Origin: Cyanidioschyzon merolae
Lineage: Eukaryota
Strand: one strand, 5' to 3'
Assembly: GCA_000091205.1 (NCBI GenBank)
Contig: AP006489.2
DNA length: 64,000 nucleotides
Part shown: one piece after another, positions 1-64,000 of the stretch
How positions within the stretch are numbered: the first letter of the stretch is position 1
Layout: each line of letters begins with the position of its first letter
Position numbers and translations under genes: made by a program
Notes under the pieces: model-generated
What the model was told of the DNA's origin: nothing
Databases searched by the model: none
What the model saw: the letters and a program-made list of their open reading frames with translations, nothing else

Positions 1-2282
1 CCCTCTTTGATAATAGCTCCTAGAGATAGTATGGAGTGAAATGATTTGACAAGGAGGCTATCATTTATACTGAGTTTCATACGTGCCGTTTGAGGTGCAC
101 GACGTTCCAAACACCGACAACGAGAAGGATGGTGCATCCATATGCTGACCATACAGGGACAACCTTGAACGGATAAGGTCTTGTTTCGCTGCCTAGCAGC
201 GACGGCTTCAAGTCTGGTCGGGGTACTTCTCCAGTCTACGGATTATATTCCTTTTGTCGAACGTCTTCATGAAAAACGAAAAAAAAACACAAAAAGTAGC
301 GCTGGTACATGCGGTACAGAATGAGGTGCTCTGCGTACAAGGCGGTGCAGACCTGACGGTTCTCGTGGATGGTCTTTTTTTGGTTCCTTTTCGTTGGCAG
401 GCAACCCTTCGGTGCGCTTCGATGCAAAAAGAACTTTTCCGATTCACGAAACCGACGGCTCAAATGCCGATGACGCTTCACGTGATGCCGGTGCTGGACA
501 GGTTCTCTCCTCAATACGTGGCTGCCTGGCTCCTGTACGTTCATGCGTTGGACAGCGAGCGGAACTTTATGGTGAGTAGAGCATCACTAGCATCAGCTGG
601 TGCCATTGCTCGCGCGCATCCTATGATGACTTCCGGTAGGTCTGTCTCTAGTACTGAACGCTCGACCAACAGACTCTCTTGTGGTAAGCACTGCGCTGAC
701 ACCTCCATCGAGCCGTCATGTTCACTGACGTAAAAAATTCTGGCACGTGCGGAACCACGAGTCGAAGACGATGCCGTTATCCATGAGTGCGGTTCTTGTC
801 GCCGCTAAAGCGCGAGTATCTCTTCGTGCTTGTGATGCCACATCCTCATGCAGTCAGTTTACGTGCGAGTCTCGCGATGGAGACACATCTGGACGTGCGG
901 CTCGAGTCACTGCCCTCCGTTTATCGACGACGAGGATGCAGGGGAACGCCATCTGGAGCTCCACGCCCGACGGCGATAAGCGTAGGAGGATTCGAGTGTA
1001 GCACTTGTGACCAGGCAGCTTCACGCGTTGCGCACTTTGTCGTCCATGCTCATCTGCTCGGGGCGTTATCTTGCGCAGCGTAGAGGTCTCCACTGTACAC
1101 ATGTGGCGCCCCGCAGCGCGGTCCTGCAAAGAATCACATGAACAACGCTTTTGCGTACGCATCGCCTTGAGCAAAAGCGCTATTCCACAAATGAATGCCC
1201 TTAGCGTAAACGGAAATCCACCAAGGTAGCAAAAGCCTCTACGGCAATGCGTCTCCAGAGCGTGCGTTCCTGGCGATGCCTAGGCTTCGGCAGTGCCAGC
1301 ATTGCCTCTGAGGTCCAGCGACACCTGTCACCGCGTGGATCCCTCTCCCACTATCTGTAGATGCGGTCCTGCGGAAACAAAAGCAAACTGATCCGGCTCT
1401 AGTATGAAGCCAGCGCAACAGCGAGGCATCCATCAGCGAGCTCGAGTGCACCACGGATATGAACATGGATAAAATGCGACATTCGACGCAGTTTTGGTCT
1501 GCTCAAGTGTCGACACCTCAAACCAATATCTAGATGGGCGCCCGAACACCATTACCAGCCGTACCCCGCAAAGCGCCTCCCCAGGCCTGCGGTTTGCGGA
1601 TGACTCGCGTCGCAGCAAGCAGCTCTGGCAGGCCCGCCACCCAAACAGTCGCTGAGACTAGTTTCCAGGCATCAAAGAACGATTGTTCTGGGGATTCAGG
1701 TACAAAGAAGGCGTATCTTAAGGAACTTGGGTCTCTTTCCTGCTCCTCCATGGCACCCTCGCATAAAAGAGAACCGCGGTTCAATGCATGTATCTTATTC
1801 TATTTCCCAGCACGAGGGCTGCGCGCGCTTTTACGGGACGTCGAATCGTTCACATGAGCCAGAGGATCCCAAATAGCACGATGGTTATCCCAATTGATGT
1901 GCGCTTCCATTACGGAGCGCCCTACCTTCAGGTGCAGCTCCACGAGCACGATCGACCAATTCTTGCGGAGAGCACGCTGCTTCCGTACGAAGCTCACGGT
2001 ACCAAGCGACTGGTAGGAGCGCTCGCTATGAAACCGCACGAACACAGCGCATTTCTGCCATATAGTTTACTACGGACAAGAGCGCAAGAACCACGTGTAC
2101 ACGCACTCATAGTTCACTAGAACCGCCCCAGTGGGGCCACTTGAAACACACAGGCACCACTGTAGAACTTTTCCGTCGAGTACCTCAACGCGCTGCGTAC
2201 TGACGGGTGAACCACCGGCTTTCCGACACAGCATCGTTTCGAGGATGCACAAAGACGCTTTCCGGCGGTGACGGCGCTACTC

Positions 2283-2325
2283 AGTCAGTCAGTCTGTCTG
2301 TCTGTCAGTCAGTCAGTCTGTCTGC
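2283..2325. repeat. (CAGT/CTGT)n microsatellite
   Basis: Direct reading: cagtcagtcagtctgtctgtctgtcagtcagtcagtctgtctg. Confidence 0.8.
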
Positions 2326-2874
2326 CACGAACCCGAGTATCAATGCCTGCACCTCGACAGTGCAACCTAGGTCGGCGTCAGCATCTGCTGCTACCGCTGG
2401 TGTATACTTGTGTGCGTGTGTGTGTGTGCAGTTATTGATGCTTGCCCGCGCTAGCCTAGACTTCTATAAAGCAGAACATCACTTTGCATGTGCAGTCGCA
2501 GTTCAAGTATCTGACGCTGAGAGCGGAGCGCCGTACAAACCGCGCGCCGCTCTGTGTTTTCGAAACGACGGCGAGTCACTTTCGATGCTGAGGGCCTGAA
2601 AGCTGCAGCTGCTTCGGGTCTGTTTCGGGAACCGACGCAACGGGTTGTAGGTGTTTCGCTCTGGACTGTCGGGAGGTTTTGCTACCTCAAGGACCTGGGC
2701 GTGGCAGGCGTGATAAGCAGAGCGCTTACCCTTACGCATTGCGTAGTCGCTCTAAAAAACTTGGGGTGTGCTCCAGGTCGAGATTTGTGAACTTGCCGTT
2801 CAAACCAAAGCCGTCAGAATAGCGTGTGGACAGGAAAGCAATACAACGCGACTAGTACCACCACCTAACAAGAG

Positions 2875-5286
2875 ATGAAGGAAGCCTCTCGTTCTAGAGG
2901 GTGCCAGGTGCGGCTTCGAATAGCGTCGCACCTGACATGCACCCGGGTGTACCCCGAGCTTCAGTGGGTACAGCCGCATGTGCTTTTCTCCGGTCGTCAG
3001 GCAGTTTCCCGCAAAGCCAAGGTAGTCAACATTGCGAAGGCGTGGTCGCGAGCCCCCCACAGAATATATGCTGCCTGCCGTCGGAGAAGCGTTGCCAATC
3101 TAGTCTACTGCTGCGCCACCAAGGGACACCAAGAGCACTCCGAAGCACCACCGAGCGATGACGCTTTGAGGGAATATGAAGCGGTGACCAGCACGCCGGA
3201 ACACGACACCAACGATGCCGTCCGCCGGGAGCTGGCGGAAAATCGTTTCAAAGCTGTTCGTGAACGCGTTGCTACGTTAGAGCAGAAACTACAGCACGGC
3301 GAGGCCATTCGCCGCGTTTTGCTAGCAGAGCAGCTGCTGAAAGCGCTACGAAATCCGGAACTCTACGCAAAACTAGAAGCGGTGGGCCGCAGGCATGCCG
3401 CTGAACAGGAAACGCCTTCCAGTGCCAGCTCGGATTCCAAAGCAACCGCTTCTGCAGCTATGAGCTCCGCTGTTGCTGGGGCAGCTGCTACGGAGCTTGA
3501 GCAACCAACAGATGTCGATGCTGGGCGCACTCCTTCTGTCGCAGCCTCTGACGAGAGGATCATGGCACTTGCCCGGATCATTCAGCAAACACAGGGCCTT
3601 CTCGAAGCACTGAGCCAGTGGAAACACTTGCCAGATAGCGTTTTGGCGAAGGCGAAGGAGTTTCGCAAAGAGCTCGGACAAGTTCTCCTTGAGACTGACC
3701 TTGAAACGGTACTAACCACGGGAGGTTCCGTTTCGAGTGCTGGCACCCCAAGCTCTGAAACCAGTTCTCCTGCCGCGAGAGATTTCTTCAACCGCGCAGT
3801 ACGGGCGCTGCGAGGGCGCTCGAGCGGCAAGCCGGCCGTTACAGACGAAGAGCTGGAGAGTATCCTCTCGGCCGCTGCACAAATGCGACGGACAAGTGCG
3901 CTCAAGGCAGAGATGGATCGCATCGTCACTGCCGAAGCCGCAGCTGCGATGGTGGAGGCCCAACGAGCTCGCGACGAAAAGAGCGCTAAGAACACGGGCG
4001 CAACGTACACTCAAGCTTCAGCCCGTCATGCGCAGCATCTCCTAGAGCGCTGTCGTTTGAAGGGACACGAGCTCAGGAGCTGGCTGAAGCATTTTGTTTC
4101 CGACACCTGGCAACGTCTGAATGGTGTCCCGAGCCCGTCACAGGGTTCCAGTGAAATGAGCGAGACTGCGATTGCACCAGCCCCTGTCATGCCGTTCCGC
4201 CAACGCCAAGCGCTGATCTTTAAGCACACTCTGGAAGATCTGAAACCTCTCGAACGAAAACTGCAGGAATTGAGCAAAGAACGCGAAATGCGTCTGCGAC
4301 GCGAGGGCCCTCTCGGCAAGCTGATCCATATTCGCGACCTGCGCGCACTAGACGACCAAGTGAACGCACTTCGTCGACAAATCAGCGTCCGAGTTCTCGA
4401 GAGCGAGATGGAACGCATTTATCTCTATCTCGATGCAGAGCTCGACGCCTCGACTTTGTTTTTCTCGCGGCCTATCAACGACGAACAGGAGGAGATGCTG
4501 CTCATCGCCGAATACGGGTTGCTGGCTCGGCGTCTAGCGGAAATCCAAGTCCTCGTGGATGTCGGTGAGGCGGTGCTCATCGAAGACGACGAGCTTGCCG
4601 ATCTGGCCTCTGACATCCAGTTTCTCAAGTCTCGCCTGGGCATCGGAGAAGACGATGCGTACATGAACCTGGGCTCTGTGGTACTCGATTGGTCGCGAAT
4701 TCGTCAGTATCTGGCGGAGATGTCCCAAAAAGCCAAGGAGGGTGGAGAATTCTACTGGCGAGGCGTTCGCCTTCTCGGAGGTGACATCATGTACAGCCTT
4801 CGACTGATTCAACGAGCAGCCGCAGGTTACACGTTAACACCGCGCGAAGTCCGCACCATTAGGCGAACAGGTCGCGATATCTTGACACTGGTCCCGTTTG
4901 GCATTTTATTGGCACTGCCGCTGACTCCCGTCGGCCATGTCATGGTGTTCTCGTTCATTCAGCGATATTTCCCGAGTTTCTTCCCGAGCACGTTCACGGA
5001 TAAGCGCCAGGAGCTCATGAGACGTTACGAAAGCCTCATGCAGCAAATTTCGAGCCTCGAAAAAGACTCTGCAACCGAGGAGGCTGAGAAAGTCTCGCTA
5101 TTGGCTCGCGCTGCGCCCGAGGAGACACACCTCGCCAGTGACGATGATGATAACGACATCGACGCCGGCACCAGTTACGTCGACAACGAAATCGACATCG
5201 ACAAGCGCAGTAGCGCGTTGGGAAACAGCGCTGGCGAACGTTTGGCAAGTCGCCGCTCGCGAGGCGTCGAGTTTCCGCGCAAGTGA
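2875..5286 (+). CDS. LETM1-domain protein (mitochondrial inner-membrane LETM1/Mdm38-like)
   Basis: 803-aa ORF. The segment FYWRGVRLLGGDIMYSLRLIQRAAAGYTLTPREVRTIRRTGRDILTLVPFGILLALPLTPVGHVMVFSFIQRYFPSFFPSTF matches the conserved LETM1 ribosome-binding/TM region (KxYWxGxKLL...LVPF...P.MLPSTF). An acidic/coiled-coil C-terminus follows. The true start Met may lie downstream of 2875. Confidence 0.55.
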   Translation: MKEASRSRGCQVRLRIASHLTCTRVYPELQWVQPHVLFSGRQAVSRKAKVVNIAKAWSRAPHRIYAACRRRSVANLVYCCATKGHQEHSEAPPSDDALREYEAVTSTPEHDTNDAVRRELAENRFKAVRERVATLEQKLQHGEAIRRVLLAEQLLKALRNPELYAKLEAVGRRHAAEQETPSSASSDSKATASAAMSSAVAGAAATELEQPTDVDAGRTPSVAASDERIMALARIIQQTQGLLEALSQWKHLPDSVLAKAKEFRKELGQVLLETDLETVLTTGGSVSSAGTPSSETSSPAARDFFNRAVRALRGRSSGKPAVTDEELESILSAAAQMRRTSALKAEMDRIVTAEAAAAMVEAQRARDEKSAKNTGATYTQASARHAQHLLERCRLKGHELRSWLKHFVSDTWQRLNGVPSPSQGSSEMSETAIAPAPVMPFRQRQALIFKHTLEDLKPLERKLQELSKEREMRLRREGPLGKLIHIRDLRALDDQVNALRRQISVRVLESEMERIYLYLDAELDASTLFFSRPINDEQEEMLLIAEYGLLARRLAEIQVLVDVGEAVLIEDDELADLASDIQFLKSRLGIGEDDAYMNLGSVVLDWSRIRQYLAEMSQKAKEGGEFYWRGVRLLGGDIMYSLRLIQRAAAGYTLTPREVRTIRRTGRDILTLVPFGILLALPLTPVGHVMVFSFIQRYFPSFFPSTFTDKRQELMRRYESLMQQISSLEKDSATEEAEKVSLLARAAPEETHLASDDDDNDIDAGTSYVDNEIDIDKRSSALGNSAGERLASRRSRGVEFPRK

Positions 5287-6372
5287 CGCAGCGTGCATGC
5301 GAAGACGCGCTCCCGTTGAGGCTTCCCTTTAGCAGAGGCGCGCTACAATGCTCTTTCGCTGTCGTTCCAAGGCGGTTGCCGCCGTCCAGCACTCCAGTTT
5401 GCAACCAGTCTCCGCTTTCGCTGATTCGACGATCGACGAGCCGTCGAGGAGCAAACCACGTGCATAGCCGTTCTGCGGCCTGGTCCAGCGTGACGCATCA
5501 TTCGAGAACACCGGTGATGATAATGGTGATATTCGTCGTCATTAGCGCACCGTAGGTCCGCAGCACCACCAAAGTGATACCCAGGGGTTTACCGCTCTCA
5601 ATGTTGTGCGTCGTTGTCGCGCGGCGGTACCTGCTGCTGCTGCTGCTGTTGCTGGTAACCGAGCGGTGGCGACGTGCTGACGGTATGTGTGCTGCGGTCG
5701 AGAATGCATGTGTGTGTTTGTGTCTGCACGCGTGGCTTCACACCAGGTGTGCTTCAGGAGACTCGAACCGTAACGCGTCGTGCAGCGCTGCGGACGGCAT
5801 CACTTGGGAATGAGCTGCTTGCGAAATGCATCCAACCTGGCAGCGCTGTAGTTGCCTCAGTGACTACCGGCTCTACGGACTCGGGGATGCAGAGGCAACG
5901 CAGGGGCAACTGCGGCTTGTGTGTGCCAAGGATGCATGTGCACTGTCGCTTGCGTTCGAAGCGTCAGTTCGCGTCTCGGCCATGTTCGAGAATGTTTTTG
6001 GTACAAGGACGGGGATCGTTGCCGATGATGATCATCGTCCGGCGTACGAATGCGTCCGCTGACCATGACCCCTTGACCGCGCATGCTGCACTGCGCATTC
6101 CAGGTGAACGTGCTGGAGGCAACGCAGAGAGGCTCGCGACCTGGGGACGGCACCGGAGCCTTGACGACTGGTTGATCCTGCGCTAGCAGCACGGAAGTGT
6201 GCACAGTGAGCGGTGCCAGTGCAGGCCGGCGCACGAGAAACAGCAGGACCTGGTGGCACAACTCGGTTCGAACTGCGCAGCGCTTGCTGCAGGAGCTTGT
6301 TCGGTATCGGAAAGCTGTGTTCGGCGATGCTGTTCACGGCCACACGGGTGGAGAACGGTCGGGGCTTTTGCC

Positions 6373-7727
6373 TTTGTCAAACTAAAATGCGTAACTGACC
6401 TGGTCGCTCTACTCATGTCTTGTGATTATGTTTCCGAACGTTTCATGGGTGTTTAGCCTCGGCATTCGATTTGCAGTCGCAAGGGATGCCGCTTTCATGC
6501 GTCGTTCTAGGATCCGCGGTCGTCGTTTCGGAGTGAGATTCTCGATGCTTTGCTGCTGGAATTCGGAACGATTCCAGAGTGAGGATGAGTCGCGAGGCAG
6601 TGGAACACGACTACGCAACACACGCGATACCATTGTGGTATTCGTATGTACCGGCAACCAGGCTACTCCTTTGCTTGTGTGCGTCGCATGCGCAGATCAC
6701 ACACAGGATTCATGTCTTCTATCGTTCTGTGTTCAGGCATTACGCGGACGAAGCAGTATGCGCTGTTGGATTGGCGAGCAAAAACACTCCATGTCGGGCG
6801 CTGAAACCTCGTTGACGAGTTCATGGCGAATGCTCACTGAACTTGTCCCGTCAACACATCGATCTCATTCGAAACACACACGTCCTACGCTCTGTGTATG
6901 GAGCCATCGACGACACAGCATTCGACAGCAGCATGACACCGGTCACGGGATATGCTCCCAGACGCTGTTGTCTCTTCCGTTTCGATCGAAAAAGGGTCCT
7001 GGAGTCGGAATGCTATGATCACAGCGATCGCTTTCTGCGGAGAATGCTTCGCGACTGAGAAAGAAGCGCGCGTTGCCGGATCGAAGGTTCTCGACTTGAT
7101 CTCGAGCCTCGGTTTCCCTCTCGGTACTTGTTTCATTTCAGAGAGCAACGCTCAGCACAAATCCGCTTGTAGAAAATCGAAAAACAAGCGTTCACGCGCC
7201 TAGAGAGCAGCGTACGAGGTCAAGGCATTGCCCCGAAGAAGCCAGCGGTATCAGGGAACTGCAGTGGGCACGTCAACTGAGGAGCGCATCGCGAGGAGCC
7301 TTCTGTACCCGTCAAGGGCATGGGCTGAGCGATACGGTGAGCGTTCACGCTCTGCAGAGTGGCGCTGCCACCAGGCGGAAATTTGCCGGAGACATGCATT
7401 CGAGTGCCTGACCAAAGTCAAGTGTCGCCGCTGCGAAGCGCGCACCGAGGCTGTTTCCGACAAGTACGAAACCGAGAAGCGAAGCGTGATTCGCGACTTG
7501 AGCCTGTGGACATCGTGCGTCGACACCAGCCGAAGCCCGTGATACCCGGACTTGGAAGCTGTTGTTGTTGTTGTTGTCGTCGTCGTCATGCAGTGACTAC
7601 TGAAAACAGAGCTGGCGAGACGAACACGATCCGCGTACGTAAACGCCGGAAATAAAAGAGGGAATATGCGGCAGTTGCAGACATAGCTTTCAACAACCGG
7701 TATTCATGAGAATGAAGAGAGACCCGA
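6373..7727 (+). mobile_element. Family-A IS607-like element, copy A1 (degenerate serine recombinase + truncated TnpB/Fanzor-like gene, non-coding 3' tail)
   Basis: About 99% identical to 23822..25170, with unrelated flanks. Frame of 6422..7018, nt ~6683-6748: VACADHTQDSCLLSFCVQALRG aligns to the resolvase N-terminus [22 protein letters not shown]. At ~6890: AIDDTAFDSS, in the position of the resolvase LDRLGR motif. In 7228..7542: CLTKVKCRRCEARTE...RDLSL, homologous to the A3 zinc-finger/RuvC-III segment. Many stop codons; no intact ORF. Confidence 0.6.
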
Positions 7728-7839
7728 CCCTTTTGCGAGTTCGCTCGATATACAGGACCTGTCCTATTTCTAGGCTGACACGGGTACGATGTAGCTCGAT
7801 CCTAGTCCTTGTGGTAAAGCAGAGCCGGCGTTACCGGTT

Positions 7840-9330
7840 TTAGTTTACATCAGTACAAGTCGCTTTGATTTCATTGGGCGGGGCCAGCGAAACGTATTGC
7901 AATCCGAAAACGCCCAGCAAATAACTCAGCACAGCAAACAGGAGCGCGATGGCTGCCAGATCTCCCAGGGAAGGTATACCGCCAAAGGCAGCTCGCCAGC
8001 CAAGCCCACCCCCGTCCTGCTGCTTGCGTCGATACAGTACATACAAACTAAGGATGATGAATAAGAGAACCGCAATCCGATTGGCATACTTCAGGCCCAG
8101 TGGCGGTCGATAGGCCGGTACTCGATAGACCGTCGCCATCGGACGATATATGAGTTCGTCTCGGATCCGCGCCGCCACGGTGAGAGCGTGCTCCACTGCA
8201 GCGACAGTCTCAGCATACGACGGATCACAGGGGTCTACGGAGCTCGCGATCGCCTCGCAGTACTCCGTGAAGATGGTCAGTACTGCGGGCATGTCGCGGG
8301 CGCGGAGCACGAGCTTCGCTGTTTGGCCGCGACGAAGCTTGACGCGTCGAACGAATACATCGGCGTTATTGTAGCAAAGCGCAAGCGTGGCTATCGCCAT
8401 GACTTGGGGAATCGCCACAAAATAAAATACAGATTCCGACCGCACCTGCGACATATACTGAAGACAATCGGGTACGTGCCGAAGCGCGTCGGTGACCATG
8501 GCGTTCAGGCACTCGACGGCGACACGGCGGTGTTCAGGTCGGGCTAGATCGGCGAGTTCCATGTCCTTGCCAAACCTACCCCATATCTCCTGAGGCCAAA
8601 ATGTGCGTCCATCACGTTGGTCTTCCAGATAGTCCCGGATAATATTGGTTTTCTGCAGGAAAAGACCCATAGAGTTCGCTAACGCATCAGCAAGCTTGCT
8701 CTCTACGAATACTTCCCGTGACTCGTACCCGGAAGCAGCGAACATGGCACTCAACCCAATACCCACCAAACCAGCAACGTAGTGGCAGTACAAGTCGTAG
8801 TCCGCAATGGTCGCACATGCCTTGTGATGAATGTGCTGAGCCATACCGTCACCCATACAACGGGTAATATCCGTTATGATCTCTCGATAAGCAGGTTTCA
8901 GCTCATGGAAACAACCAAGCACTCGGGGAAACTCTTCCAACAGCTTCCGCTCGTCCGCGCTGCCGATATCGTGCACAGCGTAGCTGTTGCCCTGCAGGTG
9001 CGTGTACAACTCTTGACACAGCCGCATCCGCAACGTTGCGTCAACGCTCGTGTCGTCCTCTATCGTGTCCAAGGCGCGTAGAATAAGGTAAAATATACAT
9101 ACCGGGTCGCGAAGTTCTGAATCCAGCTCCATGATCACCAGCGCGAACGAACGAGACACTCTCCGGAGGTACTCGTAACAGAAGCGCCAGTCGGCGATGC
9201 GCTCAGCATCGCCCACCCGCTGCCGTAAACCCTCTTCCTGTACGTTTACTGCCTTTCTACTCTTCTCACGATACTTGACTAACGCCCATAACTCATCAGG
9301 ATGGCATAAAACCGTGCGTAACGCGCCCAT
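7840..9330 (-). CDS. Squalene synthase (farnesyl-diphosphate farnesyltransferase)
   Basis: 496 aa. RVSRSFALVIMELDSELRDPVCIFYLILRALDTIEDD and MGLFLQKTNIIRDYLEDQRDGRTFWPQEIW are near-identical to conserved SQS motifs. C-terminal TM helix present. Confidence 0.85.
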   Translation of the reverse strand: MGALRTVLCHPDELWALVKYREKSRKAVNVQEEGLRQRVGDAERIADWRFCYEYLRRVSRSFALVIMELDSELRDPVCIFYLILRALDTIEDDTSVDATLRMRLCQELYTHLQGNSYAVHDIGSADERKLLEEFPRVLGCFHELKPAYREIITDITRCMGDGMAQHIHHKACATIADYDLYCHYVAGLVGIGLSAMFAASGYESREVFVESKLADALANSMGLFLQKTNIIRDYLEDQRDGRTFWPQEIWGRFGKDMELADLARPEHRRVAVECLNAMVTDALRHVPDCLQYMSQVRSESVFYFVAIPQVMAIATLALCYNNADVFVRRVKLRRGQTAKLVLRARDMPAVLTIFTEYCEAIASSVDPCDPSYAETVAAVEHALTVAARIRDELIYRPMATVYRVPAYRPPLGLKYANRIAVLLFIILSLYVLYRRKQQDGGGLGWRAAFGGIPSLGDLAAIALLFAVLSYLLGVFGLQYVSLAPPNEIKATCTDVN

Positions 9331-9473
9331 CGAGTGCTAAAGAAGCAGGCACCTACGAACAAGGCACACGAAAGAAGACCAGCAATCCACGCTGTTCGCG
9401 CATCGCGCAATGGATGGCGTACAACAGCGCGCTGCAGCGCCCTGCGTGTCCATGCGACGTGCGACGTGCGTCG

Positions 9474-9515
9474 TACGTCGTGCGTGTGCGTGTGCGTGTG
9501 CGTGTGTTCGAATCG
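9474..9515. repeat. (GTGCGT)n microsatellite
   Basis: gtgcgtgtgcgtgtgcgtgtgcgtgtg, immediately upstream of the squalene synthase start. Confidence 0.8.
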
Positions 9516-9619
9516 GCGCACTGGACGCGCCTTGCCGCGCAGACGCATCGCAGGTGCCATGCGTGGCGCTGTTTTCGGCGGCAGGCGATCGAATTCGCGA
9601 TGCCACAGGTATCCCAGTG

Positions 9620-11050
9620 CGGATCGTAGCTGCATTGTATAGAGGCTATGCATTTCTATTCGTTACTGGACAGCGCAAAATGGACTGCATGAATGCCTCA
9701 GGTCAGTCATAGCACAGTGCGCAGATGGCTGAGGAACACTGAAAGACAGCAAGCGAGAACTGTATGCGCTCTGCGCCAAGAACTGGTATTGTGAAAGGCT
9801 CTAGTGGTCTATGGTAGAAAAACGAACTGTTGATTATCTTCCATGGAAGGCAAAATCGAAGATTGTAGTTACCACGGGCGTCTCTGCTTCTCAACAGCTC
9901 ATTCATTTGGTCCTGCAAGCACTGAGATACAGTTGCAGAAAAAGAGTACCGGTTGAAGCATGGTGGTTTTTCACGGAAATCGCACAGAGAGGCTTCCTGG
10001 AAATTGGGAATCTGTATGAAGCAGAGGAACGTCGGTTTGTTTTTCCAGTTAATGATACTGTGTTCGGATGAAACAGTCGTAGCGTCTATGCGTATTCGTG
10101 GAGCATGGATCCCGTCGTAGGTATGCACGATCGAACTCGAAGAGAACGGGGACATCATCATCGGTTCTAGGTGCAGTGGATTCATTTTTGGCGGCCTCAG
10201 CTTTGGCTCCTAGAGAAGGTTCGCGCATCAGCACAAACCACTTTGTCGAATTATCGAAGAATTTTGCCCTGACGTCTGAGAATGTCCCTCTGTTGCACAT
10301 CGTGCCACTTCACTCTTTCCCTTGCGTTTGGGCTTTTCCCGATTCTATCGGGGAGTAGAGCTGCTTTTCATTCCTTCATACTGAGCGTGATTGAATCCCG
10401 TTGAGGGAGTCGTTTCTATCGTGAATTGTGCGGATCGCTGCACTGGGTGGATCGCCGTAGCTCTGAACATGTGCTAACATACCGCGGCACGTTAGCTCTG
10501 TCTTCCACAAGTCCTTCTCGCTCTGGAAAAGTGCTCACCTATGGGCATGAATGAGTGCATTCATTTGAAGAAATAAATAATCTGAGGGATGCGCTGTAGA
10601 ATGCACTTCAGAAGATCGAGTTGGAGAGACGGCAGCGGAGCGCCTCGGCGCTAGAGGAGCACGGACAGCTGACAGACCACCGAATGGCACCGAGGGCAAG
10701 CGTTGGAGGACTCCTCGAAAATGCGGGTTTAACCAGCGGGAATCAACGCATGGAATGCGTGAACCGAGAGACTTCAACGCCGTGATCAATATCAGAAGAT
10801 ATGCGGTGCGGAGGATGAGACCCGAGGAGCCGCTGCAAACCAACTTTGGGGAGCAGCCTATGAAGCTCGAAGCGTACAAGGAGAAGCTGAAGCCGGTAGC
10901 ACACGGCCCGTCAACGAAAATGTCCGGAGGCTTCTACGGTTCTGTATCCGTGTACCCGGCATGGTCTTGCCACATGTATCGTTTCATTCAACATATTTGT
11001 ACACCTTAGAATAACATTGAACACATCGTGTGCGGACACCGGACTCGGCG
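9620..11050 (+). mobile_element. Family-B IS607-like element, copy B1 (serine-recombinase-like N-terminus + TnpB/Fanzor-like RuvC-III remnant)
   Basis: ORF 9811..10071 contains KIVVTTGVSASQQLIHLVLQALRYS, which aligns to resolvase [22 protein letters not shown] with the catalytic Ser retained. Later segments are ...VELLFIPSY (VdPaYTS-like) and RDFNAVINIRRYAV at 10767..10793 (TnpB RuvC-III DRDxNAAxNI). Homologous over its full length to 25415..26920 and, reverse-complemented, to 32600..33330. Confidence 0.5.
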
Positions 11051-11288
11051 CTACCAGCGCCTGAGCGGCGCAGTGCCTCCTGGCCAAGCACACGGGAACA
11101 AGCGGTCAAGTTCTCATAACTGCGCATCGGCTATTTTTATGAACTGAAGTCTCACTGTCTTGGACTACATAGAGCTGCACTTCTGTCGACGAACGCGCAC
11201 GAGATCCTGTGCCCAGCGCTTTGTCTTAACAAGACTGGCGTCTGCCGCTCGAGGGCTCCGTACCCGCAGACCGCGCTCGTGACACCTT

Positions 11289-14200
11289 ATGAGCGTGAAG
11301 GGTGCTCAGGTCGATACTGCACACGGAGCACTCGACAGAGAAATCTTTGATAATGGGTTTCCATCCGATAATGGTGGCTGCAGGGACAGCGATCAGGGCA
11401 TCCCGCCGCACACAGGCGCAGTCAACGCGATGCTCCGGAACCTGTCAACAAGCGTGCCGTTCGACGCCTCCGTCTATGGTAGCTATACCTTTGTGCACGA
11501 GTCCTGGGAACCGTGTCCTACTGCAGTCAACGCTTGGCAGCGTTTATGCGAAGTCTGGCGAGCGAGACAGGAGCTGCAACAGATCGAGCGTCAGCTCGAA
11601 CAGGTGCGGCGCAGAGCGTCCTCGCTGCTGCCAATGCAGAAGACCAGCTCCGAAACGAATCAAGACGCGATGACGACAAACGTCTACCGCACCACATATG
11701 CCCAGATACATAGACTACTGCTCGAACGCGAGCAGGCGCGACGAGCGCTCTCCGCGCGGCCCGTAACGCTTCGCGACGATACACAGGTTCTCTCCCGCAG
11801 CCTAGAGGCTATTCAGTTCCGAATCCCTTCCGTCGATGATATTCGACGCGCTTCTGTGATTGAAATGAACCGCAAACAATTGTACACCCCCGAGCACGAC
11901 ATCGTCCCGCACGGCGCACTGGACAAGCACCTAGGCGTCAGCGATAAGAACGAGCGCTGTGCAACCTGCGGACTCTCCCTGGCTGACTGTGCCGGCCATT
12001 TCGGTCATATCGAACTAGTGCTTCCTGTGTTCCACGTTGGCTATCTGAGTTTCTTGCTTCAAGTACTCCAGTGCATCTGCAAGCGCTGTAGTGGCCTACT
12101 TGCAGATGCACAGTTCGTTGAGCATCTGCGTCATCAACAACGTGAGCATCGCGCTCGAAACACACCGGGCTACCTTCAGAGCCTCCTCAAGCGCCACTTG
12201 GAATGGGCCAAGCGCTCCTCGATCTGCCGACACTGCGGCGCTCCGAATGGTCTCGTTCGTAAAGTCAGCAGCCCGCGGGAATGGCTCGCCACTGCATCCG
12301 CGGCAGCGACAAGCTCTAGTACGACTTGTACGCAGCGGGATGGCAGCGGTGGCATCGCAACACGAGCCGCCTCTGGGCTGCGCTCGAATTCCTCGATGAG
12401 CCATACAGGAGCACCGCGACTCGTGCATGAACTGATGCCCCGGGCCGGCTGGAGCCACCGCCAGTACCTCCAACTTGAACTTTACTTGGCGCACTGGTAC
12501 GAACGGGCGAGCTTTGCAGCTGGAAGGAACTTGCGTCGATGCCCAGCGGATCAGGTCATTGCACAGAAGGCGCCCACTGCACAGGCCAGTTCGATCGCTG
12601 GAGTCTTGATGCACACCGCGGACGGCGATAAGGACGACTTGGACAGCGACCACAACGAGTTCAACGCTTTACCGAGCGCACTGGGCAAGCCAGCAGCCTC
12701 TGGGGCGTCACTGTCTGCTGCCGTTGCAGCTCGCAGGATGATGCATCGCTCCCGCAAGGCACACTTTGCATTCGAGCTGACGCCGCTCCACGTACTGGAA
12801 CTGCTGCGAAACATTGCACCGGCGGACCTTGAAGCACTCGGCATGGATCCCGACACCACGAGACCCGAGGATATGCTCCTGCGCTGCGTTGCCGTTCCGC
12901 CAGTCTGCATTCGTCCCAGCGTTTGTAACGATCCATCCCAAGGGAGCACTGAGGACGATCTCACGATCATGCTTGCCGATATAGCGGGTGCGAATGCTCT
13001 TGTGATGGAGCAACTGGTCAAAGGCAGCGATTTGGGCAAACTGCTCGATGCTTGGGATCATTTGCAACTCGCTGTTGCCCGCTACATTCATGCAGACTAT
13101 CCAGGTCTACCGGCTAGTCTCTACTACAAGGCACAGATCGGTCTCTGCCAACGCCTGAAAGGCAAACAGGGGCGCTTCCGGGGAAATCTCTCGGGCAAGC
13201 GGGTCGACTTTTCGGCTCGAACGGTCATATCTCCGGACCCGAACTTGTCCATCGATCAGGTGGGTGTTCCGCTGCGGATCGCGAAGATTCTCACCTACCC
13301 GGAGCGCGTCACGCCCTGGAACATCGACCAGCTGCGGAAAAGTGTCCTGCGAGGCCCGGATCGCCATCCAGGTGCCAACTACGTGCTCTTTCCTGATGGA
13401 AGCAAGCGTTTTCTTCGCTTTGGTGACCGCGAGGACATCGCTCGCAGTCTCTGCGTGGGCTGCGTCGTCGAGCGTCACCTCCGAGACGGTGACCTGGTGC
13501 TCTTCAATCGACAACCGTCGTTGCACCGGCTTTCAATCATGGCGCACTCGGTGAAAGTGATTGCTGGTCGGACCTTCCGCTTCAATGAGTGCGTATGTGC
13601 GCCCTATAATGCCGACTTTGATGGCGACGAAATGAACCTGCACGTGCCGCAGACCGAGGAGGCGCGAGCAGAAGCACGAGCGTTGCTTGCCGTTCCCCAG
13701 AACCTGCTCTCGCCACGCAACGGTGAGCCGCTCATCGCCTGCACTCAGGATTTCATCACCGCGCTGTACCTGCTGACCCACAAGGACGTCTTCTATGGAC
13801 GCTGGGCTGCGGTCCAGTGTCTGAGCTTCGGCCTGGAACCGGAGGCATCGGCAGCGATCCTTGGACGCCTGCCCGAGCCGGCAATTCTCCATCCGCTTCC
13901 CTTGTGGACAGGAAAGCAGCTCTTCAGCGCGCTGGTGCAGGCCGATCCCGCCCTCAGCGATGAGGCAGTGCGCGTGCTCATCTGCTTTGATGCAACCGAG
14001 AAAGCCTACACTCATGAAGGCATCTGGTGTCGTGCCGACGCCTACGTCTGTGTCCGATCCGCGGAGCTCATCAGTGGCCAGGTCGCGAAACGAACGCTGG
14101 GCTCCCAGTCGAAGCAGTCCCTGCTCTACGTCCTGCAGCGAGAAGCAGGGCCACTGCTTGCCGTGCGCTGCATGAACCGCCTAGCCCGTTTCGCGAGCCG

Positions 14201-17081
14201 TTGGCTCTCTGAGTACGGCTTCAGTTTTGGGATCGATGATGTTCGACCCTCGCCGGCCCTGGAACACGCCAAAGCTGTGCGCATTCGCAACGCCTACACC
14301 CAAGTTCAGGATGCTATCGAGCGATATCGAGCAGGTGTTATGCGACCTCGCCCCGGTTACACCGACGAGGAGACCCTCGAGTGGCACATTCATCGACTCT
14401 TGAGCGACCTGCGCGAACACGCTGGACAAGTATGTCTCCAGGAGATGGCACCCCACAACACTGCGATGATCATGGCCATGAGCGGGGCGAAAGGCAGCAC
14501 CATCAACATCTCCCAGATGGTGGCTTGTGTCGGACAACAGACCGTGAACGGTACGCGCGTCCGAGCAGGGTTTCACCAGCGCACACTGCCTCATTTTATG
14601 CGCGGGGATAAGTCACCAGAGGCAGGTGGGTTTGTGGCAAACTCGTTCTATTCAGGGATGAACGCAATCGAGTTCTTCTTCCATTCGATGGCGGGACGCG
14701 AGGGCCTCGTAGATACCGCAGTGAAAACCGCAGAAACCGGCTACATGCAACGCCGTTTTATGAAAGCGCTTGAGGACCTCCGCGTCGCATACGATGATAC
14801 TGTCCGCACAAGTGATGCCAGTCTGGTACAGTTGCGCTTTGGCGGTGACGGTCTGGATCCCCTGGAAATGGAAGCGAGCGACGGTCAAGCTATCGACTGG
14901 GAGCGACTCTGGACGACGGTGCAGTGGCTGGACGCACACTCTGATCCGCTGGTTGAACGGGCGCTCGGTGGACGCTTCCTGGCGGATAGCGTTCCGAGCG
15001 CGGTCGCGGTAGCGATGCCCGACACTGGGAGCGCGCAGGCGTTGCCAGGCGCTAGCCACAGGTATCAGCAACAACAACAACAACAACAACGACTACAACA
15101 ACAGCGTCGATCCTGGACGTTGGCGTCGCCCCGGATGCAACCAGAGCCTGAACGCATGGTCGACGACCTACAGAGGCCGCTTCTAGAAGCGCTGGAGGCA
15201 GCGGACCCGTCGACGGCTGCTTTCGAGCAACAGCAACAGCAGGTCCCTCTAAGCTGGCCGGGGCGTGTTCGCCAAGGTGTACTAGCTCTGGCGACACGAC
15301 ACAGTCCGCTGACGCCGCGACAATGGCAACTGCTGATGACCCTAACGGAACGCAAGCTCCGGCGAGCGCTCATCGAACCTGGAACCGCAGTCGGTGCCAT
15401 TGCTGCCCAGTCGATTGGGGAACCGTCCACCCAGATGACCCTCAAGACGTTTCATTTTGCAGGAGTGGCGTCGATGAACATTACCCAGGGCGTTCCGAGA
15501 ATCAAAGAGCTCGTGAATGCAACCCGTCGGATCGCAACTCCGCTGGTAACTGCATACCTGGAGACGACGGCTCCAGGGCAGCAAGAGCCTCGGGCGCTCG
15601 CCTACAACCTGCAGCGTCGGCTGGAGTGTCGACGTCTCAAACAGGTCATTCGGTATGGAGAAGTGCGCTGGAATGCATCCGGTGTATACCTGGATTACGT
15701 CCTCGACGAGCGCTTTGTCGCCGAGTACGGTCTTCATGCCATCGACGCAAAAGCGTCTGCAACATTGGAAGCCAGTGGAGCAAAGGCGCTGCCAAACATG
15801 ACTGGAATTTCTCAGGTTGAGTCCTTGTGTCGTCGTTTGCGCGCTCAGCTGCCTTGGCCGGCACTCTCCGAGGAAGAGGACACATGCAATGACCCCCGTC
15901 GTGACGAATCGACCGGGAACGTCCGTGTGGTATACGCCAACGGTAGCAGCGACGGCAGCGACGACGACGTTGTCCATCTCCAGTTTTGGCCACCGAGCGC
16001 GTTGGCACGTTCACGACCTACTCGGCGACGAATGGGCAGCGCCTCGGCAGCGGCAGCAGTTGCAGCAACAGCAGCAGCAACAACAGAGACAAACGTTGCG
16101 GACTGGGAGCCAGCGCTCGCTCAGCTGCAACGTCTCGTACCAGAGCTGGTTGTCAGTGGACTTGCGAGCATCGCTCGCGTTGTTTGGAGTCAGGCGCTCT
16201 CTCCTGCGAGCGATAGCGCTGGGAAAAGCGGGGAAGCTGCTGCCGCTGCTGCTGCCGCTTCTGCTGCTACCGAGTCTATCCAGTTGCTCGCTGAAACCGA
16301 AGATATGCGTTCGGTGATGAATACGCAAGGCATCGATGCGAGTAGTGTCTACTGCAACCACGTACTGGTCGTGGAGCAGGTCCTAGGTATCGAGGCAGCG
16401 CGAAGCACCATCGTGAAGGAGGTGCTGGAGACCATGGCTGCGCACGGGGTAACGCTTGATGCTCGTCATGTGGACCTGCTCTCCGACATGATGACCCAGA
16501 GTGGGCAAGTGCTTGGCATCACGCGCTTTGGAATCAGCAAGATGCGTCAGAGTACCCTGATGCTGGCGAGTTTTGAGAAGACCGTGGATCATCTCTTTGA
16601 GGCTGCGGTTCGTTCACGTTCTGATCGGATTCGAGGAGTCAGTGAGCGGGTGATTATGGGAAAGCCAGTGCCACTGGGCACCGGCATGGTGTCAGTCGGC
16701 TATGTCGAGTGTCCTGAACGCGTCGCACTCGCTCCGCAACGCGATGCGACTTGTTCCGGGTCGGAGGAGGCGGTTTCGTCTAGTTTGGAGGGTACGTCAA
16801 GGTCAAGATCTAGGCCAGAGGCGATACAAAGTGCTGACGACGAGGCGCCACGAGACGTAGATCGCCCAGCAACAGAGCGAGGAGTAGATAGGATCACAAA
16901 CGGAACAACAACAGCAGTAGCAGCAGCAGCAGCAGGAGGAGATGCAGACGAAACGTTTGCCGCCATGCCGTTCCCAAACCAGAAGCGACTTGCCTGGCAT
17001 TTGTTGCGACCGCCCGAGGCAGCGACCTGGTCGAGAAATTGCAACAGGCGTGAAAAGGCAACCATCGTTCACGAGCAGTGA
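11289..17081 (+). CDS. DNA-directed RNA polymerase III largest subunit (RPC1/C160)
   Basis: 1930 aa. Zinc motif CATCGLSLADCAGHFGHIELVLPVFHVGY. Catalytic NADFDGDEMNLHVPQTEEARAEARALLAVPQNLLSPRNGEPLIACTQDFITALYLLTHKD is closest to Pol III. Trigger loop FHFAGVASMNITQGVPRIKELVNA is Pol III type. KGKQGRFRGNLSGKRVDFSARTVISPDPNL also matches. About 170-aa N-terminal extension and poly-Q/poly-A insertions. Confidence 0.85.
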   Translation: MSVKGAQVDTAHGALDREIFDNGFPSDNGGCRDSDQGIPPHTGAVNAMLRNLSTSVPFDASVYGSYTFVHESWEPCPTAVNAWQRLCEVWRARQELQQIERQLEQVRRRASSLLPMQKTSSETNQDAMTTNVYRTTYAQIHRLLLEREQARRALSARPVTLRDDTQVLSRSLEAIQFRIPSVDDIRRASVIEMNRKQLYTPEHDIVPHGALDKHLGVSDKNERCATCGLSLADCAGHFGHIELVLPVFHVGYLSFLLQVLQCICKRCSGLLADAQFVEHLRHQQREHRARNTPGYLQSLLKRHLEWAKRSSICRHCGAPNGLVRKVSSPREWLATASAAATSSSTTCTQRDGSGGIATRAASGLRSNSSMSHTGAPRLVHELMPRAGWSHRQYLQLELYLAHWYERASFAAGRNLRRCPADQVIAQKAPTAQASSIAGVLMHTADGDKDDLDSDHNEFNALPSALGKPAASGASLSAAVAARRMMHRSRKAHFAFELTPLHVLELLRNIAPADLEALGMDPDTTRPEDMLLRCVAVPPVCIRPSVCNDPSQGSTEDDLTIMLADIAGANALVMEQLVKGSDLGKLLDAWDHLQLAVARYIHADYPGLPASLYYKAQIGLCQRLKGKQGRFRGNLSGKRVDFSARTVISPDPNLSIDQVGVPLRIAKILTYPERVTPWNIDQLRKSVLRGPDRHPGANYVLFPDGSKRFLRFGDREDIARSLCVGCVVERHLRDGDLVLFNRQPSLHRLSIMAHSVKVIAGRTFRFNECVCAPYNADFDGDEMNLHVPQTEEARAEARALLAVPQNLLSPRNGEPLIACTQDFITALYLLTHKDVFYGRWAAVQCLSFGLEPEASAAILGRLPEPAILHPLPLWTGKQLFSALVQADPALSDEAVRVLICFDATEKAYTHEGIWCRADAYVCVRSAELISGQVAKRTLGSQSKQSLLYVLQREAGPLLAVRCMNRLARFASRWLSEYGFSFGIDDVRPSPALEHAKAVRIRNAYTQVQDAIERYRAGVMRPRPGYTDEETLEWHIHRLLSDLREHAGQVCLQEMAPHNTAMIMAMSGAKGSTINISQMVACVGQQTVNGTRVRAGFHQRTLPHFMRGDKSPEAGGFVANSFYSGMNAIEFFFHSMAGREGLVDTAVKTAETGYMQRRFMKALEDLRVAYDDTVRTSDASLVQLRFGGDGLDPLEMEASDGQAIDWERLWTTVQWLDAHSDPLVERALGGRFLADSVPSAVAVAMPDTGSAQALPGASHRYQQQQQQQQRLQQQRRSWTLASPRMQPEPERMVDDLQRPLLEALEAADPSTAAFEQQQQQVPLSWPGRVRQGVLALATRHSPLTPRQWQLLMTLTERKLRRALIEPGTAVGAIAAQSIGEPSTQMTLKTFHFAGVASMNITQGVPRIKELVNATRRIATPLVTAYLETTAPGQQEPRALAYNLQRRLECRRLKQVIRYGEVRWNASGVYLDYVLDERFVAEYGLHAIDAKASATLEASGAKALPNMTGISQVESLCRRLRAQLPWPALSEEEDTCNDPRRDESTGNVRVVYANGSSDGSDDDVVHLQFWPPSALARSRPTRRRMGSASAAAAVAATAAATTETNVADWEPALAQLQRLVPELVVSGLASIARVVWSQALSPASDSAGKSGEAAAAAAAASAATESIQLLAETEDMRSVMNTQGIDASSVYCNHVLVVEQVLGIEAARSTIVKEVLETMAAHGVTLDARHVDLLSDMMTQSGQVLGITRFGISKMRQSTLMLASFEKTVDHLFEAAVRSRSDRIRGVSERVIMGKPVPLGTGMVSVGYVECPERVALAPQRDATCSGSEEAVSSSLEGTSRSRSRPEAIQSADDEAPRDVDRPATERGVDRITNGTTTAVAAAAAGGDADETFAAMPFPNQKRLAWHLLRPPEAATWSRNCNRREKATIVHEQ

Positions 17082-18650
17082 AGTCTGGAATACCAACGCA
17101 AGCACGTCCTTGTTGTTTTTCAGCTTGTACTTGTCGTAGGTATTTCGTAAAGGGATTGGATTCCATGGATTTGGCAAATGTCGCGAAAACGAAACTTGAT
17201 GCTGTTGTTCCTTGCTTGCGAAAACGGCTTTATTCTTCCGAGTCGATCATAGCATGATGAGCAGATGCACGAACTGGTGCTGTCGTGGACAGCATCGTTC
17301 ACTCAAAACAGCACTTGTCAAATGCGATGGCCATAACCGTCTCCTCGTGAATTTATCCAGAGTCATACGTTCTCTCAGAATGTCGATCGATCGACGAGAG
17401 CGTTGGATGAGAAGTACGCTGCGTCCAGTTGCAACGAACGGTGATAAAAAGACCCGGACGGATAACGAACAAGAAAGCATGGGTCTTTGAAAAACCGTTG
17501 CAGGTTGAAAAGACACCAACGAGGTCGTACGAAAACGCGGACGACGATTCCAGGGGAAACAGATGCTCGACGAACGCCCTGAGAGGTTCATCCGGAGGTA
17601 CGGTGGATTCATGTCTATGGGAATTCAAGGAGGATCAAAAAGCATACATAAGGTTTCTTTCTCAGTGGTTTGGAAAAGCAAGTGACCGTCGATTCCAACC
17701 GTTTCGTGGCAACCTTCAACGCTGGGCACGTTCTGACGTGCCCAGCGTGCACACTCCCGCTCTTAACGATAGCGTTCGGGCTAGGCAGGCTTCGACTCTG
17801 AACAACTCGAATGGGTGCGTTTCATGACGACTTGCAGACCTCACGGCTACAGTTGCCTGCTGGACCCTCTAGAGAAGAAGAACGTGAAACAGGCCCGGAT
17901 CTACAAAGTTGTGTACGAGAAGCTCACCGAAATTCAGACTGCGACGAAAAGAATGCGCTGTTCAGCATAATGAGACTCCAGCAGCAACCACGTTGCACAA
18001 GCACGTCGTGCACTGTCGCTTGAAGGTCACGATCAGTATCCGGAAAAGTATCGTACGCCGCTGGTATCCATCTGTGTTCAACCACGAGCGCACGTCCAAG
18101 GGAACTGTTTCGTATTCTTTTTTGACATGGTGCTTCAACCCGGAACGCCTTGTAGGAACCAAAGCTTGAACCTAGACAGACAGAGAGACAGGTTATTGAA
18201 CGTTCGCTTGGACCAATGCACGGAGTACGGTACCGTTCAGCGGTCCAGCCAAGCAGAAGCACCGTTTCCACACATCGAAAACGATTTTTCTGGGCAACGG
18301 GTGACCGGAAACGGGGTACCAGTACGCTATCGTACTGGGTGTATGCGGAAAACCTCACCTTGGCATACCGGAGATGCTTTCCATCATACGATCCCCGTGT
18401 CTGAGTGAATCAGCGGCCAACATCGAAGCTGAACCATGCAGTCCGTACCTGATCGCTTTTTCAAACGAGAACCAGTATCCGAGGATTCTGGAAACCTTTT
18501 CTCATGGCTATGGAAACCTACGTGCTTTCTGGTATCGCTTGTCGTCCAGCATCTTCGCTCGACATATGCATACGATGGAAGCGCATCACCCATGCTCTCG
18601 ACTGCCTTGGCTGTAACGACACGGAAGCATCCGTCATCACCGAGCCGCTA

Positions 18651-21600
18651 TCATTCTTGATGCATATGCTGCATCGTATGCATGGGACGAATCAACGGGT
18701 TACGGGCCTGTGCTGGGTACGGATCCCTTGCCAGCCGTCTACGACGACGACGACGACGAAGATACCACTTGGCTGCGATTGCTATGAAGAGCAACACCAG
18801 TAAGCTGCCTCGGAGTTCGCCACGATGCCCAGAGACAACGGACAAGCGGGCCCAAGCAGGTCGTCGACTTGGCACTGCCACGTACTGCAAGTATCGCAGG
18901 AGACGCTGCCAGGGCGACAACAGCCACCGCCACCGCCACCAGCGTACGCTTTCCTGCCAGCGTTCCAGTTGTAGCCAAGCCAGGACTAGTGTGGACGCTA
19001 ACCAGGCCTCCTTGGCATCCACGACTCGGGCGGTTTCCAAGTACCGCTCGGCAAGGTGCAGATCACGCGGTGCTCCACCACGACCACGTAAATGCAGATA
19101 GCCCAGGTTAAATAGCGCCTCTGCTGTACCGAGTTCCGCCGCTTGACGATAAAACATCCACGCTGATATCGGATCGGATGGCGCTGCGACCTCTTCGTTG
19201 AACCACACCTGCGACTTGTCGCCAGACGCTGCCTGCTGCTCCTGCCAACGGTAGAGGAGATCACCAGCCGCCACCATCGCTTGACGCTGTCCATTCAGGG
19301 ACGCCAACAACCAGAAGGAGAGCGCCCGCTGTTCATCCTGCATCCACGCGTCCAACAGTATCGCCGCATTGTACTGAGCGACCTCGACGCCCGCCCACGC
19401 TGCCTGCACCACATTCCAGAGCGCTTCGTCGACAAGCGCTGCCTTGACAGCTCTCGACAACATCCGCGGACGCGTGCGGGATAAGCGCGCGGTCGTTACC
19501 AAGCCGCTCAGCTCCAAGAGGTACTGGGCGCGTTCGAGGGACCGGCGCACAAGCGGGGCCTCTTCGGCTACCCGACGAAAGCTCAGCGCAATATCGACAC
19601 AAGCGCTCGGGGCGATACCGGCCTGCATCAACGCTGCTGCCTTCCATATCGCTCGTCGATGTCCAGCTCGTGCCGCTTCCACCATACACACCAGCGCTTG
19701 GCGCTCGTCACGCCGATCGACTCCGGCACCGCTGAGGTAGAGCAATCCCAGGTTGTATTTGGCTTCACTGTAGCCGTGCGCTGCAGCCGCACGAAAGAGA
19801 CGCGCTGCTTCGTGCTCATCACGTTCCACAGCGATGCCCCAACGATGCAGTTGACCGAGCGCGTTCAGAGCGCTCGGTTCGCCACGAGCAGCCGCCACTC
19901 GGTAATGCCACAGTGCCGACTCGTTACTCGGTGCAACCCCGAGGCCGTGCAGATACATCGACGCGAGCAGCACATGAGCGTGTGGGTCACCCGTCTGGGC
20001 CGCGCGTGTCAAGTACTGCAAGGCGCGTCCATAGTCGGGCGCGTGCCCAGCCATACCCGTGAGCAGCACATGTCCGAGGGCGACCTGGGCGCGAACGTCA
20101 CCACGATCAGCAGCATGGCGATAGTACTGGATGAGTTCTCGTTCGTCAGCGTGTACCTGGGGTAGCAGCGTCATCGATGTTTCCAGCGCGAAGCGCGGTT
20201 TTGTTTCCAGCAGCTCCGGAGGGGTATTTCGGCGGGCAGCTGCGATCTGTTGGAGACTGGCGAGCCAGTCAGGTAGCCAGCGACGAGGACGGTCGAGCGG
20301 TTGCCAGGAAGCGCTCCCGAGTCCAGCGGCAGCGGGTTCATGTGCTAGCGTGGCAGCAGCGGTTCGTTGCCAAAGAGCAGGCGCTCGCTTTGCGAAACGT
20401 CGTATTCGTTGTGCATCCTGCAGTGACAGGCGAAAGCTTTCCAGTGGTAGGCGCTGTGATGCGAACCAGCCACGTTCGCTGAATGTTCCAGTAAAGTCGA
20501 GTTGTCCGTCAGCAAGTGGATGCATGGGGTTCTTGGAGGCGCGTTCCCGGGAGCTGGACGTAGGCCTCAATATGCCGTCGTCGTTTTCGTGGTGATCATC
20601 ATCGACTTGTCCGAGGTAGGCTGCAGCGAGACGATAGAAGCGCACAGCTTGCTCGCAGTTCTCGGGGAGACCACCGATCCCATACAGGTAACGAAAAGCG
20701 AGGGCGAGTTGTGCTCGGGGATGTCCATCGTTCGCAGCGCGATGCCAGTGCAACAGCGCGGCAACGCGGTCTCGTTCGCCAGTACTCGTACTGCTACTAC
20801 TGCTACTACTGCTGCTGGGCGTTTTGCTGCCTGCATGGGGCACGCTGCTTTGCGCGCTTCGCCAAGCGGCAGCGTACCCGAGAGGAATGCTACCATGCTC
20901 CGCAGTCGTGGTGCTACTCCAAAGCAGCAGCGTCGCCACAAGGTCATGCGCATCCGCTTGTCCAGATGCCACTGCACGTTCCAAGTGATACGTAGCGCGT
21001 GTACGGTTCGGTTTCAGTCCGTATACGCTGTCGCCAGACCAGTAGAGGCGCGCTAGAACGCTGCTTGCAAGGAAACAATCGGGAGATTCTGCGGTTGCAG
21101 CGGTTGTCTCTAAGAGCGCTACAATGGCCGTTACGTTCGCCTGTGTACGCCACAAGGCCTCGACCTCGGATATCCAGGAAGGTACCGGGCGTTGTTGTGC
21201 TTCGGGTTGCACAGTGGGCATCGAGAAGCGCTTCAATGATGATGCTTCCTGAGGCTCTTCTGCACCATGCACGTCCTGAGACGCTTCAGACGCTGCCGAT
21301 GCACTGCCCTGTACACCGGACAAGAGCTCTGGGGCAGCACGTTCATCTTTGACGTTTGCTCTACTTCGACTCGGTGCACGAGGACGCTCACCTGCGATTG
21401 TATCGGTTGCGGACAATTTGCTTACGAGCAGCATCTGTTCCGCGTACAAGTCCAGGTGCCAACGCGTGAGCTGTTGCCTCAGCTGTTGGAAAGCCGTCGG
21501 TTTCCGTCCCTGGGGCAGAGACAGTGCGAGCGGATGCTGCTCTCCCTTGTCGAGTAGGGTCATCATGGCGGCAAACGAGGCATTCAATTCCTTTCCAAAG

Positions 21601-22074
21601 AGCTGCAGACGCTCTCGGAGGTCTTGCACTTCTCTGAGAGGCTGCTCATCTGTCAAGGCAGCAATGCGATCGGTGATTCGGAGCGACTCGACTTGCACGC
21701 GATGCAGCTGGAGCCTTGTCGTCAAGCGCAGAACCTCACTCGTGGCGCGCTCCCTGAGTTCAGGCCACCAGCCTTCGAGTGCGGATGCAGTTTGTGGAGC
21801 GGGAATGAGTTGTCGGAGTTCCTCTTCGAGACGCAGCACTTGGTGAATGACCTGTATCGCCTGCCAAGCGACACCCGCCGGGTGCGCATCCGTCTCTGGT
21901 GCTGGTGCTGCGGATTCGACCGGCTCGGGAGTGGGCTCTTCCAGTATCGAAGCATCCAGAGGCCAGCCCAGCATATGGAGAAGCGCATCCTCGGGTGGTA
22001 AGATACTCGGCTTCGGATCGGGTAAACGCTGGTCGAGGGGTAGCGGCATCTGCTGATGTTGATGCTGTTCCATG

Positions 22075-22105
<31 letters not shown>

Positions 22106-23207
22106 CCTGTTGCTGTTGCTGTTTGTATCCTTCGCCTAGACGCTCCTGCTGTGTCCAGAGTGTTGCGTCGGGACCCTGCTTTGAGTCCGTTGCGGTGTTT
22201 GGTGTGCGGTTCCTTTCGGATACACCATAGGTGGTGTTCACTGCCTGCTGTGTGTCTGTGATTCGAAACGATTCTGACAACGATGAACGTATTTCCATTG
22301 GTGAACCAGCATCCACAGTGCTTTCCGGACTGTCGCTGTTATCGATCGCTCTAGGAGACTCAAGGCCTGCGGCTTCCAGCGATGCTTTGGGCTTCGACTC
22401 GGGATCATAAGACCACGAAGCGCCTGGAGCACTACCGAGCAACTGCTCCGAACGCGAGCGCTCCTGCGCAACATCCTTTGGGAATGGATCCATCGCTGAA
22501 ACTTGTGTCGCAGCGACCACAACGCTGCTGGATTCCGTTTCATCACCAGCAGTAGGATGCACAGTACCAGAAACAGTAGAATCAATCGTATCAGCAGCCG
22601 TAGAATCAGCAGGCAGCTGAATTGCCACAAGTGATACCGACGGTTGTGCCTGTTGTTTCTCCGAGTCTGCGGCTGGAGCGTTGCGGGCCCCATGGACGAC
22701 AGCATTCGCTTGGGGTGCCTCGTCTCGAGTACGCTTCGGCCATGAACTTGACTCGAGATGCTTTGCATGCTCGACGCTGCCGGTTGTTATCGCTTCGGTT
22801 GACGCCAAGCTGGACAGTGTCGGTTTCCATGTGGTCCAAGACGCCGCACTCACACCAAAAGTCCGCCGTTGCATGAAAAGATTCGAGTCTGATCCTCTAG
22901 AAGCATTGACATTGGATGTGTCTGTTGCCGCTGAGCTATCTGAGGATCGCCAATGTGTCTGCCAGGCAGCAGACTGAACCACACTGGGACGGATAAGACT
23001 CCCGCGTCCTTGTATTGTAGGTGATGCGCTCGTCTGCGGAATAGACGGAGATTTCGTGACGCTTTCCTCGCGCATCTCTCGCTGATGTGCTTGAGCTGCT
23101 CCCAGGTTGCAGAGCACGACCCAGAGGATGACCCCCAGCCAGAACTTGCGGTGAATAAATAAGCGCCACCGCTTCCATAACTTGCAAGAGCTAAACAGGG
23201 TCTCCAT
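18651..23207 (-). CDS. SEL1L/Hrd3-like Sel1-repeat protein (probable ERAD adaptor)
   Basis: 1518 aa. Signal-peptide-like N-terminus. Long Ser/Gln-rich low-complexity region. Multiple Sel1-like repeats, e.g. AQVALGHVLLTGMAGHAPDYGRALQYLTRAAQTGDPHAHVLLASMYLHGLGV and EAKYNLGLLYLSGAGVDRRDERQALVCMVEAARAGH. C-terminal TM (LLVLLFIAIAAKWYL) followed by a poly-Arg tail, as in Hrd3/SEL1L. Confidence 0.6.
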
Positions 23208-23821
23208 TCAGGGGCGACTCGGAGTCAGCGCTCTATGATGGCGATGCTGGGCGTACGGACAAGAGTTCCTAAAATGATCCAGGAAAAGTCAGACTGGGAA
23301 CCAGCAGACCTCCAGAAAGAAAACTCTGGAACACCTTACGCTCTCTGCGGAAGCAAGTTCCTCGTTGAAAGGTTCTTGGGCTCAGCGAAGCGCCGCGGTG
23401 TATGCCTCGTGAGAGAACCTCTGCTCCCGTTGGCTCTAGACCAACTTTCGTTCCTCGATGTCTCCAGGAGTAGGGCTTCAAACGGAAGCGCCCTTGAGCT
23501 TCGACGAAGAGAACGTTTGCAGCCGTTTGCTCTGTACCGATCCTCGTGTCTCCTTGTCTTTAGAAAACGCTTCGCGGATCGGTTACCAACCTCTGTCGTG
23601 CAGAAAGCGCTGCGCAGGACTCGTCCCAAGCCGTCTTCGGAGCAGTTCAAGGATACTTGTTTCTGCAAGACCTTGAACGCCACAGTTTATCAACGATCGA
23701 TTCCTACCTCTCGTTTAAGGGTGAAAAGAAGCTCAGAAAACGCCCGGATATATCTGTGATAAACGTGTTTTCCGTAGGCGAGAAATCCGGAAGCGTCTTG
23801 TGCCGCGTTGTCCTATACCCG

Positions 23822-25170
23822 TGTCAAACTAAAATGCGTAACTGACCTGGTCGCTCTACTCATGTCTTGTGATTATGTTTCCGAACGTTTCATGGGTGTT
23901 TAGCCTCGGCATTCGATTTGCAGTCGCAAGGGATGCCGCTTTCATGCGTCGTTCTAGGATCCGCGGTCGTCGTTTCGGAGTGAGATTCTCGATGCTTTGC
24001 TGCTGGAATTCGGAACGATTCCAGAGTGAAGATGAGTCGCGAGGCAGTGGAACACGACTACGCAACACACGCGATACCATTGTGGTATTCGTATGTACCG
24101 GCAACCAGGCTACTCCTTTGCTTGTGTGCGTCGCATGCGCAGATCACACACAGGATTCATGTCTTCTATCGTTCTGTGTTCAGGCATTACGCGGACGAAG
24201 CAGTATGCGCTGTTGGATTGGCGAGCAAAAACACTCCATGTCGGGCGCTGAAACCTCGTTGACGAGTTCATGGCGAATGCTCACTGAACTTGTCCCGTCA
24301 ACACATCGATCTCATTCGAAACACACAAGTCCTACGCCCTGTGTATGGAGCCATCGACGACACAGCATTCGACAGCAGCATGACACCGGTCACGGGATAT
24401 GCTCCCAGACGCTGTTGTCTCTTCCGTTTCGATCGAAAAAGGGTCCTGGAGTCGGAATGCTATGATCACAGCGATCGCTTTCTGCGGAGAATGCTTCGCG
24501 ACTGAGAAAGAAGCGCGCGTTGCCGGATCGAAGGTTCTCGACTTGATCTCGAGCCTCGGTTTCCCTCTCGGTACTTGTTTCATCTCCGAGAGCAACGCTC
24601 AGCACAAAGCCGCTTGTAGAAAATCGAAAAACAAGCGTTCACGCGCCTAGAGAGCAGCGTACGAGGTCAAGGCATTGCCCCGAAGAAGCCAGCGGTATCA
24701 GGGAACTGCAGTGGGCACGTCAACTGAGGAGCGCATCGCGAGGAGCCTTCTGTACCCGTCAAGGGCATGGGCTGAGCGATACGGTGAGCGTTCACGCTCT
24801 GCAGAGTGGCGCTGCCACCAGGCGGAAATTTGCCGGAGACATGCATTCGAGTGCCTGACCAAAGTCAAGTGTCGCCGCTGCGAAGCGCGCACCGAGGCTG
24901 TTTCCGACAAGTACGAAACCGAAAAGCGAAGCGTGATTCGCGACTTGAGCCTGTGGACATCGTGCGTCGACACCAGCCGAAGCCCGTGATACCCGGACTT
25001 GGAAGCTGTTGTTGTTGTTGTCGTCGTCGTCATGCAGTGACTACTGGAAACAGAGCTGGCGAGACGAACACGATCCGCGTACGTAAACGCCGGAAATAAA
25101 AGAGGGAATATGCGGCAGTTGCAGACATAGCTTTCAACAACCGGTATTCATGAGAATGAAAAGAGACCCA
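23822..25170 (+). mobile_element. Family-A IS607-like element, copy A2
   Basis: About 99% identical to A1 (6373..7727) over about 1.35 kb. The same start (tgtcaaactaaaatgcgtaactgacc) and end (...ggtattcatgagaatgaa(a/g)agagaccc) with unrelated flanks. The ORF differences between copies are non-synonymous and random, so the element is non-coding. Confidence 0.6.
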
Positions 25171-25414
25171 AACTTTAGGCTGTACACCCGTGTTCGAGTA
25201 CCTGCTCCATGATATCACGAGATACGTGTATTCTCTACATCGAAGAAGGCACACAACGGTTTACGAGCCATGAAGCATGAAACGAGATCGTGCGTTCGGC
25301 GGAATCGTACATATTGCTTTAGTCTTTCAACGCAACGATATTGCATATCCGAATCATGTCATCGAATGCTTTTTCGCGGAGTATATCAAGAGATCGAAAT
25401 CACGATGCAATGCA

Positions 25415-26920
25415 CCATACAGATCGTAGACGAATTACCAATAAAACATATGCGTTACAGAACAGTGCAACGAGGACTGCATCCCTCCTTCTGTTCAGTT
25501 ATACCACAGGACGCAGATGAGAGAAGAACACAGAAAGAAACAAGTATATTTGCTCCGGCCCCAAAACTGGTATTCTTAACGTGTGCTTGCTGTAAATGGT
25601 AGAGAACAAGCAGTTGAGCACCTTTTACGGAAGGCAAAAGCAACGACACTAGCTACCACCGGCGCCTCTGTTTCTCTACAGCTTGTTCGTGTGGCACTGA
25701 AAACACTGGGATAGAGTCGCAGAAAAAGGGTGCTAGTTCATGAATGGCCATTTTCCATAGGAACCACGACTACAGCGTTCCTGGAACGTCGCAATTGGTA
25801 TTAGGGACCGAAAAGGCGACCTGTTTTCATCAGTAGATGACACTTGCTTCGGCCGAAACGGTCGCAGCGGCTATGGGTATTTGCGGAGCACGGAGCCCGT
25901 GGTATGTACAATCGAACTCCAAGAGGACTAAGACATCATTATCTGTTCGACCTGCATTGGATACATTTGGCGGCATCAGTTTCCCCCGTAGAGAAAGCTC
26001 ATACTACAGCACCAACCACTGTGTCGAATTATTGAAGACCTTTTCTCCTGAATGTCTCTTGACGCCCTTGTATTGAACGTTGCATTTCAACGTTCCGCTT
26101 GCGTTCGAGCTTTTGTCGATTCTATCTGGGTAGAGCTGCTTTTCGATCCTCCGTGCTTAGCGTGTTTCAACCCCATCGAACGAGTCTTTCGTATCCTGAT
26201 ACGTAATGATCGCTCCACTGGACGAAGCATCGAAGCTTTGAACACGCGGTGACATTCCGGGACACCTGTCGTCTTTCTTGTACAAGTGCTCCTCTCGCAG
26301 GGAACGCCCTCACATGAGGGCATGAACAAGTGCGTTCATTTTGAAGAAATAAAAAATCCAAGGGAAAGGTATCGAAATGGAACACGTGGATGCTGGATGC
26401 CCGACGTCGCCGGGTTCGGCGAAAAAAACGAAAAAAATCCTCTTCACGCCGACCAACGAGCGATAAAGCACAACTGACGAAGAATAAGGGCAAGAGGGCA
26501 GGTAAGCGAGCTCGGCTGGGCTTGCCCGATTTCAGGATGACGAGGCTGTGGTGCCCCTGAGGGCACGAGTTCCAGCAATCCTCGCATTGGTTCGTTCAAC
26601 CTCAGGCAATCACCGCGTAGACTTCGTGAGCCCGGACTTTAACGCTGTTCTTAATATCACAAGATGTACAGTGCTGAAGACGAGACTCGAGGAGCTGATG
26701 CGAGCCAGCTTGGTGTGGCAGCCTCGAATACTCGACGTATCCAAGAAGACCTGAAACCGATAGCAGGCGGCCGGTCGGAAAAAAAAGCCGGCAGGCATTT
26801 GGACGTCGCCATACGTTCGCCCTACATGTTCGTGAGCGTTTGTTCGTTTCCGAGACAATGCACTCCCAGTCTCAACACAAGTCGTGCGCTTGGAACAGGG
26901 TTTTTTTTCAAGTAGAGAAA
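25415..26920 (+). mobile_element. Family-B IS607-like element, copy B2
   Basis: DNA homologous to B1 along its length. KAKATTLATTGASVSLQLVRVALKTLG corresponds to the serine-recombinase motif. WVELLFDPPCLAC is a VdP..C..C zinc-finger-like segment. GNHRVDFVSPDFNAVLNITRC at 26632..26658 is RuvC-III-like. The 3' tail is homologous to the B1 and B3 tails. Confidence 0.5.
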
Positions 26921-27000
26921 ACTCAGGTTCAGAGCTGCACTAGACACTTGTTGCTTGCGAGGACTCTCCAATTCTGACGTTTGTCTTTGCCTTCACACAC

Positions 27001-27020
27001 ACACACACAGACTCACACCC
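27001..27020. repeat. (CA)n microsatellite
   Basis: cacacacacacacaca between B2 and the GNAT gene. Confidence 0.8.
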
Positions 27021-27042
27021 GGCGACGGATAGCTTCGCAAGT

Positions 27043-28347
27043 ATGACAGCAGACGTCTGGCTTCAGACGCTCGTTGGCGACGAGCTTCTCTTACGCAACT
27101 GGTGTGAAAGGGATCGAAACACGACTGGTGAATTAATTGCTCGCGTACTTTCCGAGTACGGTCTGGTGTGGGAACCCAACGGAGCCGACGCTGACGTCTT
27201 ACGCGTCGAGCAGGAATACTTTGGCGCCGGCGGAGAGTTCTTCGTCTTGGAGCATAAGCCTACCGCACAGATTGTAGGTTCTGTCGGCTGGTATCCACTG
27301 CCTCCCGAGACAAACGCGCCACTGCGGGCGGAGCTTCGCAAAATGTACCTTGAGCGCTCTTTTCGTGGAAGAGGGTTGGGTCGTCTGCTGTTGGCCTTTG
27401 CAGAGGCACGTATTCGCCAGACGAGCTGCGCTCCCTGGCAAGTGATCCTCGAGTCCGCATCAGTGCTCGAACGTGCCTGCGCACTATACCGCCGCTCGGG
27501 GTACACCGACCTGGCGGCGGCGACGAATCAAACCAAGCGATGCGACGTGGTGCTGACAAAGTGGATCGCTCCGCTTGCTCCTCTCTGTGGCGGGCCAGCG
27601 AGCCATAGCCATGCACCACGGCATGAAGCCGATAACCAGAACTGTTTGGCATGCGGAGAGCATGTCGACACTTGGACGCATTCGTGTTCTGCTGTGCACT
27701 TCGCCATTGCCAGCTGCGCGACGGCAACGTTCGGTTCGATAGTGGCGTGGTTACCCTTATCCTTGCGAGCGCCTGTGCCGACTTTGTGGCGAGTGACACT
27801 CTGGCTCGTCCAAAAACAGAACGCAGACGTCTCCTCTGCACAATACATGTGGATGCGTGCGTCGAATAGCGCTTCGAGTCGAGCGTCGCCGAATCTTTCA
27901 TGGCATTTTCTATACTGCACGCCGTGGTACACGATGATGGATGGAAACGGTGCTCATGGCGCATGTGCTTGTGACTGGGCGTGTGCTTGTTGTGCTTGTG
28001 GTGGCAGGTGCTGCTCGCCGTTGCCTCCGAGCTTGCGGTGCGGTGCGAATCCGCAGCTCGCTTTTCGGCAGGTGCTTGTACCGGGACCCGCGTCTGCGCA
28101 AGTGCTTCTTCTCCCAGGGCCGCAGCATCAATCGCTCGTTGCTGATCTGTGTTTGTTGCGTCTCCGTGACGTAAAGCAGCAGCGCTTTTCAGACGATGAA
28201 GCGATGGCTGCCGCAGAATATCTCTGGTGCAGGTGGGACGAACTCGCTCAGCGCATCGCTGAATGCGATCCACCGATGCGAGCGTTCCTTCAACAGGTCT
28301 GGCGTATACTGGACACAGTTCGCTGTTCGTTTGAGCCCGTGCGATAA
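27043..28347 (+). CDS. GNAT-family N-acetyltransferase (N-terminal domain; C-terminal part of ORF uncertain)
   Basis: Residues ~60-160 (FFVLEHKPTAQIVGSVGWYPLP...LRKMYLERSFRGRGLGRLLLAFAEARIRQ) show the GNAT acetyl-CoA-binding motif (R/Q-x-x-G-x-G/A). The downstream Cys/Ala-rich stretch looks like read-through or low complexity. The real stop or an intron may lie near ~27.65 kb. Confidence 0.45.
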   Translation: MTADVWLQTLVGDELLLRNWCERDRNTTGELIARVLSEYGLVWEPNGADADVLRVEQEYFGAGGEFFVLEHKPTAQIVGSVGWYPLPPETNAPLRAELRKMYLERSFRGRGLGRLLLAFAEARIRQTSCAPWQVILESASVLERACALYRRSGYTDLAAATNQTKRCDVVLTKWIAPLAPLCGGPASHSHAPRHEADNQNCLACGEHVDTWTHSCSAVHFAIASCATATFGSIVAWLPLSLRAPVPTLWRVTLWLVQKQNADVSSAQYMWMRASNSASSRASPNLSWHFLYCTPWYTMMDGNGAHGACACDWACACCACGGRCCSPLPPSLRCGANPQLAFRQVLVPGPASAQVLLLPGPQHQSLVADLCLLRLRDVKQQRFSDDEAMAAAEYLWCRWDELAQRIAECDPPMRAFLQQVWRILDTVRCSFEPVR

Positions 28348-29747
28348 GCACATAACGTTCTCTAGCGCAAAAAATGACAACAATTCACGCAGAGCGGGTT
28401 TCGGGTGCGTGCATTTCATTATGCAGGGTTAACGTTGCGGGCACGAGCGTCGAGTCCAGGTACCGTGTCGAGTCAGCGAATGTGCGCTGGTCAGGGCTTT
28501 GGTTTCAAGAAGCGTGCTGCACTTGTGTTGTGCATCGAGACAGAGGCGTCTATTCCAAGGATTGCTGGGTTCGGTGCGAGGATCGAATAGAAAGCGCACT
28601 TGCCAGGTTGAAACAGGGTGCAAGACGCACACGGTGCCAGGCGGGTCGTTGCACTGGCACTGAGATCCCGCGAGTTTCCGTGGCAGATGCTACACTACAT
28701 TGCACCGGCTGATAACGAGTCTGGTGTTCGCTGATGCGGTAGATATTCATTTTGCAGGGTACGCATCTGTGTTTGGTTTCGAATACAGCGTCGGCGTCCG
28801 TGGAAAGGGAAACGAAAGGTTGCCGCAGCGTTACCCAGGACATCAGAGGCACACCTGCTGTGCGGTGGTGGTACATGATATGCATGGAATTGAGCGTGCA
28901 GCATTTGTTAACTCGAGAATGCGTTGATGGAGCCGAGTTCATCAGCATGAGAAAAGTTGCCTGTGAGTCGCGTTCCCCAAAGGCGGGCTTCTGGTTTCCT
29001 TTACATTAGCCAATGTCCAAGAAGCGCAACTGTATGAGATGTGACACGGGGCTGTATGCGGGGCGAGAAAGTCTGCGAGTCGTGCTCGAAGGCGCTTGCG
29101 CTACGACGCGGCCTTTCATCGGTAAGCGCCGATTGACGGGCTCTGGAGAAGCGCACAGTAGTGCATGCGCTCATGGGTTGCCTGACGTGCGGTGACCACG
29201 GTACTCTCGCACACCGCAACAGATAGACAGGCTACTCAGCGAACGCGACGCCCTCTGCACGACCCGAACGCATATGAAACCTACCAAAAATGATGTCTGT
29301 TGGGGTCATTTCTTGCCTTGCTCTGTATTCCGCGTGAATGATGTACGTGCACAATTCGGGGCAAGTACACCGCGTGCATCGGCTCGTTGAGGGCATTGCC
29401 TCCATCTCTCCTGCTAAAGCTCAGCATGCAAGCACTTGCCGATCCTTGGTGGCCCTGAGGAACCTGCCTACTACCAGCTGTGGTCGTCCACGACGATTTT
29501 CTCGTCGTGCAGCGCTTTTGAACGCGCTCGGCAAAGTGCTAGATGCATTGCGCTTTCAAGCGCGCTCTCTCTCTCTCTCGCTGATCACGAAATCATCGAT
29601 CGAGGTGCCCTGCAGAGCCCCGACCTGACCCAGATGCCACCGGGGACATCCCAGGAAAGCCACCATGTCGCCAGATCCGTCAATGAAGCAGGCACCACGG
29701 CTTGCTCCGTTTCATGACCGAGGGTGGCGAGTGCGCACAGCGTCACC

Positions 29748-29770
29748 CAGTGTGTGTGTGTGTGTGTGTA
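29748..29770. repeat. (GT)n microsatellite
   Basis: gtgtgtgtgtgtgtgtgtgt. Several other short (CT)n/(GT)n tracts lie nearby. Confidence 0.8.
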
Positions 29771-30272
29771 TGCACGCATCCTCATGCGTACGTCTACAGA
29801 GAGCCACATATAGGTGTATACGCATTTCGCTCGCAAAGGGAAAATGCGTCTCATTAGAGTATGTGGAATTTGCTTCGGAATTTCCCGCTGCACAAGCATG
29901 TGCCTCTGTCTTGGATGTATATATCACATTGGACTCCTCTTCCGGATACGCACAATGCTGTCTGTGACCAAAGCATGCATGTCAGCTTCAGTGCAAGTGC
30001 TTCCGGACGGTACCACTTCTGATCGTATCGCATCGTATAGAACACAAGATCGATTCGGTCAGTGATCCGGCAGTCGCTGAGCCCATCGTCATGACGCAGC
30101 GGCACAGGCCAGGGCATTGCAATGCCTTGGCACACGACGCTTCAAAGCGTCGACTAGCCAGCGCTGGTTCGGGGCTCATTATCCTTCCTGGACCCCAACA
30201 GGGCGACTTTGAACACATGAGCGCACGAGTCAGCGATGCCAATCGGTGCTAGGGATCGTAGGTTCAACGAAT

Positions 30273-30734
30273 TTATCGTTTTGCGTCTGATACATGAGAT
30301 GTCTGGGCAGCGTGTCTGCGAATACCAGCTCGGGCTACGTTCCTCCGGTGGGCGCGGCTCTGTTTATGTCTCGCAAGCGTGCACGCTCGCGCAAAGTCCC
30401 GCTTGCACGTCGTGCAGCGCAGCGTCGCGTTGGCTAACGCTCCGCTCGATGGTGCGACTGCTTCCTCGCTTTGCGAAGCACTGGGCGTGTTCGAAGGCCC
30501 TTGTTGGGACGCTGAGCTTCGTCGTTCTCTTGATGGAGGCGTCTGCCGCCAGTTTTCCAAACTCTGACTTTCGCTGGTCACCAAGCTCGTGGGCTGTCGG
30601 ACCAGCTCGACTGTCTGTGGTGCCCAAGACAGCGCCACGGGTGCCTCAGACTCGAAGGGCTCGTCCATTGAACTCTCCGAAGACGGTCGAGTCACCGCAA
30701 TGGGTACGCTCCCGGTAACAGGGAAGGCGCGCAT
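30273..30734 (-). CDS. Putative small C2H2 zinc-finger protein (speculative)
   Basis: 153-aa ORF with LRCTTCKRDFARACTLARHKQSRAH, which fits C-x2-C-x3-F-x5-L-x2-H-x5-H. No other support. Lies in a long intergenic tract. Confidence 0.2.
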   Translation of the reverse strand: MRAFPVTGSVPIAVTRPSSESSMDEPFESEAPVALSWAPQTVELVRQPTSLVTSESQSLENWRQTPPSRERRSSASQQGPSNTPSASQSEEAVAPSSGALANATLRCTTCKRDFARACTLARHKQSRAHRRNVARAGIRRHAAQTSHVSDAKR

Positions 30735-31299
30735 GAGCTCCCGAAGTGCGCAGCGCTGTCGGTGCGACGAGCTTCACTGCACGTTCAAGGCAAAACGGTT
30801 GAACTGTGGCGCAACGCCCTACCGGTAGCGGTTTGAAACCGGGGCATCCAGGTGGCCCGATTTGGCTTGACCTTTTCTGTCAGGTTGATACAATGATTTA
30901 TCATAAATGTCAGGCTTTGTTTCAGCTGCGTTGCCTGACGGCTGAATTTGGGATGATTGCCACGACATGGCCGGTGCGCTGCTCAATGAGAGAGAACTCA
31001 TTCGCGACCAATGCGTTTCAAAGGCAGCGGCGCTAGCGCCTGTGGAAAACGCTACCCCCGAACGAGTCACGAGAGGGATCGACGGAGGCTCCGTATTATC
31101 CTGTGAGAATGCACTAAAGTCGGCGGAACGTAGCGGTGTCGAAAGAGGAAGGCTGGTGTTGGCCCTGGACAGCGGTACCAACTGCGCAGCTGAGAGACGA
31201 CGGCTGGAGTCGTCGATTTGGCAACGTAGGAGTAAACCTGCGCGCATGGTAGAATCAGCGACCAGAACCACGTCCAACTGAATGGGAACACTGAAGTCT

Positions 31300-32560
31300 T
31301 TGTTCTGTTTCTGCTTGTCGATTTTCCCGGTGTTTTTTGGTGTCGACCCTGCACTTTTGGAAGTGAAGCAAGAAAGGCACACAGCTTACCAGTTAGTTTA
31401 CGTTTCCCGGTTATGTTTTTGACGTGACTCGTTTCGCGCTTTGCCGCTGGAACTCGTGACATCCTGGAACAACGCTGCGCAAAACTACCAGAATCATCAT
31501 TCCATGCTCATGCACGAGCCTCCACGGTTCACCTTCGCTTTCCAAGTAGCATACGCAAATCACGCAGTGTTCAAGTATTTGATCTTTGTGTTTCACTGCA
31601 AATCGTGGGCGCTTCAATTCGTGTCGCTGGACTGAAGATGACCAGTACACGATATCGTTGATTGAAGACCTTTTCACATGCTCATGCCGAAAGTTCATTG
31701 AACTGTTCGAGTCGAACAATGAACTCTGCTCGAAAGACAAATCCCTCTCTATTTCCGGTCGTCGAAGGATCAGCATTCGACTGCAGCATGATACCGCTGA
31801 CGGGATATGATCCCAGAGGCGCCGGTCTCTTCCGTTCACAAACGGAACAGCGTCTTGGACTTAGGCTTTCGCGATGGCAACGATCGCTTCCAGTAGAGAC
31901 ATCGTCATCGCTTGCCACAGAGGGAGCGTAGGCGGATCGAGATTTCTCGACCCGTCCTCCAGCACAGGATTTTTTTCCGATACCCGTTTCATCATGGATA
32001 CCATCGCGTTTCACAAATCCTGTATTGACTAGCACGGCGGATGCCTGTACGTCCAGCTGGCAGCTGCGTATTCGCCGAGGAGATCACCTACGCGAAGCTC
32101 GTGTTTGTAGATTGCAGCGCTGGACGCGGAAACGGAGTGCATCGAGGAAAGGTATCTGTACTACGCCAGGTCATGCACCGAGCGATGAAGCACGCTTTTT
32201 CGCGCTACAGGTCTGCTCTCGAAGGAGGTGTTGTAGTGGACATACGGGAGCTCCTGATCACAGACAAGTGTCCCAGCTGCAAATGGCGTACCGAATCCGC
32301 ATGCAGAGAAGATCACCATCGCAAGCGAAGCGTAGGTCGTAACCGCAGCCTATGAGTGGAATGTCGTAGAGAACTTGCGGAAGCAGCGGACTCGGGACTT
32401 GAACGCCGCATTCAGTGTCGTTCGACTGCCGAAACCCGGCCTGACGAGAAACGCGAGACCGGCATATTGCAAGGCGCGAACAAGATAGAGGAGAAGGTAG
32501 CAGCGGTTTAGACAACCCGTAAAAGTTGGTATTCATCATGGTGAGAAGAGACCCAAACGT
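31300..32560 (+). mobile_element. Family-A IS607-like element, diverged copy A3 (best-preserved TnpB C-terminal motifs)
   Basis: DNA homologous to A1 throughout, about 75-80% identical. ORF 32041..32355 reads ITYAKLVFVDCSAGRGNGVHRGKVSVLRQVMHRAMKHAFSRYRSALEGGVVVDIRELLITDKCPSCKW. This corresponds to TnpB RuvC-II (ivfEdLnvkgM...WgeFrrqLeYKAew.Gk.vv.vDp.yTSQ.CS.CG). RDLNAAFSVV at 32393..32422 is RuvC-III RDxNAAxNI. The end motif ggtattcatcatggtgagaagagaccc is at ~32527. Confidence 0.6.
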
Positions 32561-32599
32561 TTGCGTGTACGCATGTGGTAGGTTTCCTGACCCGTTCTC

Positions 32600-33330
32600 A
32601 TCTGACATGGATGCAGAAGAACCGTGGCCTTCTCGCAGGTATGCGACAGCAACTGCGCGTGCTAGCGGTCCAGCTTACTTGTCCCGATCTCACACGAGAA
32701 ACAGTTGATCAACGGAAGGAAAATCTCTCGCGTCCGTACAAGGTAAATATATGCAACCACGCAGAGGACGCCTCCAAGCTTTTTTTTCTGAACTGGCCGA
32801 CCGCTATCGGTTTCAACTTATCCAGGCATCACTTTGAACCAGAGAGGTTGTCCCACGAAGTTTACTCGCCTCAGATCCTCGGGTCTCATCTTGAGCACTG
32901 CACATCGTCTGGTATTCATAGCAGCGTTAAAGTCTCGGTTCACGAACTCTATGCGGTGATCGCCTCTGGTTGAACTCACCAATGCGGGGATTGTTAGAAC
33001 TCGCGCCCTCTGTGCCACTAGAGTCTTCTGAGCGTCCCGTCGGGGAAACAGCTTGTCTCGTCTATCTCCCCTGTTCTTCTGCTTCTTCTTTTTCGTCACT
33101 TGCTCTGCTTCGCTCCATGGTCGGCAAGAAGAAGATTTTCGTCGAGTTTTTGTCGACCCTGGTAATGAAGGGCCCTCCAGGATTCCCTACTTCCATGTCC
33201 ATCCCTTTCCCTAGAGTTTTTTATGTTTGAACTTGAACGCATTCGATCCCGTCTATTATAAACCGCGAAAAAGCATTTGATGACACCCACCTTCACGTGG
33301 AACACAACTGAGGTAAAAGTCTGCATGCGT
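32600..33330 (-). mobile_element. Family-B element, truncated copy B3 (minus strand), abutting A3 tail-to-tail
   Basis: ORF 32818..33099(-) contains GDHRIEFVNRDFNAAMNTRRCAVLKMRPEDL (RuvC-III-like, 32911..32937). The 3' tail (32600-32820) reverse-complemented is homologous to the B1 and B2 tails (gaaaccgatagcggtcggcc...). The 5' part is lost to truncation before the Utp6-like gene. Confidence 0.45.
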
Positions 33331-33594
33331 CCGCAACCGCCGTCGATACATTAGGCAACGAACGCCTCAAAAACCTCCCAAACGTTGTTGTTACGGTTGC
33401 AGTCCAGCTCTGGCAAGCTGCTTCATCAAGAATAGGACGACTCTTCGAACGAGGCGCTGACTGTCGTCGCAGGCGCCACGATTCAAGGCGGCCGGTTGCC
33501 GTTTCCCAAAAGTCGACGCGAGGCATCCCTGATCCCGGAGTTCCCTCGTATCAGGCTTGTGGGTTCGTCACGTCGGGGGCGCAAGTGATCTTCC

Positions 33595-34548
33595 ATGGCT
33601 GCTCTCAGTGTCGAGCGTAACCTGGAGCAAGTCCTGCATCAAACTCGGGAACAAGTAGACGCTGGCGTGTGGACGTTGGAAGAGGCAGCACAGTTACTGC
33701 AGCGCCGACGGGCCTGGGAGTGCTCCCTCGCGCGCCTGAAAACTGGGAAAACTGCGGTTGAACAACTCCGTGATACCTTCAAGTCGTATATCACGTATGA
33801 AATCGCGGTCCTGGAACTCATCAGACATCGTTTTGGCCGTCTGAAACGGAGCCGTGAACCCCAGCGGCCCGCAGCAGGAGCGACCGGGCTGCGGCGGCCC
33901 CGCGCCCAGCAGTTCAAAGTACTTGGGAAAATGCGCCAACGCGTTTTCCAACTTTATGAACGTGCCATCTCTTGTAGGTCGTTGCGGACTGATGAGTCGT
34001 TGTGGCTTGCCTATATGCGGTTCGCTGCGCGTACCGGAGAGGTGCGGAAACTGCGCCCGATACTGGTACGTGCGATGCACCAAGTAGGTCCCTACTCTGC
34101 GCGTATTTTCGCAGTTGCGGCCGCTCTTGAGGCAGATGTTTGTGGTTCCATATCGACAGCACGGGCGGTTTATTTGCGGGGCCTTCGACATCACGACCAG
34201 AATGCTGAATTATGGGCGCAGTACGTGATTTTCGAGGTCACCATGGCCCTAAAACGTATCGGTCGTGAAGCCGTCTTGCACGACGTGAAGCGTCAAATGC
34301 CTGATGCGGCAGTTTGGCAAGTTCCACGAACGGTGCGATGCTATGCGCTTACAACGCTCACGCTAGCGGAACTGCGTCAGCAGTTTCACGACTGCCTAGA
34401 GAGCATGTTGAAACAGGTTGGAGGTATTTGGCAAGAAGATCCAGCGTTCTTAGCTCATGCAATTGGCGTGGACAGAGCTCGACCTGCACCCGCAACGCTG
34501 GAAGCTGGTCTCGGTGTGTCCGACCCGGCGATGCTTTCCGCGTCATAG
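33595..34548 (+). CDS. Utp6-like HAT-repeat protein (U3 snoRNP/SSU processome component, short form)
   Basis: N-terminus LEQVLHQTREQVDAGVWTLEE...FKSYITYEIAVLELIRHR resembles the Utp6 N-terminal domain (FLRYIEYEMNLEKLRKKR). HAT/TPR-like repeats follow (LWLAYMRFAARTGE..., ELWAQYVIFE). Confidence 0.45.
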   Translation: MAALSVERNLEQVLHQTREQVDAGVWTLEEAAQLLQRRRAWECSLARLKTGKTAVEQLRDTFKSYITYEIAVLELIRHRFGRLKRSREPQRPAAGATGLRRPRAQQFKVLGKMRQRVFQLYERAISCRSLRTDESLWLAYMRFAARTGEVRKLRPILVRAMHQVGPYSARIFAVAAALEADVCGSISTARAVYLRGLRHHDQNAELWAQYVIFEVTMALKRIGREAVLHDVKRQMPDAAVWQVPRTVRCYALTTLTLAELRQQFHDCLESMLKQVGGIWQEDPAFLAHAIGVDRARPAPATLEAGLGVSDPAMLSAS

Positions 34549-35907
34549 TACGCAACTTGACCTGCGGAATCTGAGGCATGACGCTGCGTTCGGTGTATCC
34601 ACCTGTTTGATGTGTCGACCGGTCTCCACGTTGCACAACGACGTTTCGTCGTCAGGAAGCGTTGCATGAACAAAGGCTTCTGCGCAGTCGCACTGGCACA
34701 TGCCATGGCGGTACGCTGCGGTAACTGGGCGACATGCGTCGCCTGGAAGCTATGATACGAGCGGTCCTTTCAAGATGGCGGCTGCATCCGCTGGCGGTTT
34801 CTTCCAAGGAGCACTCTTGCACCCGCATGGATTGGAAGCGGTGACGAAGCGAACTCATTTGCCGGTCCTCAGCGCCTCGATCGATTCCGGTTCATAGCTA
34901 TTGACTGCGCATGAGCGCTCTCGCCGTGACGCACTGCACTAAACGTTTCGGTTTCATGGCAGTGACCGCAACCGCTGCGTCTCCACTGACCGAGACGCAC
35001 GTTGCCATGACTCCGACATAGAGCTGCGTTTGTACAGAGCAACGTCATTGCCGAGGGAACGATATACTCTTCGCGGATAGCAATGTGTTTCTGGGACACA
35101 GGGTGGTACGCTTTTGCGCTTGAGCAGACGCATGCAGCGATGGCGGCACTCGGTAGTGTGTTTCATCGCTTGTCCAAATCGTACGAGATGAGCGTACCTC
35201 GATGCGCGTGTACCGCAAAATGTTTTCTCGTGGATACGTCCGCCACTGGATGGTGATCCTACCAAACGATTCACTCAGCGGTGGGTGCGGGGGTTCCGCT
35301 CCGAGTACAACGTCCTGTATCCATGCTGTTCTTTTGAGAAGCGGTATGCGTTCGCCAAACATGCTTCCAAGACGAAGTCCTTGAATATATTCGAGGTATT
35401 TACGAGCCCTCATTGAACGCAGATGCGCTCAAGATCTAATGGACCGCAAAGCATCCCAAACAGCGTGGTTGCATCGTGGTGCTAGGATTTAGAGCTGCCG
35501 AGGCCCGCCGGCGGCGACCTGCCCGAGCATCGCAGACTCGACACTGTTCCGAATACTTTACTGGTCCACACGTTCACGGTTGCAAATCAGGTGCTACGGT
35601 TTGTTTCTGGCACGACGTATGTGCGTACCTTGCGTTCGTCACCTCGAATCGGATGCAGCACCGCGTATAGCACATCAGCGTGTCACCGGCATGCTCTGCA
35701 TACAACTGCACTGGGGCGAGTTCGCGCATAGCTTCAGATACGTGTCCTGTAAATGCCAAAGCAGCTCGTGAACGAAATGCGGTCCCGATAGCTGTCCATA
35801 TGGCTAGAACAGCTACTGCCGGACGTCCAATTTCAGCACCAACCGTTCCGGTATTCCAGTCGCGGATCTAAACCACCGTTGTACGTGACTGGCATGTTGC
35901 TCACCGA

Positions 35908-36744
35908 TCACGCTTTCCGTGCGGCCATCTCCTGCCGAAGGAGATCTCGCTCGCTTCGGCCGAGGTACTTGCAGTCCTCGTGCTGCACCAGATAGCGACC
36001 GGGTGTGTGACATTTGAAATTCTTCCCTTTGCAATTGTCGTACTCCTCGCCACCATTGTTCAAAACGAATTCGAGCTCTTTCGCCAATAGCCGGATAAAA
36101 TAGAGGTTCTGCTCCTCGGGATTCCGCAGCATGAGCTCGCCGGGTGCAGAAGTCCAATCCGCCTTGGCGTTTAACTGTTTCGCGTACATAATATAGACCT
36201 GCGACCAGTCAGCCGGTGCCCGGTACAAGATTTCGATGTATTGGTCAGTAGCTTTGGTCTGTTGTCGGCGAATTTCATCCATATCCACGTCACCGCGCCG
36301 CTGTAGACCACGAATACTCACAACATAGCGACCCGGCTCCGTAATGACGTAGTTCTGCCCACCGTTATTGTCCCAGTATCGTTTCCCGTCCGTTATCGCA
36401 AACTCTAACCGTTTGCAGCCGGAAACTCGGAAAACTCGAAACCCCTCTCGAATGTGACTCGCATCTTCAAACCGGTAAGTTCTGTTCGGCGTCCACTTGC
36501 CACCGTCTTTTGAAAAGATGATGTAGACGTTCTCCAGCGACGGCATGGAGTGGAATATTTCAATCCACGAGTTAGGGTCGTTCACAGGACCGTTCATATT
36601 CGGACTGCTCCCAGCAGTTTCAATATTTCGCTGAGACATTCCAGCTATCACACCTAACCTTCTAGTGTTTCTCACGAACTCTGCCCGTCGGCAGCTCGCA
36701 GTCGTCGAAAGCACCAGGAGCGGAACGCCGTCCAGCACACACAC
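35908..36744 (-). CDS. Tandem carbohydrate (starch/glycogen)-binding module protein (CBM20/21/25/53-like)
   Basis: Two repeats with the W-D-N-N-G-G-x-N-Y signature (RYWDNNGGQNYVITEPGRYVV; NNGGEEYDNCKGKNFKCHTPGRYLV), typical of starch-binding domains. N-terminal Ala-rich region, possible signal or transit peptide. Confidence 0.5.
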   Translation of the reverse strand: MCVLDGVPLLVLSTTASCRRAEFVRNTRRLGVIAGMSQRNIETAGSSPNMNGPVNDPNSWIEIFHSMPSLENVYIIFSKDGGKWTPNRTYRFEDASHIREGFRVFRVSGCKRLEFAITDGKRYWDNNGGQNYVITEPGRYVVSIRGLQRRGDVDMDEIRRQQTKATDQYIEILYRAPADWSQVYIMYAKQLNAKADWTSAPGELMLRNPEEQNLYFIRLLAKELEFVLNNGGEEYDNCKGKNFKCHTPGRYLVQHEDCKYLGRSERDLLRQEMAARKA

Positions 36745-37727
36745 TCGACTCCATACCAGCGCCGAAATCGCCGCCGCCGTCGTCGTTGCTGCAGCTGCCG
36801 CCTCCCATCGATTGATTTCTTTCTTTCATGGACAAAACTGGTACACTGGCCAGCGTTCTCTGATTGTACGCTTTGCTTTTTCATCGCACAGGGAAGCATC
36901 CGTCAAACCGCTTACGTCAGAGTTCCATGACCCATACTTCTTCTCGGATACACTGTTCATTTCATAGGTTCTATCGTGTGTCGAGAGCGTGCCCTGAGCG
37001 TCCGCGAGAGCGCCTATAGCGCCGATACGGATGCAGCAGGGGGCCCGAACGACTCTTCCATGTCACCGAGGGCGTCAGCTCGGGGTGTGTCTCAGTCGAC
37101 GCTTACATGAATCGCATGGCTCGTTACTGCATCGACAGCCGGTGTATGCCGGCATGCCGTCACTACACGACGCACTTGAGAAGCTCGCCATTCAGCACGG
37201 AACCTGGGTGGTGCGTGACCCTTTGGCAATCAATCAATCATCTGTCTGTGTATCTGTGTGTCTGTGTATCTGTTTGTCTGTGAGCGTACGTGCGTGTCGA
37301 ATCGGTCACCGCTTCGCAATGCCGGCTACCGCTCGACGCCGTCTTGTTCATTGCTGCGCCGATCGTTTAACATGCGTGCGCATCCAGTTGGACGAACTTT
37401 CCACCTTGAAGGTAGCCTGTGGGTTTTTTGGTCATCACCAAGCGTCGTGGGTCAAAAAGACGTCCGACAGGTACCAGGTTTGCGCTCTATGGGGGCGATC
37501 GCCCCGTGCAGCCCCGAATGAAAATCCAGCGCGATCGGCTCCTGGGCGCGGCGGCGCGGCGCGCAACGCTGCGCGATCGATCATTTTTGAATCCCGTGGC
37601 AGGTCCCGGAGTCCCGGATAGCGGTGTCTCCTCTACTGTTTGCTCAGCAGGGGCGTTCCTCGGGAACTCGCGTACAAACCAGTAGCGCTCGCTGAGCAGC
37701 AACTTTTGTGATTGTGCTGAATCACTA

Positions 37728-38567
37728 GTGGTTTGCTCCCTAACTCGCTATTGGCACCTGCTTTACAGCTTCGCGAAAGCTATGAACGCAGCGACACCAC
37801 GCGGTGGAGGCGTTCGTTTCGAGCCCTTCGTGGCGGCGTACAACAACTCGACCCCCGAGGCAGTCTTGGCGTTGGCGCCTACGCCAGTACGAGCACAGCT
37901 CCAGAATCGTTCCGAGACGCCCAGTGGTGCTCGACTTCGAAGCAGCAGTGGCGGAGCAGGTGCAGACTCCGTACCTGATGCGCTGTCGAACGCAGTGGAA
38001 ACCGTGGACCTGTTGCGTGACTTGGTGGCGGTTTTCCGCTCCGAGGAGGACGTTCAAATAATGGAGGCATTGGCCTCTCTCGAACAACAAATCGACGATA
38101 CGGTATTGGAGCGGCAACAACGAGCCAAGGAGTCGCTGGTACAGCTTGCGAGACAGGTTGACGCCGCCAGACAACGCGCGACGCCGCCTGAGCCTGAACA
38201 TCTGCATCAGCAGCGGGTCGAGGAACGCGAGCGGGTGAAACGCCTCATTATTGAGCGGATGCTAACTGCCGAAGAGCGCAGCAAAGCGCTGCAAGCGAAC
38301 TTGCGCGAGCTGGATGCGGAGTCCTCGGAGGTGCAGCAGGCGCTGGACCGGTATCGGCAGCGCATTCAAACTGATATTCCGAGCCTCAAACATGCACTGA
38401 GTTTATATGTCACGATAAGTCGTATCCGTTGGAACTACCGATGCGATCAGACGTACATTGAGGGATACGTGGCCCAGGAGCGTGAGAACGACGTGCGTCC
38501 ATTCCGATTCCAACACGGAGATGCGGTGGCCACTGCCGACCGTCTCTGGGCGCTTATCGAGCCGTGA
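37728..38567 (+). CDS. Coiled-coil protein, Spc25-like kinetochore (NDC80 complex) candidate
   Basis: Central coiled coil. C-terminal LKHALSLYVTISRIRWNYRCDQTYIEGYVAQERENDVRPFRFQH resembles the Spc25 RWD-like domain (LQLYKDSLGLEIRKI..LQFIFTNIDP..PFMFSL). Confidence 0.4.
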   Translation: MVCSLTRYWHLLYSFAKAMNAATPRGGGVRFEPFVAAYNNSTPEAVLALAPTPVRAQLQNRSETPSGARLRSSSGGAGADSVPDALSNAVETVDLLRDLVAVFRSEEDVQIMEALASLEQQIDDTVLERQQRAKESLVQLARQVDAARQRATPPEPEHLHQQRVEERERVKRLIIERMLTAEERSKALQANLRELDAESSEVQQALDRYRQRIQTDIPSLKHALSLYVTISRIRWNYRCDQTYIEGYVAQERENDVRPFRFQHGDAVATADRLWALIEP

Positions 38568-38999
38568 AGAGCGCTCGGTGAACTGCCAAGGCGCAGCAAC
38601 GAAAAGAGCGCACTTGTCTGGAAGCGCCTTTGAGCACTGCGCACATTTCGCCCGGCCTTGGGTGATCCTATTCACTTGTGTGTGTGTGTTTTCACTGTCT
38701 GTCTGCGGTATTGATTGATTCAAGTCGGCAGCTGCGCCCCATTCCTGCTTATGTACTGGATGCAGCAAGCACACATCTGAGCGAATCTTTTCGTCGTTCC
38801 CGAGGCTGTTTCCAGTGCTAACAGCCTCCAGGCAACCCCGATCCATACAAGGCTGCACAGATTCCGTTTTTCCGCCACGGTGCAGGATCCCAGGCATTCA
38901 CCACCGTGGTCGCCGCATACGCCCCTGGTACCGCTGTCTTCTGCGCCCTGTTCACCACTCGTCTCGTACGCGCGTGACCTGTATTCCCTGCTCAAACGC

Positions 39000-39680
39000 C
39001 TAGGCGCCGGGCTTGAATATATCGTCAAAATGCGCCGGGTCGATCATCGGCAGACGCACGGACACCGACATACCTACAACAGGCGTCCGGCGCGAGCGAT
39101 ATAGCTCTCGCAAAAAATACATTGCCGCCCCATCGTACGCGTTCAGAATATCCGCGATAGCCTGCAAATGCTGCACATACTGCTCCTGGGTCAAACGGAA
39201 CGAAGCCTGCAGCGTGTGCTCCCACATCACCTGCATGTACAAAGCATACTTGCCGATAACATTCCGTCGCACAGGCTGAATATCATACTCAAAACCATAA
39301 AGATCCCGCAAAAACTGCCGCAGCGAGGGTCCTGTTAACGGCAGGTACCGCTCACGCAGCAGCGCTTCGAGGTTCTGCTGCGACATGCCCCGCCGCAGCG
39401 TCCGCTCCGCGAACGGCGCCGGACGCACCGCTGAGCGGTCCCTCATATCCGGAAACGAGGCCGCAAAACGCGCTTCCAGCGCTGCAACTGCAGCTGCCAG
39501 CGGGTTCCCGCGCGGACGCCGAGCAGACCCGCGCCGTTTCTCGCCGCCCCCGGCGGACGCATGCCCGTCGCGCCTGCCGGGCTCGTCCGCGTCGTCCTTT
39601 GGTCTATCCGGAGTCGAGTCTGATGACGAAGAAGGAGGCGACCCCTGTGCCCGCAACGCAAGCACACCAAGCACAAACAT
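39000..39680 (-). CDS. Hypothetical protein (basic N-terminus, possible organellar targeting)
   Basis: 226-aa ORF with protein-like composition (…LRERYLPLTGPSLRQFLRDLYGFEYDIQPVRRNVIGKYALYMQVMWEHTLQ…). No family recognised. Confidence 0.3.
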   Translation of the reverse strand: MFVLGVLALRAQGSPPSSSSDSTPDRPKDDADEPGRRDGHASAGGGEKRRGSARRPRGNPLAAAVAALEARFAASFPDMRDRSAVRPAPFAERTLRRGMSQQNLEALLRERYLPLTGPSLRQFLRDLYGFEYDIQPVRRNVIGKYALYMQVMWEHTLQASFRLTQEQYVQHLQAIADILNAYDGAAMYFLRELYRSRRTPVVGMSVSVRLPMIDPAHFDDIFKPGA

Positions 39681-39716
39681 GGGGAATACGCAGCACCACA
39701 GAAAAACCGGACTGTG

Positions 39717-39717
39717 C

Positions 39718-39750
<33 letters not shown>
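39717..39750. repeat. (CAG)n microsatellite
   Basis: gcagcagcagcagcagcagcagcagcagca in the spacer between the hypothetical gene and the proteasome gene. Confidence 0.8.
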
Positions 39751-40240
39751 CCGAAAGCCAGCGTTACGAGACAACAAAGAAGCAGGCCTCAGACCTCTTT
39801 CTCGCGCTGCAGCAATCTGCACCTCGAATCGACGCCCTGCAGCTGCGATGGCGTCAGCGACGCACGCACCGCATGGCGCGGCTGCCGTTCACATGCGCCT
39901 GCACGCGCGCCGCCGTACGCATCGCTGCGTGGCGTCGATCACGCACAGGCTACCCGCCGGTGTGACGGTTTGCTTCACGCATGACAACGCTATATATATC
40001 AATTTAGGCGAACTTGGATTGATATCTGCGACGGTGGCTTTACGGCAAGCGACGTTCCAAGCGCCGATACCGCTGCCTCGAATGGATAACTGGCATGATG
40101 GCCCGCGATCGATCGATGGATCGATCAATTGGCTCCGCCGTCCATCGAAAGCGTTGGTCTCCGGCTGGGCAGCGCGTTACGCTCGCCCTGGAGTTTCAAC
40201 CGAAGATTGAGGGTTCGAGTCCCTTCCGTCGCGTTGACTT

Positions 40241-40879
40241 TTGCCACCCACGCTCATGAGCCAAGTCAACCCTTTACACTACAACGGAGGTGCCGTATTC
40301 GCAGCAACCGGTAACCAGTGTGTTGCCATCGCTGCGGATCGGAGGTTTGGACAAGCGCAGCTCACGCTGGCATGCGACGCAAACCGTCTGTTCCGCGTCC
40401 ACGATCGACTGGTGCTGGGACTCACTGGACTCGCGACCGATTGTCTAACACTAGCAGAACGCGTGCGGATGCGCACGAACCTATATCGTTTAGGAGAGAA
40501 ACGCGAACCGAAACCTGCAACCATTTCAGCGCTGGTTTCCGCGCTTCTCTATGAGCGCCGCTTTGCACCGTACTTTGTCGAGCCGGTGATCGTCGGTTTG
40601 TCGGGCGATAACAAGCCGTATTGCTGCTCCATGGACCTGTTGGGCACGCCCATGGAAACCGATGAGTTCGTAGCTGCTGGTACCTGTGCCGAGTCGCTTT
40701 ACGGGACGGGGGAAACCTTCTGGCGTCCGGGTCTGGATCCCGAGGACCTATTCGAAGTTACCGCCCAGTGTATGCTTGCCGCGCTCGACCGCGACTGTCT
40801 CAGCGGCTGGGGTGCGGTCGTGTACGTCTTGCACAGTGAAGGCGTCACCGTGCGCGAGCTTAAGGCACGCATGGACTAG
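40241..40879 (+). CDS. PSMB3: Proteasome subunit beta type-3 (Pup3/PSMB3)
   Basis: 212 aa, alignable end to end with PSMB3: YNGGAVFAATGNQCVAIAADRRFG, DRLVLGLTGLATD, LYERRFAPYFVEPVIVGL, CSMDLLGTPMETDEFVAAGTCAESLYG, VTVRELKARMD. Confidence 0.9.
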   Translation: MPPTLMSQVNPLHYNGGAVFAATGNQCVAIAADRRFGQAQLTLACDANRLFRVHDRLVLGLTGLATDCLTLAERVRMRTNLYRLGEKREPKPATISALVSALLYERRFAPYFVEPVIVGLSGDNKPYCCSMDLLGTPMETDEFVAAGTCAESLYGTGETFWRPGLDPEDLFEVTAQCMLAALDRDCLSGWGAVVYVLHSEGVTVRELKARMD

Positions 40880-43800
40880 GCAGAGGCGGTGGTGGTGGTG
40901 GTGGTCGCGGCTACGGCCTCGTCCATCGCCGCAGCTGCTGGACCCGCGTGCAACTCGGACTGTCCGGAAGACGATGATGATGACGTCGTCGTCGTCGTCG
41001 AAACGCGCGAGGCGCTGACGGTGCGCGTCACCGTCGACGAGCCTTGCACGAGCTTGGTTCGAAAGACGACGTTCGCGTGCTCGAAGAGCGCTGGTTTCAG
41101 GCTCACGATGATGAACTGGCTGTCGCGGAAGGATTGACGAATGACCTGGCCTACATTTTGCGTATGGCTGAGGTCGAGCGCCGCATCGATCTCATCGAGA
41201 ATGTACATAGGCGCGGGCTTGAACTTGAGCATAGCCAACACGAGACTGAGAGCAACGAGGGAACGCTGGCCACCGCTCAGCTCTGTGAGGGAATCCTTCC
41301 AGGTATTGCCCATCGCGACCTTGAGCACGAGGCCATCGAGCATCGACTGGCTTTCCGGTACGCGATCTAGACGAGCATCGGCTCCGGGGAGCAAGGTAGA
41401 GAAGATTGCACTGAGATCGCGGTTCACTCGTTGCCAGGTGGCCTCGAGCGCCAGACGTTTCTTCTCATCGAGGCTGCGAATAGCCGCGTAGATTTTTTGC
41501 TTATCATTCTCGATGATGCGTTTCTTATTCATGAGGTCCTGATATTCTTGCTCAGACTTTTCAAAGAGACTCAGTGCTCGCCGGTTGATCCGTTTCCCGA
41601 GACTCTGATTCTCTGCAGTCAACCGGGCGAGTTGTTGACGGGCCCGCCGGATCTCCTCCGCGTCCACCACGGACACGTCACCCGCAGTGCACGACAGGTT
41701 TGGATGCTCGGCCTCGAGCGCGACGGCCTGTTGACGAGCATTCGCGAGCGTCTCGTCGAGATCAGCTAGCTGCAGCCGGAGACGTTTGATTTCCAGCGAA
41801 AGCGCCTCGTCCTGACTAGCTAGCGCACTTAGGCGCTCTTGCCGCACTGCATGCTCTTGTGCTTGCGCCGAGAGCGCCTCTCGGCGTTGCCGGAGCGCCT
41901 CCTGCTGTGAATAATAAGCAGGCTCGAGCTCCTTTTCCAGACGATTGCTTTGCTCGGTGAGGTCACGTTCCAGTTGAGCAATGGTTTCGTTGCACTGTGC
42001 TAGACGCTTCTGCACATCGTCAAGTTCTTCTCTGGAGGATTCGAGCTGCTGGTGGAGGCGCGCAAGCTGGGCCTGTTCGTCTTGCCAGAGACGCTGCAGT
42101 TGCTCGGCAGATGCCTTGGCCTCGGCGAGGTCCTGGGCGCCGACATCGGCACCGGAATCGAGTTCAGCGAGTCGTCGCTCAGCTGCAACTCTTCGCGCTC
42201 CCTGTTCTCGAAGCTGTGCCTCTAAACTCGCAACTTCATTCTTGTACCGGATCAAGGGCTCCGCAAGCATGCGCTCCCTAATGGCCTCCACCGCTTGCTG
42301 CTTCATGGCGAGCTCCGTGCTCAGACGTGCATGCTGATCCGCTTTTTGCTCCAGGTTTTGAAGATCCTCCTCGGTCCTCGCCAGTGCACGCTCTCGTATC
42401 TGCAGCTCTGCACGCAAACGCTCAAGCTCTGCGAGCTGGATCAGAAGCGAAGCGACTGCGCTCTGGGAGCCTCCGGTCATGGTACCCTGGGGGTCCACGA
42501 GGTCGCCGTCTTTCGTCACCGTCCGACACCGAATCTGCTCCGAGAACGCCATCTGTTTGGCCTGATCCAGCCGGTCGCAAACTAGCGTTCGTCCGAATAC
42601 ATAGCGCATGGCAGGCTCGAGTGCTTCATCAAAACGGACAAGCGACAGGGCCAGGTTGCCTCCGGCCTGACGAGCGGCTGCAACGCGTTCTGGCTCCAGC
42701 ACCTTATCGTCGATCCGGTTCAAGGGAATCATGGTGACTCGACGAGTGAGCTGGCCGCGCTCAAGCAGAAGCTTGCCAGTCTGCTCGTTGTCCACAATGA
42801 CGTAGAACAGCTTGGAACCTGCAGTTATTTCAATGGCTACCGCATATTCTGGATGCACCAGTTGCACTAGTCGGGCAACGACGCCTTTGACGCGGCTGCT
42901 TTCGAAGGCCGGCTCCGGGTTCTGGTAGGTAAAGTCAATAGCAGCCAACCGAGCGGAGAGACGATCCAGCTGATCGCGAAGGCTATGCACGGCTTGCTCC
43001 TCGCTCTGACGGAGTTTGCGGAGTTTCTCTGCGCCATGCTGGTCGTAGTCCAGCTCATGCAGCTGGAGCTTAACGGAAGAAACCGCCTTTTCCGCTTTGG
43101 CGAGTTCGGACTCGAGCGCTCGCACAGCAGTGGCTCGCTTTGCATGTTTCTCGAGTTCGCTCTTCGCTCCCGCAAGAGCAATTTTCGTAGTTTCCTCTTC
43201 TGTACGAGCGAGCGCCAACTGTTGCCGCGTCGAAGTGATGAGTTCGGTACGCGAACGAAATGCGGAGGCTTCAGAGAGCGTTTGCCACTTGTCGTTGGCT
43301 GCGCGGGCCTCAAGGCGGCGCTTTTCAACTTGCGGCTCAAATGTTTCGATACGAGCGGTGAGTTGCTCAAGCGTCTTGGTGAGATGCTCCTGAGCCTCGA
43401 TCATCTCGGTTTGCTGCGCTTGTTCCCTAGTCAGTGACGCACGGAGGTGATCGCGACGAGCTCGCTCCTTCACCAGTTCCCGATCAAGAGCGGCGAGCTC
43501 CTTTTCTTGCTGCTGGAGCTGTCGGGCCTCTCGGTCGTGCTGACTACGTTTCGCTCCGTGGCTTTCCGCACGCAGCGCATTGATTGCCTCGTGGTTCTGC
43601 GCTTGTTCCGCTTCGTGCTTCTCAATCTGTGCGACCAGCTGGGCTCTGTCCTGCTCGAGTTGCTTGACATGCTCTCGCGCTTGAGCGTATGCTTGTAGGG
43701 CGACAATACGACGCAGACGCTCTATCTCTGCATTGTTCGCCGACCAGTGCAGAAAACGCTCTCGTTCATCCCGGAGCTTTACCAGAGACGGGGTTATCTC

Positions 43801-44403
43801 CTCAGCCAAAAGCGTATTAATTTCCTCGACCTTGCGCTGTTTTTTCTCGATAGTCCGAAGCGCAGCTGTCTTCTTGGCCTCGTACATACTGGTACCGGCA
43901 GCCTCTTCGAGCATACTCAACAGCTCGAGTGGCTTCATCTGAATGACTTTGGTGATGCGCCCCTGCATGATCAAAAAGTGCGGATTGTTCACATTCAATT
44001 GTACCGAGTGAAACAGGTTTTGAACCTTCGCAGGTTGCGCCACGTGCCCGTTGACGAGGTACTTGCTGCGTCCACCGAGCGCCACTTGACGGGTCACGGT
44101 TATCTCGGGAGAGTCCTCGTAGCCGACCGGGGACGACGACGCGTCGGTGTTGTCGAATACCAGCGTCACAGACGCACGCTGGACACCGGCCTGCCCGTTC
44201 TTATAGATAAGCTCGTGAAGCCCATTGACCCGCAGCGACTGCAGATGCGTCATGCCCAGCACGAAGCATATGGCGTCCAGTATGGCCGACTTGCCACTGC
44301 CGTTTGGTCCACTAATTGAGTTGAAGTGTGGATCTAATCCGGATAAAACCATCCTATGCGCATAGGATTTGAACCCATCCAAAATAATCTCTTTTAAATA
44401 CAT
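40876..44403 (-). CDS. SMC2: Structural maintenance of chromosomes protein 2 (condensin SMC2)
   Basis: 1175 aa. N-terminus MYLKEIILDGFKSYAHRMVLSGLDPHFNSISGPNGSGKSAILDAICFVLGMTHLQSLRV...LIYKNGQAGVQRASVTLVFDN is SMC2-type Walker A. Long coiled coils, hinge, C-terminal signature motif LSGGQRSLVALSLVLAMLKFKPAPMYILDEIDAALD. The stop overlaps the PSMB3 stop (shared CTAG). Confidence 0.85.
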   Translation of the reverse strand: MYLKEIILDGFKSYAHRMVLSGLDPHFNSISGPNGSGKSAILDAICFVLGMTHLQSLRVNGLHELIYKNGQAGVQRASVTLVFDNTDASSSPVGYEDSPEITVTRQVALGGRSKYLVNGHVAQPAKVQNLFHSVQLNVNNPHFLIMQGRITKVIQMKPLELLSMLEEAAGTSMYEAKKTAALRTIEKKQRKVEEINTLLAEEITPSLVKLRDERERFLHWSANNAEIERLRRIVALQAYAQAREHVKQLEQDRAQLVAQIEKHEAEQAQNHEAINALRAESHGAKRSQHDREARQLQQQEKELAALDRELVKERARRDHLRASLTREQAQQTEMIEAQEHLTKTLEQLTARIETFEPQVEKRRLEARAANDKWQTLSEASAFRSRTELITSTRQQLALARTEEETTKIALAGAKSELEKHAKRATAVRALESELAKAEKAVSSVKLQLHELDYDQHGAEKLRKLRQSEEQAVHSLRDQLDRLSARLAAIDFTYQNPEPAFESSRVKGVVARLVQLVHPEYAVAIEITAGSKLFYVIVDNEQTGKLLLERGQLTRRVTMIPLNRIDDKVLEPERVAAARQAGGNLALSLVRFDEALEPAMRYVFGRTLVCDRLDQAKQMAFSEQIRCRTVTKDGDLVDPQGTMTGGSQSAVASLLIQLAELERLRAELQIRERALARTEEDLQNLEQKADQHARLSTELAMKQQAVEAIRERMLAEPLIRYKNEVASLEAQLREQGARRVAAERRLAELDSGADVGAQDLAEAKASAEQLQRLWQDEQAQLARLHQQLESSREELDDVQKRLAQCNETIAQLERDLTEQSNRLEKELEPAYYSQQEALRQRREALSAQAQEHAVRQERLSALASQDEALSLEIKRLRLQLADLDETLANARQQAVALEAEHPNLSCTAGDVSVVDAEEIRRARQQLARLTAENQSLGKRINRRALSLFEKSEQEYQDLMNKKRIIENDKQKIYAAIRSLDEKKRLALEATWQRVNRDLSAIFSTLLPGADARLDRVPESQSMLDGLVLKVAMGNTWKDSLTELSGGQRSLVALSLVLAMLKFKPAPMYILDEIDAALDLSHTQNVGQVIRQSFRDSQFIIVSLKPALFEHANVVFRTKLVQGSSTVTRTVSASRVSTTTTTSSSSSSGQSELHAGPAAAAMDEAVAATTTTTTASA

Positions 44404-44624
44404 GGCTATAGCGGTTGTATGGCGTGACGGTCAAGCCGCACGCACGCGAACAGACAAGTACACGAACGTGCGTTACCGCAACGGTCACGAGGAATTTGAA
44501 ACTGGTACCTGACGCGCGCGGCGATCGCAGGCGCCGCGTCCCTTTGCCTGGTGTCCATTTTGATCAAGAAGGTAAGAAGGTTTGAATATGGACATCATGG
44601 ACTGTGCGCAGCACTCCAGCAGCC

Positions 44625-44670
44625 GTGTCGCTGCTGCTGTTGCTGCTGCTGCTGTTGGTGCTGCTGCTAT
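44625..44670. repeat. (GCT)n microsatellite
   Basis: gctgctgctgttgctgctgctgctgttggtgctgctgct, flanking the 3' end of A4. Confidence 0.8.
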
Positions 44671-44749
44671 AGACGTGCAGTTCGACACCTGGTACACCAA
44701 CTCAGAAGACTTCGAAACGGGTCATTCAACGTCGGTGCACTCATATACG

Positions 44750-45990
44750 TTTGCACTAATGTCCTAGTGTCCACAAAAAGAGCATTTGCAGGCTTGTTCT
44801 TTGGCTGCTTTCTTTTTTCCCTCTAATAAATTCGACCTGACAAAGCACCCGTTCGTCGTGTAACTTCAGCCCCGTTCTTACCATTACATGGATGTTAATC
44901 GTAGCCTGCAAGTTCTGATTTTGCAGCTTCCTGCTGGTTACATGCATTTCGGGCACTGGTGGAAGTGGCGATCAACGATTCACTTGCCAGTTTCGTTCTC
45001 TTGATCCAGAGGCTGAGTACGGCATTCGCTGTGGTGACACGCGTATGTGATTAGGTATTCGCAAATGCCCGCCACGACGCCTCCTTCGAGCGCCGCCCTG
45101 TAGCACATGAATTCTTGCTGCCTGGTTCGGTACAAGAGCCCGACGAGTCCTGTGCACTCACCTGGATGCCGTCCTCTGGTTCCACGCGTGGAGCCGTGCC
45201 CCGCGATCAGGGGCATGTTCGGGGCGATCCCGTCAGCGAGGAATTTGTATGCTGCCTGTGCATATGCACGATGTACCATGCCACAGAGGATTGCGGAATA
45301 TGATGTTCTCCATGATGGAGCGCGTACTGGATGGCAACATTCAGGCTGGAGAACAAGTCGATAAATGTCGGTCCGTGGACGAAGCTCCTTCGTCCACAGT
45401 GATAGTGCATCTGCCATTGCAAGCTATCGTTGTGATGCCAGAGACCCGAGTCCGACATCCCTTTCCGCGCAAACTTAACAGACGGGAGCGCGCCTCGGAC
45501 CACATCCTGTGAAAGCATATCATGTCGCAGTCGAATCTGGTATCGTCGGTAGCCACATGAAAGAGGAGATTTTCCTCGGGAACGGAACCAATTATTTGCT
45601 TTGACAATGTCTTCGAAATTGCTGCATGATCTTGTGTACGAGTCGCCAGAACACGATGTCCAGCAACGTGCGTCGTCAATCCAGGGACGCGAACACCAGT
45701 GCCTACAAGCTGTGTTAAGTCGAAAAGCCGAATCCCCGAAGCATACCTCATTTGGGCATGCTGGACGCGGGGTACGGAGAATCATGGATGCCTGTACGAT
45801 TAAAAAACTGAATCATGATATCGAATATGTGATGCAATCCTGTTTTTCACGGATATCGCGAATCAACTTGATGTATTGACTTTACGAACGCCCGCTGCGA
45901 AGAATGCAACAGACCAATTCGATAAGTCGACCACGCATCCTAGAATAACGTTTGGATCCGCAAGCCCTTTTCGTCGCATAGCATCAATGC
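44750..45990 (-). mobile_element. Family-A IS607-like element, diverged copy A4 (minus strand)
   Basis: ORF 45341..45751(-) has VATDDTRFDCDMI (equivalent to A1 AIDDTAFDSSMT). ORF 44980..45417(-) has FMCYRAALEGGVVAGICEYLITYACHHSEC (equivalent to A3 YRSALEGGVVVDIRELLITDKCPSC). Downstream are FHQCPKC (second CxxC) and LQATINIHVMVRTGL at ~44867..44908 (RuvC-III NAAxNI...GL). The 3' tail is homologous to the A1 tail. Confidence 0.55.
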
Positions 45991-46564
45991 AATGCCGTCC
46001 ATCTCAGACAAAAGTTTAGAGAAAGCTCGATGACAGGAACGTTACAAGCATCTCAGTGTTCCATGGGAGTCTGACAACCGCAGAGAGCGCTTCAATGAAT
46101 GGAGGCGATCGACGCTGACATGCGAATGCCGCCCGCAATCAAGCTATCAGCGACTTGTTTTCCGCAACCGCGTCCACAAGCCACAAGTTCGGGATCTCTG
46201 CCTCTCTGAAAAATACCAGTTCAGTTGATCTATGCATGTTGTGAGGTATCGAACCTGAAAACGCTTGCCACACGCGAAGAAACACACTGCAACACACTCC
46301 TTCGGGATGCTTCGGGTATTGAGCGGCGCGCCGGGATCGTTACGGCGCCAGCGCGGCGTCTTGTTCGACACGCCTCACAGCGTCTGAACGTTGTAACTTT
46401 TCGTGTCTTTTGACGAGGTCTGTGGGACTTTTGTGGGCTGCAGAACTCGGAGTGGTTTCTTCCGGGTGCCCTGAGGTCGACCGCAAGGTGTCTTTTTTCA
46501 GGACGACGGGACTCGAGCGCAGTCGTTGCTTCGGTTTTTTTTGTGGTGCACAGCAGCTGCTCGC

Positions 46565-46835
46565 TGTGAAGCTGCACCTCTGCTGCCGGTTACGATTCTC
46601 GTTAGTCGAAGCCTTGACTTGAGAGACGAAGAGCTTTCATTGTCTAAGGCTGCCGACAAGTTGATTTTAAGGCTACCAACATAGCTAACGTTCGCTGTAG
46701 AGACGAACCTGTGTTGCCGGTTGCGATTCTCGCTTGTCGAAGCGTCGACTCAAGGGAGAACCCTCACTATCCAAAGCTACCGACAGCTTTCATTGTCTAA
46801 GGCTCCCGTGTCAACGTTCGCTTTAGAGCTGCATC
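46565..46835. repeat. About 128-bp tandem repeat (about 2.1 units) directly upstream of the HRD1 start codon
   Basis: Units tg(c/t)tgccggtt(a/g)cgattctcg(t/c)t(a/t)gtcgaagc...ctttcattgtctaaggct...cgttcgct(g/t)tagag. These begin at ~46575 and ~46704, with a partial third unit at ~46829. Confidence 0.7.
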
Positions 46836-46838
46836 GCG

Positions 46839-48554
46839 GTGCGTACCTCGACGGACGATATGCGTAGCACCGCAAAGTACGCCGCTATCTCATACTGTGC
46901 GATAGGTTTGATTCTAGGTCATGCTTGGCTGACGCAACCGAACTTTTACCGCGCAACGGCCTACCTTTACAACTCAAAGACTGCCAGGTTTTCCGCGGTG
47001 AATGCTGGGCTCGTCTCGCTCTACCTTGTCGGCCAGCTTGTGCAGCGTCTTCTGCTCGGTGAACTGCGTCTGGTAGAAGCGGAGCGCCTGCACTTGCGAG
47101 CACGCGAATCATTGGTGGAAATGTTCCTTGCGATGACTGTCTTCTCCCGAACAGATTTCCATGCACGGTTTCTCTGCATGTTCGCATGGACCTTTTTTTT
47201 GAAGGTTTTCCATTGGCTCAGCCAGGAACGCCTGGGATACGTTGAGCAACAAGTTATCATGCTCAGCCGTCCGCGCCTGACGCACGCTCGCCTAGTCGTA
47301 CTCTTTTGCTGGTTATTTGTTACCGACGCCTGCATGCTCTGGCACTGTTTACACTTCACGAGCACAAACGGCCCGTCGATCATGGCCATGTTCGCTTTCG
47401 AGTACGCGATTTTGCTAATTGGCCTCCTCAGTCAGATCGTTCGCTATGTTGTCTTCATAATAGACGTGTTTGTGTTAACGGAAGGCACCTGGGACGACAA
47501 AGGTCTCTGGCTTTTTTATAATGAGCTACTCTCCCTGTTTCTGCAGCTGGCTGCATACCTTGCGTTTTTCACCTATGTGCATTTATTCTACAGTCTTCCG
47601 CTGCACATTCTGCGAGACCTAGCAGTGACAGCCCGCACCTTCCGACAGAGGCTCATCGAGTTCATTCGCTATCGCCAAGTGGTGCGATCCATGCACACCC
47701 AGTTCCCGAACGCTACAGAGCAAGAGCTAGCCGCCGGCGACCGAACTTGCATCATCTGTCGCGAGGAGATGTTCGGTGGTGCTGGTGCTAAGAAACTCGT
47801 CTGCGGCCACATTTTCCATCTGCGATGCCTCCGCTCCTGGATGGAACGCAGCATGAGCTGCCCGACGTGCCGGCGAGATATACGTCCTCTGCGGGCGCCA
47901 ACAACGAGTGCACGTCCCACTGCTTCATCTGGTGCCGCTACGCACCACGACGACGGAGCGCGGCGAAACGCTCCGGGTAGCCTCAGTACGCGGCCGCAAC
48001 GAGGCGCGACTGCGCCCATCGAAGCGCCAGCGACGGCTGCACGACGGGTCGACACGTCAGCAGTGCCGGCGAGTACGCAGCAGCGAATGCGCCCTTCGAC
48101 GGCATCTGCCGACAGGGAGGCTTCCGATCCGGAGCATCTCTCCAGAAACGAATGGAATGCACATTCTGGGCGTCCGCCGTGGACCACAGCACGCTTAACG
48201 GAGATGCCGCCACCGTCGTCGTCAACGTCAACGCCAGCACCACCACCACCGTCGTCGCCGCCACCACCACCACCACCTCCTCCTCAGTTGCTTGCGGTGC
48301 TCGAATATATCGCACAGACAGCACCGCATGCCGACGTGCAGTGTTCCCCGCTGCCACCGACGAGCACCCCAGCCCAACCGACTCGAACGCATACCACACC
48401 GGCATCGTACGCGCGCCCTCGAAGTGCAACTATCGAAGATGCCCGTCGACTACAACGGCAGTTGGATGATCTCTCTAGTGTGATGCGTAATCTCATTGAA
48501 CGACTCGAGCACGAGCTTGAGGACAGGGACGCGGAGCAAATCGAGCGTCGTTGA
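46839..48554 (+). CDS. HRD1: ERAD E3 ubiquitin ligase HRD1/synoviolin-like (multi-TM + RING-H2)
   Basis: Polytopic N-terminus similar to Hrd1 (…FLAMTVFSRTDFHARFLCMFAWTFFLKVFHWLSQERLGYVEQQ…). RING-H2: CIICREEMFGGAGAKKLVCGHIFHLRCLRSWMERSMSCPTCRRDI. Pro/Ser-rich C-terminus. Confidence 0.8.
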   Translation: MRTSTDDMRSTAKYAAISYCAIGLILGHAWLTQPNFYRATAYLYNSKTARFSAVNAGLVSLYLVGQLVQRLLLGELRLVEAERLHLRARESLVEMFLAMTVFSRTDFHARFLCMFAWTFFLKVFHWLSQERLGYVEQQVIMLSRPRLTHARLVVLFCWLFVTDACMLWHCLHFTSTNGPSIMAMFAFEYAILLIGLLSQIVRYVVFIIDVFVLTEGTWDDKGLWLFYNELLSLFLQLAAYLAFFTYVHLFYSLPLHILRDLAVTARTFRQRLIEFIRYRQVVRSMHTQFPNATEQELAAGDRTCIICREEMFGGAGAKKLVCGHIFHLRCLRSWMERSMSCPTCRRDIRPLRAPTTSARPTASSGAATHHDDGARRNAPGSLSTRPQRGATAPIEAPATAARRVDTSAVPASTQQRMRPSTASADREASDPEHLSRNEWNAHSGRPPWTTARLTEMPPPSSSTSTPAPPPPSSPPPPPPPPPQLLAVLEYIAQTAPHADVQCSPLPPTSTPAQPTRTHTTPASYARPRSATIEDARRLQRQLDDLSSVMRNLIERLEHELEDRDAEQIERR

Positions 48555-49499
48555 AGCACGCTTTTCCCCAGGGCTTCTGGACATCTGCGCGCCCTCGCGA
48601 AGCGTCACTTTCATGCGCTCCGCTGCACTGTCCACTCGGGGTCCTTCTAGGTTTCAAGATGCTCGCTGTATGCCCTTGGGGAAGGGGTAGCGTCACGGTG
48701 CGGCCGTAGAGCGGCGGTCGCTGTGAGCGCCCGCTCGGGAAGTGACGGCCCCGCGTTGCTCCCTTTTTGTGCCTAAACCCGAACGTCGATGATATGCTTC
48801 CCGGATGAAGACCGAATGAGTACGCCTTTGCGGAATCGAGTGTCGCAGCCACGGCAGCCGTCCAGAGCCGTGCTGTGCTGCTGAACACTCAGCGATGCGC
48901 ATGGCTTCAGGTTCTCGACCTCAGTTCGGTGCCGCTCACTCCACCACTTGTATTCCCTGTGCACTCTGCTCTGCCGTCTAACAGCAGAGCAGCCAGCCGC
49001 GTGTCGACCTGGGGTTCGCTTGACTCGACGCCAGTCGGTTCTAGGCGCTCAGACATCGGCGCTGCCTCCCGCGGTTCAGAGCGAGCTCTGTCTAGGTCTA
49101 CGGGGTTTCTGAAACCGGCACTCTCCATCTTTCGGAAACACCAAAGTTGGAAGCTCTCGAATACGTGCGGTCTCGACCGCTGCGATCCGTCTGCGAGCAC
49201 CTGCGGTGGTGGATGGATGAAGAGCACAGCAAACGCTGCGCTGCACACCGTAGCGAGCATGGTCACCGCCCGCAGCACCCGGTGTGTCCGCGGAAAGCCT
49301 GCTGGAGGGTCCACCAGTTCGCCCAACGGCTCTGAAGGCGTTTCTAAACGCTTCCAGCCCATGGAGCAGGCCACCACCTCAGACCAAACGTCTCCTGTCT
49401 CAAAGAAGGCGCTGCAAATGCTTGCGCTTCAGGTGGTGCAGCAGCGACGCGAGCCGGGATGCCCGTTCGTTTTTCAGCGTCTCGGGCCAGTGCGCCTGA

Positions 49500-50800
49500 C
49501 CAGACGCTCATGCAACCAAGTCAGAGGATGATGAGACCGGTCTACCAGCTCCGACTTGCATACTAAAGTGCAGGTCTGCTTCTTATGTCATCAGTACCGT
49601 CCATTGGGGGCTATTTTTGTCGAACGCTCCATTTTTCGCCGCTCGTGCATCCGGTTCTTGAGGAGCCGGTCGCTGACGTCGCTCCAGCTCCGGTGTCAGC
49701 TGTCGAAAGCTGATCATCGGAGCGTCGAGGTCACGATTCTGTTGCGTTCGACTGTTGTCAAGGTGCTCTATGCACGGATGGTGTCTGCGATTCACGAGCA
49801 CTCTGGTATGCACCCTCGATACCCGCTCCGCGGCTGCTATGCTTGGCTATGGCCAAGTCCTTCCATATGTCCACCATATCCGCTGGTCAGAGCGTCAGTC
49901 TGAGCTGAACGAACGCTTGCTTTTTCGCCCAGCATATATCCCTGAGGATTACAGAGAGAGCATGCATCACTCGATGCGCTTCTCTGTCAACGCACCCGGT
50001 GCCGTGCTCCGGGATCGCGGGCTTCTTCTGCGGACATCTCCTCGGCGAGGACATTGTCTTATGCACGCGCAAGCGCATGCTGTTCCATTCGATAGAGGAT
50101 ATGTGGAATCCGACGTCGTCCATGACGATACATGTACCGAGAGGAAAATCCAGGCTGGAGGCCAAACCCGTGAATTTGTATCCGTCTCCTGCTTTATACC
50201 TGGGAATCGATGTCGCACGCTCCACTAGCAGCGATCGCTGGAATGAAAAAAAAGCACGGCTCCAGGGCGCTCTTCACCGGAAATAGAAGAGAAGGAAGTC
50301 ACAGGAAGCGTATCCCCTGAACGGCATCACATGGCTGTCGAATGCAGTTTCGTCGGTAGATAGAAACACGGGAGGATTTGTCTTTCGAACGGAATCGATT
50401 ATCTGACGTTACACGATCAGTGAATTTTCCGGATGATCTTGTGATCAAGTCGTCAAGTGACCATGTGCAGTTTTTGTTCCTCGAAAATCGAGCAGCACAA
50501 GTCGCTGATCCCACGCGCTCCCCTGAAGCAGAAGAATCGACGAATAGAAAAATACCTGATTAGAGTATGGCATACGTAAGGAAAGCAGAAGCGTGGAGAC
50601 ACTTACCTCCTTGTCGAATCGTTATATGCCGGTTACATTTAGGAACTCTTGTTCGATAGCTTTGTGAATCATTCTGATTCCAGCGACGTAATGAATTCCA
50701 ACGAAAAGGCATCGAAAGAGCCATTTTGAAAATACGACCGAGCATCCTAAAATAACGTATGAAGCCGTACGCCCCGATTGCTCCACTTGGACCATGGATG
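49500..50800 (-). mobile_element. Family-A IS607-like element, diverged copy A5 (minus strand, internal deletion)
   Basis: The + strand 50400-50800 is homologous to 45600-45990, the 5' part of A4. ORF 49887..50225(-) has CIVMDDVGFHISS (equivalent to AIDDTAFDSS). ORF 49583..49813(-) has LVNRRHHPCIEHLDNSRTQQNRDLDAPMISF. This is homologous at DNA level to the A3 LITDKCPSCKW...RDLNAAFSVV, with RuvC-III-like at ~49706..49738. Confidence 0.45.
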
Positions 50801-51722
50801 CTATGCATCTGACACTAGTTCCAGAAACAAGTCACAAGGTAGGAATAAAACACCCAGGTCAGTGTCCCATGGTTATCAAACACGGCTGTCGCTTGACCTC
50901 CTAGCGCTGAGCAGCGCAACCACACGACAAGGCCCCCAGACGTGTATCGCTAGACCGCTTTGAAGGCTACTGGTCTGTCTCCGCGGCATTCGAGCCCAGC
51001 CCTGCATACACGCCTGTGGCGCTCTCGCGGGCTAGGGTCTCAGGTCAATACCGAGCGGTATGCGTAGGAGCAATATCACGAACGATGCCCGGAACGCTAC
51101 ACTAGCAACGCCCTCTGAGATCCAGGGAAACTTGGTTTTTTTTCGAGTCCAAGACGTAGCATCTGTCACTGATGGATCTCCTGTTGCTCTGTGCGGTAAA
51201 ACCTGGTGCGCTGTTGTGTCTGCCGTTTACGTAGGCATCTCTTCGTGATTAGGGAGTAGGAATGCTACGCAGAAAGCACCTTCCTGAAGCATGGCGTTCG
51301 CTGCACGACGAGTTTCTGAAGCGAAGCTACCGGCGCATAGGCGTACCAGGTATGCACCAAAAGACTCCAAAAACGCTCCATTAATTCTAGATTTTCTTCA
51401 TCAAACGCTCATTCTGGGTTAGAGATCGTCTCTAGATCCGTGTCGACGGACACGGAACACTGCTGCAGACCCGCGTGTTCTTTCCGCAACACCTGTTGAC
51501 GTGCTGGAAGGCCTCGCTGAGGCTGCGTAACTGGCGACACGCGTCGCCGCTTGAACAGCGTTCCTAGCAGTAAGCTCGTTTCCAATTGATCGGTTTCATG
51601 GAACTGCAATTCAGACCGAGTACCGTTGCCTAAAACGAGCACTCGTTTACCTGGCTCCGCCCTATGGATGTCTTTTCGTGAAAACGCGCGTCCACAAGCG
51701 CCCACTGCCTTGTTCGCGCGCT

Positions 51723-54700
51723 TTACGCTTGATGCCCAGCGAGGTGAACGAGCTCAGCACGTCCGCTCTGTAACCAGGTGACATAGACCCGGTGCTCAGC
51801 GTCCCGAACATGCAGCTCTTTCACATTGAGCGATACCAGGGGGCCGTGAAACACCTGTGCGGCCTGGTTGTCGGCCTGGGCCTCGGGGGAGCCGCTCGCG
51901 AGCCCCACGTAGACAGCCCCCGAGGTACTGCCCTTGGGTAGGACTCGAACCGCGACCTGGTCGCCTCTGTGCAACTGCATACCGCGATAGAAGAGCGTGC
52001 CCCGGGAGACAAACGCATCGGGGTCACCGCCGACGGGAAACTCAGGCATAGGGATCGGCTTTTCGTCAGCAGGTACCGCTGTTACCGCTGAAGGTTGCGC
52101 GGCAGCGATATCCGGTGTTCCAGGGCTCAGCGCTGTACCTGGGTGCCCAGCGTCACCGGTGTTCACACGAGGCTCAGAAACCTGCGGAGTACGTGGAGAC
52201 GCTGAACGCTCCGGTGCATTATCCGGCACTGGAGCGGGAGCGACCGCCTCCACCGCAAACTGGTTCGCTTCGCGTGTCGAAGCATGCTGCGTCTGCAGCG
52301 GGGCAGCAGCACCTGCGACTCGTCCAGAGGAGGTATCGCTCTTCGCCACGGACGAGTCTGGCGCTTTGTCTGCCGCTGATTCGTTGGGTGCAGATTCCGA
52401 TTTCAGCGGTCTCGTCATCGCAGGAGAGGACGCTAGAGAGCGCCCGGCTTGTTCAGCGTTGTGCTCGAAGCCTGGATGTACCGTACTGGAGACAGTTCCT
52501 ACATTCGATCGCGGAGCAGCGGTAGAACTCGAAGACGACGATACGTCGTTTTCGGGCTCCGGTGGTGGGTGCACTGGCCTCTTGTCCCTGGCCGATGTTG
52601 GCGGTTTGCGTACCTTGTTCGTGCTGGGCCGCGGCGGCACCCCGGCGTTGGAGCCACGATCACCAGCACCAGTGGGTTCCAGCGGGGGCCGCTTCCGAGG
52701 TCGACCACGCTTCCCCGTTGAACGTGCATCCGATGAGGTACCAGCGTCGTGTGCGCCTGCCGAGCCTCGTGCTGCTTTCGGTGCAGCAACATGTCCGGAC
52801 GTTGGCGTAGTAGAAGCAGCAGTAGCAACAGTAGTAGTAGCAGAGCGTCCGACGGCGCCAGTCCGCGGCTGCTCCGGCGGCAGTTCTCGAGTCGCATTCC
52901 CGGGCCGTGCTCCCAAGCGGTGTGCGGGTTGGTCGCGCTGTACCAGACCAACCGCTAGACGAGAGCGCTGTTTCTGGTCATTCCAGTCGATACCCAAGTC
53001 ACCGGCAGCAGACAACGAACCGTTTCCGATGGCTGCCGTGCCAGCTGCTGGAGCTCGGTGCGCGCTCGACTGGGTCCCGGTCTCGGCGATGCTGCTGCGC
53101 TCGTGCGAATGTCGAGCTCCAGTGGACTGCCGGTTAGAGGCGCGAGCCCGAGCGCCCGTTTGGCGACCAGTTGGACCGCTCGGTGCTCGACCGGCGCTGG
53201 TCAGCAGCTGGCCGTCTGTAGCGGTTTCGTTTCCAGAGGCACCAGGGGCGCGCCCAGCATGCGCGTTGCCCGCCTTAGCTCTACGACGCAAGGCGGTGAT
53301 CGCTCGCTGGACTTCACGGAGGTCGTCGGAAGCCTCGCCAGGCTCCAGACCCAGACTCACTGGACGACGTTCCAGCAGCAAGAGGCTCTCTTCTGGCGTC
53401 AGGTTCGCAGCCGTACCCATTGCAGCCGGGGAAGCGCCTCGTGGGCGTGCGGGTAACAGTTGATAGGGGACACCAGCAAAACCCGGTGGAATCATAACCG
53501 GCGGTTGGCCGAAAAGCACCATAGGATCCCGGTCCAGCTGACAAGCGATTCGATACCGTCGTTGTCGTTGAAACGCTGCTTCCAGCAGGCGCTCTCGAAG
53601 CGACTCCTCCGCCACCAGGTACTGGTGCTCGACTTCCCGGAAACGAGCTTGCGCGTACTTGTGCAAATACGCTTGCTGTAGTTCAAAGTTCCGTTGGATT
53701 CGATTTTCTAAAGCATATCGCCGTCGTTCCAAGTCCACCAGATCCGCAATGAACATATGAGCCAAAGCAAAAGAATCAGCGTATTCCTTGGGGGTTTCCG
53801 CTGCCAGTGCGCCAATGGTTTGTTTCACGAGCTCCATGACCTGTTGTTGAGCCATCTCGAGGCCATTTGTGCCATCACAACTGTTCGCTCGTACCATCTC
53901 ATCAGTTGAAATGGATCCCTCATTTGACTGGGTCTTTGGAACGGTGGCAGTGTCGGCTGCTGCATCAGCCGCAGCGTCCTCATTGACAGCCACCGGTGCT
54001 GAGACAACAGGTTGCCCGCCCGTGTCCTCTACCGCGAAACTGGGCAGTGTTTGCGCTATGCGTACGAGAAGTTCAGCTTCTTCTCGAACGCGTGCTAATG
54101 CTCTCTCTAGCTCGAGCTGTTGCTTTGCACGTTCTTCTACGGATAGGGCTGCAATCGACGCAGCGTTCTCGTCCTCTGCAACTGAACCTTCGCAAGGACC
54201 AGAAGCAGGAGCAGTAGAGCGGGCAGCGCCTGGAGCATTGGCGGATGGTGCGGCACGGCTTGTGCGTCCCGTTGTTTCCGCTCGAGATGCATTCAGTGTC
54301 GATTCACTCGAGAATGCCTCATCATCATCATCATCATCATCATCACCATCGTCACCTGCATCATGATCTGTACCGATGCTGGTTTCCGATACCGAAGCAG
54401 ATCCTGAGGCTGTCTGCTTCTCTGCGGTTCGTTCGGTCAACGCTCGTGTACTGGCACGAGCAGCTCGTTTCGCAGCGCTCTGCGAGGCTTGCCCGCTCCG
54501 ACGCGAGCGCCGAAGACCCACCAGCACCGCCATGGCATCCTTGCCAGACCGCTGAGCAAGTTGCTCCGACGAACTAGAGTCCTCATCAGCGGACTGGTGC
54601 TGCTCCGCTGCGGGCATGTGGACTGACGCTGCCTTTCCCTGAGACGAGTGCCCTTTTGCTCGCTCTCTGGTGCTGGACGTCTGACGAAGGTTTCGTCGCA

Positions 54701-54923
54701 ATCGGCTCTGAGCCTGCTCCTCTCCTGCCGCTGCCTCTGGTTGAGTTTGACCCTGACCGGGTGCCGAGCTTTCGACGAATCGCTCTTTGGAGCTGCTGCG
54801 GCTGCCGCGTCTGCTCGGCTGAAGTGCCCCGACTTTCGAACCGGTGCGAGCAAGCTTTGCAGACTTGGGCGCTGAGGCGGCCTTGGCACTCGCGTCCACT
54901 GAGCGACGCTTGCGACTGGTCAT
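51723..54923 (-). CDS. Large low-complexity nuclear-type protein (possible Sds3/BRMS1-like central domain)
   Basis: 1066 aa, Ala/Ser/Pro/Arg-rich with poly-Asp. One structured region: ELVKQTIGALAAETPKEYADSFALAHMFIADLVDLERRRYALENRIQRNFELQQAYLHKYAQARFREVEHQYLVAEESLRERL. The long in-frame ORF in a GC-rich region could be partly artefactual, but the compositionally protein-like core supports a gene. Confidence 0.35.
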   Translation of the reverse strand: MTSRKRRSVDASAKAASAPKSAKLARTGSKVGALQPSRRGSRSSSKERFVESSAPGQGQTQPEAAAGEEQAQSRLRRNLRQTSSTRERAKGHSSQGKAASVHMPAAEQHQSADEDSSSSEQLAQRSGKDAMAVLVGLRRSRRSGQASQSAAKRAARASTRALTERTAEKQTASGSASVSETSIGTDHDAGDDGDDDDDDDDEAFSSESTLNASRAETTGRTSRAAPSANAPGAARSTAPASGPCEGSVAEDENAASIAALSVEERAKQQLELERALARVREEAELLVRIAQTLPSFAVEDTGGQPVVSAPVAVNEDAAADAAADTATVPKTQSNEGSISTDEMVRANSCDGTNGLEMAQQQVMELVKQTIGALAAETPKEYADSFALAHMFIADLVDLERRRYALENRIQRNFELQQAYLHKYAQARFREVEHQYLVAEESLRERLLEAAFQRQRRYRIACQLDRDPMVLFGQPPVMIPPGFAGVPYQLLPARPRGASPAAMGTAANLTPEESLLLLERRPVSLGLEPGEASDDLREVQRAITALRRRAKAGNAHAGRAPGASGNETATDGQLLTSAGRAPSGPTGRQTGARARASNRQSTGARHSHERSSIAETGTQSSAHRAPAAGTAAIGNGSLSAAGDLGIDWNDQKQRSRLAVGLVQRDQPAHRLGARPGNATRELPPEQPRTGAVGRSATTTVATAASTTPTSGHVAAPKAARGSAGAHDAGTSSDARSTGKRGRPRKRPPLEPTGAGDRGSNAGVPPRPSTNKVRKPPTSARDKRPVHPPPEPENDVSSSSSSTAAPRSNVGTVSSTVHPGFEHNAEQAGRSLASSPAMTRPLKSESAPNESAADKAPDSSVAKSDTSSGRVAGAAAPLQTQHASTREANQFAVEAVAPAPVPDNAPERSASPRTPQVSEPRVNTGDAGHPGTALSPGTPDIAAAQPSAVTAVPADEKPIPMPEFPVGGDPDAFVSRGTLFYRGMQLHRGDQVAVRVLPKGSTSGAVYVGLASGSPEAQADNQAAQVFHGPLVSLNVKELHVRDAEHRVYVTWLQSGRAELVHLAGHQA
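54330..54365. repeat. (CAT)n microsatellite (coding, poly-Asp on the minus-strand gene)
   Basis: catcatcatcatcatcatcatcatcaccatcgtcacc. Confidence 0.8.
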
Positions 54924-55735
54924 TGCTGCGGAATCGTTTCGTCGTTCGGTGCCTGCTCACGCCCGCAACGGTATGAAACTGAAGCGGTGTCTCGATGCGT
55001 AGCAAGCGCCTGGTCGCTTGCGTCTCAGAGGTCACGTTTCCGAGCCGCTGCTCGTGAACGCAACGCTGGACGCTTTTGAAAGCGCACCCACGAAAGTTTC
55101 CGACGAACACGAGTGCCTCAATGAAAGGTGACCGTGCAAGATACCAGGCGAATGTTCGACAGGAAGTAGCTAGGGATACGCCTGTAGCCACAGCAGCGGC
55201 AACAGCGGTAACAGCTTTTCGTAGCCGTGTGCCCCGTTCCCGAAGCGCAACACCCTGGACAGGTATTCGACTCGGAGTCGGGCGCTGCGCTCTATTCCAC
55301 GCTATCAAGACGTCTCTTGGGTTAGAGTAGAGACGGTTCGGCAGACGTGTCGCTTAAGCGTGCTGATTTCCTTAGAATCCTAGCGTCTACGAAGGCGGCT
55401 CACAGCGCTATCGTTGAGGCTTTGGACGCGTTCTGGAGTAGCAGCAGCAGCAGCAGCAGCAGTTTGTTTCCCGGGCACTGCAAGTTCCGAGTCCAAGAGC
55501 TGAAATCGCAACGTAAAATCGCTAGAGCTTGCCCTTCGACTAGAGTATTTCGTTGATCGAGTTGGCTTCGGTCTTCACTAAGCGTACCCTGTGCTGCTGA
55601 ACGAATCTGGCGTGGTGGCTGCTTCCAAGGCCACAAAGCTGGGCGGAGCGTCCTGAATACCCAACGAGCGCTGGTGCTCAGTCTTTGATTACCACAGCAT
55701 CTCAACTCGACTGGTGACTCGAGCTACGAGCAGGA

Positions 55736-56587
55736 ATGCTCGGACGCAACCAGCATCCACTGGCGTTCGCTGCCTCAGCTGTGGTGCCAGGCTCACGTGC
55801 TCAGGCGCTAAAGAGTTTGAAAGTTTGTGGGGTCACCAGCGCAGAGGATGCAACCTGGATTTTAGAGACCATTCAGCGACGACTTTCCGTTCAAGTCTGG
55901 ATAGGTTGTGTGTTGTGGCCGCACTCGCGACGTTGCGTCTCGGTGAGGGAGGCTCGCGACATCGCTGCTGCTGTTCGCGAGACGGCAGCAAAGCTGGGAA
56001 CGCCCGCTCGGACGGTGGCTGTGTTTGTTGATGAGGACTTGTCTCGAATACGACAGGTATGCACCGACGCGTCGATAAACGTTGCTCAGCTGCATGGGTC
56101 CCTGGACTGGCAGGAGCATGTGCTCCGAGCGGTGGACTCCTGGCCTTCCTGGTTGGACTACGCTCGTGTTCTGCGGCCCGATGAAGCAGCACAGGAGCCA
56201 TCGAAGCGAGCGATAACAACCGCTGATGGACGTCCACCCTGCTATACGTTGATCGACCCAGGTCGTGGAGACGGGAAGCCCTTCGACTGGCGCAAGTTCT
56301 CGAACGAGCGCGTTTTGGGTCCCGATCCAGGTCTTTGGATGATTGCTGGCGGTTTGCATGCCGGAAATGTGGTTGAGGCCGTACGAGTCACCAATGCACC
56401 GGGTGTTGATGTTGCGAGCGGTGTCGAGGTCAGCACCGACGGTCGCAGGAAGCACGAATCAGGAGAAGGCTCTGCAGACGCGTATCCGCAGCACAGCGGT
56501 AGGGTGTATCGGCCGCGCAAGGACCCTGCTCGTCTTGAGGCCTTCTTGGATGCACTTTGCAGCGTCTACGGTGGTCGCATGATCTAA
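55736..56587 (+). CDS. trpF: N-(5'-phosphoribosyl)anthranilate isomerase (TrpF/PRAI)
   Basis: LKVCGVTSAEDA (PRAI KICGIT..ED motif), ...VAQLHGS..., FDWRKF, MIAGGLHAGNVVEAVRVTNAPGVDVASGVEVSTDGRRK (PRAI LAGGL.P.NV..A......GVDVSSGVE..pG.KD). Confidence 0.65.
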   Translation: MLGRNQHPLAFAASAVVPGSRAQALKSLKVCGVTSAEDATWILETIQRRLSVQVWIGCVLWPHSRRCVSVREARDIAAAVRETAAKLGTPARTVAVFVDEDLSRIRQVCTDASINVAQLHGSLDWQEHVLRAVDSWPSWLDYARVLRPDEAAQEPSKRAITTADGRPPCYTLIDPGRGDGKPFDWRKFSNERVLGPDPGLWMIAGGLHAGNVVEAVRVTNAPGVDVASGVEVSTDGRRKHESGEGSADAYPQHSGRVYRPRKDPARLEAFLDALCSVYGGRMI

Positions 56588-58139
56588 AGGCAAGCGTAGG
56601 CGATGACTCGGACTGCTTCTGATCGGTGTCTGGGGTATGCCGTTTATCAGAGCGTCTGTCGGAGGCGGAGGTGGTGAAAATGTTCATGCCAGGCTTGCCT
56701 GCATGCGTCTCTACAGAGCGGCTCAGGGCAGTTCGGTCTCGATGATCTGTTTGCAAGGTTTCTCACTTGCTTTTTATTTGCTTGGGTCTGCGGGAAACCG
56801 CCAAGTCAACTGAAGCACTCATGCTGTAATGCTCCCGCGAGACAGCGCGTTCCATGTCGCACGCAGAGAAACCGCGTAACACGCGCCTACATATGGCAGC
56901 GTTGACCTGTTGAGAATGCTGCAAGCAGATGAACGTTACGTTAATCGTCCATCAAAATGATAGACACCGCGTGTGTACGTTGCGTCGGTTGATTGCAGGC
57001 ATTTGCACTGTTCGGATGGCGACGTTGTAACTTGGCGGACGGGGCATCCAGGCCCTGACATTCGACAGCCGCCAGGCGGCTCAGCGCTGCCTCGCAAGCT
57101 GGTTGCTCGTTACCTGCCCCTGTGACATCGAACCAGCAGTACTGCAGATTATGGTTGTGCTGGGATGCCGTCGCCCCTACGCATGGGTTACAATGATGAT
57201 TTTAGAGCATCGCGGGCGCAAAAGAGAAAGCGAGAGAGCATATGTGATGCTGGAGGCAAAAACGACGCTCTACACGTCTGTTGCATCCTTTGGGGGTGGT
57301 GCTTTCTTCATCACACTTCCGGGATTCCACAGGCAAGATATCCATCCGACTGCAATGGTCATCAGGGGACGCTGTTGTTCCCGAGCCTGTCTCGTTGGCG
57401 TAGCAACCACACCTGCCTGCTGGGCACGCCTTGACCGTTTGCGCCGGAACTGCTGCTCTCCAGACGCGCAGCGCTCTCGTTTCTGTCCAGGACAGGTCAC
57501 ATCTGGTGCTGGTCAGCGCCCGCTGCACGTCGCTTTGCCGGTGCGTCCACAGGTTGACTTTTGATGCCGCAGGTATCCCTTTTTGCCATCGTACGCCGTG
57601 TTTCAATCATTTTGAAGTACACCGTCGCCAGTTACGCGGCCAGGGTGCAGTGTCCCTCGTCAGGCGTTTTGGCTCAAATGCAATCGCTTCGTGAACGCCC
57701 AAAACGCACACACATGTACCTCGAAAGCGTCTGGTGCATTCGGAAGCACACACGCGCGTCACTGAGAATGCATCATCTGCGCTGAAACGTACATCTCGTA
57801 AACATCTCGTGCTGTTGTATGCAAACTCGTGTACATGGCATCGCATGCTCTGTTCTCAAACATGTGACTCGAACATTTGTGCTTCTCCTCGATAGACTCA
57901 CGTGCACCTGGATCCTTGCGCACTCCGAAATCGTTCATTCCCGAAAACTGCATCAGCGACGTGTATCCAACGCCTGATTCCACAGCGGGCGTTCATCCGT
58001 AACGATTAGCAATCCGCGTCAACCGGCATCAATCTCCTCCTTTCTAGAATTCAAATGCTATTGAAACCTTTCCCTGGCATCTCGTACCTGCAAATTTCAA
58101 TGTCTACAATACGAAGCACAGGCACTGGTGACAACGCGC

Positions 58140-58901
58140 TCACCTTATCGGGTTCAGGATCGCAACTACAAGAATGATCGCAAACACGACGCCCAGTGCC
58201 AGAGCAAGCCGTTTCTGGCGACTGCGTGCCTTGAGACTCACCTGGAGACGAAGACGCTCCAAGGCACGTGCGACTTCCTCACGTAACTCTTCTGGAGTAC
58301 CGCGGTTATCGATCCGCTCGTCAGCTCGTAGCATCTTCTGCTCGAGCGCCATCTGAGCTTGGATACGTTGCTGGATATCCGCGTCAGTCCAGTCCGGGTG
58401 TCGTCGGCGTAGACGCTCAAACTGCTGTGAACGCGATGCATAGACCACCATGGTCACGTTGCAGAGTCTCGAGAGACCACTCTCATAGAGGAGTGGCACG
58501 TCGAGAACGATTGGGGTGCGCACCCCAGCCACATACCGAAGCAGAAACACTCTCCACAATATTCGTGCACAAACTAGGGGATGCGTAATCCAGTTCAACA
58601 GGTTGAGCGCTCTTGGATTTCCGAAAGCAATCTCGCTGAGGCGTTTGCGATCGAGTTCGAGGTTGCCCTGCTCGTTGCGACGGTACAAGTTTCGGCCGAA
58701 CACAAGGCGTAGCAAGAGGGACGCTACCGTCCCGGGGGCAACCACCTCCCGTGCTATGACGTCGGCGTCAAGAACGGGGTAACCCCAGTCTGCTCGGATG
58801 ACTTTGACGACCTCCGATTTGCCGGTTCCGATGCAGCCGGTGAGGCCATAAACGGCGCCTGCGTTGTCGTACTCCTCCTGCGTTCTGAAACGCGGCATCA
58901 C
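58140..58901 (-). CDS. coaE: Dephospho-CoA kinase (CoaE) with C-terminal TM anchor
   Basis: YGLTGCIGTGKSEVVKVIRADWGYPVLDADVIAREVVAPGT matches the DPCK P-loop/N-terminus (GLTGGIGSGKS...IDAD.IAR.VV.PG). C-terminal hydrophobic helix LALALGVVFAIILVVAIL. Confidence 0.8.
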   Translation of the reverse strand: MMPRFRTQEEYDNAGAVYGLTGCIGTGKSEVVKVIRADWGYPVLDADVIAREVVAPGTVASLLLRLVFGRNLYRRNEQGNLELDRKRLSEIAFGNPRALNLLNWITHPLVCARILWRVFLLRYVAGVRTPIVLDVPLLYESGLSRLCNVTMVVYASRSQQFERLRRRHPDWTDADIQQRIQAQMALEQKMLRADERIDNRGTPEELREEVARALERLRLQVSLKARSRQKRLALALGVVFAIILVVAILNPIR

Positions 58902-59698
58902 GAACGCTTGGTAAACAGAGAAAGCGTATGCAGCTACGGTGGCGATCGCTCCGACCTGAAGAAAGAAGCTGTCCTGACGTCGGTTTCCTGTGCCTCAGAC
59001 GACACGGCTGCGTCAGCGCTACCGCCTCAAGGTATCGTTTGGTACACAACGGTTTCAAGTGGTGTTGCTGCAATGCTGCTGTCGTTGCTCGTGGCGTGCC
59101 ACACGTCCGGTATCTAGACCTAGTCGCGCAACGGAACAAGTTCTCGACTTGTATCGAAATTGTCAGCTTTTGGGCAGTAAATTGCAAGCCAAAGCATACG
59201 TTTACGAAGTTGCGTTGCGGTTCTTTGCACGAAAGCGCTAAACGAAACTACCTAGTGACGCGAGAAACGCTCGGCAAGGCGGGTACGGCTGTCTGCCTGT
59301 AGTATTGGAGTCTAGCACCTGCAAACCAAGGCGGTTACGCTAACGCTACCACTGGGCAACGTTCTTCTAGAAGTTGCATAGCAATACCGCATCGGCGGTC
59401 AGATTTCTAGACAAGTTTGTTCTGTGCGGTAAAGCGTGCGTGCACTGGAGTACCCCTGGTGGCGTTTACAGGTGAACGACGCGCTGGCGTTCGCCTATAG
59501 CGAAAGTCTTCGAAGAGGCGTCATTCCCTGCCCCGACGAAAGCTACAGACGGTACGTGCTAAGGCTGAGCATCACTGGGCTCGGGCTGGACACCCACTGC
59601 GAACCAGTCGATCAACGGAACGCTAGGGACGAGCCTGGTGCGATCCACGCCGACGCTGCCGGCAAACGCGAGCTGGAGTCCCTCGCAACAGACAGCTG

Positions 59699-62212
59699 AT
59701 GCGTACTTTTCGCGCGTTCACCTTGCAGAGCAGGCTCGCGAGTGCCGCTCACTGGCCACCGCGACCGGTGCCCGCACCAGCAGATGACCTGCTGCGACGC
59801 TGTGATGCCTCGCTTATGCAGCGTCTGCCGAGTGCTGCGAGCACTCGCCACTTGCTCCGTTTCCAACACAGCGAAGCTGTATCACCAGCGACGGATCCGG
59901 AGCAAAACGACCGTGCAGTCCAGGTTGCTCTCGAGGAGGCCCAAATAGCAGCCAGAGAACGCGGCTTGACAGGGGCTCCTGTTGGTCGACGTAATTTCGG
60001 CATCGCCGCCCATATCGATAGCGGAAAGACAACACTGAGTGAGCGCATCCTGTTCTACTCTGGGAGAATTCGAAGGATCCATGAAGTGCGGGGCAAGGAC
60101 GGCGTCGGTGCCACCATGGACTCGATGGAACTCGAGCGCGAACGCGGTATTACGATTGCGTCCGCTGCAACCTACCTGAACTGGCAGCGCGGCTTTCACC
60201 TGAACCTCATCGATACACCGGGGCACGTCGACTTTACCATTGAAGTAGAGCGGGCGATGCGCGTACTCGACGGTGCGATCCTGGTGCTGTGTGGTGTCAG
60301 CGGTGTCCAGTCGCAGAGTCTCACCGTGGATCGCCAGATGAGGCGCTACCGCGTTCCTCGACTCGCGTTCGTGAATAAACTGGATCGACAGGGGGCGAAT
60401 CCTGAACGGGTGCTTGAGCAGATTGTTAACAAACTGCACCAGCCGGCTGCCTTTCTGACGATTCCCATAGGCGTCGAGCGGGATCTTGTCGGGGTGGTTG
60501 ATGTAATTCGCCAACAGGCCGTGTATTTCGAAGGCGAATACGGCGAGCAATTGCGTATCGAAGACACCATACCCAGTTCATTGAAGTCCAAGGCCGATCA
60601 AGCGCGTCGCCATCTTATTGAATGTCTCGCGAATGTAGATGAGCGTTTCGGGGACCTCTTCCTCGAGCATGATTACGGGGTCCCAGAGGACGCCATTCAT
60701 CGAGCGATCCGTCGAGCGACCATCGCACGCTCCTTCACACCGGTGTACTGTGGCTCCGCGTTGCGCAACGTGGGTGTTCAGCCGCTCCTCGACGCAGTGG
60801 TCAACTACTTGCCCAGTCCGGTTGAGGTGCGCAGCTACGCCATGCAGGGCGATACCGAGCAGCGAATCCAGCTCGAGCCAGACGCCAATGCCTCGCTTGT
60901 ATCGTTAGCTTTCAAACTCGAGGACGGGCGCTTTGGTCAACTCACGTACCTTCGGGTGTACCAGGGTACTCTTCGCCGCGGCGATCTCATCTATAATGCT
61001 CGAACGGGAAAGCGGTTGCGCGTTCCGCGTCTCGTTCGCCTGCACGCGGATCAAATGGAGGATATTCAGGAAGCGACAGCTGGTGACATATGTGCCATGT
61101 TTGGACTGGACTGTGCCTCTGGAGATACCTTCACAGATGAAGCTGGTCTCGGGAGACGTCTCTCGCTGGAGAGCATTCGCGTCCCTGAACCGGTGATCTC
61201 GTTAGCGATAACGCCACAGGGCAAGACGGATGCACAGGCCAACTTTTCGAAAGCATTGGCGCGATTTACCAAGGAGGATCCCACATTTCGCACGTATCTT
61301 GATCCGGAAAGCAAGCAGACGATTATTTGCGGCATGGGAGAGCTCCATCTTGAGATCTATATCGAGCGAATGCGTCGCGAATACGGTGTCGAGTGCCAAG
61401 TGGGGCAGCCCAAGGTGAACTATCGAGAGTCGGTTTCCCGACGAGCGCCTTTCCAGTACCTGCATCGGAAACAGAGCGGAGGTGCTGGTCAGTACGCTGG
61501 TGTCCAAGGCTACATTGAGCCAACGCTCGAAGCCGGCTACTGGACCGCACGACCCGAGGACTCTGAGACCGCCGAGAGCGACCGCCAGGCAATGAGCGCG
61601 GTGAACACGACCAGCGAGGAGGGTGGACAGGCGGTTGCTGCGCAGCGCGAAGCTACAAAACGCGCTGCCGAGAACGAGTTTGTGAACGCGCTGGTCGGCA
61701 ACAACATACCGCCACAGTTTATTCCGGCCATTGAGCGAGGCTTTCAGGATGCCGTCCAGGAGGGCGCGCTCAGCGGTCACATTGTGCAAGGTGTGCGGAT
61801 GGTGCTCCAAGACGGCAAGAGCCATCCGGTTGACAGCAACGAGATCGCTTTCCGGACCGCTGCACTGATGGCCTTCCGCAAGGCTTTCCCCCAGGCCGGC
61901 GGTGTCATTCTGGAGCCATGGATGCGCGTTGCGGTGCAAGTGCCGCAGGAGTACAGTGGTGACATTCTGGGTAGTCTCACGAAACGGCGAGGAACTGTCG
62001 TGAATTCCCAAACTGACGGCGAATATGCGCTGATTGAAGCGGACGTACCGTTAAGTCAAATGTTTGGCTACTCGACGGATCTGCGCAGCATGACGCAAGG
62101 AAAAGGTGAGTTTACCATGGAGTACCTCCGTCACGAGCCGTGCACCCGGGAGGATCAAGAGCGGCTCATTGCAGACTACGCTGCGCTACGGAAGACAAAA
62201 GCAAACGATTGA
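59699..62212 (+). CDS. GFM1: Mitochondrial elongation factor G (EF-G1mt/GFM1-like)
   Basis: 837 aa. Presequence-like N-terminus. G domain [63 protein letters not shown]...[10 protein letters not shown]...[12 protein letters not shown]. All EF-G domains follow. Confidence 0.9.
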
Positions 62213-64000
62213 GCGCGGATATGGAGACGTGTATGCGTGGGTGCACTCTGGCCAACATATGTGATGTCAAGCAAGGCTTTGTTCGCCCTCAATATTTACG
62301 GTACATAAAGCGGAGTGGAAGTCAACGCGACGGTATCCTGGTACCCGATAGGTAAACAATGATGATGACAATGATAATGATGACGCTCGCTATTTCGCAT
62401 GATCGACGAATACAGGGGTAGCGCTCGAACTGTGCCTTACAGATCAACAAACAATGTTGCGTTTCGCAGTTCAAATATGTAAACGATGCTTTTCGTTGCT
62501 AGCTCTCTGCGCCAGGTGCATTCCTTTCGGTACGATGATTTGAAAGTTGTCGATGCTTCTGAATACTTGAGAGAAGAAATCGGAAACAATGATACGGTTG
62601 CAAAAGTCACATGCATTCGCCTCCGTCCCCGTCAAGCGAGAACATGGTATCACTAGATTTTGTACCGCTGTTGGATGCCGTCGATTTCAACAGTTTTGGC
62701 GCACCAGATACCCATGCGCCTCTCGATCTGCTGCAGACGACTCGTCCAGGGTAGCCAGTACCCAGACCCCTACATGAACACACGAGCGAGCCAGCGGACG
62801 CAGTGCAGCGCACGTTACGCTCGGGCGTCTGCGTCAAACGTATCTGGAAAGCTGCAGGTCATCGAGACACTTCCGCGAATGTCCCTCATTCCATAGAAGC
62901 TCTCATACACGTTGCAACGACTCAATCGTTGGTTCGTGGTGCGAGCCGGTGTCGGACGATATGCGCGGAAACCTGTCCCGGATCACTCACATGGAGGCCC
63001 AGTACGGAATGGCATGGCTGCGCGTGCCGGCTGGCTGGACAACGCTCCAGCTCGTTATGCAGCGCCCACGGATATGGCGCATTTCATCCCGCCCGTTAGC
63101 GACCCTAGTCCAGCGCGTGCCTCAACTGGACTGGGCTTGGAGAGGGAACACGGACGATATTCGGCGACGCAGCACCCAAACATGCCATGCGTCAGCGTTG
63201 CTCATTGGGAAACAGCAGGACATTTTCCAGAGGCTGCGTCACCAGTGAGCGCATGCTTATCGTGGCCGCACTGCGCTTTGACTTGTGGAACGACTCTGGT
63301 CTGCCTTAGCGTTGCCGATCATAGCAAGCGTATTGCAGCACGAGTGAAGGCATCGTAAGCACGACTTGCGCCAACCGGACTAGATCTGGGAATTGCAACT
63401 GGCGTCGTGGTGAACTGAGCACATCCACAAGCTAGTCGCTCATTCGAAAGGACTCGCGTGTGCCTATATCCTGGTATGGAACGCGGGATTCCTAGAAACG
63501 CGTTGGTTTCGCATTGGACGCATGTTCGGAGGTCGGAAGTTCACGTCCGCTAGCGCTGCTTGCCAGCTTGCGGCGATAACGCCATCAACACCTTCGCTTT
63601 GCTGCAGTGTGTACAATGTTGCCCGGCAACGAGCGCTCTTCCATCGAACGCGAACAATCCGAATCAAGGGCGCTGCGGGAGGCGTCATCAGGACTCGATC
63701 GGGGCTGCAATATACGTCGTTCTCTCGAGCAGATCATCTGGTGAGCTGAGGGATAAAGTTCTTGTTCGATGCCGGGTGTGCCGGTGTCGCGGAGCCGCAC
63801 CAACTGGGTTCCAGGCAACGCCCGTGGAAGCCCAGGGCTGCCACGGCACCGGTGGAGGTCTTGCCCAGGCACCGGGCTGGGATCGCTGCTCGGCGTGCGA
63901 GCGGACGTGATCTTCTGATAAAGCCTTGGGGAGAGGTACGAGCTCGGGAGCGCAGTTCCCCACAGACTGCGCTGGCGCGTGCTTCTGTGGCTGCGTGGTT

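Follow-up and report, generated by a model that had tools for sequence, protein, structure and literature searches.

Two decayed copies of one transposon family, A1 and A2, are almost identical over some 1.35 kb, and the identity stops short of both ends of the element. The explanation we prefer, with a probability of roughly 0.6, is that a single event, ectopic gene conversion or a template switch, took place between two resident, dead relics. Near-identical transposon copies are usually taken as recent activity. Because the identity of this pair does not reach the element ends, the pair says nothing about an active transposase, and the dating of transposon families by pairwise identity would mislead in such a case. 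The patch is ordinary biology in a well-studied genome, and it would show in a concrete case how sequence can pass ectopically from one very old repeat to another in a compact genome that is efficient in homologous recombination.

The DNA analysed, hereafter the window, is a stretch of 64,000 nucleotides from nuclear chromosome 7 of Cyanidioschyzon merolae 10D, a red alga with a compact, intron-poor nucleus. Its large open reading frames (ORFs) encode the RNA polymerase III largest subunit, SMC2, squalene synthase, mitochondrial EF-G, a synoviolin-type E3 ligase and a LETM1-like protein. SQS, RPC1 and a Sel1-repeat gene are located in the 16 kb that separate A1 from A2. Direct repeats of 1.35 kb at 99% identity flank SQS and RPC1, both presumably essential, which matters for engineering the region by homologous recombination.

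Extent and boundaries of the near-identical tract

When the window was compared with itself by BLASTN, positions 6375-7725 (A1) and 23822-25169 (A2), both on the plus strand, formed the single outstanding pair, with 99.1% identity over 1351 columns. The two tracts lie 17.4 kb apart in direct orientation on one chromosome. They differ by nine mismatches (at 6583, 6881, 6891, 7137, 7140, 7162, 7476, 7603 and 7717) and three gap positions, the latter being the sole indel, one GTT unit at 7560-7562 inside a (GTT)n(GTC)n microsatellite (7560-7587, plus strand). In both copies the tract starts with TGTCAAAC and ends with GAGACCC. The original prediction, made from the letters alone, had noted a near-identity over about 1.35 kb, which is confirmed here and lies far above chance; the pair it described is real, but its limits have to be drawn in by 2 nt at either end of A1 and by 1 nt at the end of A2. 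The common start and the ...gagaccc end were borne out by reading both copies, the peptide difference KHTRPTLCVW versus KHTSPTPCVW is real, and the two copies are, as had been proposed, non-coding pseudogene relics whose stops and frameshifts are common to both. An early hint that three of four substitutions were synonymous in one A1 frame was dropped, because so few sites are involved and because most differences are mutations private to the A2 copy of 10D.

Searches with nhmmer and a family HMM gave five full-length copies of approximately 1.4 kb each in the window. Besides A1 and A2 these are A3 (31261-32621, plus strand), which is 53-54% identical to A1 and A2, A4 (49505-50893, minus strand) and A5 (44686-46087, minus strand), each supported by nhmmer, the family HMM and the alignment. 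All pairs except A1/A2 are only 51-55% identical in the body of the multiple alignment. This agrees with the earlier view that the family is old and that A3 to A5 are old and diverged; they are full length, and the B copies named with them exist too. The genomic context and the orientation to neighbouring genes differ among the five A copies. Conservation among the copies gave no signal of codon-position periodicity, as expected under neutral decay, and the ORFs of the window include no intact transposase or Fanzor ORF and no recombinase domain.

The whole of A1 is a decayed element of probable Tc1/mariner/IS630 type, 1414 bp long (6371-7784, plus strand), as delimited by the family HMM match (6367-7792), the end layout and the comparison of terminal inverted repeats (TIRs). 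Its 5′ end reads CCTT followed by TGTCAAAC, and its 3′ end reads ...CTGACACGGG followed by TA (7785-7786). The whole of A2, delimited by nhmmer, the family HMM and the end layout, is a decayed element of 1411 bp (23818-25228, plus strand); it is flanked by TA at 23816-23817 and 25229-25230, the 5′ end being TA followed by CCCGTGTCAAAC. The ends of the family are inverted repeats of approximately 12 nt, seen as TA followed by CCCGTGTCA... at the 5′ end of A2 and the 3′ end of A1. The A2 5′ sequence CCCGTGTCAAAC matches the reverse complements of the 3′ ends of A1 (CCCGTGTCAGCC), A3 (TCCATGTCAGAT) and A4 (ACCAAGTCAGAG), and the best-kept 3′ TIR is the one in the A1 tail. The TIRs of the family are short and in some copies decayed, and neither A1 nor A2 has two good ones, since the outer bases of the A1 5′ end are decayed and so is the 3′ repeat of A2 (reverse complement CACGTATCTCGT). 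At the insertion junctions, whose inspection had been suggested earlier, three of the four A1/A2 ends have TA (A2 5′, A2 3′ and A1 3′) and other ends have TG or CA; a general search for longer target-site duplications gave nothing consistent across copies. A duplication between the 5′ flank and the copy's own tail was seen for A2 only (p = 0.017) and was rejected as inconsistent across copies.

Placed on these elements, the tract is strictly internal. It begins 4 nt inside the 5′ TIR, the outer 4 nt being CCTT in A1 and CCCG in A2, and it ends 59 nt before the end of the element, omitting the whole 3′ TIR. The last 100 nt of the tract match at 99/100 positions, and the 59 nt that follow at 38/63 in an optimised pairwise alignment. 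These 59-nt tails (7726-7784 in A1 and 25170-25228 in A2, both plus strand) are the leftover old 3′ ends of the two copies; they are 47% identical in the multiple alignment and 47-60% identical across methods. That they derive from the family was shown by an HMM built from A3 to A5 only, which gained 13.9 bits from the A1 tail and 26.4 bits from the A2 tail, while all 300 random-tail constructs scored below the real total in either case. Because the 59 nt past the tract are homologous to the 3′ end of the family, the tract terminates within the element. The claim of unrelated flanks thus stands for the upstream DNA, which is unrelated and adds no family signal, but not for the 59 nt 3′ of the tract, which are family-homologous at both loci. 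Neither solo tails nor solo heads were found elsewhere in the window, which indicates that the tail is part of the element, and the idea of the tail as a separate target motif was rejected. Self-BLASTN of the window gave no donor for the tail of A1 or A2.

Class of the family

We classified family A, on the grounds of its sequence, as a decayed Tc1/mariner/IS630-type DNA transposon with a Fanzor-like C-terminal remnant. For the domain matches described here, we took the weighted majority consensus of the copies and read it through two changes of frame. The putative DDE_3 (Tc1/mariner/IS630 transposase) remnant, placed in A1 at 6894-7164 (plus strand) by comparison of the family consensus with PF13358 and by hhalign, contains the motifs VYGAIDDTAFD and CFISESNAQHKS and is broken by stops and a frameshift. 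The stitched consensus matched PF13358 over profile positions 3-94 with E = 8.3e-5 and 22.9 bits, which is below the gathering score of 28.6, and single copies gave no match. The putative Fanzor/TnpB-like C-terminal remnant lies at approximately 7350-7600 of A1 (plus strand) and reads LTKVKCRRCE ... SC ... with a degenerate RD..AA motif. The C-terminal 95 residues of the consensus matched PF07282 (Cas12f1-like TNB), the zinc-ribbon/RuvC-III module of TnpB and Fanzor, with E = 9.1e-5, again below the gathering score. Comparison of the same C-terminus with three Fanzor1 C-termini by hhalign gave a probability of 77% (E = 2e-5), and BLASTP against a Chlamydomonas Fanzor1 C-terminus gave E = 7e-7.

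The sequences of PUl-1 and PUl-2, mariner-type transposons of the oomycete Pythium ultimum that carry Fanzor1 (Bao & Jurka 2013, PMC3627910), were taken from the supplement of that paper. Against their transposases, the consensus gave E = 0.02 over 225 colinear columns with hhalign and E = 4e-4 with BLASTP. The motif pairs VAIDETAFD/IALDEAAFF, CFIMENIAFHKS/VLLDNCATHHA and IAPKKPAIAG/LPPYSPQLNPVE were in register in this alignment. The probable ancestor of family A is a mariner-type element with a Fanzor gene.

Less processed input gave little. The raw six-frame translations of A1, A3, A4 and A5 had no match in Pfam; for the B2 copy, the same comparison gave one weak DDE_3 match. A PDB sequence search with the stitched A1 peptide and a four-copy profile gave no match, and one with the family consensus gave a single match at chance level (E = 0.54) to an unrelated small protein. 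In the protein databases, the A1 frame met only a self-match from the A2 locus, and a five-sequence profile found no homologues. An exact look-up of two A1 ORFs and of the LETM1-like ORF returned nothing on record, and viral contigs had no match to the 5′ end of the element.

Age and origin of the near-identity

The surroundings of A1 were compared with two outgroups, Cyanidiococcus yangmingshanensis and a more distant cyanidialean contig. SQS, LETM1 and RPC1 adjoin in both, the Sel1-repeat gene in one, and SQS and LETM1 have kept their convergent orientation. Between these two lie 674 bp and 148 bp in the outgroups versus 1654 bp here, and neither of the two 21-kb outgroup loci contains A-family sequence. 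The absence of A from the outgroup spacers shows that A reached locus 1, that of A1, within the Cyanidioschyzon lineage.

A metagenome scan with the 26-mer at the 3′ end of the tract gave seven contigs, all from the A1 or the A2 locus and with no third flank type; their source Cyanidioschyzon populations are 98.6-99.4% identical to 10D. All sampled strains, at 99.0-99.4% identity, carry the tract at both loci. The junction at 7725, ...AGAGACCC followed by GACCCTTTTGCG, was identical in 9/9 A1 orthologue contigs examined. JGI contigs with squalene synthase end 127 nt into the tract, which is one assembler k-mer, and others end 29-210 nt into it. The event therefore predates the common ancestor of these strains. 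No empty orthologous site, with which the original prediction had suggested a comparison, was seen among them. None of the strains or species sampled shows the pre-event state, so that an older body at either locus has not been seen directly, and an SQS variant (P0004) proved to be of the same strain level and had no pre-event state either.

In six of the nine A1/A2 differences, the change is private to the A2 of 10D, the environmental A2 copies having the A1 base, which indicates that the two copies were almost identical at the common ancestor of the strains. The recent copy event that had been proposed is upheld; a recent burst is not supported, the young sequence being confined to two loci in the environmental populations. 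The site 7717 was considered as a shared polymorphism that would mark ongoing conversion, and this was rejected, since a derived G in one A1 clade explains it more simply. The rate of change was measured on A2 only, the copy that has full-length orthologues, one of which (L014) covers the whole tract. Between strains, the A2 tract differs by 0.97-1.26%, compared with 0.65-1.34% for other non-coding DNA and 0-0.46% for most coding DNA (0.96% in one partial comparison). The A2 divergence thus equals the non-coding rate, approximately threefold that of most coding sequence, and indicates that the A2 tract evolves neutrally.

The event we propose would have run as follows. A1 and A2 would have been old, independently resident and dead copies beforehand. 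Not long before the sampled strains last shared an ancestor, a single non-reciprocal transfer of approximately 1.35 kb would have written the interior of one relic over that of the other, by ectopic gene conversion or by a double template switch, guided by microhomology, in the course of repair or replication. The transfer would have been in register and would have left the outermost 4 nt at the 5′ side and 59 nt at the 3′ side of each relic untouched, with its junctions presumably placed at short conserved islands, the TIR core TGTCA and AGAGACCC. Both junctions of the tract do coincide with these short motifs, which are conserved in the family, and such a placement is what microhomology-guided switching would favour. 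The pattern looked for in conversion is a high-identity tract within homology of lower identity, and this was found on the 3′ side, where the 59 nt are at 47-60%, and on the 5′ side over just 4 nt, two of which differ. Homologous recombination is efficient in C. merolae, and a marker allele has been documented to undergo gene conversion (PMC3764038). Several observations count against conversion. The identity of approximately 52% in the family is far too diverged for ordinary Rad51-dependent conversion, so that, if the overwritten relic was as diverged as the surviving tail, the event needed microhomology or short conserved islands. The tract is almost flush with the 5′ end, as a defined mobile or copied molecule would give. 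In addition, the A1 of 10D has 2-3 private changes versus 6-10 in the A2 orthologues.

The almost flush 5′ end and the divergence of the old copies, too great for classical conversion, also speak for the main rival, in which one copy would have arisen when a chimeric or aberrant molecule was newly inserted and one of the loci would have held no full old copy beforehand. Chimeric DNA transposons that arise through interrupted gap repair are well known, and such a molecule might be produced by template switching in gap repair, by aberrant transposition from a cryptic internal 3′ end, or by a templated insertion during double-strand break repair beside an older fragment. We regard this as unlikely, as it needs extra coincidences: both loci have a family-type 3′ end that is in register with the tract, two good TIRs are found in neither copy, and the window offers neither solo tails nor a tail donor. 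The mechanism favoured by the original prediction, a recent trans-mobilisation of a non-autonomous element by a transposase or recombinase, possibly with a TnpB/Fanzor, from an intact copy elsewhere, has on its side the 99.1% identity next to unrelated upstream DNA and an A1 site that is unoccupied in the outgroups, and the TIRs, TA flanks and transposase remnant make it possible in principle. Whether it acts in cis or in trans, a DDE transposase carries along everything from one TIR to the other, but no part of the 3′ TIR belongs to the tract, nor do the outer 4 nt of the 5′ TIR; because the termini are excluded, the copy event was not an end-to-end transposition. The 59-nt tails, only 47-60% identical yet both family-derived, also count against it, and at a rate of 0.67% the chance of two differences in 4 nt is approximately 3e-4. 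With young sequence at two loci only in the environmental populations and no intact transposase ORF in the window, we consider trans-mobilisation very unlikely, and the claim is not upheld. The original prediction had itself named the outcome that would speak against it, and this is essentially what was found: A1/A2 is the only near-identical pair in the window and in the environmental populations scanned, with an identity probably due to gene conversion and no new insertion sites seen.

A more exotic route, and a long shot in our judgement, is that a Fanzor/TnpB-type nuclease or a transposase made the break at one relic and that 'homing' repair from a paralogous copy, directed by homology or microhomology, left the in-register patch, family A then being a second, much older mariner-plus-Fanzor lineage; if true, nuclease-triggered homing repair would rejuvenate dead transposon copies without transposition. 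If the element served as an RNA or a regulatory module, purifying selection on this non-coding role could in principle account for the identity itself and for the uniform copy length of approximately 1.4 kb, and selection of this kind had been offered earlier as an alternative. It is hardly credible, given that the A2 tract changes at the rate of the neighbouring non-coding DNA, that Rfam gave no credible match, and that the other copies of the family are approximately 52% identical and vary in context and orientation. Near-identical repeats are also a classic source of mis-assembly, but independent metagenome and SRA assemblies reproduce both loci and their junctions, one contig spanning A2 fully, so that we give practically no weight to an artefact of the reference assembly. 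The one event between two resident relics remains our preferred account.

Comparison with known systems

Pairs of long terminal repeats have TG...CA ends, a duplication of 4-6 bp and gag-pol between the repeats. An LTR pair or solo LTRs were rejected for A1 and A2, because host genes lie between the copies and the ends are TIRs, and a Helitron was rejected on the end structure and the same intervening genes. Elements of the IS200/IS605/IS607 type encode TnpB with RuvC and TNB and a Y1 or serine recombinase, and have subterminal hairpins but neither TIRs nor a target duplication. In contrast, A retains only a TNB/RuvC-III-like C-terminal remnant, and has TIRs and TA flanks. The TnpB connection drawn by the original prediction therefore holds insofar as the family carries a TnpB-like (Fanzor-like) remnant, while an IS200/IS605/IS607-style frame does not fit a TIR/TA, DDE_3-type family in a eukaryotic host.

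Ectopic (non-allelic) gene conversion between dispersed repeats is known from yeast Ty, from human Alu and L1, and from segmental duplicates. A1 and A2 resemble such cases in being near-identical inside diverged homologous copies, with unchanged flanks and apparently no new insertion site, and in lying near each other on the same chromosome in the same orientation. They differ from the classical form in that the presumed partners were very diverged (approximately 52% elsewhere in the family) and that the tract reaches within 4 nt of the 5′ end of the homology. The tract thus fits microhomology-guided switching better than classical conversion over long homology.

The known Fanzor1 repeat of C. 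merolae is CMe-1A, with approximately 150 copies and a consensus of 3169 bp (Bao & Jurka 2013, PMC3627910). An interspersed repeat of 253 copies, with weak similarity to a protein of the shrimp white spot syndrome virus, had been described before (Nozaki 2007, PMC1955436), and we infer that the two are the same, as the size and the weak viral-protein similarity agree. When the window was searched by nhmmer, blastn and tblastn, the CMe-1A consensus and its 734-aa Fanzor1 matched only the B copies (10589-10945, 26328-26808 and 33346-32725), which are CMe-1A relatives, and a CMe-1A 5′ fragment at 36831-37102. The A copies showed no similarity to CMe-1A at the nucleotide or the protein level, except for one 12-residue motif, and a resemblance of their termini to those of CMe-1A, noticed by eye, was not significant on comparison. 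The two families share the genome and the same intergenic graveyards, and both have Fanzor-type C-terminal motifs (NRDxxAA). The present results give a class to a repeat family that matches neither CMe-1A nor TE-N2_CMe, as compared by published sequence or sequence description.

The class II elements of C. merolae were noted to look most like bacterial transposases (Nozaki 2007, PMC1955436). With the bacterial IS630 family, A shares a probable DDE_3 transposase, a probable TA target, the short TIRs and a length of approximately 1.1-1.4 kb. It differs from IS630 in its eukaryotic host and in the extra Fanzor-like C-terminal segment, and it has no intact ORF left for a tree. Compared with PUl-1 and PUl-2, A is much shorter (1.41 kb versus approximately 3.6 kb), its TIRs are approximately 12 nt instead of 24-33 nt, at most about 90 Fanzor-like residues are left and all copies are dead, the matches being below gathering scores and obtained with the consensus only. 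Nevertheless, A is colinear with these two elements, including the DE..F, DN..H and PPYSP-type motifs, has a Fanzor1-like C-terminus, TIRs and TA flanks, and keeps the same gene order, the transposase followed by the Fanzor end.

Substitutions among A1 and A2 orthologues

The internal tract of the A1 relic in strain 10D (6375-7725) was placed almost at the root of the tree of A2 orthologues, which includes those carried by two environmental Cyanidioschyzon contigs (L011 and L014). Changes private to the 10D A1 tract numbered 2-3, versus 6-10 in each A2 lineage. The lower number in A1 could be due to chance, to slower mutation at locus 1, where A1 resides, or to a later exchange between A1 and A2.

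Three substitutions private to 10D A2 (24584, 24587 and 24609) are clustered within 26 nt, and this clustering is suggestive of one mutational event that affected several nucleotides. No donor for these bases was identified, the matching bases being found in no family copy of the window. The A1 orthologues are polymorphic at site 7717, which is 8 nt away from the boundary of the tract: G is found in 10D and the environmental contigs L008, L012, L015 and L017, and A in L005, L006, L007, L009 and L010. At the site corresponding to 7717, the base in A2 is A in all.

Neighboring genes and the outgroup interval

The LETM1-like gene (2875-6186, + strand) is apparently in two parts. Its first ORF (2875-5286, +) stops within the LETM1_RBD domain (profile positions 1-64 of 229), with the second ORF located downstream (5674-6186, +). 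The split may represent an intron or a frameshift in C. merolae, a species in which introns are rare; the Cyanidiococcus orthologue is in two pieces in the gene call as well.

In both outgroup contigs, a DnaE-like gene (PHP/DNA_pol3_alpha) separates squalene synthase from RPC1 (L019, 4639-9393; L020, 4906-9048), and in the window the B1 repeat is the only content of this interval (9331-11288). The orientation of the RPC1-Sel1 block in L020 is inverted relative to the window. Elsewhere in the window, a 1066-aa ORF (51723-54923, - strand) had no Pfam family match at E ≤ 0.001.

CMe-1A-derived sequence and the composite B repeats

An isolated match to CMe-1A consensus positions 5-273 (36831-37102, +) is a solo fragment from the 5′ part of this Fanzor1 repeat, the part named TE-N2_CMe by Bao and Jurka (PMC3627910).

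The B copies (9500-10985, 25292-26850 and, on the reverse strand, 33346-32725) have a composite structure, in which approximately 0.9 kb carries a second DDE_3 remnant, unrelated to that of the A family. In B2 this remnant is at 26076-26216 (LLFDPPCLACFNPIERVF), a weak match (Pfam E = 0.061). The piece lies between matches to CMe-1A consensus positions 764-862 and 869-1070, after which comes a match to 2840-3103, corresponding to the Fanzor1 C-terminus. This location between CMe-1A segments is a hint that a mariner-type transposase was at one time linked to the CMe-1 Fanzor1 gene as well.

Follow-up and report, generated by a model that had tools for sequence, protein, structure and literature searches.

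The 64-kb window, the whole stretch of DNA analyzed here, has the character of nuclear DNA from an intron-poor eukaryote (~55% G+C). Its long unbroken open reading frames (ORFs) correspond to an Rpb1-type RNA polymerase subunit, SMC, synoviolin, a U3-associated protein, LETM1, EF-G and a squalene/phytoene-synthase-like protein. No tRNA was found in the window, and Rfam 15 gave no match in it at the gathering threshold. A scan for bacterial promoters and terminators, which is irrelevant to a eukaryote, returned nothing. The locus is also present on several JGI metagenome contigs at ~98% identity. Self-comparison of the window resolves two repeat families, A (five ~1.4-kb copies) and B (three copies). 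The copies of family A, the features of A1 and the gene that faces A1 are arranged as follows.

6375..7783, plus strand: A1, a putative decayed Fanzor1-like pseudogene or element of family A (~1.4 kb), assigned by family homology and a C-terminal profile
7423..7518, plus strand: zinc-ribbon (TNB) remnant of A1; CRRC is kept, and the second CxxC (CMEC) is present only in the family consensus
7546..7575, plus strand: RuvC-III remnant of A1 (P-D-L-E-A-V-V-V-V), overrun by a microsatellite
7560..7589, plus strand: microsatellite inside the A1 RuvC-III remnant, (TGT)6 and then CGT repeats
7576..7734, plus strand: putative former C-terminal coding tail of the A-type protein, with the stop equivalent at 7732-7734
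7735..7783, plus strand: short 3' non-coding end of A1, after the stop equivalent
7840-9330, minus strand: squalene-synthase-like gene, convergent with A1
23822..25227, plus strand: A2, with an in-frame TAG retained at 25176-25178
~31271-32610, plus strand: A3, the best-preserved C-terminal remnant (KCPSC ... RDLNAAFSV)
~46077-44697, minus strand: A4, by family A homology
~50883-49516, minus strand: A5, by family A homology

The left end is common to all family A copies. On the right, the family homology of A1 extends to ~7783 and terminates in the motif CTGACAYGG, which has the form CTGACACGG in A1 (7775-7783). Identity among the A copies is 0.50 as far as ~7783 and 0.36 beyond it. The distance from the RuvC-III remnant to the end of the family homology is ~195-210 bp in each copy. 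The preliminary description, which regarded the tails as candidate omega-RNA scaffolds, let the elements run ~180-240 bp past RuvC-III; this length agrees with the boundaries determined here, but the A1 end at 7727 does not. The interval 7545-7727 starts at the A1 RuvC-III remnant and stops where the near-identity of A1 and A2 stops. The end of A1 is separated from the stop codon of the squalene-synthase-like gene by ~55 nt, and the neighbors of the other A copies are unrelated genes. A3, A4 and A5 are older copies with 57-60% identity to A1/A2. The near-identity of A1 and A2 covers one block.

6375..7725, plus strand: A1 block near-identical to A2 (23822-25169), 99.1% identity over 1351 bp

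The near-identical block ends ~55 nt short of the family A right end, and the A2 sequence after the block resembles A3, A5 and A6, not A1. Because the identity stops inside older homology and the downstream sequence of A2 resembles that of the other copies, the block most likely reflects recent gene conversion between two old copies, which would account for the near-identity without selection on the tail. A still mobile A element, with A1 and A2 as products of a recent non-autonomous transposition and their ends, tail included, functionally intact, would also account for 99.1% identity over exactly 1351 bp and for the coincidence of the left edge of the block with the family left end. Mobility is nevertheless unlikely, given that the right edge lies within the older family homology and that A2 continues after the block with old-copy sequence, as expected if an existing copy was converted and not if a new one was inserted. 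Moreover, a search for terminal inverted repeats and target-site duplications revealed none, and the orthologous A1 is already present in other strains.

Profile comparison indicates that family A derives from a Fanzor1-like gene, i.e. a gene of the eukaryotic TnpB type. An in-register consensus of the A copies restores the pattern CxxC...CxxC...NRDLDAA. This consensus is matched by the Pfam family PF07282 (Cas12f1-like_TNB) with an E value of 1e-3, which is below the curated cut-off. Over ~100 columns, corresponding to the last ~110 residues, the C-terminal profile of A can be aligned with that of Fanzor1 (hhalign probability 90.9%, E 1.2e-6). The RuvC-III motif of family A is a weak match (RDLNAAFSV in A3 and NRDLDAA in the consensus), the RuvC-II region aligns by hhalign only, and RuvC-I was not detected in A. 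The segment AIDETAFD, ~214 codons upstream of RuvC-III, is an unproven candidate for a RuvC-I remnant, since a stitched A pseudo-protein matched only the C-terminal part of Fanzor1. The A profile alone had no match in the PDB, and Pfam searches with the raw three-frame translations of A1 and B1 yielded nothing useful. Among 5.8 billion proteins, no intact A-type relative was found, only fragments of the same decayed copies. Multiple stops and frameshifts occur in all copies, which are pseudogenes or deletion derivatives.

The tail of family A shows traces of the same reading frame. In A1, the microsatellite is polymorphic in length, with a 6-nt difference in the orthologous contigs L001-L003, which serve as the between-strain comparison for A1. 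Measured from the RuvC-III D codon, the TAG column that the copies share lies a multiple of three nucleotides away in five of the six A copies (183, 180, 165, 168 and 156 nt), a modest argument for frame conservation with a probability of ~11% by chance alone (binomial estimate). The TAG is kept in A2, A5 and A6, the ORF of A6 (P0156) ends exactly at it, and a C-terminal motif, GIHxxEKRPK(R)L, is common to the A copies. Since the stop equivalent of A1 is located at 7732-7734, 7545-7727 would lie wholly inside the ancestral A ORF, and we infer a coding origin for the whole A tail. The tail strings of A1 and A4 that had been paired in the preliminary description do align.

Family B is composed of a core, preceded in two copies by a separate unit.

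9657-~10990, plus strand: B1, unit C and core, by self-comparison
9657..10547, plus strand: unit C (~890 bp), which precedes the core in B1 and B2 only and has 70% identity to 25449-26323
10548..10990, plus strand: B1 core, in which the 5' end and N-terminal codons are fused to the final ~85 codons plus a short 3' end
10767..10795, plus strand: RuvC-III motif of B1 (RDFNAVINI)
10796..10937, plus strand: B1 tail, former C-terminal coding sequence, aligned to residues 263-304 of the 309-residue L004 fragment and including RPxxLxR
10938..10990, plus strand: B1 stretch after the stop equivalent (~10935-10937), in which B homology fades to background within ~50 nt
25449-~26860, plus strand: B2, unit C and core, by self-comparison
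26324..26860, plus strand: B2 core, with the RuvC-III region at 26590-26709
33248-32767, minus strand: B3, by self-comparison; its core (32767..33248) lies tail-to-tail with A3

The RuvC-III motif reads PDFNAVLNI in B2 and NRDFNAAMNT in B3. The open peptide of B3 led to three metagenomic relatives (P0001-P0003), and an exhaustive search with P0002 returned 523 relatives, many of which are 600-700 amino acids long. A Fanzor1 profile built from 36 full-length relatives of B gave hmmsearch scores of 39, 24 and 35 bits for B3, B2 and B4, respectively. The same profile matches the solved Fanzor1 structures from Parasitella (9cf0; E 1.3e-16), Spizellomyces (8gkh; E 5e-10) and Guillardia (9cer; E 8e-5). 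These matches require the profile, as a phmmer search of the PDB with a single full-length relative gave no match. Because the profile of its relatives matches 9cf0, 8gkh and 9cer, family B is Fanzor1-derived. Like SpuFz1, PpFz1 and GtFz1 (PMC10432273, PMC11423790), the relatives of B are genuine Fanzor1 proteins; they contain RPDRxxKL..ETVVK at the N-terminus, GxDPG, DEFRT, NRDxNAAxNI and, at the C-terminus, RPxxLxR. Frame 1 of the L004 contig contains GADPG...N (RuvC-I), IDEFRTS (RuvC-II) and NRDFNAAMNI (RuvC-III), followed by 55 codons before the stop. The descent from a TnpB-like nuclease that had been proposed for the elements is thus borne out in the form of eukaryotic Fanzor1, by the match of the B profile to solved structures and by the hhalign probability of 91% for the A profile. 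The window contains no intact Fanzor.

The B core is an internally deleted mini-Fanzor1 that has lost ~530 codons. This unit of ~450-600 bp is common to B1-B3 and B4 (L005); B1 carries an extra ~70-nt deletion relative to the collinear B2, B3 and B4. L010 is a near-intact Fanzor1 gene, interrupted by one frameshift and a few in-frame stops, and its 5' end and start-codon region have their homolog in the left ~200 nt of the B cores. Positions 4-31 (RPDRxxKL..ETVVK) and 560-598 of the Fanzor1 profile lie 12 residues apart in one and the same frame of B3. Only profile positions 4-31 and ~552-598 are present in the B cores; RuvC-I and RuvC-II are missing, and residues 1-200 of the L004 fragment had no match in the B copies. 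Because the copies share the deletion junction, the mini-Fanzor1 multiplied after the deletion and then decayed. The copies are old, with identities of 60-70%. A ~330-bp 3' portion is kept in the mini-element, and its retention and subsequent multiplication would fit if this portion held cis-acting sequences, perhaps with an omega-RNA among them. Among candidate terminal inverted repeats of B, none was convincing (the best pair is 20 nt at 70%), and Pfam searches with minus-strand frames of the B consensus yielded nothing useful.

The B tail matches the C-terminus of Fanzor1 codon for codon. In a tblastn search, B1 10767-10919 aligned to residues 254-304 of the L004 fragment, and B2 and B3 aligned likewise. 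The hhalign and hmmsearch matches extend past RuvC-III through RRCAVLKMRPEDLRR, which corresponds to R605, P606 and R611 (RPxxLxR), and these residues are invariant in all 36 full-length Fanzor1 proteins. The string quoted earlier for the B tail, gaaaccgatagc(a/g)g(g/t)cggcc, encodes KLKPIAGG, and relatives have KLEAVIGG and KLKLVVGG at this position. The string had been assigned to B1, B2 and B3; it is exact in B2 and B3 and differs at more than three positions in B1, although the B1 tail aligns. Alignment at the protein level thus shows that the B tail corresponds to the C-terminal ~47-55 codons of Fanzor1, followed by no more than ~50 nt. That the tails encode nothing, as had been stated, is true of today's pseudogenes only: the B tail retains the Fanzor1 C-terminus, and the A tail keeps its frame to the TAG. 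After the stop, the B copies resemble neither each other nor L010/L004 significantly (z≤2.6; the comparison of L010 with L004 gives 24).

Tail conservation does not exceed that of the rest of the element in either family. For independent A copies, the body has an identity of 0.56, against 0.50 for both 7594-7727 and 7727-7782. In the B cores, RuvC-III and RPxxLxR have identities of 0.75-0.80, against 0.61-0.69 for the rest of the tail, which is similar to the 5' part; the tail region is the least conserved 3' part of B. This comparison covers 4-6 independent copies of each family, so few that modest constraint, or a scaffold of only ~50-60 nt, could escape it. First, second and third codon positions are evenly affected by the differences among the B copies, a pattern indicative of neutral decay, and tblastx comparisons between copies revealed no preferred frame. 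Between-strain divergence is not reduced in the tails either. Relative to the orthologous contigs, the A1 tail has one substitution and the 6-nt microsatellite change in 183 nt, against a divergence of 1.0-1.3% in the body. For B1, between-strain divergence is 1.0-1.5% in the tail and 1.9-2.1% in the 5' part. The adjoining segment 7728-7839 has zero differences between strains. The tails had been described as conserved, but their similarity is homology, not constraint, and reflects neutral decay. Conservation of the tail no higher than in the remaining element is the outcome that the preliminary description itself had named as refuting its proposal.

A different pattern of substitution is seen between L010 and L004. 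Over the 150 codons to just past RuvC-III, the two sequences differ at 9, 7 and 39 first, second and third codon positions, respectively, a strong third-position bias. In the 49 tail codons, the corresponding counts are 13, 8 and 9, with no third-position bias. The protein tail thus seems to be weakly constrained in the L010/L004 clade. The third-position rate is slightly lower in the tail than upstream (0.18 versus 0.26; two sequences only, with small n), which is weakly compatible with a constraint at the nucleotide level.

The tails have no distinctive predicted RNA structure. Fold z-scores are -1.5 (plus strand) and -0.4 (minus strand) for 7545-7727, -0.3 for 7571-7800 and -0.5 for the B1 tail. 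The RNAalifold consensus fold of six A tails has an energy of -4.55 kcal/mol with a covariation term of +0.11, and body windows of A fold better, with lower consensus energies than the tail. The covariation terms of the B consensus folds are 0 to +0.5. A long-range helix in the A tails seemed to beat column shuffles, but equal or stronger apparent significance was obtained in 22 of 22 control windows (11 windows along the A alignment, on both strands), which identifies this helix as an artefact of selection. In the terminal 75-140 nt of the individual A copies, z-scores range from -1.05 to +2, and there is no common stem-loop. An Rfam search of 6300-11100 at E<=10 returned only a chance rpsL-leader match outside the tails. 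Covariance analysis of the aligned tails, which the preliminary description had put forward as a check, gave no signal above other windows of the element; with neutral divergence of the copies, covariation between them is not expected to be informative. The proposal that the tails are conserved omega-RNA scaffolds thus finds no backing in excess conservation, fold stability, covariation or Rfam matches.

In the TnpB systems of IS200/IS605 and IS607 elements, e.g. ISDra2, the scaffold of the omega-RNA (reRNA) overlaps the 3' end of the nuclease ORF and the right end of the element, and the guide is derived from the flank. Unlike these prokaryotic elements, the window is eukaryotic, the protein is Fanzor1 and no curated RNA family is matched. 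The A and B tails occupy the 3' part of their elements, the end from which Fanzor and TnpB elements encode their omega-RNA (PMC10432273, PMC11423790). Fanzor1 omega-RNAs are 75-150 nt long, including a ~15-nt guide, and end just beyond the right end of the element (PMC10432273, PMC11423790), with a scaffold length of 60-135 nt (PMC11423790). Since TnpB and some Fanzors have scaffolds that extend into the 3' end of the ORF (PMC10432273), a coding origin of the tails is compatible with an RNA role. Projected onto the window, the last 60-135 nt of the elements would place the ancestral scaffold at ~7650-7783 in A1 and ~10855-10990 in B1, in partial overlap with the tails. By position, 7735-7783 is the likeliest site of the last part of the ancestral scaffold in A1. 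The tails thus lie in a suitable region, but with the family A end at ~7783, a scaffold of this length would overlap only part of 7545-7727. A better omega-RNA candidate for the L010/L004 clade is the segment beyond the stop codon, where the homology of the two sequences runs on for ~65 nt with a well-conserved core, CGCCACTACNGTACACNGCTGGC, and hairpins. A search for this segment in the B copies and the window gave chance words only.

Taken together, the A and B tails would be decayed Fanzor1 C-terminal coding sequences with short 3' ends that are decaying neutrally, rather than preserved guide-RNA genes, a reading to which we assign a probability of roughly 80%. The interval 7545-7727 would then represent the 3' end of a dead Fanzor1-like gene, beginning with a RuvC-III motif broken by the microsatellite and continuing with ~50-60 former C-terminal codons. 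A 1351-bp block that contains it would have been homogenized recently between the old copies A1 and A2 by gene conversion. Divergence from the three older A copies would be equal in the tail and the remainder of the element, or slightly greater in the tail. The B tails would be Fanzor1 C-terminal codons within a deleted mini-element that multiplied and then decayed. An ancestral omega-RNA probably overlapped the tails, and its scaffold would have decayed together with the nuclease ORF; there is no indication that a scaffold survives. The preliminary description was accurate on the repeats and the homology of the tails, and inaccurate on the right end, the lack of coding and the conservation. 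Likewise, the TnpB-like origin and the 3' position stand, but the step from conserved, non-coding sequence to RNA fails because the tails are former coding C-termini.

The closest precedent for a functional role of the tails is provided by the ghost loci of Spizellomyces punctatus, which are ~550-nt units bounded by inverted repeats that lack Fz and produce functional omega-RNAs (PMC10432273). The B core resembles them in its size of ~450-600 bp, its origin from Fanzor1, its lack of a functional nuclease, the retention of 5' and 3' portions and the deletion junction shared by several copies. Unlike the ghost loci, B has neither conserved inverted repeats nor a conserved 3' non-coding scaffold, and its copies are old, at 60-70% identity. 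By analogy, the tails could be functional omega-RNA genes of dead or deleted elements that serve an intact Fanzor1 elsewhere in trans. Their position is right for this role (PMC10432273, PMC11423790), the deletion derivative that forms the B core keeps both element ends and multiplied after the deletion, the near-intact L010 was found in a metagenome (3300005573) that also holds B4, and a long-range helix is weakly predicted in the A tails. Even so, functional omega-RNA genes are very unlikely. The tails show neither excess conservation nor reduced divergence between strains, and no structure signal, as the helix statistics are reproduced throughout the element on both strands. At 50-70% identity, the copies differ by far too much for a common scaffold. 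The 5.8 billion proteins include no intact A-type nuclease, the window lacks an intact Fanzor, and the ~65-nt post-stop stretch of L010/L004 is missing from the B copies and the window. It is highly doubtful that the mini-Fanzor1 of family B, perhaps together with the A tails, represents omega-RNA loci of the ghost type, i.e. non-autonomous elements whose survival would depend on supplying guide RNAs, or cis sequences of the right end, to an intact Fanzor1 elsewhere, with a scaffold overlapping the former C-terminal codons. That the tail is retained for a 3' UTR or terminator function in the convergent squalene-synthase-like gene is extremely improbable. The short distance between the A1 end and the stop codon of this gene and the lack of between-strain differences in 7728-7839 would favor it, but the invariant zone begins at 7728, outside 7545-7727, which itself contains a polymorphic microsatellite and a substitution between strains, and the other A copies do not adjoin this type of gene but unrelated ones.

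The copies in the window differ from characterized Fanzor1 elements in being dead, by stops and frameshifts in A and by the ~530-residue internal deletion in B. They also lack detectable scaffold-like structure and retain only ~50 nt after the stop equivalent. The copies are new but decayed members of the Fanzor1 elements, which are already known. They illustrate that conservation 3' of a nuclease motif in repeats can reflect an unrecognized ORF end and gene conversion and is not in itself evidence of a guide RNA. The mini-Fanzor1 of family B would be a second, independent example of a derivative of the ghost-locus type after that of Spizellomyces. Transcripts from these ends, if shown, would be informative about how long omega-RNA genes persist after their nucleases are lost. 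The density of decayed Fanzor1 copies in the window is high, at ~8 copies per 64 kb from two lineages.

The core common to the B copies is a mini-Fanzor1 with an internal deletion, in which the 5′ end and the N-terminal RPDR..ETVVK codons are fused to the final ~85 codons. It occupies the following positions:

10548–10990, window, B core of B1
26324–26860, window, B core of B2
32767–33248 (−), window, B core of B3
701–1214, metagenome contig L005, B core of B4

The deletion junction is common to several of these cores, and the B core was therefore mobile after the deletion. The B core is similar to published ‘ghost loci’. Only in B1 and B2 is the core preceded on its 5′ side by a ~890-bp repeat unit, whose two copies are 70% identical. 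A search of all six frames of the unit returned no Pfam match, and no similarity to Fanzor1 was found.

9657–10547, window, ~890-bp unit ahead of the B1 core
25449–26323, window, ~890-bp unit ahead of the B2 core

Near-intact Fanzor1 homology is observed in two metagenome contigs:

1–2410, L010
1–1020, L004

On L010 (21.9 kb), the Fanzor1 gene is disrupted across ~2.2 kb by a single frameshift and a small number of in-frame stop codons. The homology between L010 and L004 extends ~65 nt beyond the stop codon into a stretch that contains a conserved core (CGCCACTACNGTACACNGCTGGC) and hairpins, a plausible candidate for the omega-RNA scaffold or right end of the L010/L004 clade.

The most conserved stretch of family A, the decayed Fanzor1-like pseudogenes, is AIDETAFDxSMxPxTGY (~0.62 identity; 80% between A1 and A3). 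It lies ~214 codons 5′ of RuvC-III, the spacing expected of RuvC-I in Fanzor1; profile methods did not confirm a RuvC-I identity. The RuvC-III remnant itself contains a microsatellite that is expanded in both A1 and A2 and varies in length among A1, A2 and the orthologous contigs.

6895–6995, window, best-conserved stretch (A1)
31771–31859, window, best-conserved stretch (A3)
7560–7589, window, (TGT)6 followed by a CGT repeat (A1)

A1 and A2 share a block of 99.1% identity (6375–7725 in A1, 23822–25169 in A2). It stops ~55 nt short of the family A right end, and past the block the two copies are only ~55% alike. This pattern is indicative of gene conversion between old, dispersed copies that lie 17 kb from each other.

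The A and B copies are grouped in three intergenic regions:

6375–10990, window
23822–26860, window
31271–33248, window

A1 and B1 flank the squalene/phytoene-synthase-like gene, A2 and B2 are separated by ~220–245 bp, and the tail ends of A3 and B3 face each other across a ~160-bp gap. The grouping may reflect a target preference, or it may merely mean that few intergenic sites are tolerated.

7728–9330, window, squalene/phytoene-synthase-like CDS and 3′ flank

This region exhibits 0–1 differences in ~1600 nt from three orthologous metagenome contigs, synonymous sites of the CDS being likewise unchanged; divergence in the spacers and repeats on either side is 1–5%. Such invariance suggests either that the region was swept or recently exchanged, or that it is under very strong constraint.

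Follow-up and report, generated by a model that had tools for sequence, protein, structure and literature searches.

Among described elements that carry Fanzor proteins, the closest to the repeats analyzed here is PUl-1 from Pythium (Globisporangium) ultimum, a Tc1/mariner element that encodes a Mariner-type DDE transposase together with a Fanzor1 protein (Bao & Jurka 2013, PMC3627910). PUl-1 is intact, is 3,620 bp long and occurs in 8 copies with 24-bp terminal inverted repeats (TIRs) and clear TA duplications. SPu-1 from Spizellomyces punctatus is also of the Tc1/mariner type, with 33-bp TIRs, flanking TA dinucleotides and a transposase acting in trans (PMC3627910, Additional file 1). For Cyanidioschyzon merolae, Bao and Jurka list CMe-1 as the only Fanzor family and describe CMe-1A as a Fanzor1 family with a 3,169-bp consensus and about 150 copies (Bao & Jurka 2013, PMC3627910); judging from the matching description, this appears to be the 3.2-kb WSV486-like C. 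merolae repeat that Nozaki 2007 found in 253 copies (PMC1955436). In IS607-type Fanzor2 elements (ISvMimi_1, ACa-1, and CRv-1), as in bacterial IS607, a transposase gene encoding a serine recombinase (TnpA) is followed by a TnpB-family gene, and Bao and Jurka list neither TIRs nor target-site duplications for such Fanzor2 elements (PMC3627910).

The window analyzed here is a 64-kb stretch of nuclear DNA that exact matches to BAM79676.1 and BAM79691.1 assign to C. merolae 10D; in it, the original prediction had recognized five homologous intergenic segments (family A) and read them as degenerate IS607-like elements. We found exactly five such segments, collinear over their whole length (nhmmer E values between pairs, 1e-55 to 1e-86). 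The refined elements are slightly longer than first thought (1.35 to 1.42 kb each). Copies A1 (6369 to 7786, plus strand) and A2 (23816 to 25228, plus strand) were delimited with refined coordinates from nhmmer homology, as were, by the same type of homology, A4 (44695 to 46082, minus strand) and A5 (49513 to 50888, minus strand). The copy that covers the stretch initially noted, A3, is a whole decayed element running from TIR to TIR (31265 to 32613, plus strand; nhmmer envelope with an 18-copy profile, 1,056 bits). A4 is the most decayed copy of the window and retains ICEYLITYACHHSEC...HFHQCPKC and NLQATINI, and A5 retains STDETAFD, CIVMDDVGFHIS, and NRDLDAPMISF. The description of all these copies as frameshifted, stop-ridden transposable elements holds. 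Family A copies abut gene ends directly and are found in either orientation relative to the adjacent genes; the right end of A1, for instance, lies 54 bp past the stop codon of the squalene synthase gene (7840 to 9330, minus strand). Across the 64-kb window, Rfam at gathering thresholds gave no match and a tRNA scan found no tRNA; covariation that would betray a 3′ guide RNA (omega/fRNA) is not to be expected in copies whose decay followed their insertion.

Two of the window copies are far more similar than the rest: A1 and A2 are 99.1% identical across 1,351 nucleotides (A1 positions 6375 to 7725, plus strand, against A2 positions 23822 to 25169, by pairwise alignment), whereas all other window pairs share 52 to 57% identity. 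Recent transposition was considered as the source of this similarity and rejected, since the near-identity breaks off about 60 bp before the right ends, divergence from there on is that of any old pair, and the right TIRs and flanks are different. The pattern instead suggests that two old insertions underwent ectopic gene conversion.

To these five copies we added 13 further independent ones from Cyanidioschyzon-like metagenome contigs, which are attributed to Cyanidioschyzon by their gene content and the CMe-1 homologues that they carry. This gave a total of 18 independent full-length copies of 1.35 to 1.42 kb with pairwise identities of 50 to 60%, from which a majority consensus of 1,380 bp was derived. 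For the protein tests, whole frames of the DNA majority consensus were translated, with nothing fitted to a protein. Single copies are uninformative in such tests, as the best of them scored 2.4 bits against the Fanzor1 and Mariner-transposase profiles and the 95th percentile of dinucleotide shuffles was 2.8; given that no single copy is significant, motif readings of individual copies were discarded as stand-alone evidence and the case for family A rests on the consensus. The domain scores of the consensus rose over three successive builds as more copies entered, the last build being that of 18 copies. Earlier builds gave several null results: the protein of a 4-copy consensus had no relative in a collection of 5.8 billion proteins, a 9-copy Fanzor tail had no phmmer match among PDB sequences, and a tblastn search with the PUl-1 transposase against the 4-copy consensus was not significant, indicating that the transposase signal needed more copies and a profile. 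Even the 18-copy consensus still contains stops, as well as a frameshift between the first helix-turn-helix (HTH) region and the remainder, so the alignment has flaws or else the founding element itself was already a pseudogene.

The 5′ gene remnant comprises the N-terminal ∼270 amino acids of a Tc1/mariner/IS630-type DDE transposase. Pfam DDE_3 matches the 18-copy consensus with an E value of 1.7e-9 and 38.1 bits (curated cut-off, 28.6) over profile positions 3 to 102 of 146, having given no match in the first build and 28.9 bits in the second. The profile of PUl-1-type Mariner transposases, which covers the consensus with its positions 21 to 224 of 308, rose likewise from 7.2 to 47.2 to 57.7 bits, with a shuffle maximum of 3.9. 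The motifs of the first (AIDET) and second (IMDN) catalytic Asp are both present in the consensus, the stretch that would hold the third catalytic residue has been lost by deletion, and the Tc3/IS630-type HTH models HTH_Tnp_Tc3_2 and HTH_33 match weakly (E of about 1e-3). In A3, the DDE_3 remnant at the first catalytic Asp, placed by tblastn of the stitched consensus and by the DDE_3 match of the consensus, occupies positions 31734 to 31928 (plus strand) and reads VVEGSAFD where the consensus has AIDETAFD; the piece around the second Asp, FIMDTIAFHKS, follows one frame off at positions 31919 to 32029 (plus strand; tblastn and consensus). This part of the element had been read as a serine recombinase. 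However, Pfam Resolvase found nothing, at E values up to 10 or 1, when every frame of the three consensus builds and of copies A3 and A4 was searched, and the peptide proposed as the recombinase active site is not conserved in the consensus and lies in a frame other than the supported transposase frame. The (A/V)(I/M)DD(T/V)xF segment, assigned to the position of the resolvase LDRLGR motif, turned out to be the DDE_3 first catalytic-Asp motif AIDETAF.

Downstream, family A carries a Fanzor fragment comprising the C-terminal ∼175 amino acids and not a nuclease gene. The 18-copy consensus matches PF07282 (Cas12f1-like_TNB, formerly OrfB_Zn_ribbon) with an E value of 8.2e-7 and 29.5 bits, above the cut-off of 26.3 (19.1 and 28.6 bits in the preceding builds), in a frame different from that of the DDE_3 match. 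The consensus tail reads VIVGYGTG...VVDIWEHLTTVKCHRCEG...RLCMKCVDNSRKQRNRDLNAAINILRLL, and its zinc-finger and RuvC-III portion, TTVKCHRC...CMKC-x9-NRD, contains the [TS][TS]-x-x-C4-x(5,50)-RD motif of the TnpB/Fanzor C-terminal core (Bao & Jurka 2013, PMC3627910), in the consensus only and not in single copies. It also fits the rearranged RuvC site that is general to Fanzors, in which the RuvC-II Glu is replaced by Gly or Pro and an alternative Glu lies ∼45 amino acids downstream (PMC10530073), as GYG is followed 45 amino acids on by an (R/W)E glutamate. The RuvC-I catalytic Asp, sought 125 to 275 amino acids upstream of the zinc finger, is absent from the consensus, so that the reconstruction yields an incomplete D-E-D triad; the Fanzor-like frame begins only ∼15 to 30 amino acids ahead of the GYG motif, and the sequence upstream of it is transposase remnant. 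In A3, the Fanzor1 remnant spans the RuvC-II region to the zinc finger at positions 32071 to 32364 (plus strand; AKLVFVDCSAG...VVVDIRELLITDKCPSCKW..., where the consensus matches PF07282 and the Fanzor1 profile), with a stop codon destroying the second CxxC pair, and the RuvC-III remnant RTRDLNAAFSVVRL lies in a different frame at positions 32366 to 32467 (plus strand; consensus NRDLNAAINILRLL).

By profile scores, this nuclease tail is Fanzor1-like and not Fanzor2-like. The score of the Fanzor1 C-terminal profile increased over the successive builds from 30.5 to 48.7 to 51.6 bits (shuffle maximum, 7.4), whereas the Fanzor2 profile reached no more than 9.2 bits in this series, with 8.5 bits on the 18-copy consensus, and 8.5 to 13 bits overall as a weak local match. 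The Fanzor1 profile thus leads by about 40 bits and also covers the RuvC-II GYG region, and in the eight Fanzor2 sequences of the Bao and Jurka supplement the RuvC-II region is without the YG motif. The two nuclease blocks of the original prediction (RuvC-II to zinc finger, and RDxNAAxNI) map to consensus columns that read a clear Fanzor C terminus, and its view of a C-terminal-only TnpB/Fanzor from a truncated, nonautonomous progenitor agrees with both the PF07282 and the Fanzor1 scores. Comparison of the consensus with profiles therefore sustained the TnpB/Fanzor half of the proposal but neither the serine recombinase nor the Fanzor2 assignment.

The ends of the elements are defined by TIRs, which in the 18-copy consensus are 26 bp long and agree with each other at 24 of 26 positions (CACCCGTGTCAGATTAAAATGGAACA on the left and, as reverse complement, CACCCATGTCAGAATAAAATGGAACA on the right). 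End alignments of the individual copies place the left TIR of A3, GAACCACGTCCAACTGAATGGGAACA, at positions 31265 to 31290 and its right TIR, TGACCCGTTCTCATCTGACATGGATG, at positions 32588 to 32613 (both plus strand). At a per-site decay of ∼30%, the two bases that directly border the left TIR are most often TA (6 to 7 of the 18 copies), and on the outer side of the right TIR there is an excess of T at position 1 and of A at position 2; among the window copies, a clean TA is found in A4 only and there on the right side only. It is this statistical tendency that suggests a TA target-site duplication.

Given the DDE_3 match, the TIRs, the Fanzor1 tail, and the absence of a Resolvase match, we consider it very probable that family A represents dead, nonautonomous Tc1/mariner/IS630 (DDE_3) DNA transposons, an internal-deletion derivative of a two-gene element with a Mariner transposase and Fanzor1. 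The founder would have been about 1,380 bp long, with TIRs of ∼26 bp (CACCCRTGTCAGAWTAAAATGGAACA) and probably TA on its flanks, and would have arisen by internal deletion from a PUl-1-like element encoding a Mariner-type transposase and, behind it, a Fanzor1 RNA-guided RuvC nuclease. Through this deletion the transposase would have lost its C-terminal third together with the third catalytic residue, and Fanzor1 its N-terminal three quarters together with RuvC-I, leaving the HTH and both Asp motifs of the former and the RuvC-II-like GYG, the alternative Glu, the CxxC...CxxC zinc finger, and the RuvC-III NRDLNAAINI of the latter. Since neither fragment could be active, the copies would have to have been mobilized in trans, presumably by cut-and-paste, with the transposase of a full-length partner binding their TIRs. 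The tree of copies is star-like, with each copy about 70% identical to the consensus, and one old burst followed by neutral decay probably accounts for all of them, A1 and A2 having probably been homogenized afterwards by gene conversion.

The two-gene progenitor is suggested by the junction that the copies share. Alternatively, the transposase and Fanzor parts could have come from two unrelated elements that were fused before the burst by nested insertion or recombination, leaving no single parent, which we regard as unlikely. That Fanzor elements are often chimeric was stressed by Bao and Jurka (PMC3627910), and in the 527 kb examined we found no intact parent: a search for a longer, autonomous relative returned none, the near-complete matches were all 1.35 to 1.42 kb, and there was no intact DDE open reading frame. 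The presence of one common junction in 18 of 18 copies is compatible with such a fusion as well, as it shows that the junction is older than the amplification and not how it originated. Against this stands the observation that both halves match the same type of element best or near-best, with 57.7 bits for the PUl-1-type transposase profile on one side and, on the other, PUl-1 (40.8 bits for its Fanzor C terminus) and PGv-1 (39.7 bits), whose Fanzor1 proteins are Mariner-borne, within the three best pairwise Fanzor matches. PUl-1 moreover has the identical order and orientation (DDE_3 transposase 5′ and Fanzor1 3′ on one strand), and in family A, as in PUl-1, the whole unit is enclosed by a single pair of TIRs. 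One copy (L050) has ∼450 additional bp between the two Asp motifs, which are unlike any other sequence examined.

Family A differs from PUl-1 in several respects: it is high-copy, about 30% decayed, and hosted by a red alga, is only 1,380 bp long without the transposase C terminus and about three quarters of Fanzor1, and has TIRs unrelated in sequence to those of PUl-1. SPu-1, which presumably carries the SpuFz1 protein, is likewise a TIR-bounded element of the Tc1/mariner type that needs a transposase in trans; it has a complete Fanzor1 and no transposase remnant, whereas family A combines a dead C-terminal Fanzor fragment with a transposase fragment. CMe-1A shares with family A the genome, its old age, its multiple copies, and a Fanzor1, and CMe-1A fragments adjoin three family A copies in the window. 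At the DNA level the two show no similarity, and their proteins match with only 30 bits, in the shared RuvC/zinc-finger core; CMe-1A is without TIRs or a transposase and some of its copies still code for an intact Fanzor1, unlike family A with its TIRs, its DDE transposase remnant, and its wholly dead copies. CMe-1A was tried as the identity of family A and rejected, since blastn, tblastn, and nhmmer searches with it matched only a second set of pieces in the window (family B) and no family A copy.

In the sequence sampled, there is ∼1 family A copy per 13 to 30 kb, from which a rough extrapolation would give several hundred up to about 1,000 copies genome-wide, or roughly 5 to 9% of the genome; the transposon load of C. 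merolae was published as 0.7% (PMC1955436) and the species as being without MITEs (PMC3964958). The matches that pass the nhmmer threshold represent roughly two dozen distinct copies; 18 of these have kept their full length, although about 30% of their sites are substituted relative to the consensus. Together with the position of copies against gene ends, such as that of A1 at 54 bp from the squalene synthase stop codon, this could be taken to mean that the host uses the copies as co-opted intergenic modules (promoters, terminators, or spacers) and thereby keeps them full length in a very compact genome. We consider this very improbable, because closely related strains differ from each other at 13.5 to 15.7 sites/kb within the copies, compared with 2 to 20 sites/kb in other intergenic DNA and 0.7 to 6 in genes, so that divergence in the copies (13.5 and 15.7/kb) is no lower than in neighboring intergenic DNA and much higher than in genes. 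Divergence among copies is also even along the element, with slightly better-kept stretches but no conserved block, and both orientations relative to adjacent genes are seen. No codon phase or three-base periodicity was detected in the divergence among copies, which indicates that they did not diverge as coding lineages; today, family A copies evolve like other intergenic DNA. There is a slim chance that family A is more than inert debris and that the host, whose genome ranks among the most compact of free-living eukaryotes, retains these 1.4-kb units because of how long they are or where they lie, with a role as intergenic spacers or as transcript-end or promoter modules.

The reading as a decayed relative of IS607, in which a serine-recombinase TnpA precedes TnpB/Fanzor2 and a noncoding right end, has the gene order right (transposase remnant, TnpB-like remnant, short noncoding end) and can point to the zinc-finger and RuvC-III core motif shared with IS607-type elements, to the likeness of EYLTT-x-x-C to NEYLTTKTC of the Fanzor2 element ISvMimi_1 and to the weak Fanzor2 match over the zinc finger and RuvC-III, but it has next to no credibility beside a transposase remnant of the DDE_3 and not the serine-recombinase type, 26-bp TIRs, and a Fanzor1 affinity.

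The second Fanzor-bearing family of C. merolae is thereby reclassified as a Tc1/mariner-borne Fanzor1 relic and not an IS607/Fanzor2 element, adding Rhodophyta to the host groups of Mariner plus Fanzor1 elements. Family A is a real but ordinary relic that opens no new mechanism; its architecture of transposase followed by Fanzor1 is known from Pythium PUl-1. The finding suggests that the intergenic DNA of C. merolae holds a substantial, very old, and unrecognized transposon layer, and family A should be useful for repeat annotation in Cyanidiales and as a pointer toward an intact Fanzor1 partner from a thermoacidophile.

The long ORFs of the window are typical eukaryotic nuclear genes, encoding the RNA polymerase largest subunit, SMC, synoviolin, Utp6, mitochondrial EF-G, and squalene synthase; two match the Cyanidioschyzon merolae 10D proteins BAM79676.1 and BAM79691.1 exactly, and a tRNA scan and Rfam at gathering thresholds gave zero matches over the whole window. 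A 37-nt inverted match (89% identical, 39718-39754 and 44628-44664) flanks the SMC gene region, and a weak tandem duplication of ~140 bp (70% identical, 46561-46702 and 46692-46828) lies just upstream of the synoviolin-like gene. A blastn self-comparison of the window showed A1 and A2, two of the five family-A segments, to be 99.1% identical over 1,351 nt, with the remaining segments joined only by short patches of 70 to 80% identity. The more sensitive nhmmer found all five homologous over essentially their full length (pairwise E values of 1e-55 to 1e-86), and the repeat family originally predicted is therefore real. Apart from A1/A2, pairwise identity was 52 to 57%, and nhmmer found no sixth copy in the window. 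In the final family-A profile, the copies extend over 6369-7786 (A1, +), 23816-25228 (A2, +), 31265-32613 (A3, the copy under study, +), 44695-46082 (A4, -), and 49513-50888 (A5, -).

Individual copies contain stops throughout all frames, and a Pfam search of the frames of A3 and A4 found nothing. The best single-copy scores against the Fanzor1 C-terminal and Mariner transposase profiles (-1 to 2.4 bits) were within the dinucleotide-shuffle distribution (95th percentile, 2.8 bits), and the single-copy motifs cited in the original prediction are therefore statistically indistinguishable from chance; most of them nonetheless fell in the right columns. When the four independent window copies were combined into a majority consensus and compared with 24,736 Pfam families, there was one match, PF07282 (Cas12f1-like_TNB, formerly OrfB_Zn_ribbon; E=0.0015). 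Additional copies were collected from Cyanidioschyzon-like metagenome contigs around CMe-1 homologues, in which a scan with the family-A DNA profile found about one copy per 15 kb, and the 9-copy consensus peptide retrieved 33 further loci from the metagenome collection. With near-identical loci removed, 18 independent full-length copies were available, each 1.35 to 1.42 kb long, 50 to 60% identical pairwise and about 70% identical to the consensus, a star-like divergence indicative of a single ancient burst.

The DNA consensus was then translated in whole frames, without fitting to any protein, and scored for 4, 9, and 18 copies. PF07282 matched at 19.1, 28.6, and 29.5 bits (E=8.2e-7 for 18 copies; curated cut-off, 26.3) and the Fanzor1 C-terminal profile at 30.5, 48.7, and 51.6 bits (shuffle maximum, 7.4), bearing out the originally proposed pseudogene of a truncated TnpB/Fanzor-type nuclease with its zinc finger and RuvC-III. 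In a second frame, DDE_3 had no match with 4 copies but reached 28.9 bits with 9 and 38.1 bits (E=1.7e-9) with 18 (curated cut-off, 28.6). A profile of relatives of the Mariner transposase of PUl-1, a Tc1/mariner element of Pythium ultimum, all carrying PF13358, gave 7.2, 47.2, and 57.7 bits (shuffle maximum, 3.9), the consensus spanning positions 21-224 of 308; HTH_Tnp_Tc3_2 and HTH_33 were matched in Pfam by the 18-copy consensus at E values of about 1e-3. It is thus a DDE transposase that occupies the place of the proposed serine recombinase, and the IS607 architecture falls with it: Resolvase was never among the Pfam matches of the three consensus sequences, the supposed active-site peptide lies in an unsupported frame and vanishes in the consensus, and the motif assigned to the resolvase LDRLGR position is actually the first DDE aspartate.

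The Fanzor part was compared with two C-terminus profiles made from the supplement of Bao and Jurka (six Fanzor1 and eight Fanzor2 sequences). The 9-copy peptide scored 52.5 bits against Fanzor1, over the whole length including the GYG region, versus 13.4 bits against Fanzor2, restricted to the zinc finger and RuvC-III, contradicting the suggested Fanzor2 link. The best pairwise matches were Chlamydomonas CRe (41.6 bits), Pythium PUl-1 (40.8 bits), and Phaeocystis virus PGv-1 (39.7 bits), the latter two being Mariner-borne Fanzor1 proteins. One Fanzor1 family, CMe-1A, has already been described in C. merolae (Bao and Jurka 2013, PMC3627910), with a 3,169-bp consensus, about 150 copies, no TIRs, and a 734-aa Fanzor1; judging from the matching descriptions, we infer that this is the 3.2-kb repeat of Nozaki et al. 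2007 (253 copies, weakly similar to WSSV protein WSV486; PMC1955436). Family A is not CMe-1A, since the published consensus never matched a family-A copy in the window, and with CMe-1 scoring only 30.4 bits against its peptide, family A is, on these protein comparisons, a second, separate Fanzor1 lineage in C. merolae.

The other window elements of the original prediction, family B, are by their match to the published consensus fragments of CMe-1A: 10589-10945 (+), 36831-37102 (+), and the internally deleted 26328-26808 (+) and 32745-33324 (-). By type, there are one 3' piece, one piece from the 5' TE-N2_CMe-like region, and the two internally deleted copies, in which nt ~790-1070 are fused to ~2825-3100. 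A CMe-1A-fragment ORF, 32818-33099(-), retains a clean RuvC-III motif (...EFVNRDFNAAMNTRRCAVL...). Directly upstream of two CMe-1A 3' fragments sits a ~930-bp repeat (9657-10589 and 25449-26365, 70% identical) that matches none of the CMe-1A consensus, the CMe-1 protein profile, and family A; this repeat could form the body of a composite, non-autonomous element related to CMe-1A. On a Cyanidioschyzon-like contig, an RVT_1 reverse transcriptase ORF adjoins a CMe-1 copy (L010:814-2710), presumably one of the reported non-LTR retrotransposons of C. merolae.

The reconstructed family-A element is 1,380 bp long and ends in inverted repeats, CACCCGTGTCAGATTAAAATGGAACA and CACCCATGTCAGAATAAAATGGAACA, identical at 24/26 positions. 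The left repeat is immediately preceded by TA in 6 to 7 of the 18 copies; beyond the right repeat, the first position is enriched in T and the second in A. This pattern suggests, without proving, a flanking TA duplication. Inward from the left end lie the HTH region and then the first and second catalytic-Asp motifs (LFVAIDETAFD and, 78 residues on, FIMDNIAFHKS), arranged as is usual for DDE_3. The match to the DDE_3 profile extends no further than position 102 of 146, and the element thus lacks the region of the third catalytic residue. In one metagenomic copy (L050:3305-3964), the two aspartate motifs are separated by about 450 additional bp that resemble no other sequence in this analysis. 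The Fanzor frame opens within a few dozen bases of the transposase part. It reads ...LAEGIAQKKPVIVGYGTGRGNGGGHRGEPSVPVKGMYRAMKQAFTRHRAALGGGGVVDIWEHLTTVKCHRCEGRTEAVYKEDENGKRSVDRNFRLCMKCVDNSRKQRNRDLNAAINILRLL..., consistent with the Fanzor/TnpB motif [TS][TS]-x-x-C4-x(5,50)-RD (PMC3627910) and with the rearranged RuvC site that Jiang et al. 2023 (PMC10530073) described as specific to Fanzors, in which Gly takes the RuvC-II position and an alternative Glu lies about 45 residues further on. The element lacks RuvC-I and all sequence N-terminal to it.

The 99.1% tract shared by A1 and A2 (6375-7725 and 23822-25169) begins at the left end of the element and breaks off about 60 bp short of its right end. 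Fresh transposition was rejected as its source: the tract stops inside the element, past it and in the flanks the two differ to the extent seen between any pair of old copies, and their decayed right TIRs are distinct. Ectopic gene conversion between the two old insertions, which lie 17.4 kb apart, would account for the pattern and would bring dispersed-repeat gene conversion into a genome usually treated as repeat-poor. The converted A1 is already present in a related strain whose contig, L001, shares 99% identity with the window. In A1 (~7540-7580) and at the matching A2 site, a (GTT/GTC)n triplet run is expanded relative to all other copies, and the window and L001 differ in its length by a 6-nt indel.

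The simplest reading is that family A was non-autonomous and arose by deletion from a PUl-1-like Tc1/mariner element, in keeping with the non-autonomous progenitor first proposed. The parent would have encoded Fanzor1 as well as a DDE transposase, and the derivative would have been mobilized in trans via its TIRs in one ancient burst and would now be dead. We infer the two-gene parent; a search of 527 kb found neither a full-length relative nor an intact DDE ORF. Divergence among copies shows no codon periodicity. In two strain comparisons, family-A copies differed at 13.5 and 15.7 sites per kb, surrounding intergenic DNA at 2 to 20, and genes at 0.7 to 6; values like or above intergenic DNA and well above genes support a dead family. 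Nearly all 18 copies (window and L005-L053) retain the full 1.35 to 1.42 kb despite about 30% substitution relative to the consensus, and few are truncated. Such completeness is not typical of old transposon relics and suggests that in this compact genome large deletions are very rare or nested insertions few. On two metagenome contigs (L036:45-4531 and L037), three or four family-A fragments lie within 4.5 kb in both orientations and may be nested or clustered insertions.

Mariner-borne Fanzor1 elements are already known (PMC3627910, PMC10530073), and family A may already be deposited in Repbase or Dfam. Transposons of C. merolae have been put at 0.7%, with “eight class II elements” related to bacterial transposases (PMC1955436), and the genome is described as having no MITEs (PMC3964958). 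The sampled DNA, a biased sample allowing only rough extrapolation, holds about one 1.4-kb TIR copy per 13 to 30 kb, and it is the abundance of family A against this low published transposon load that is of mild interest.
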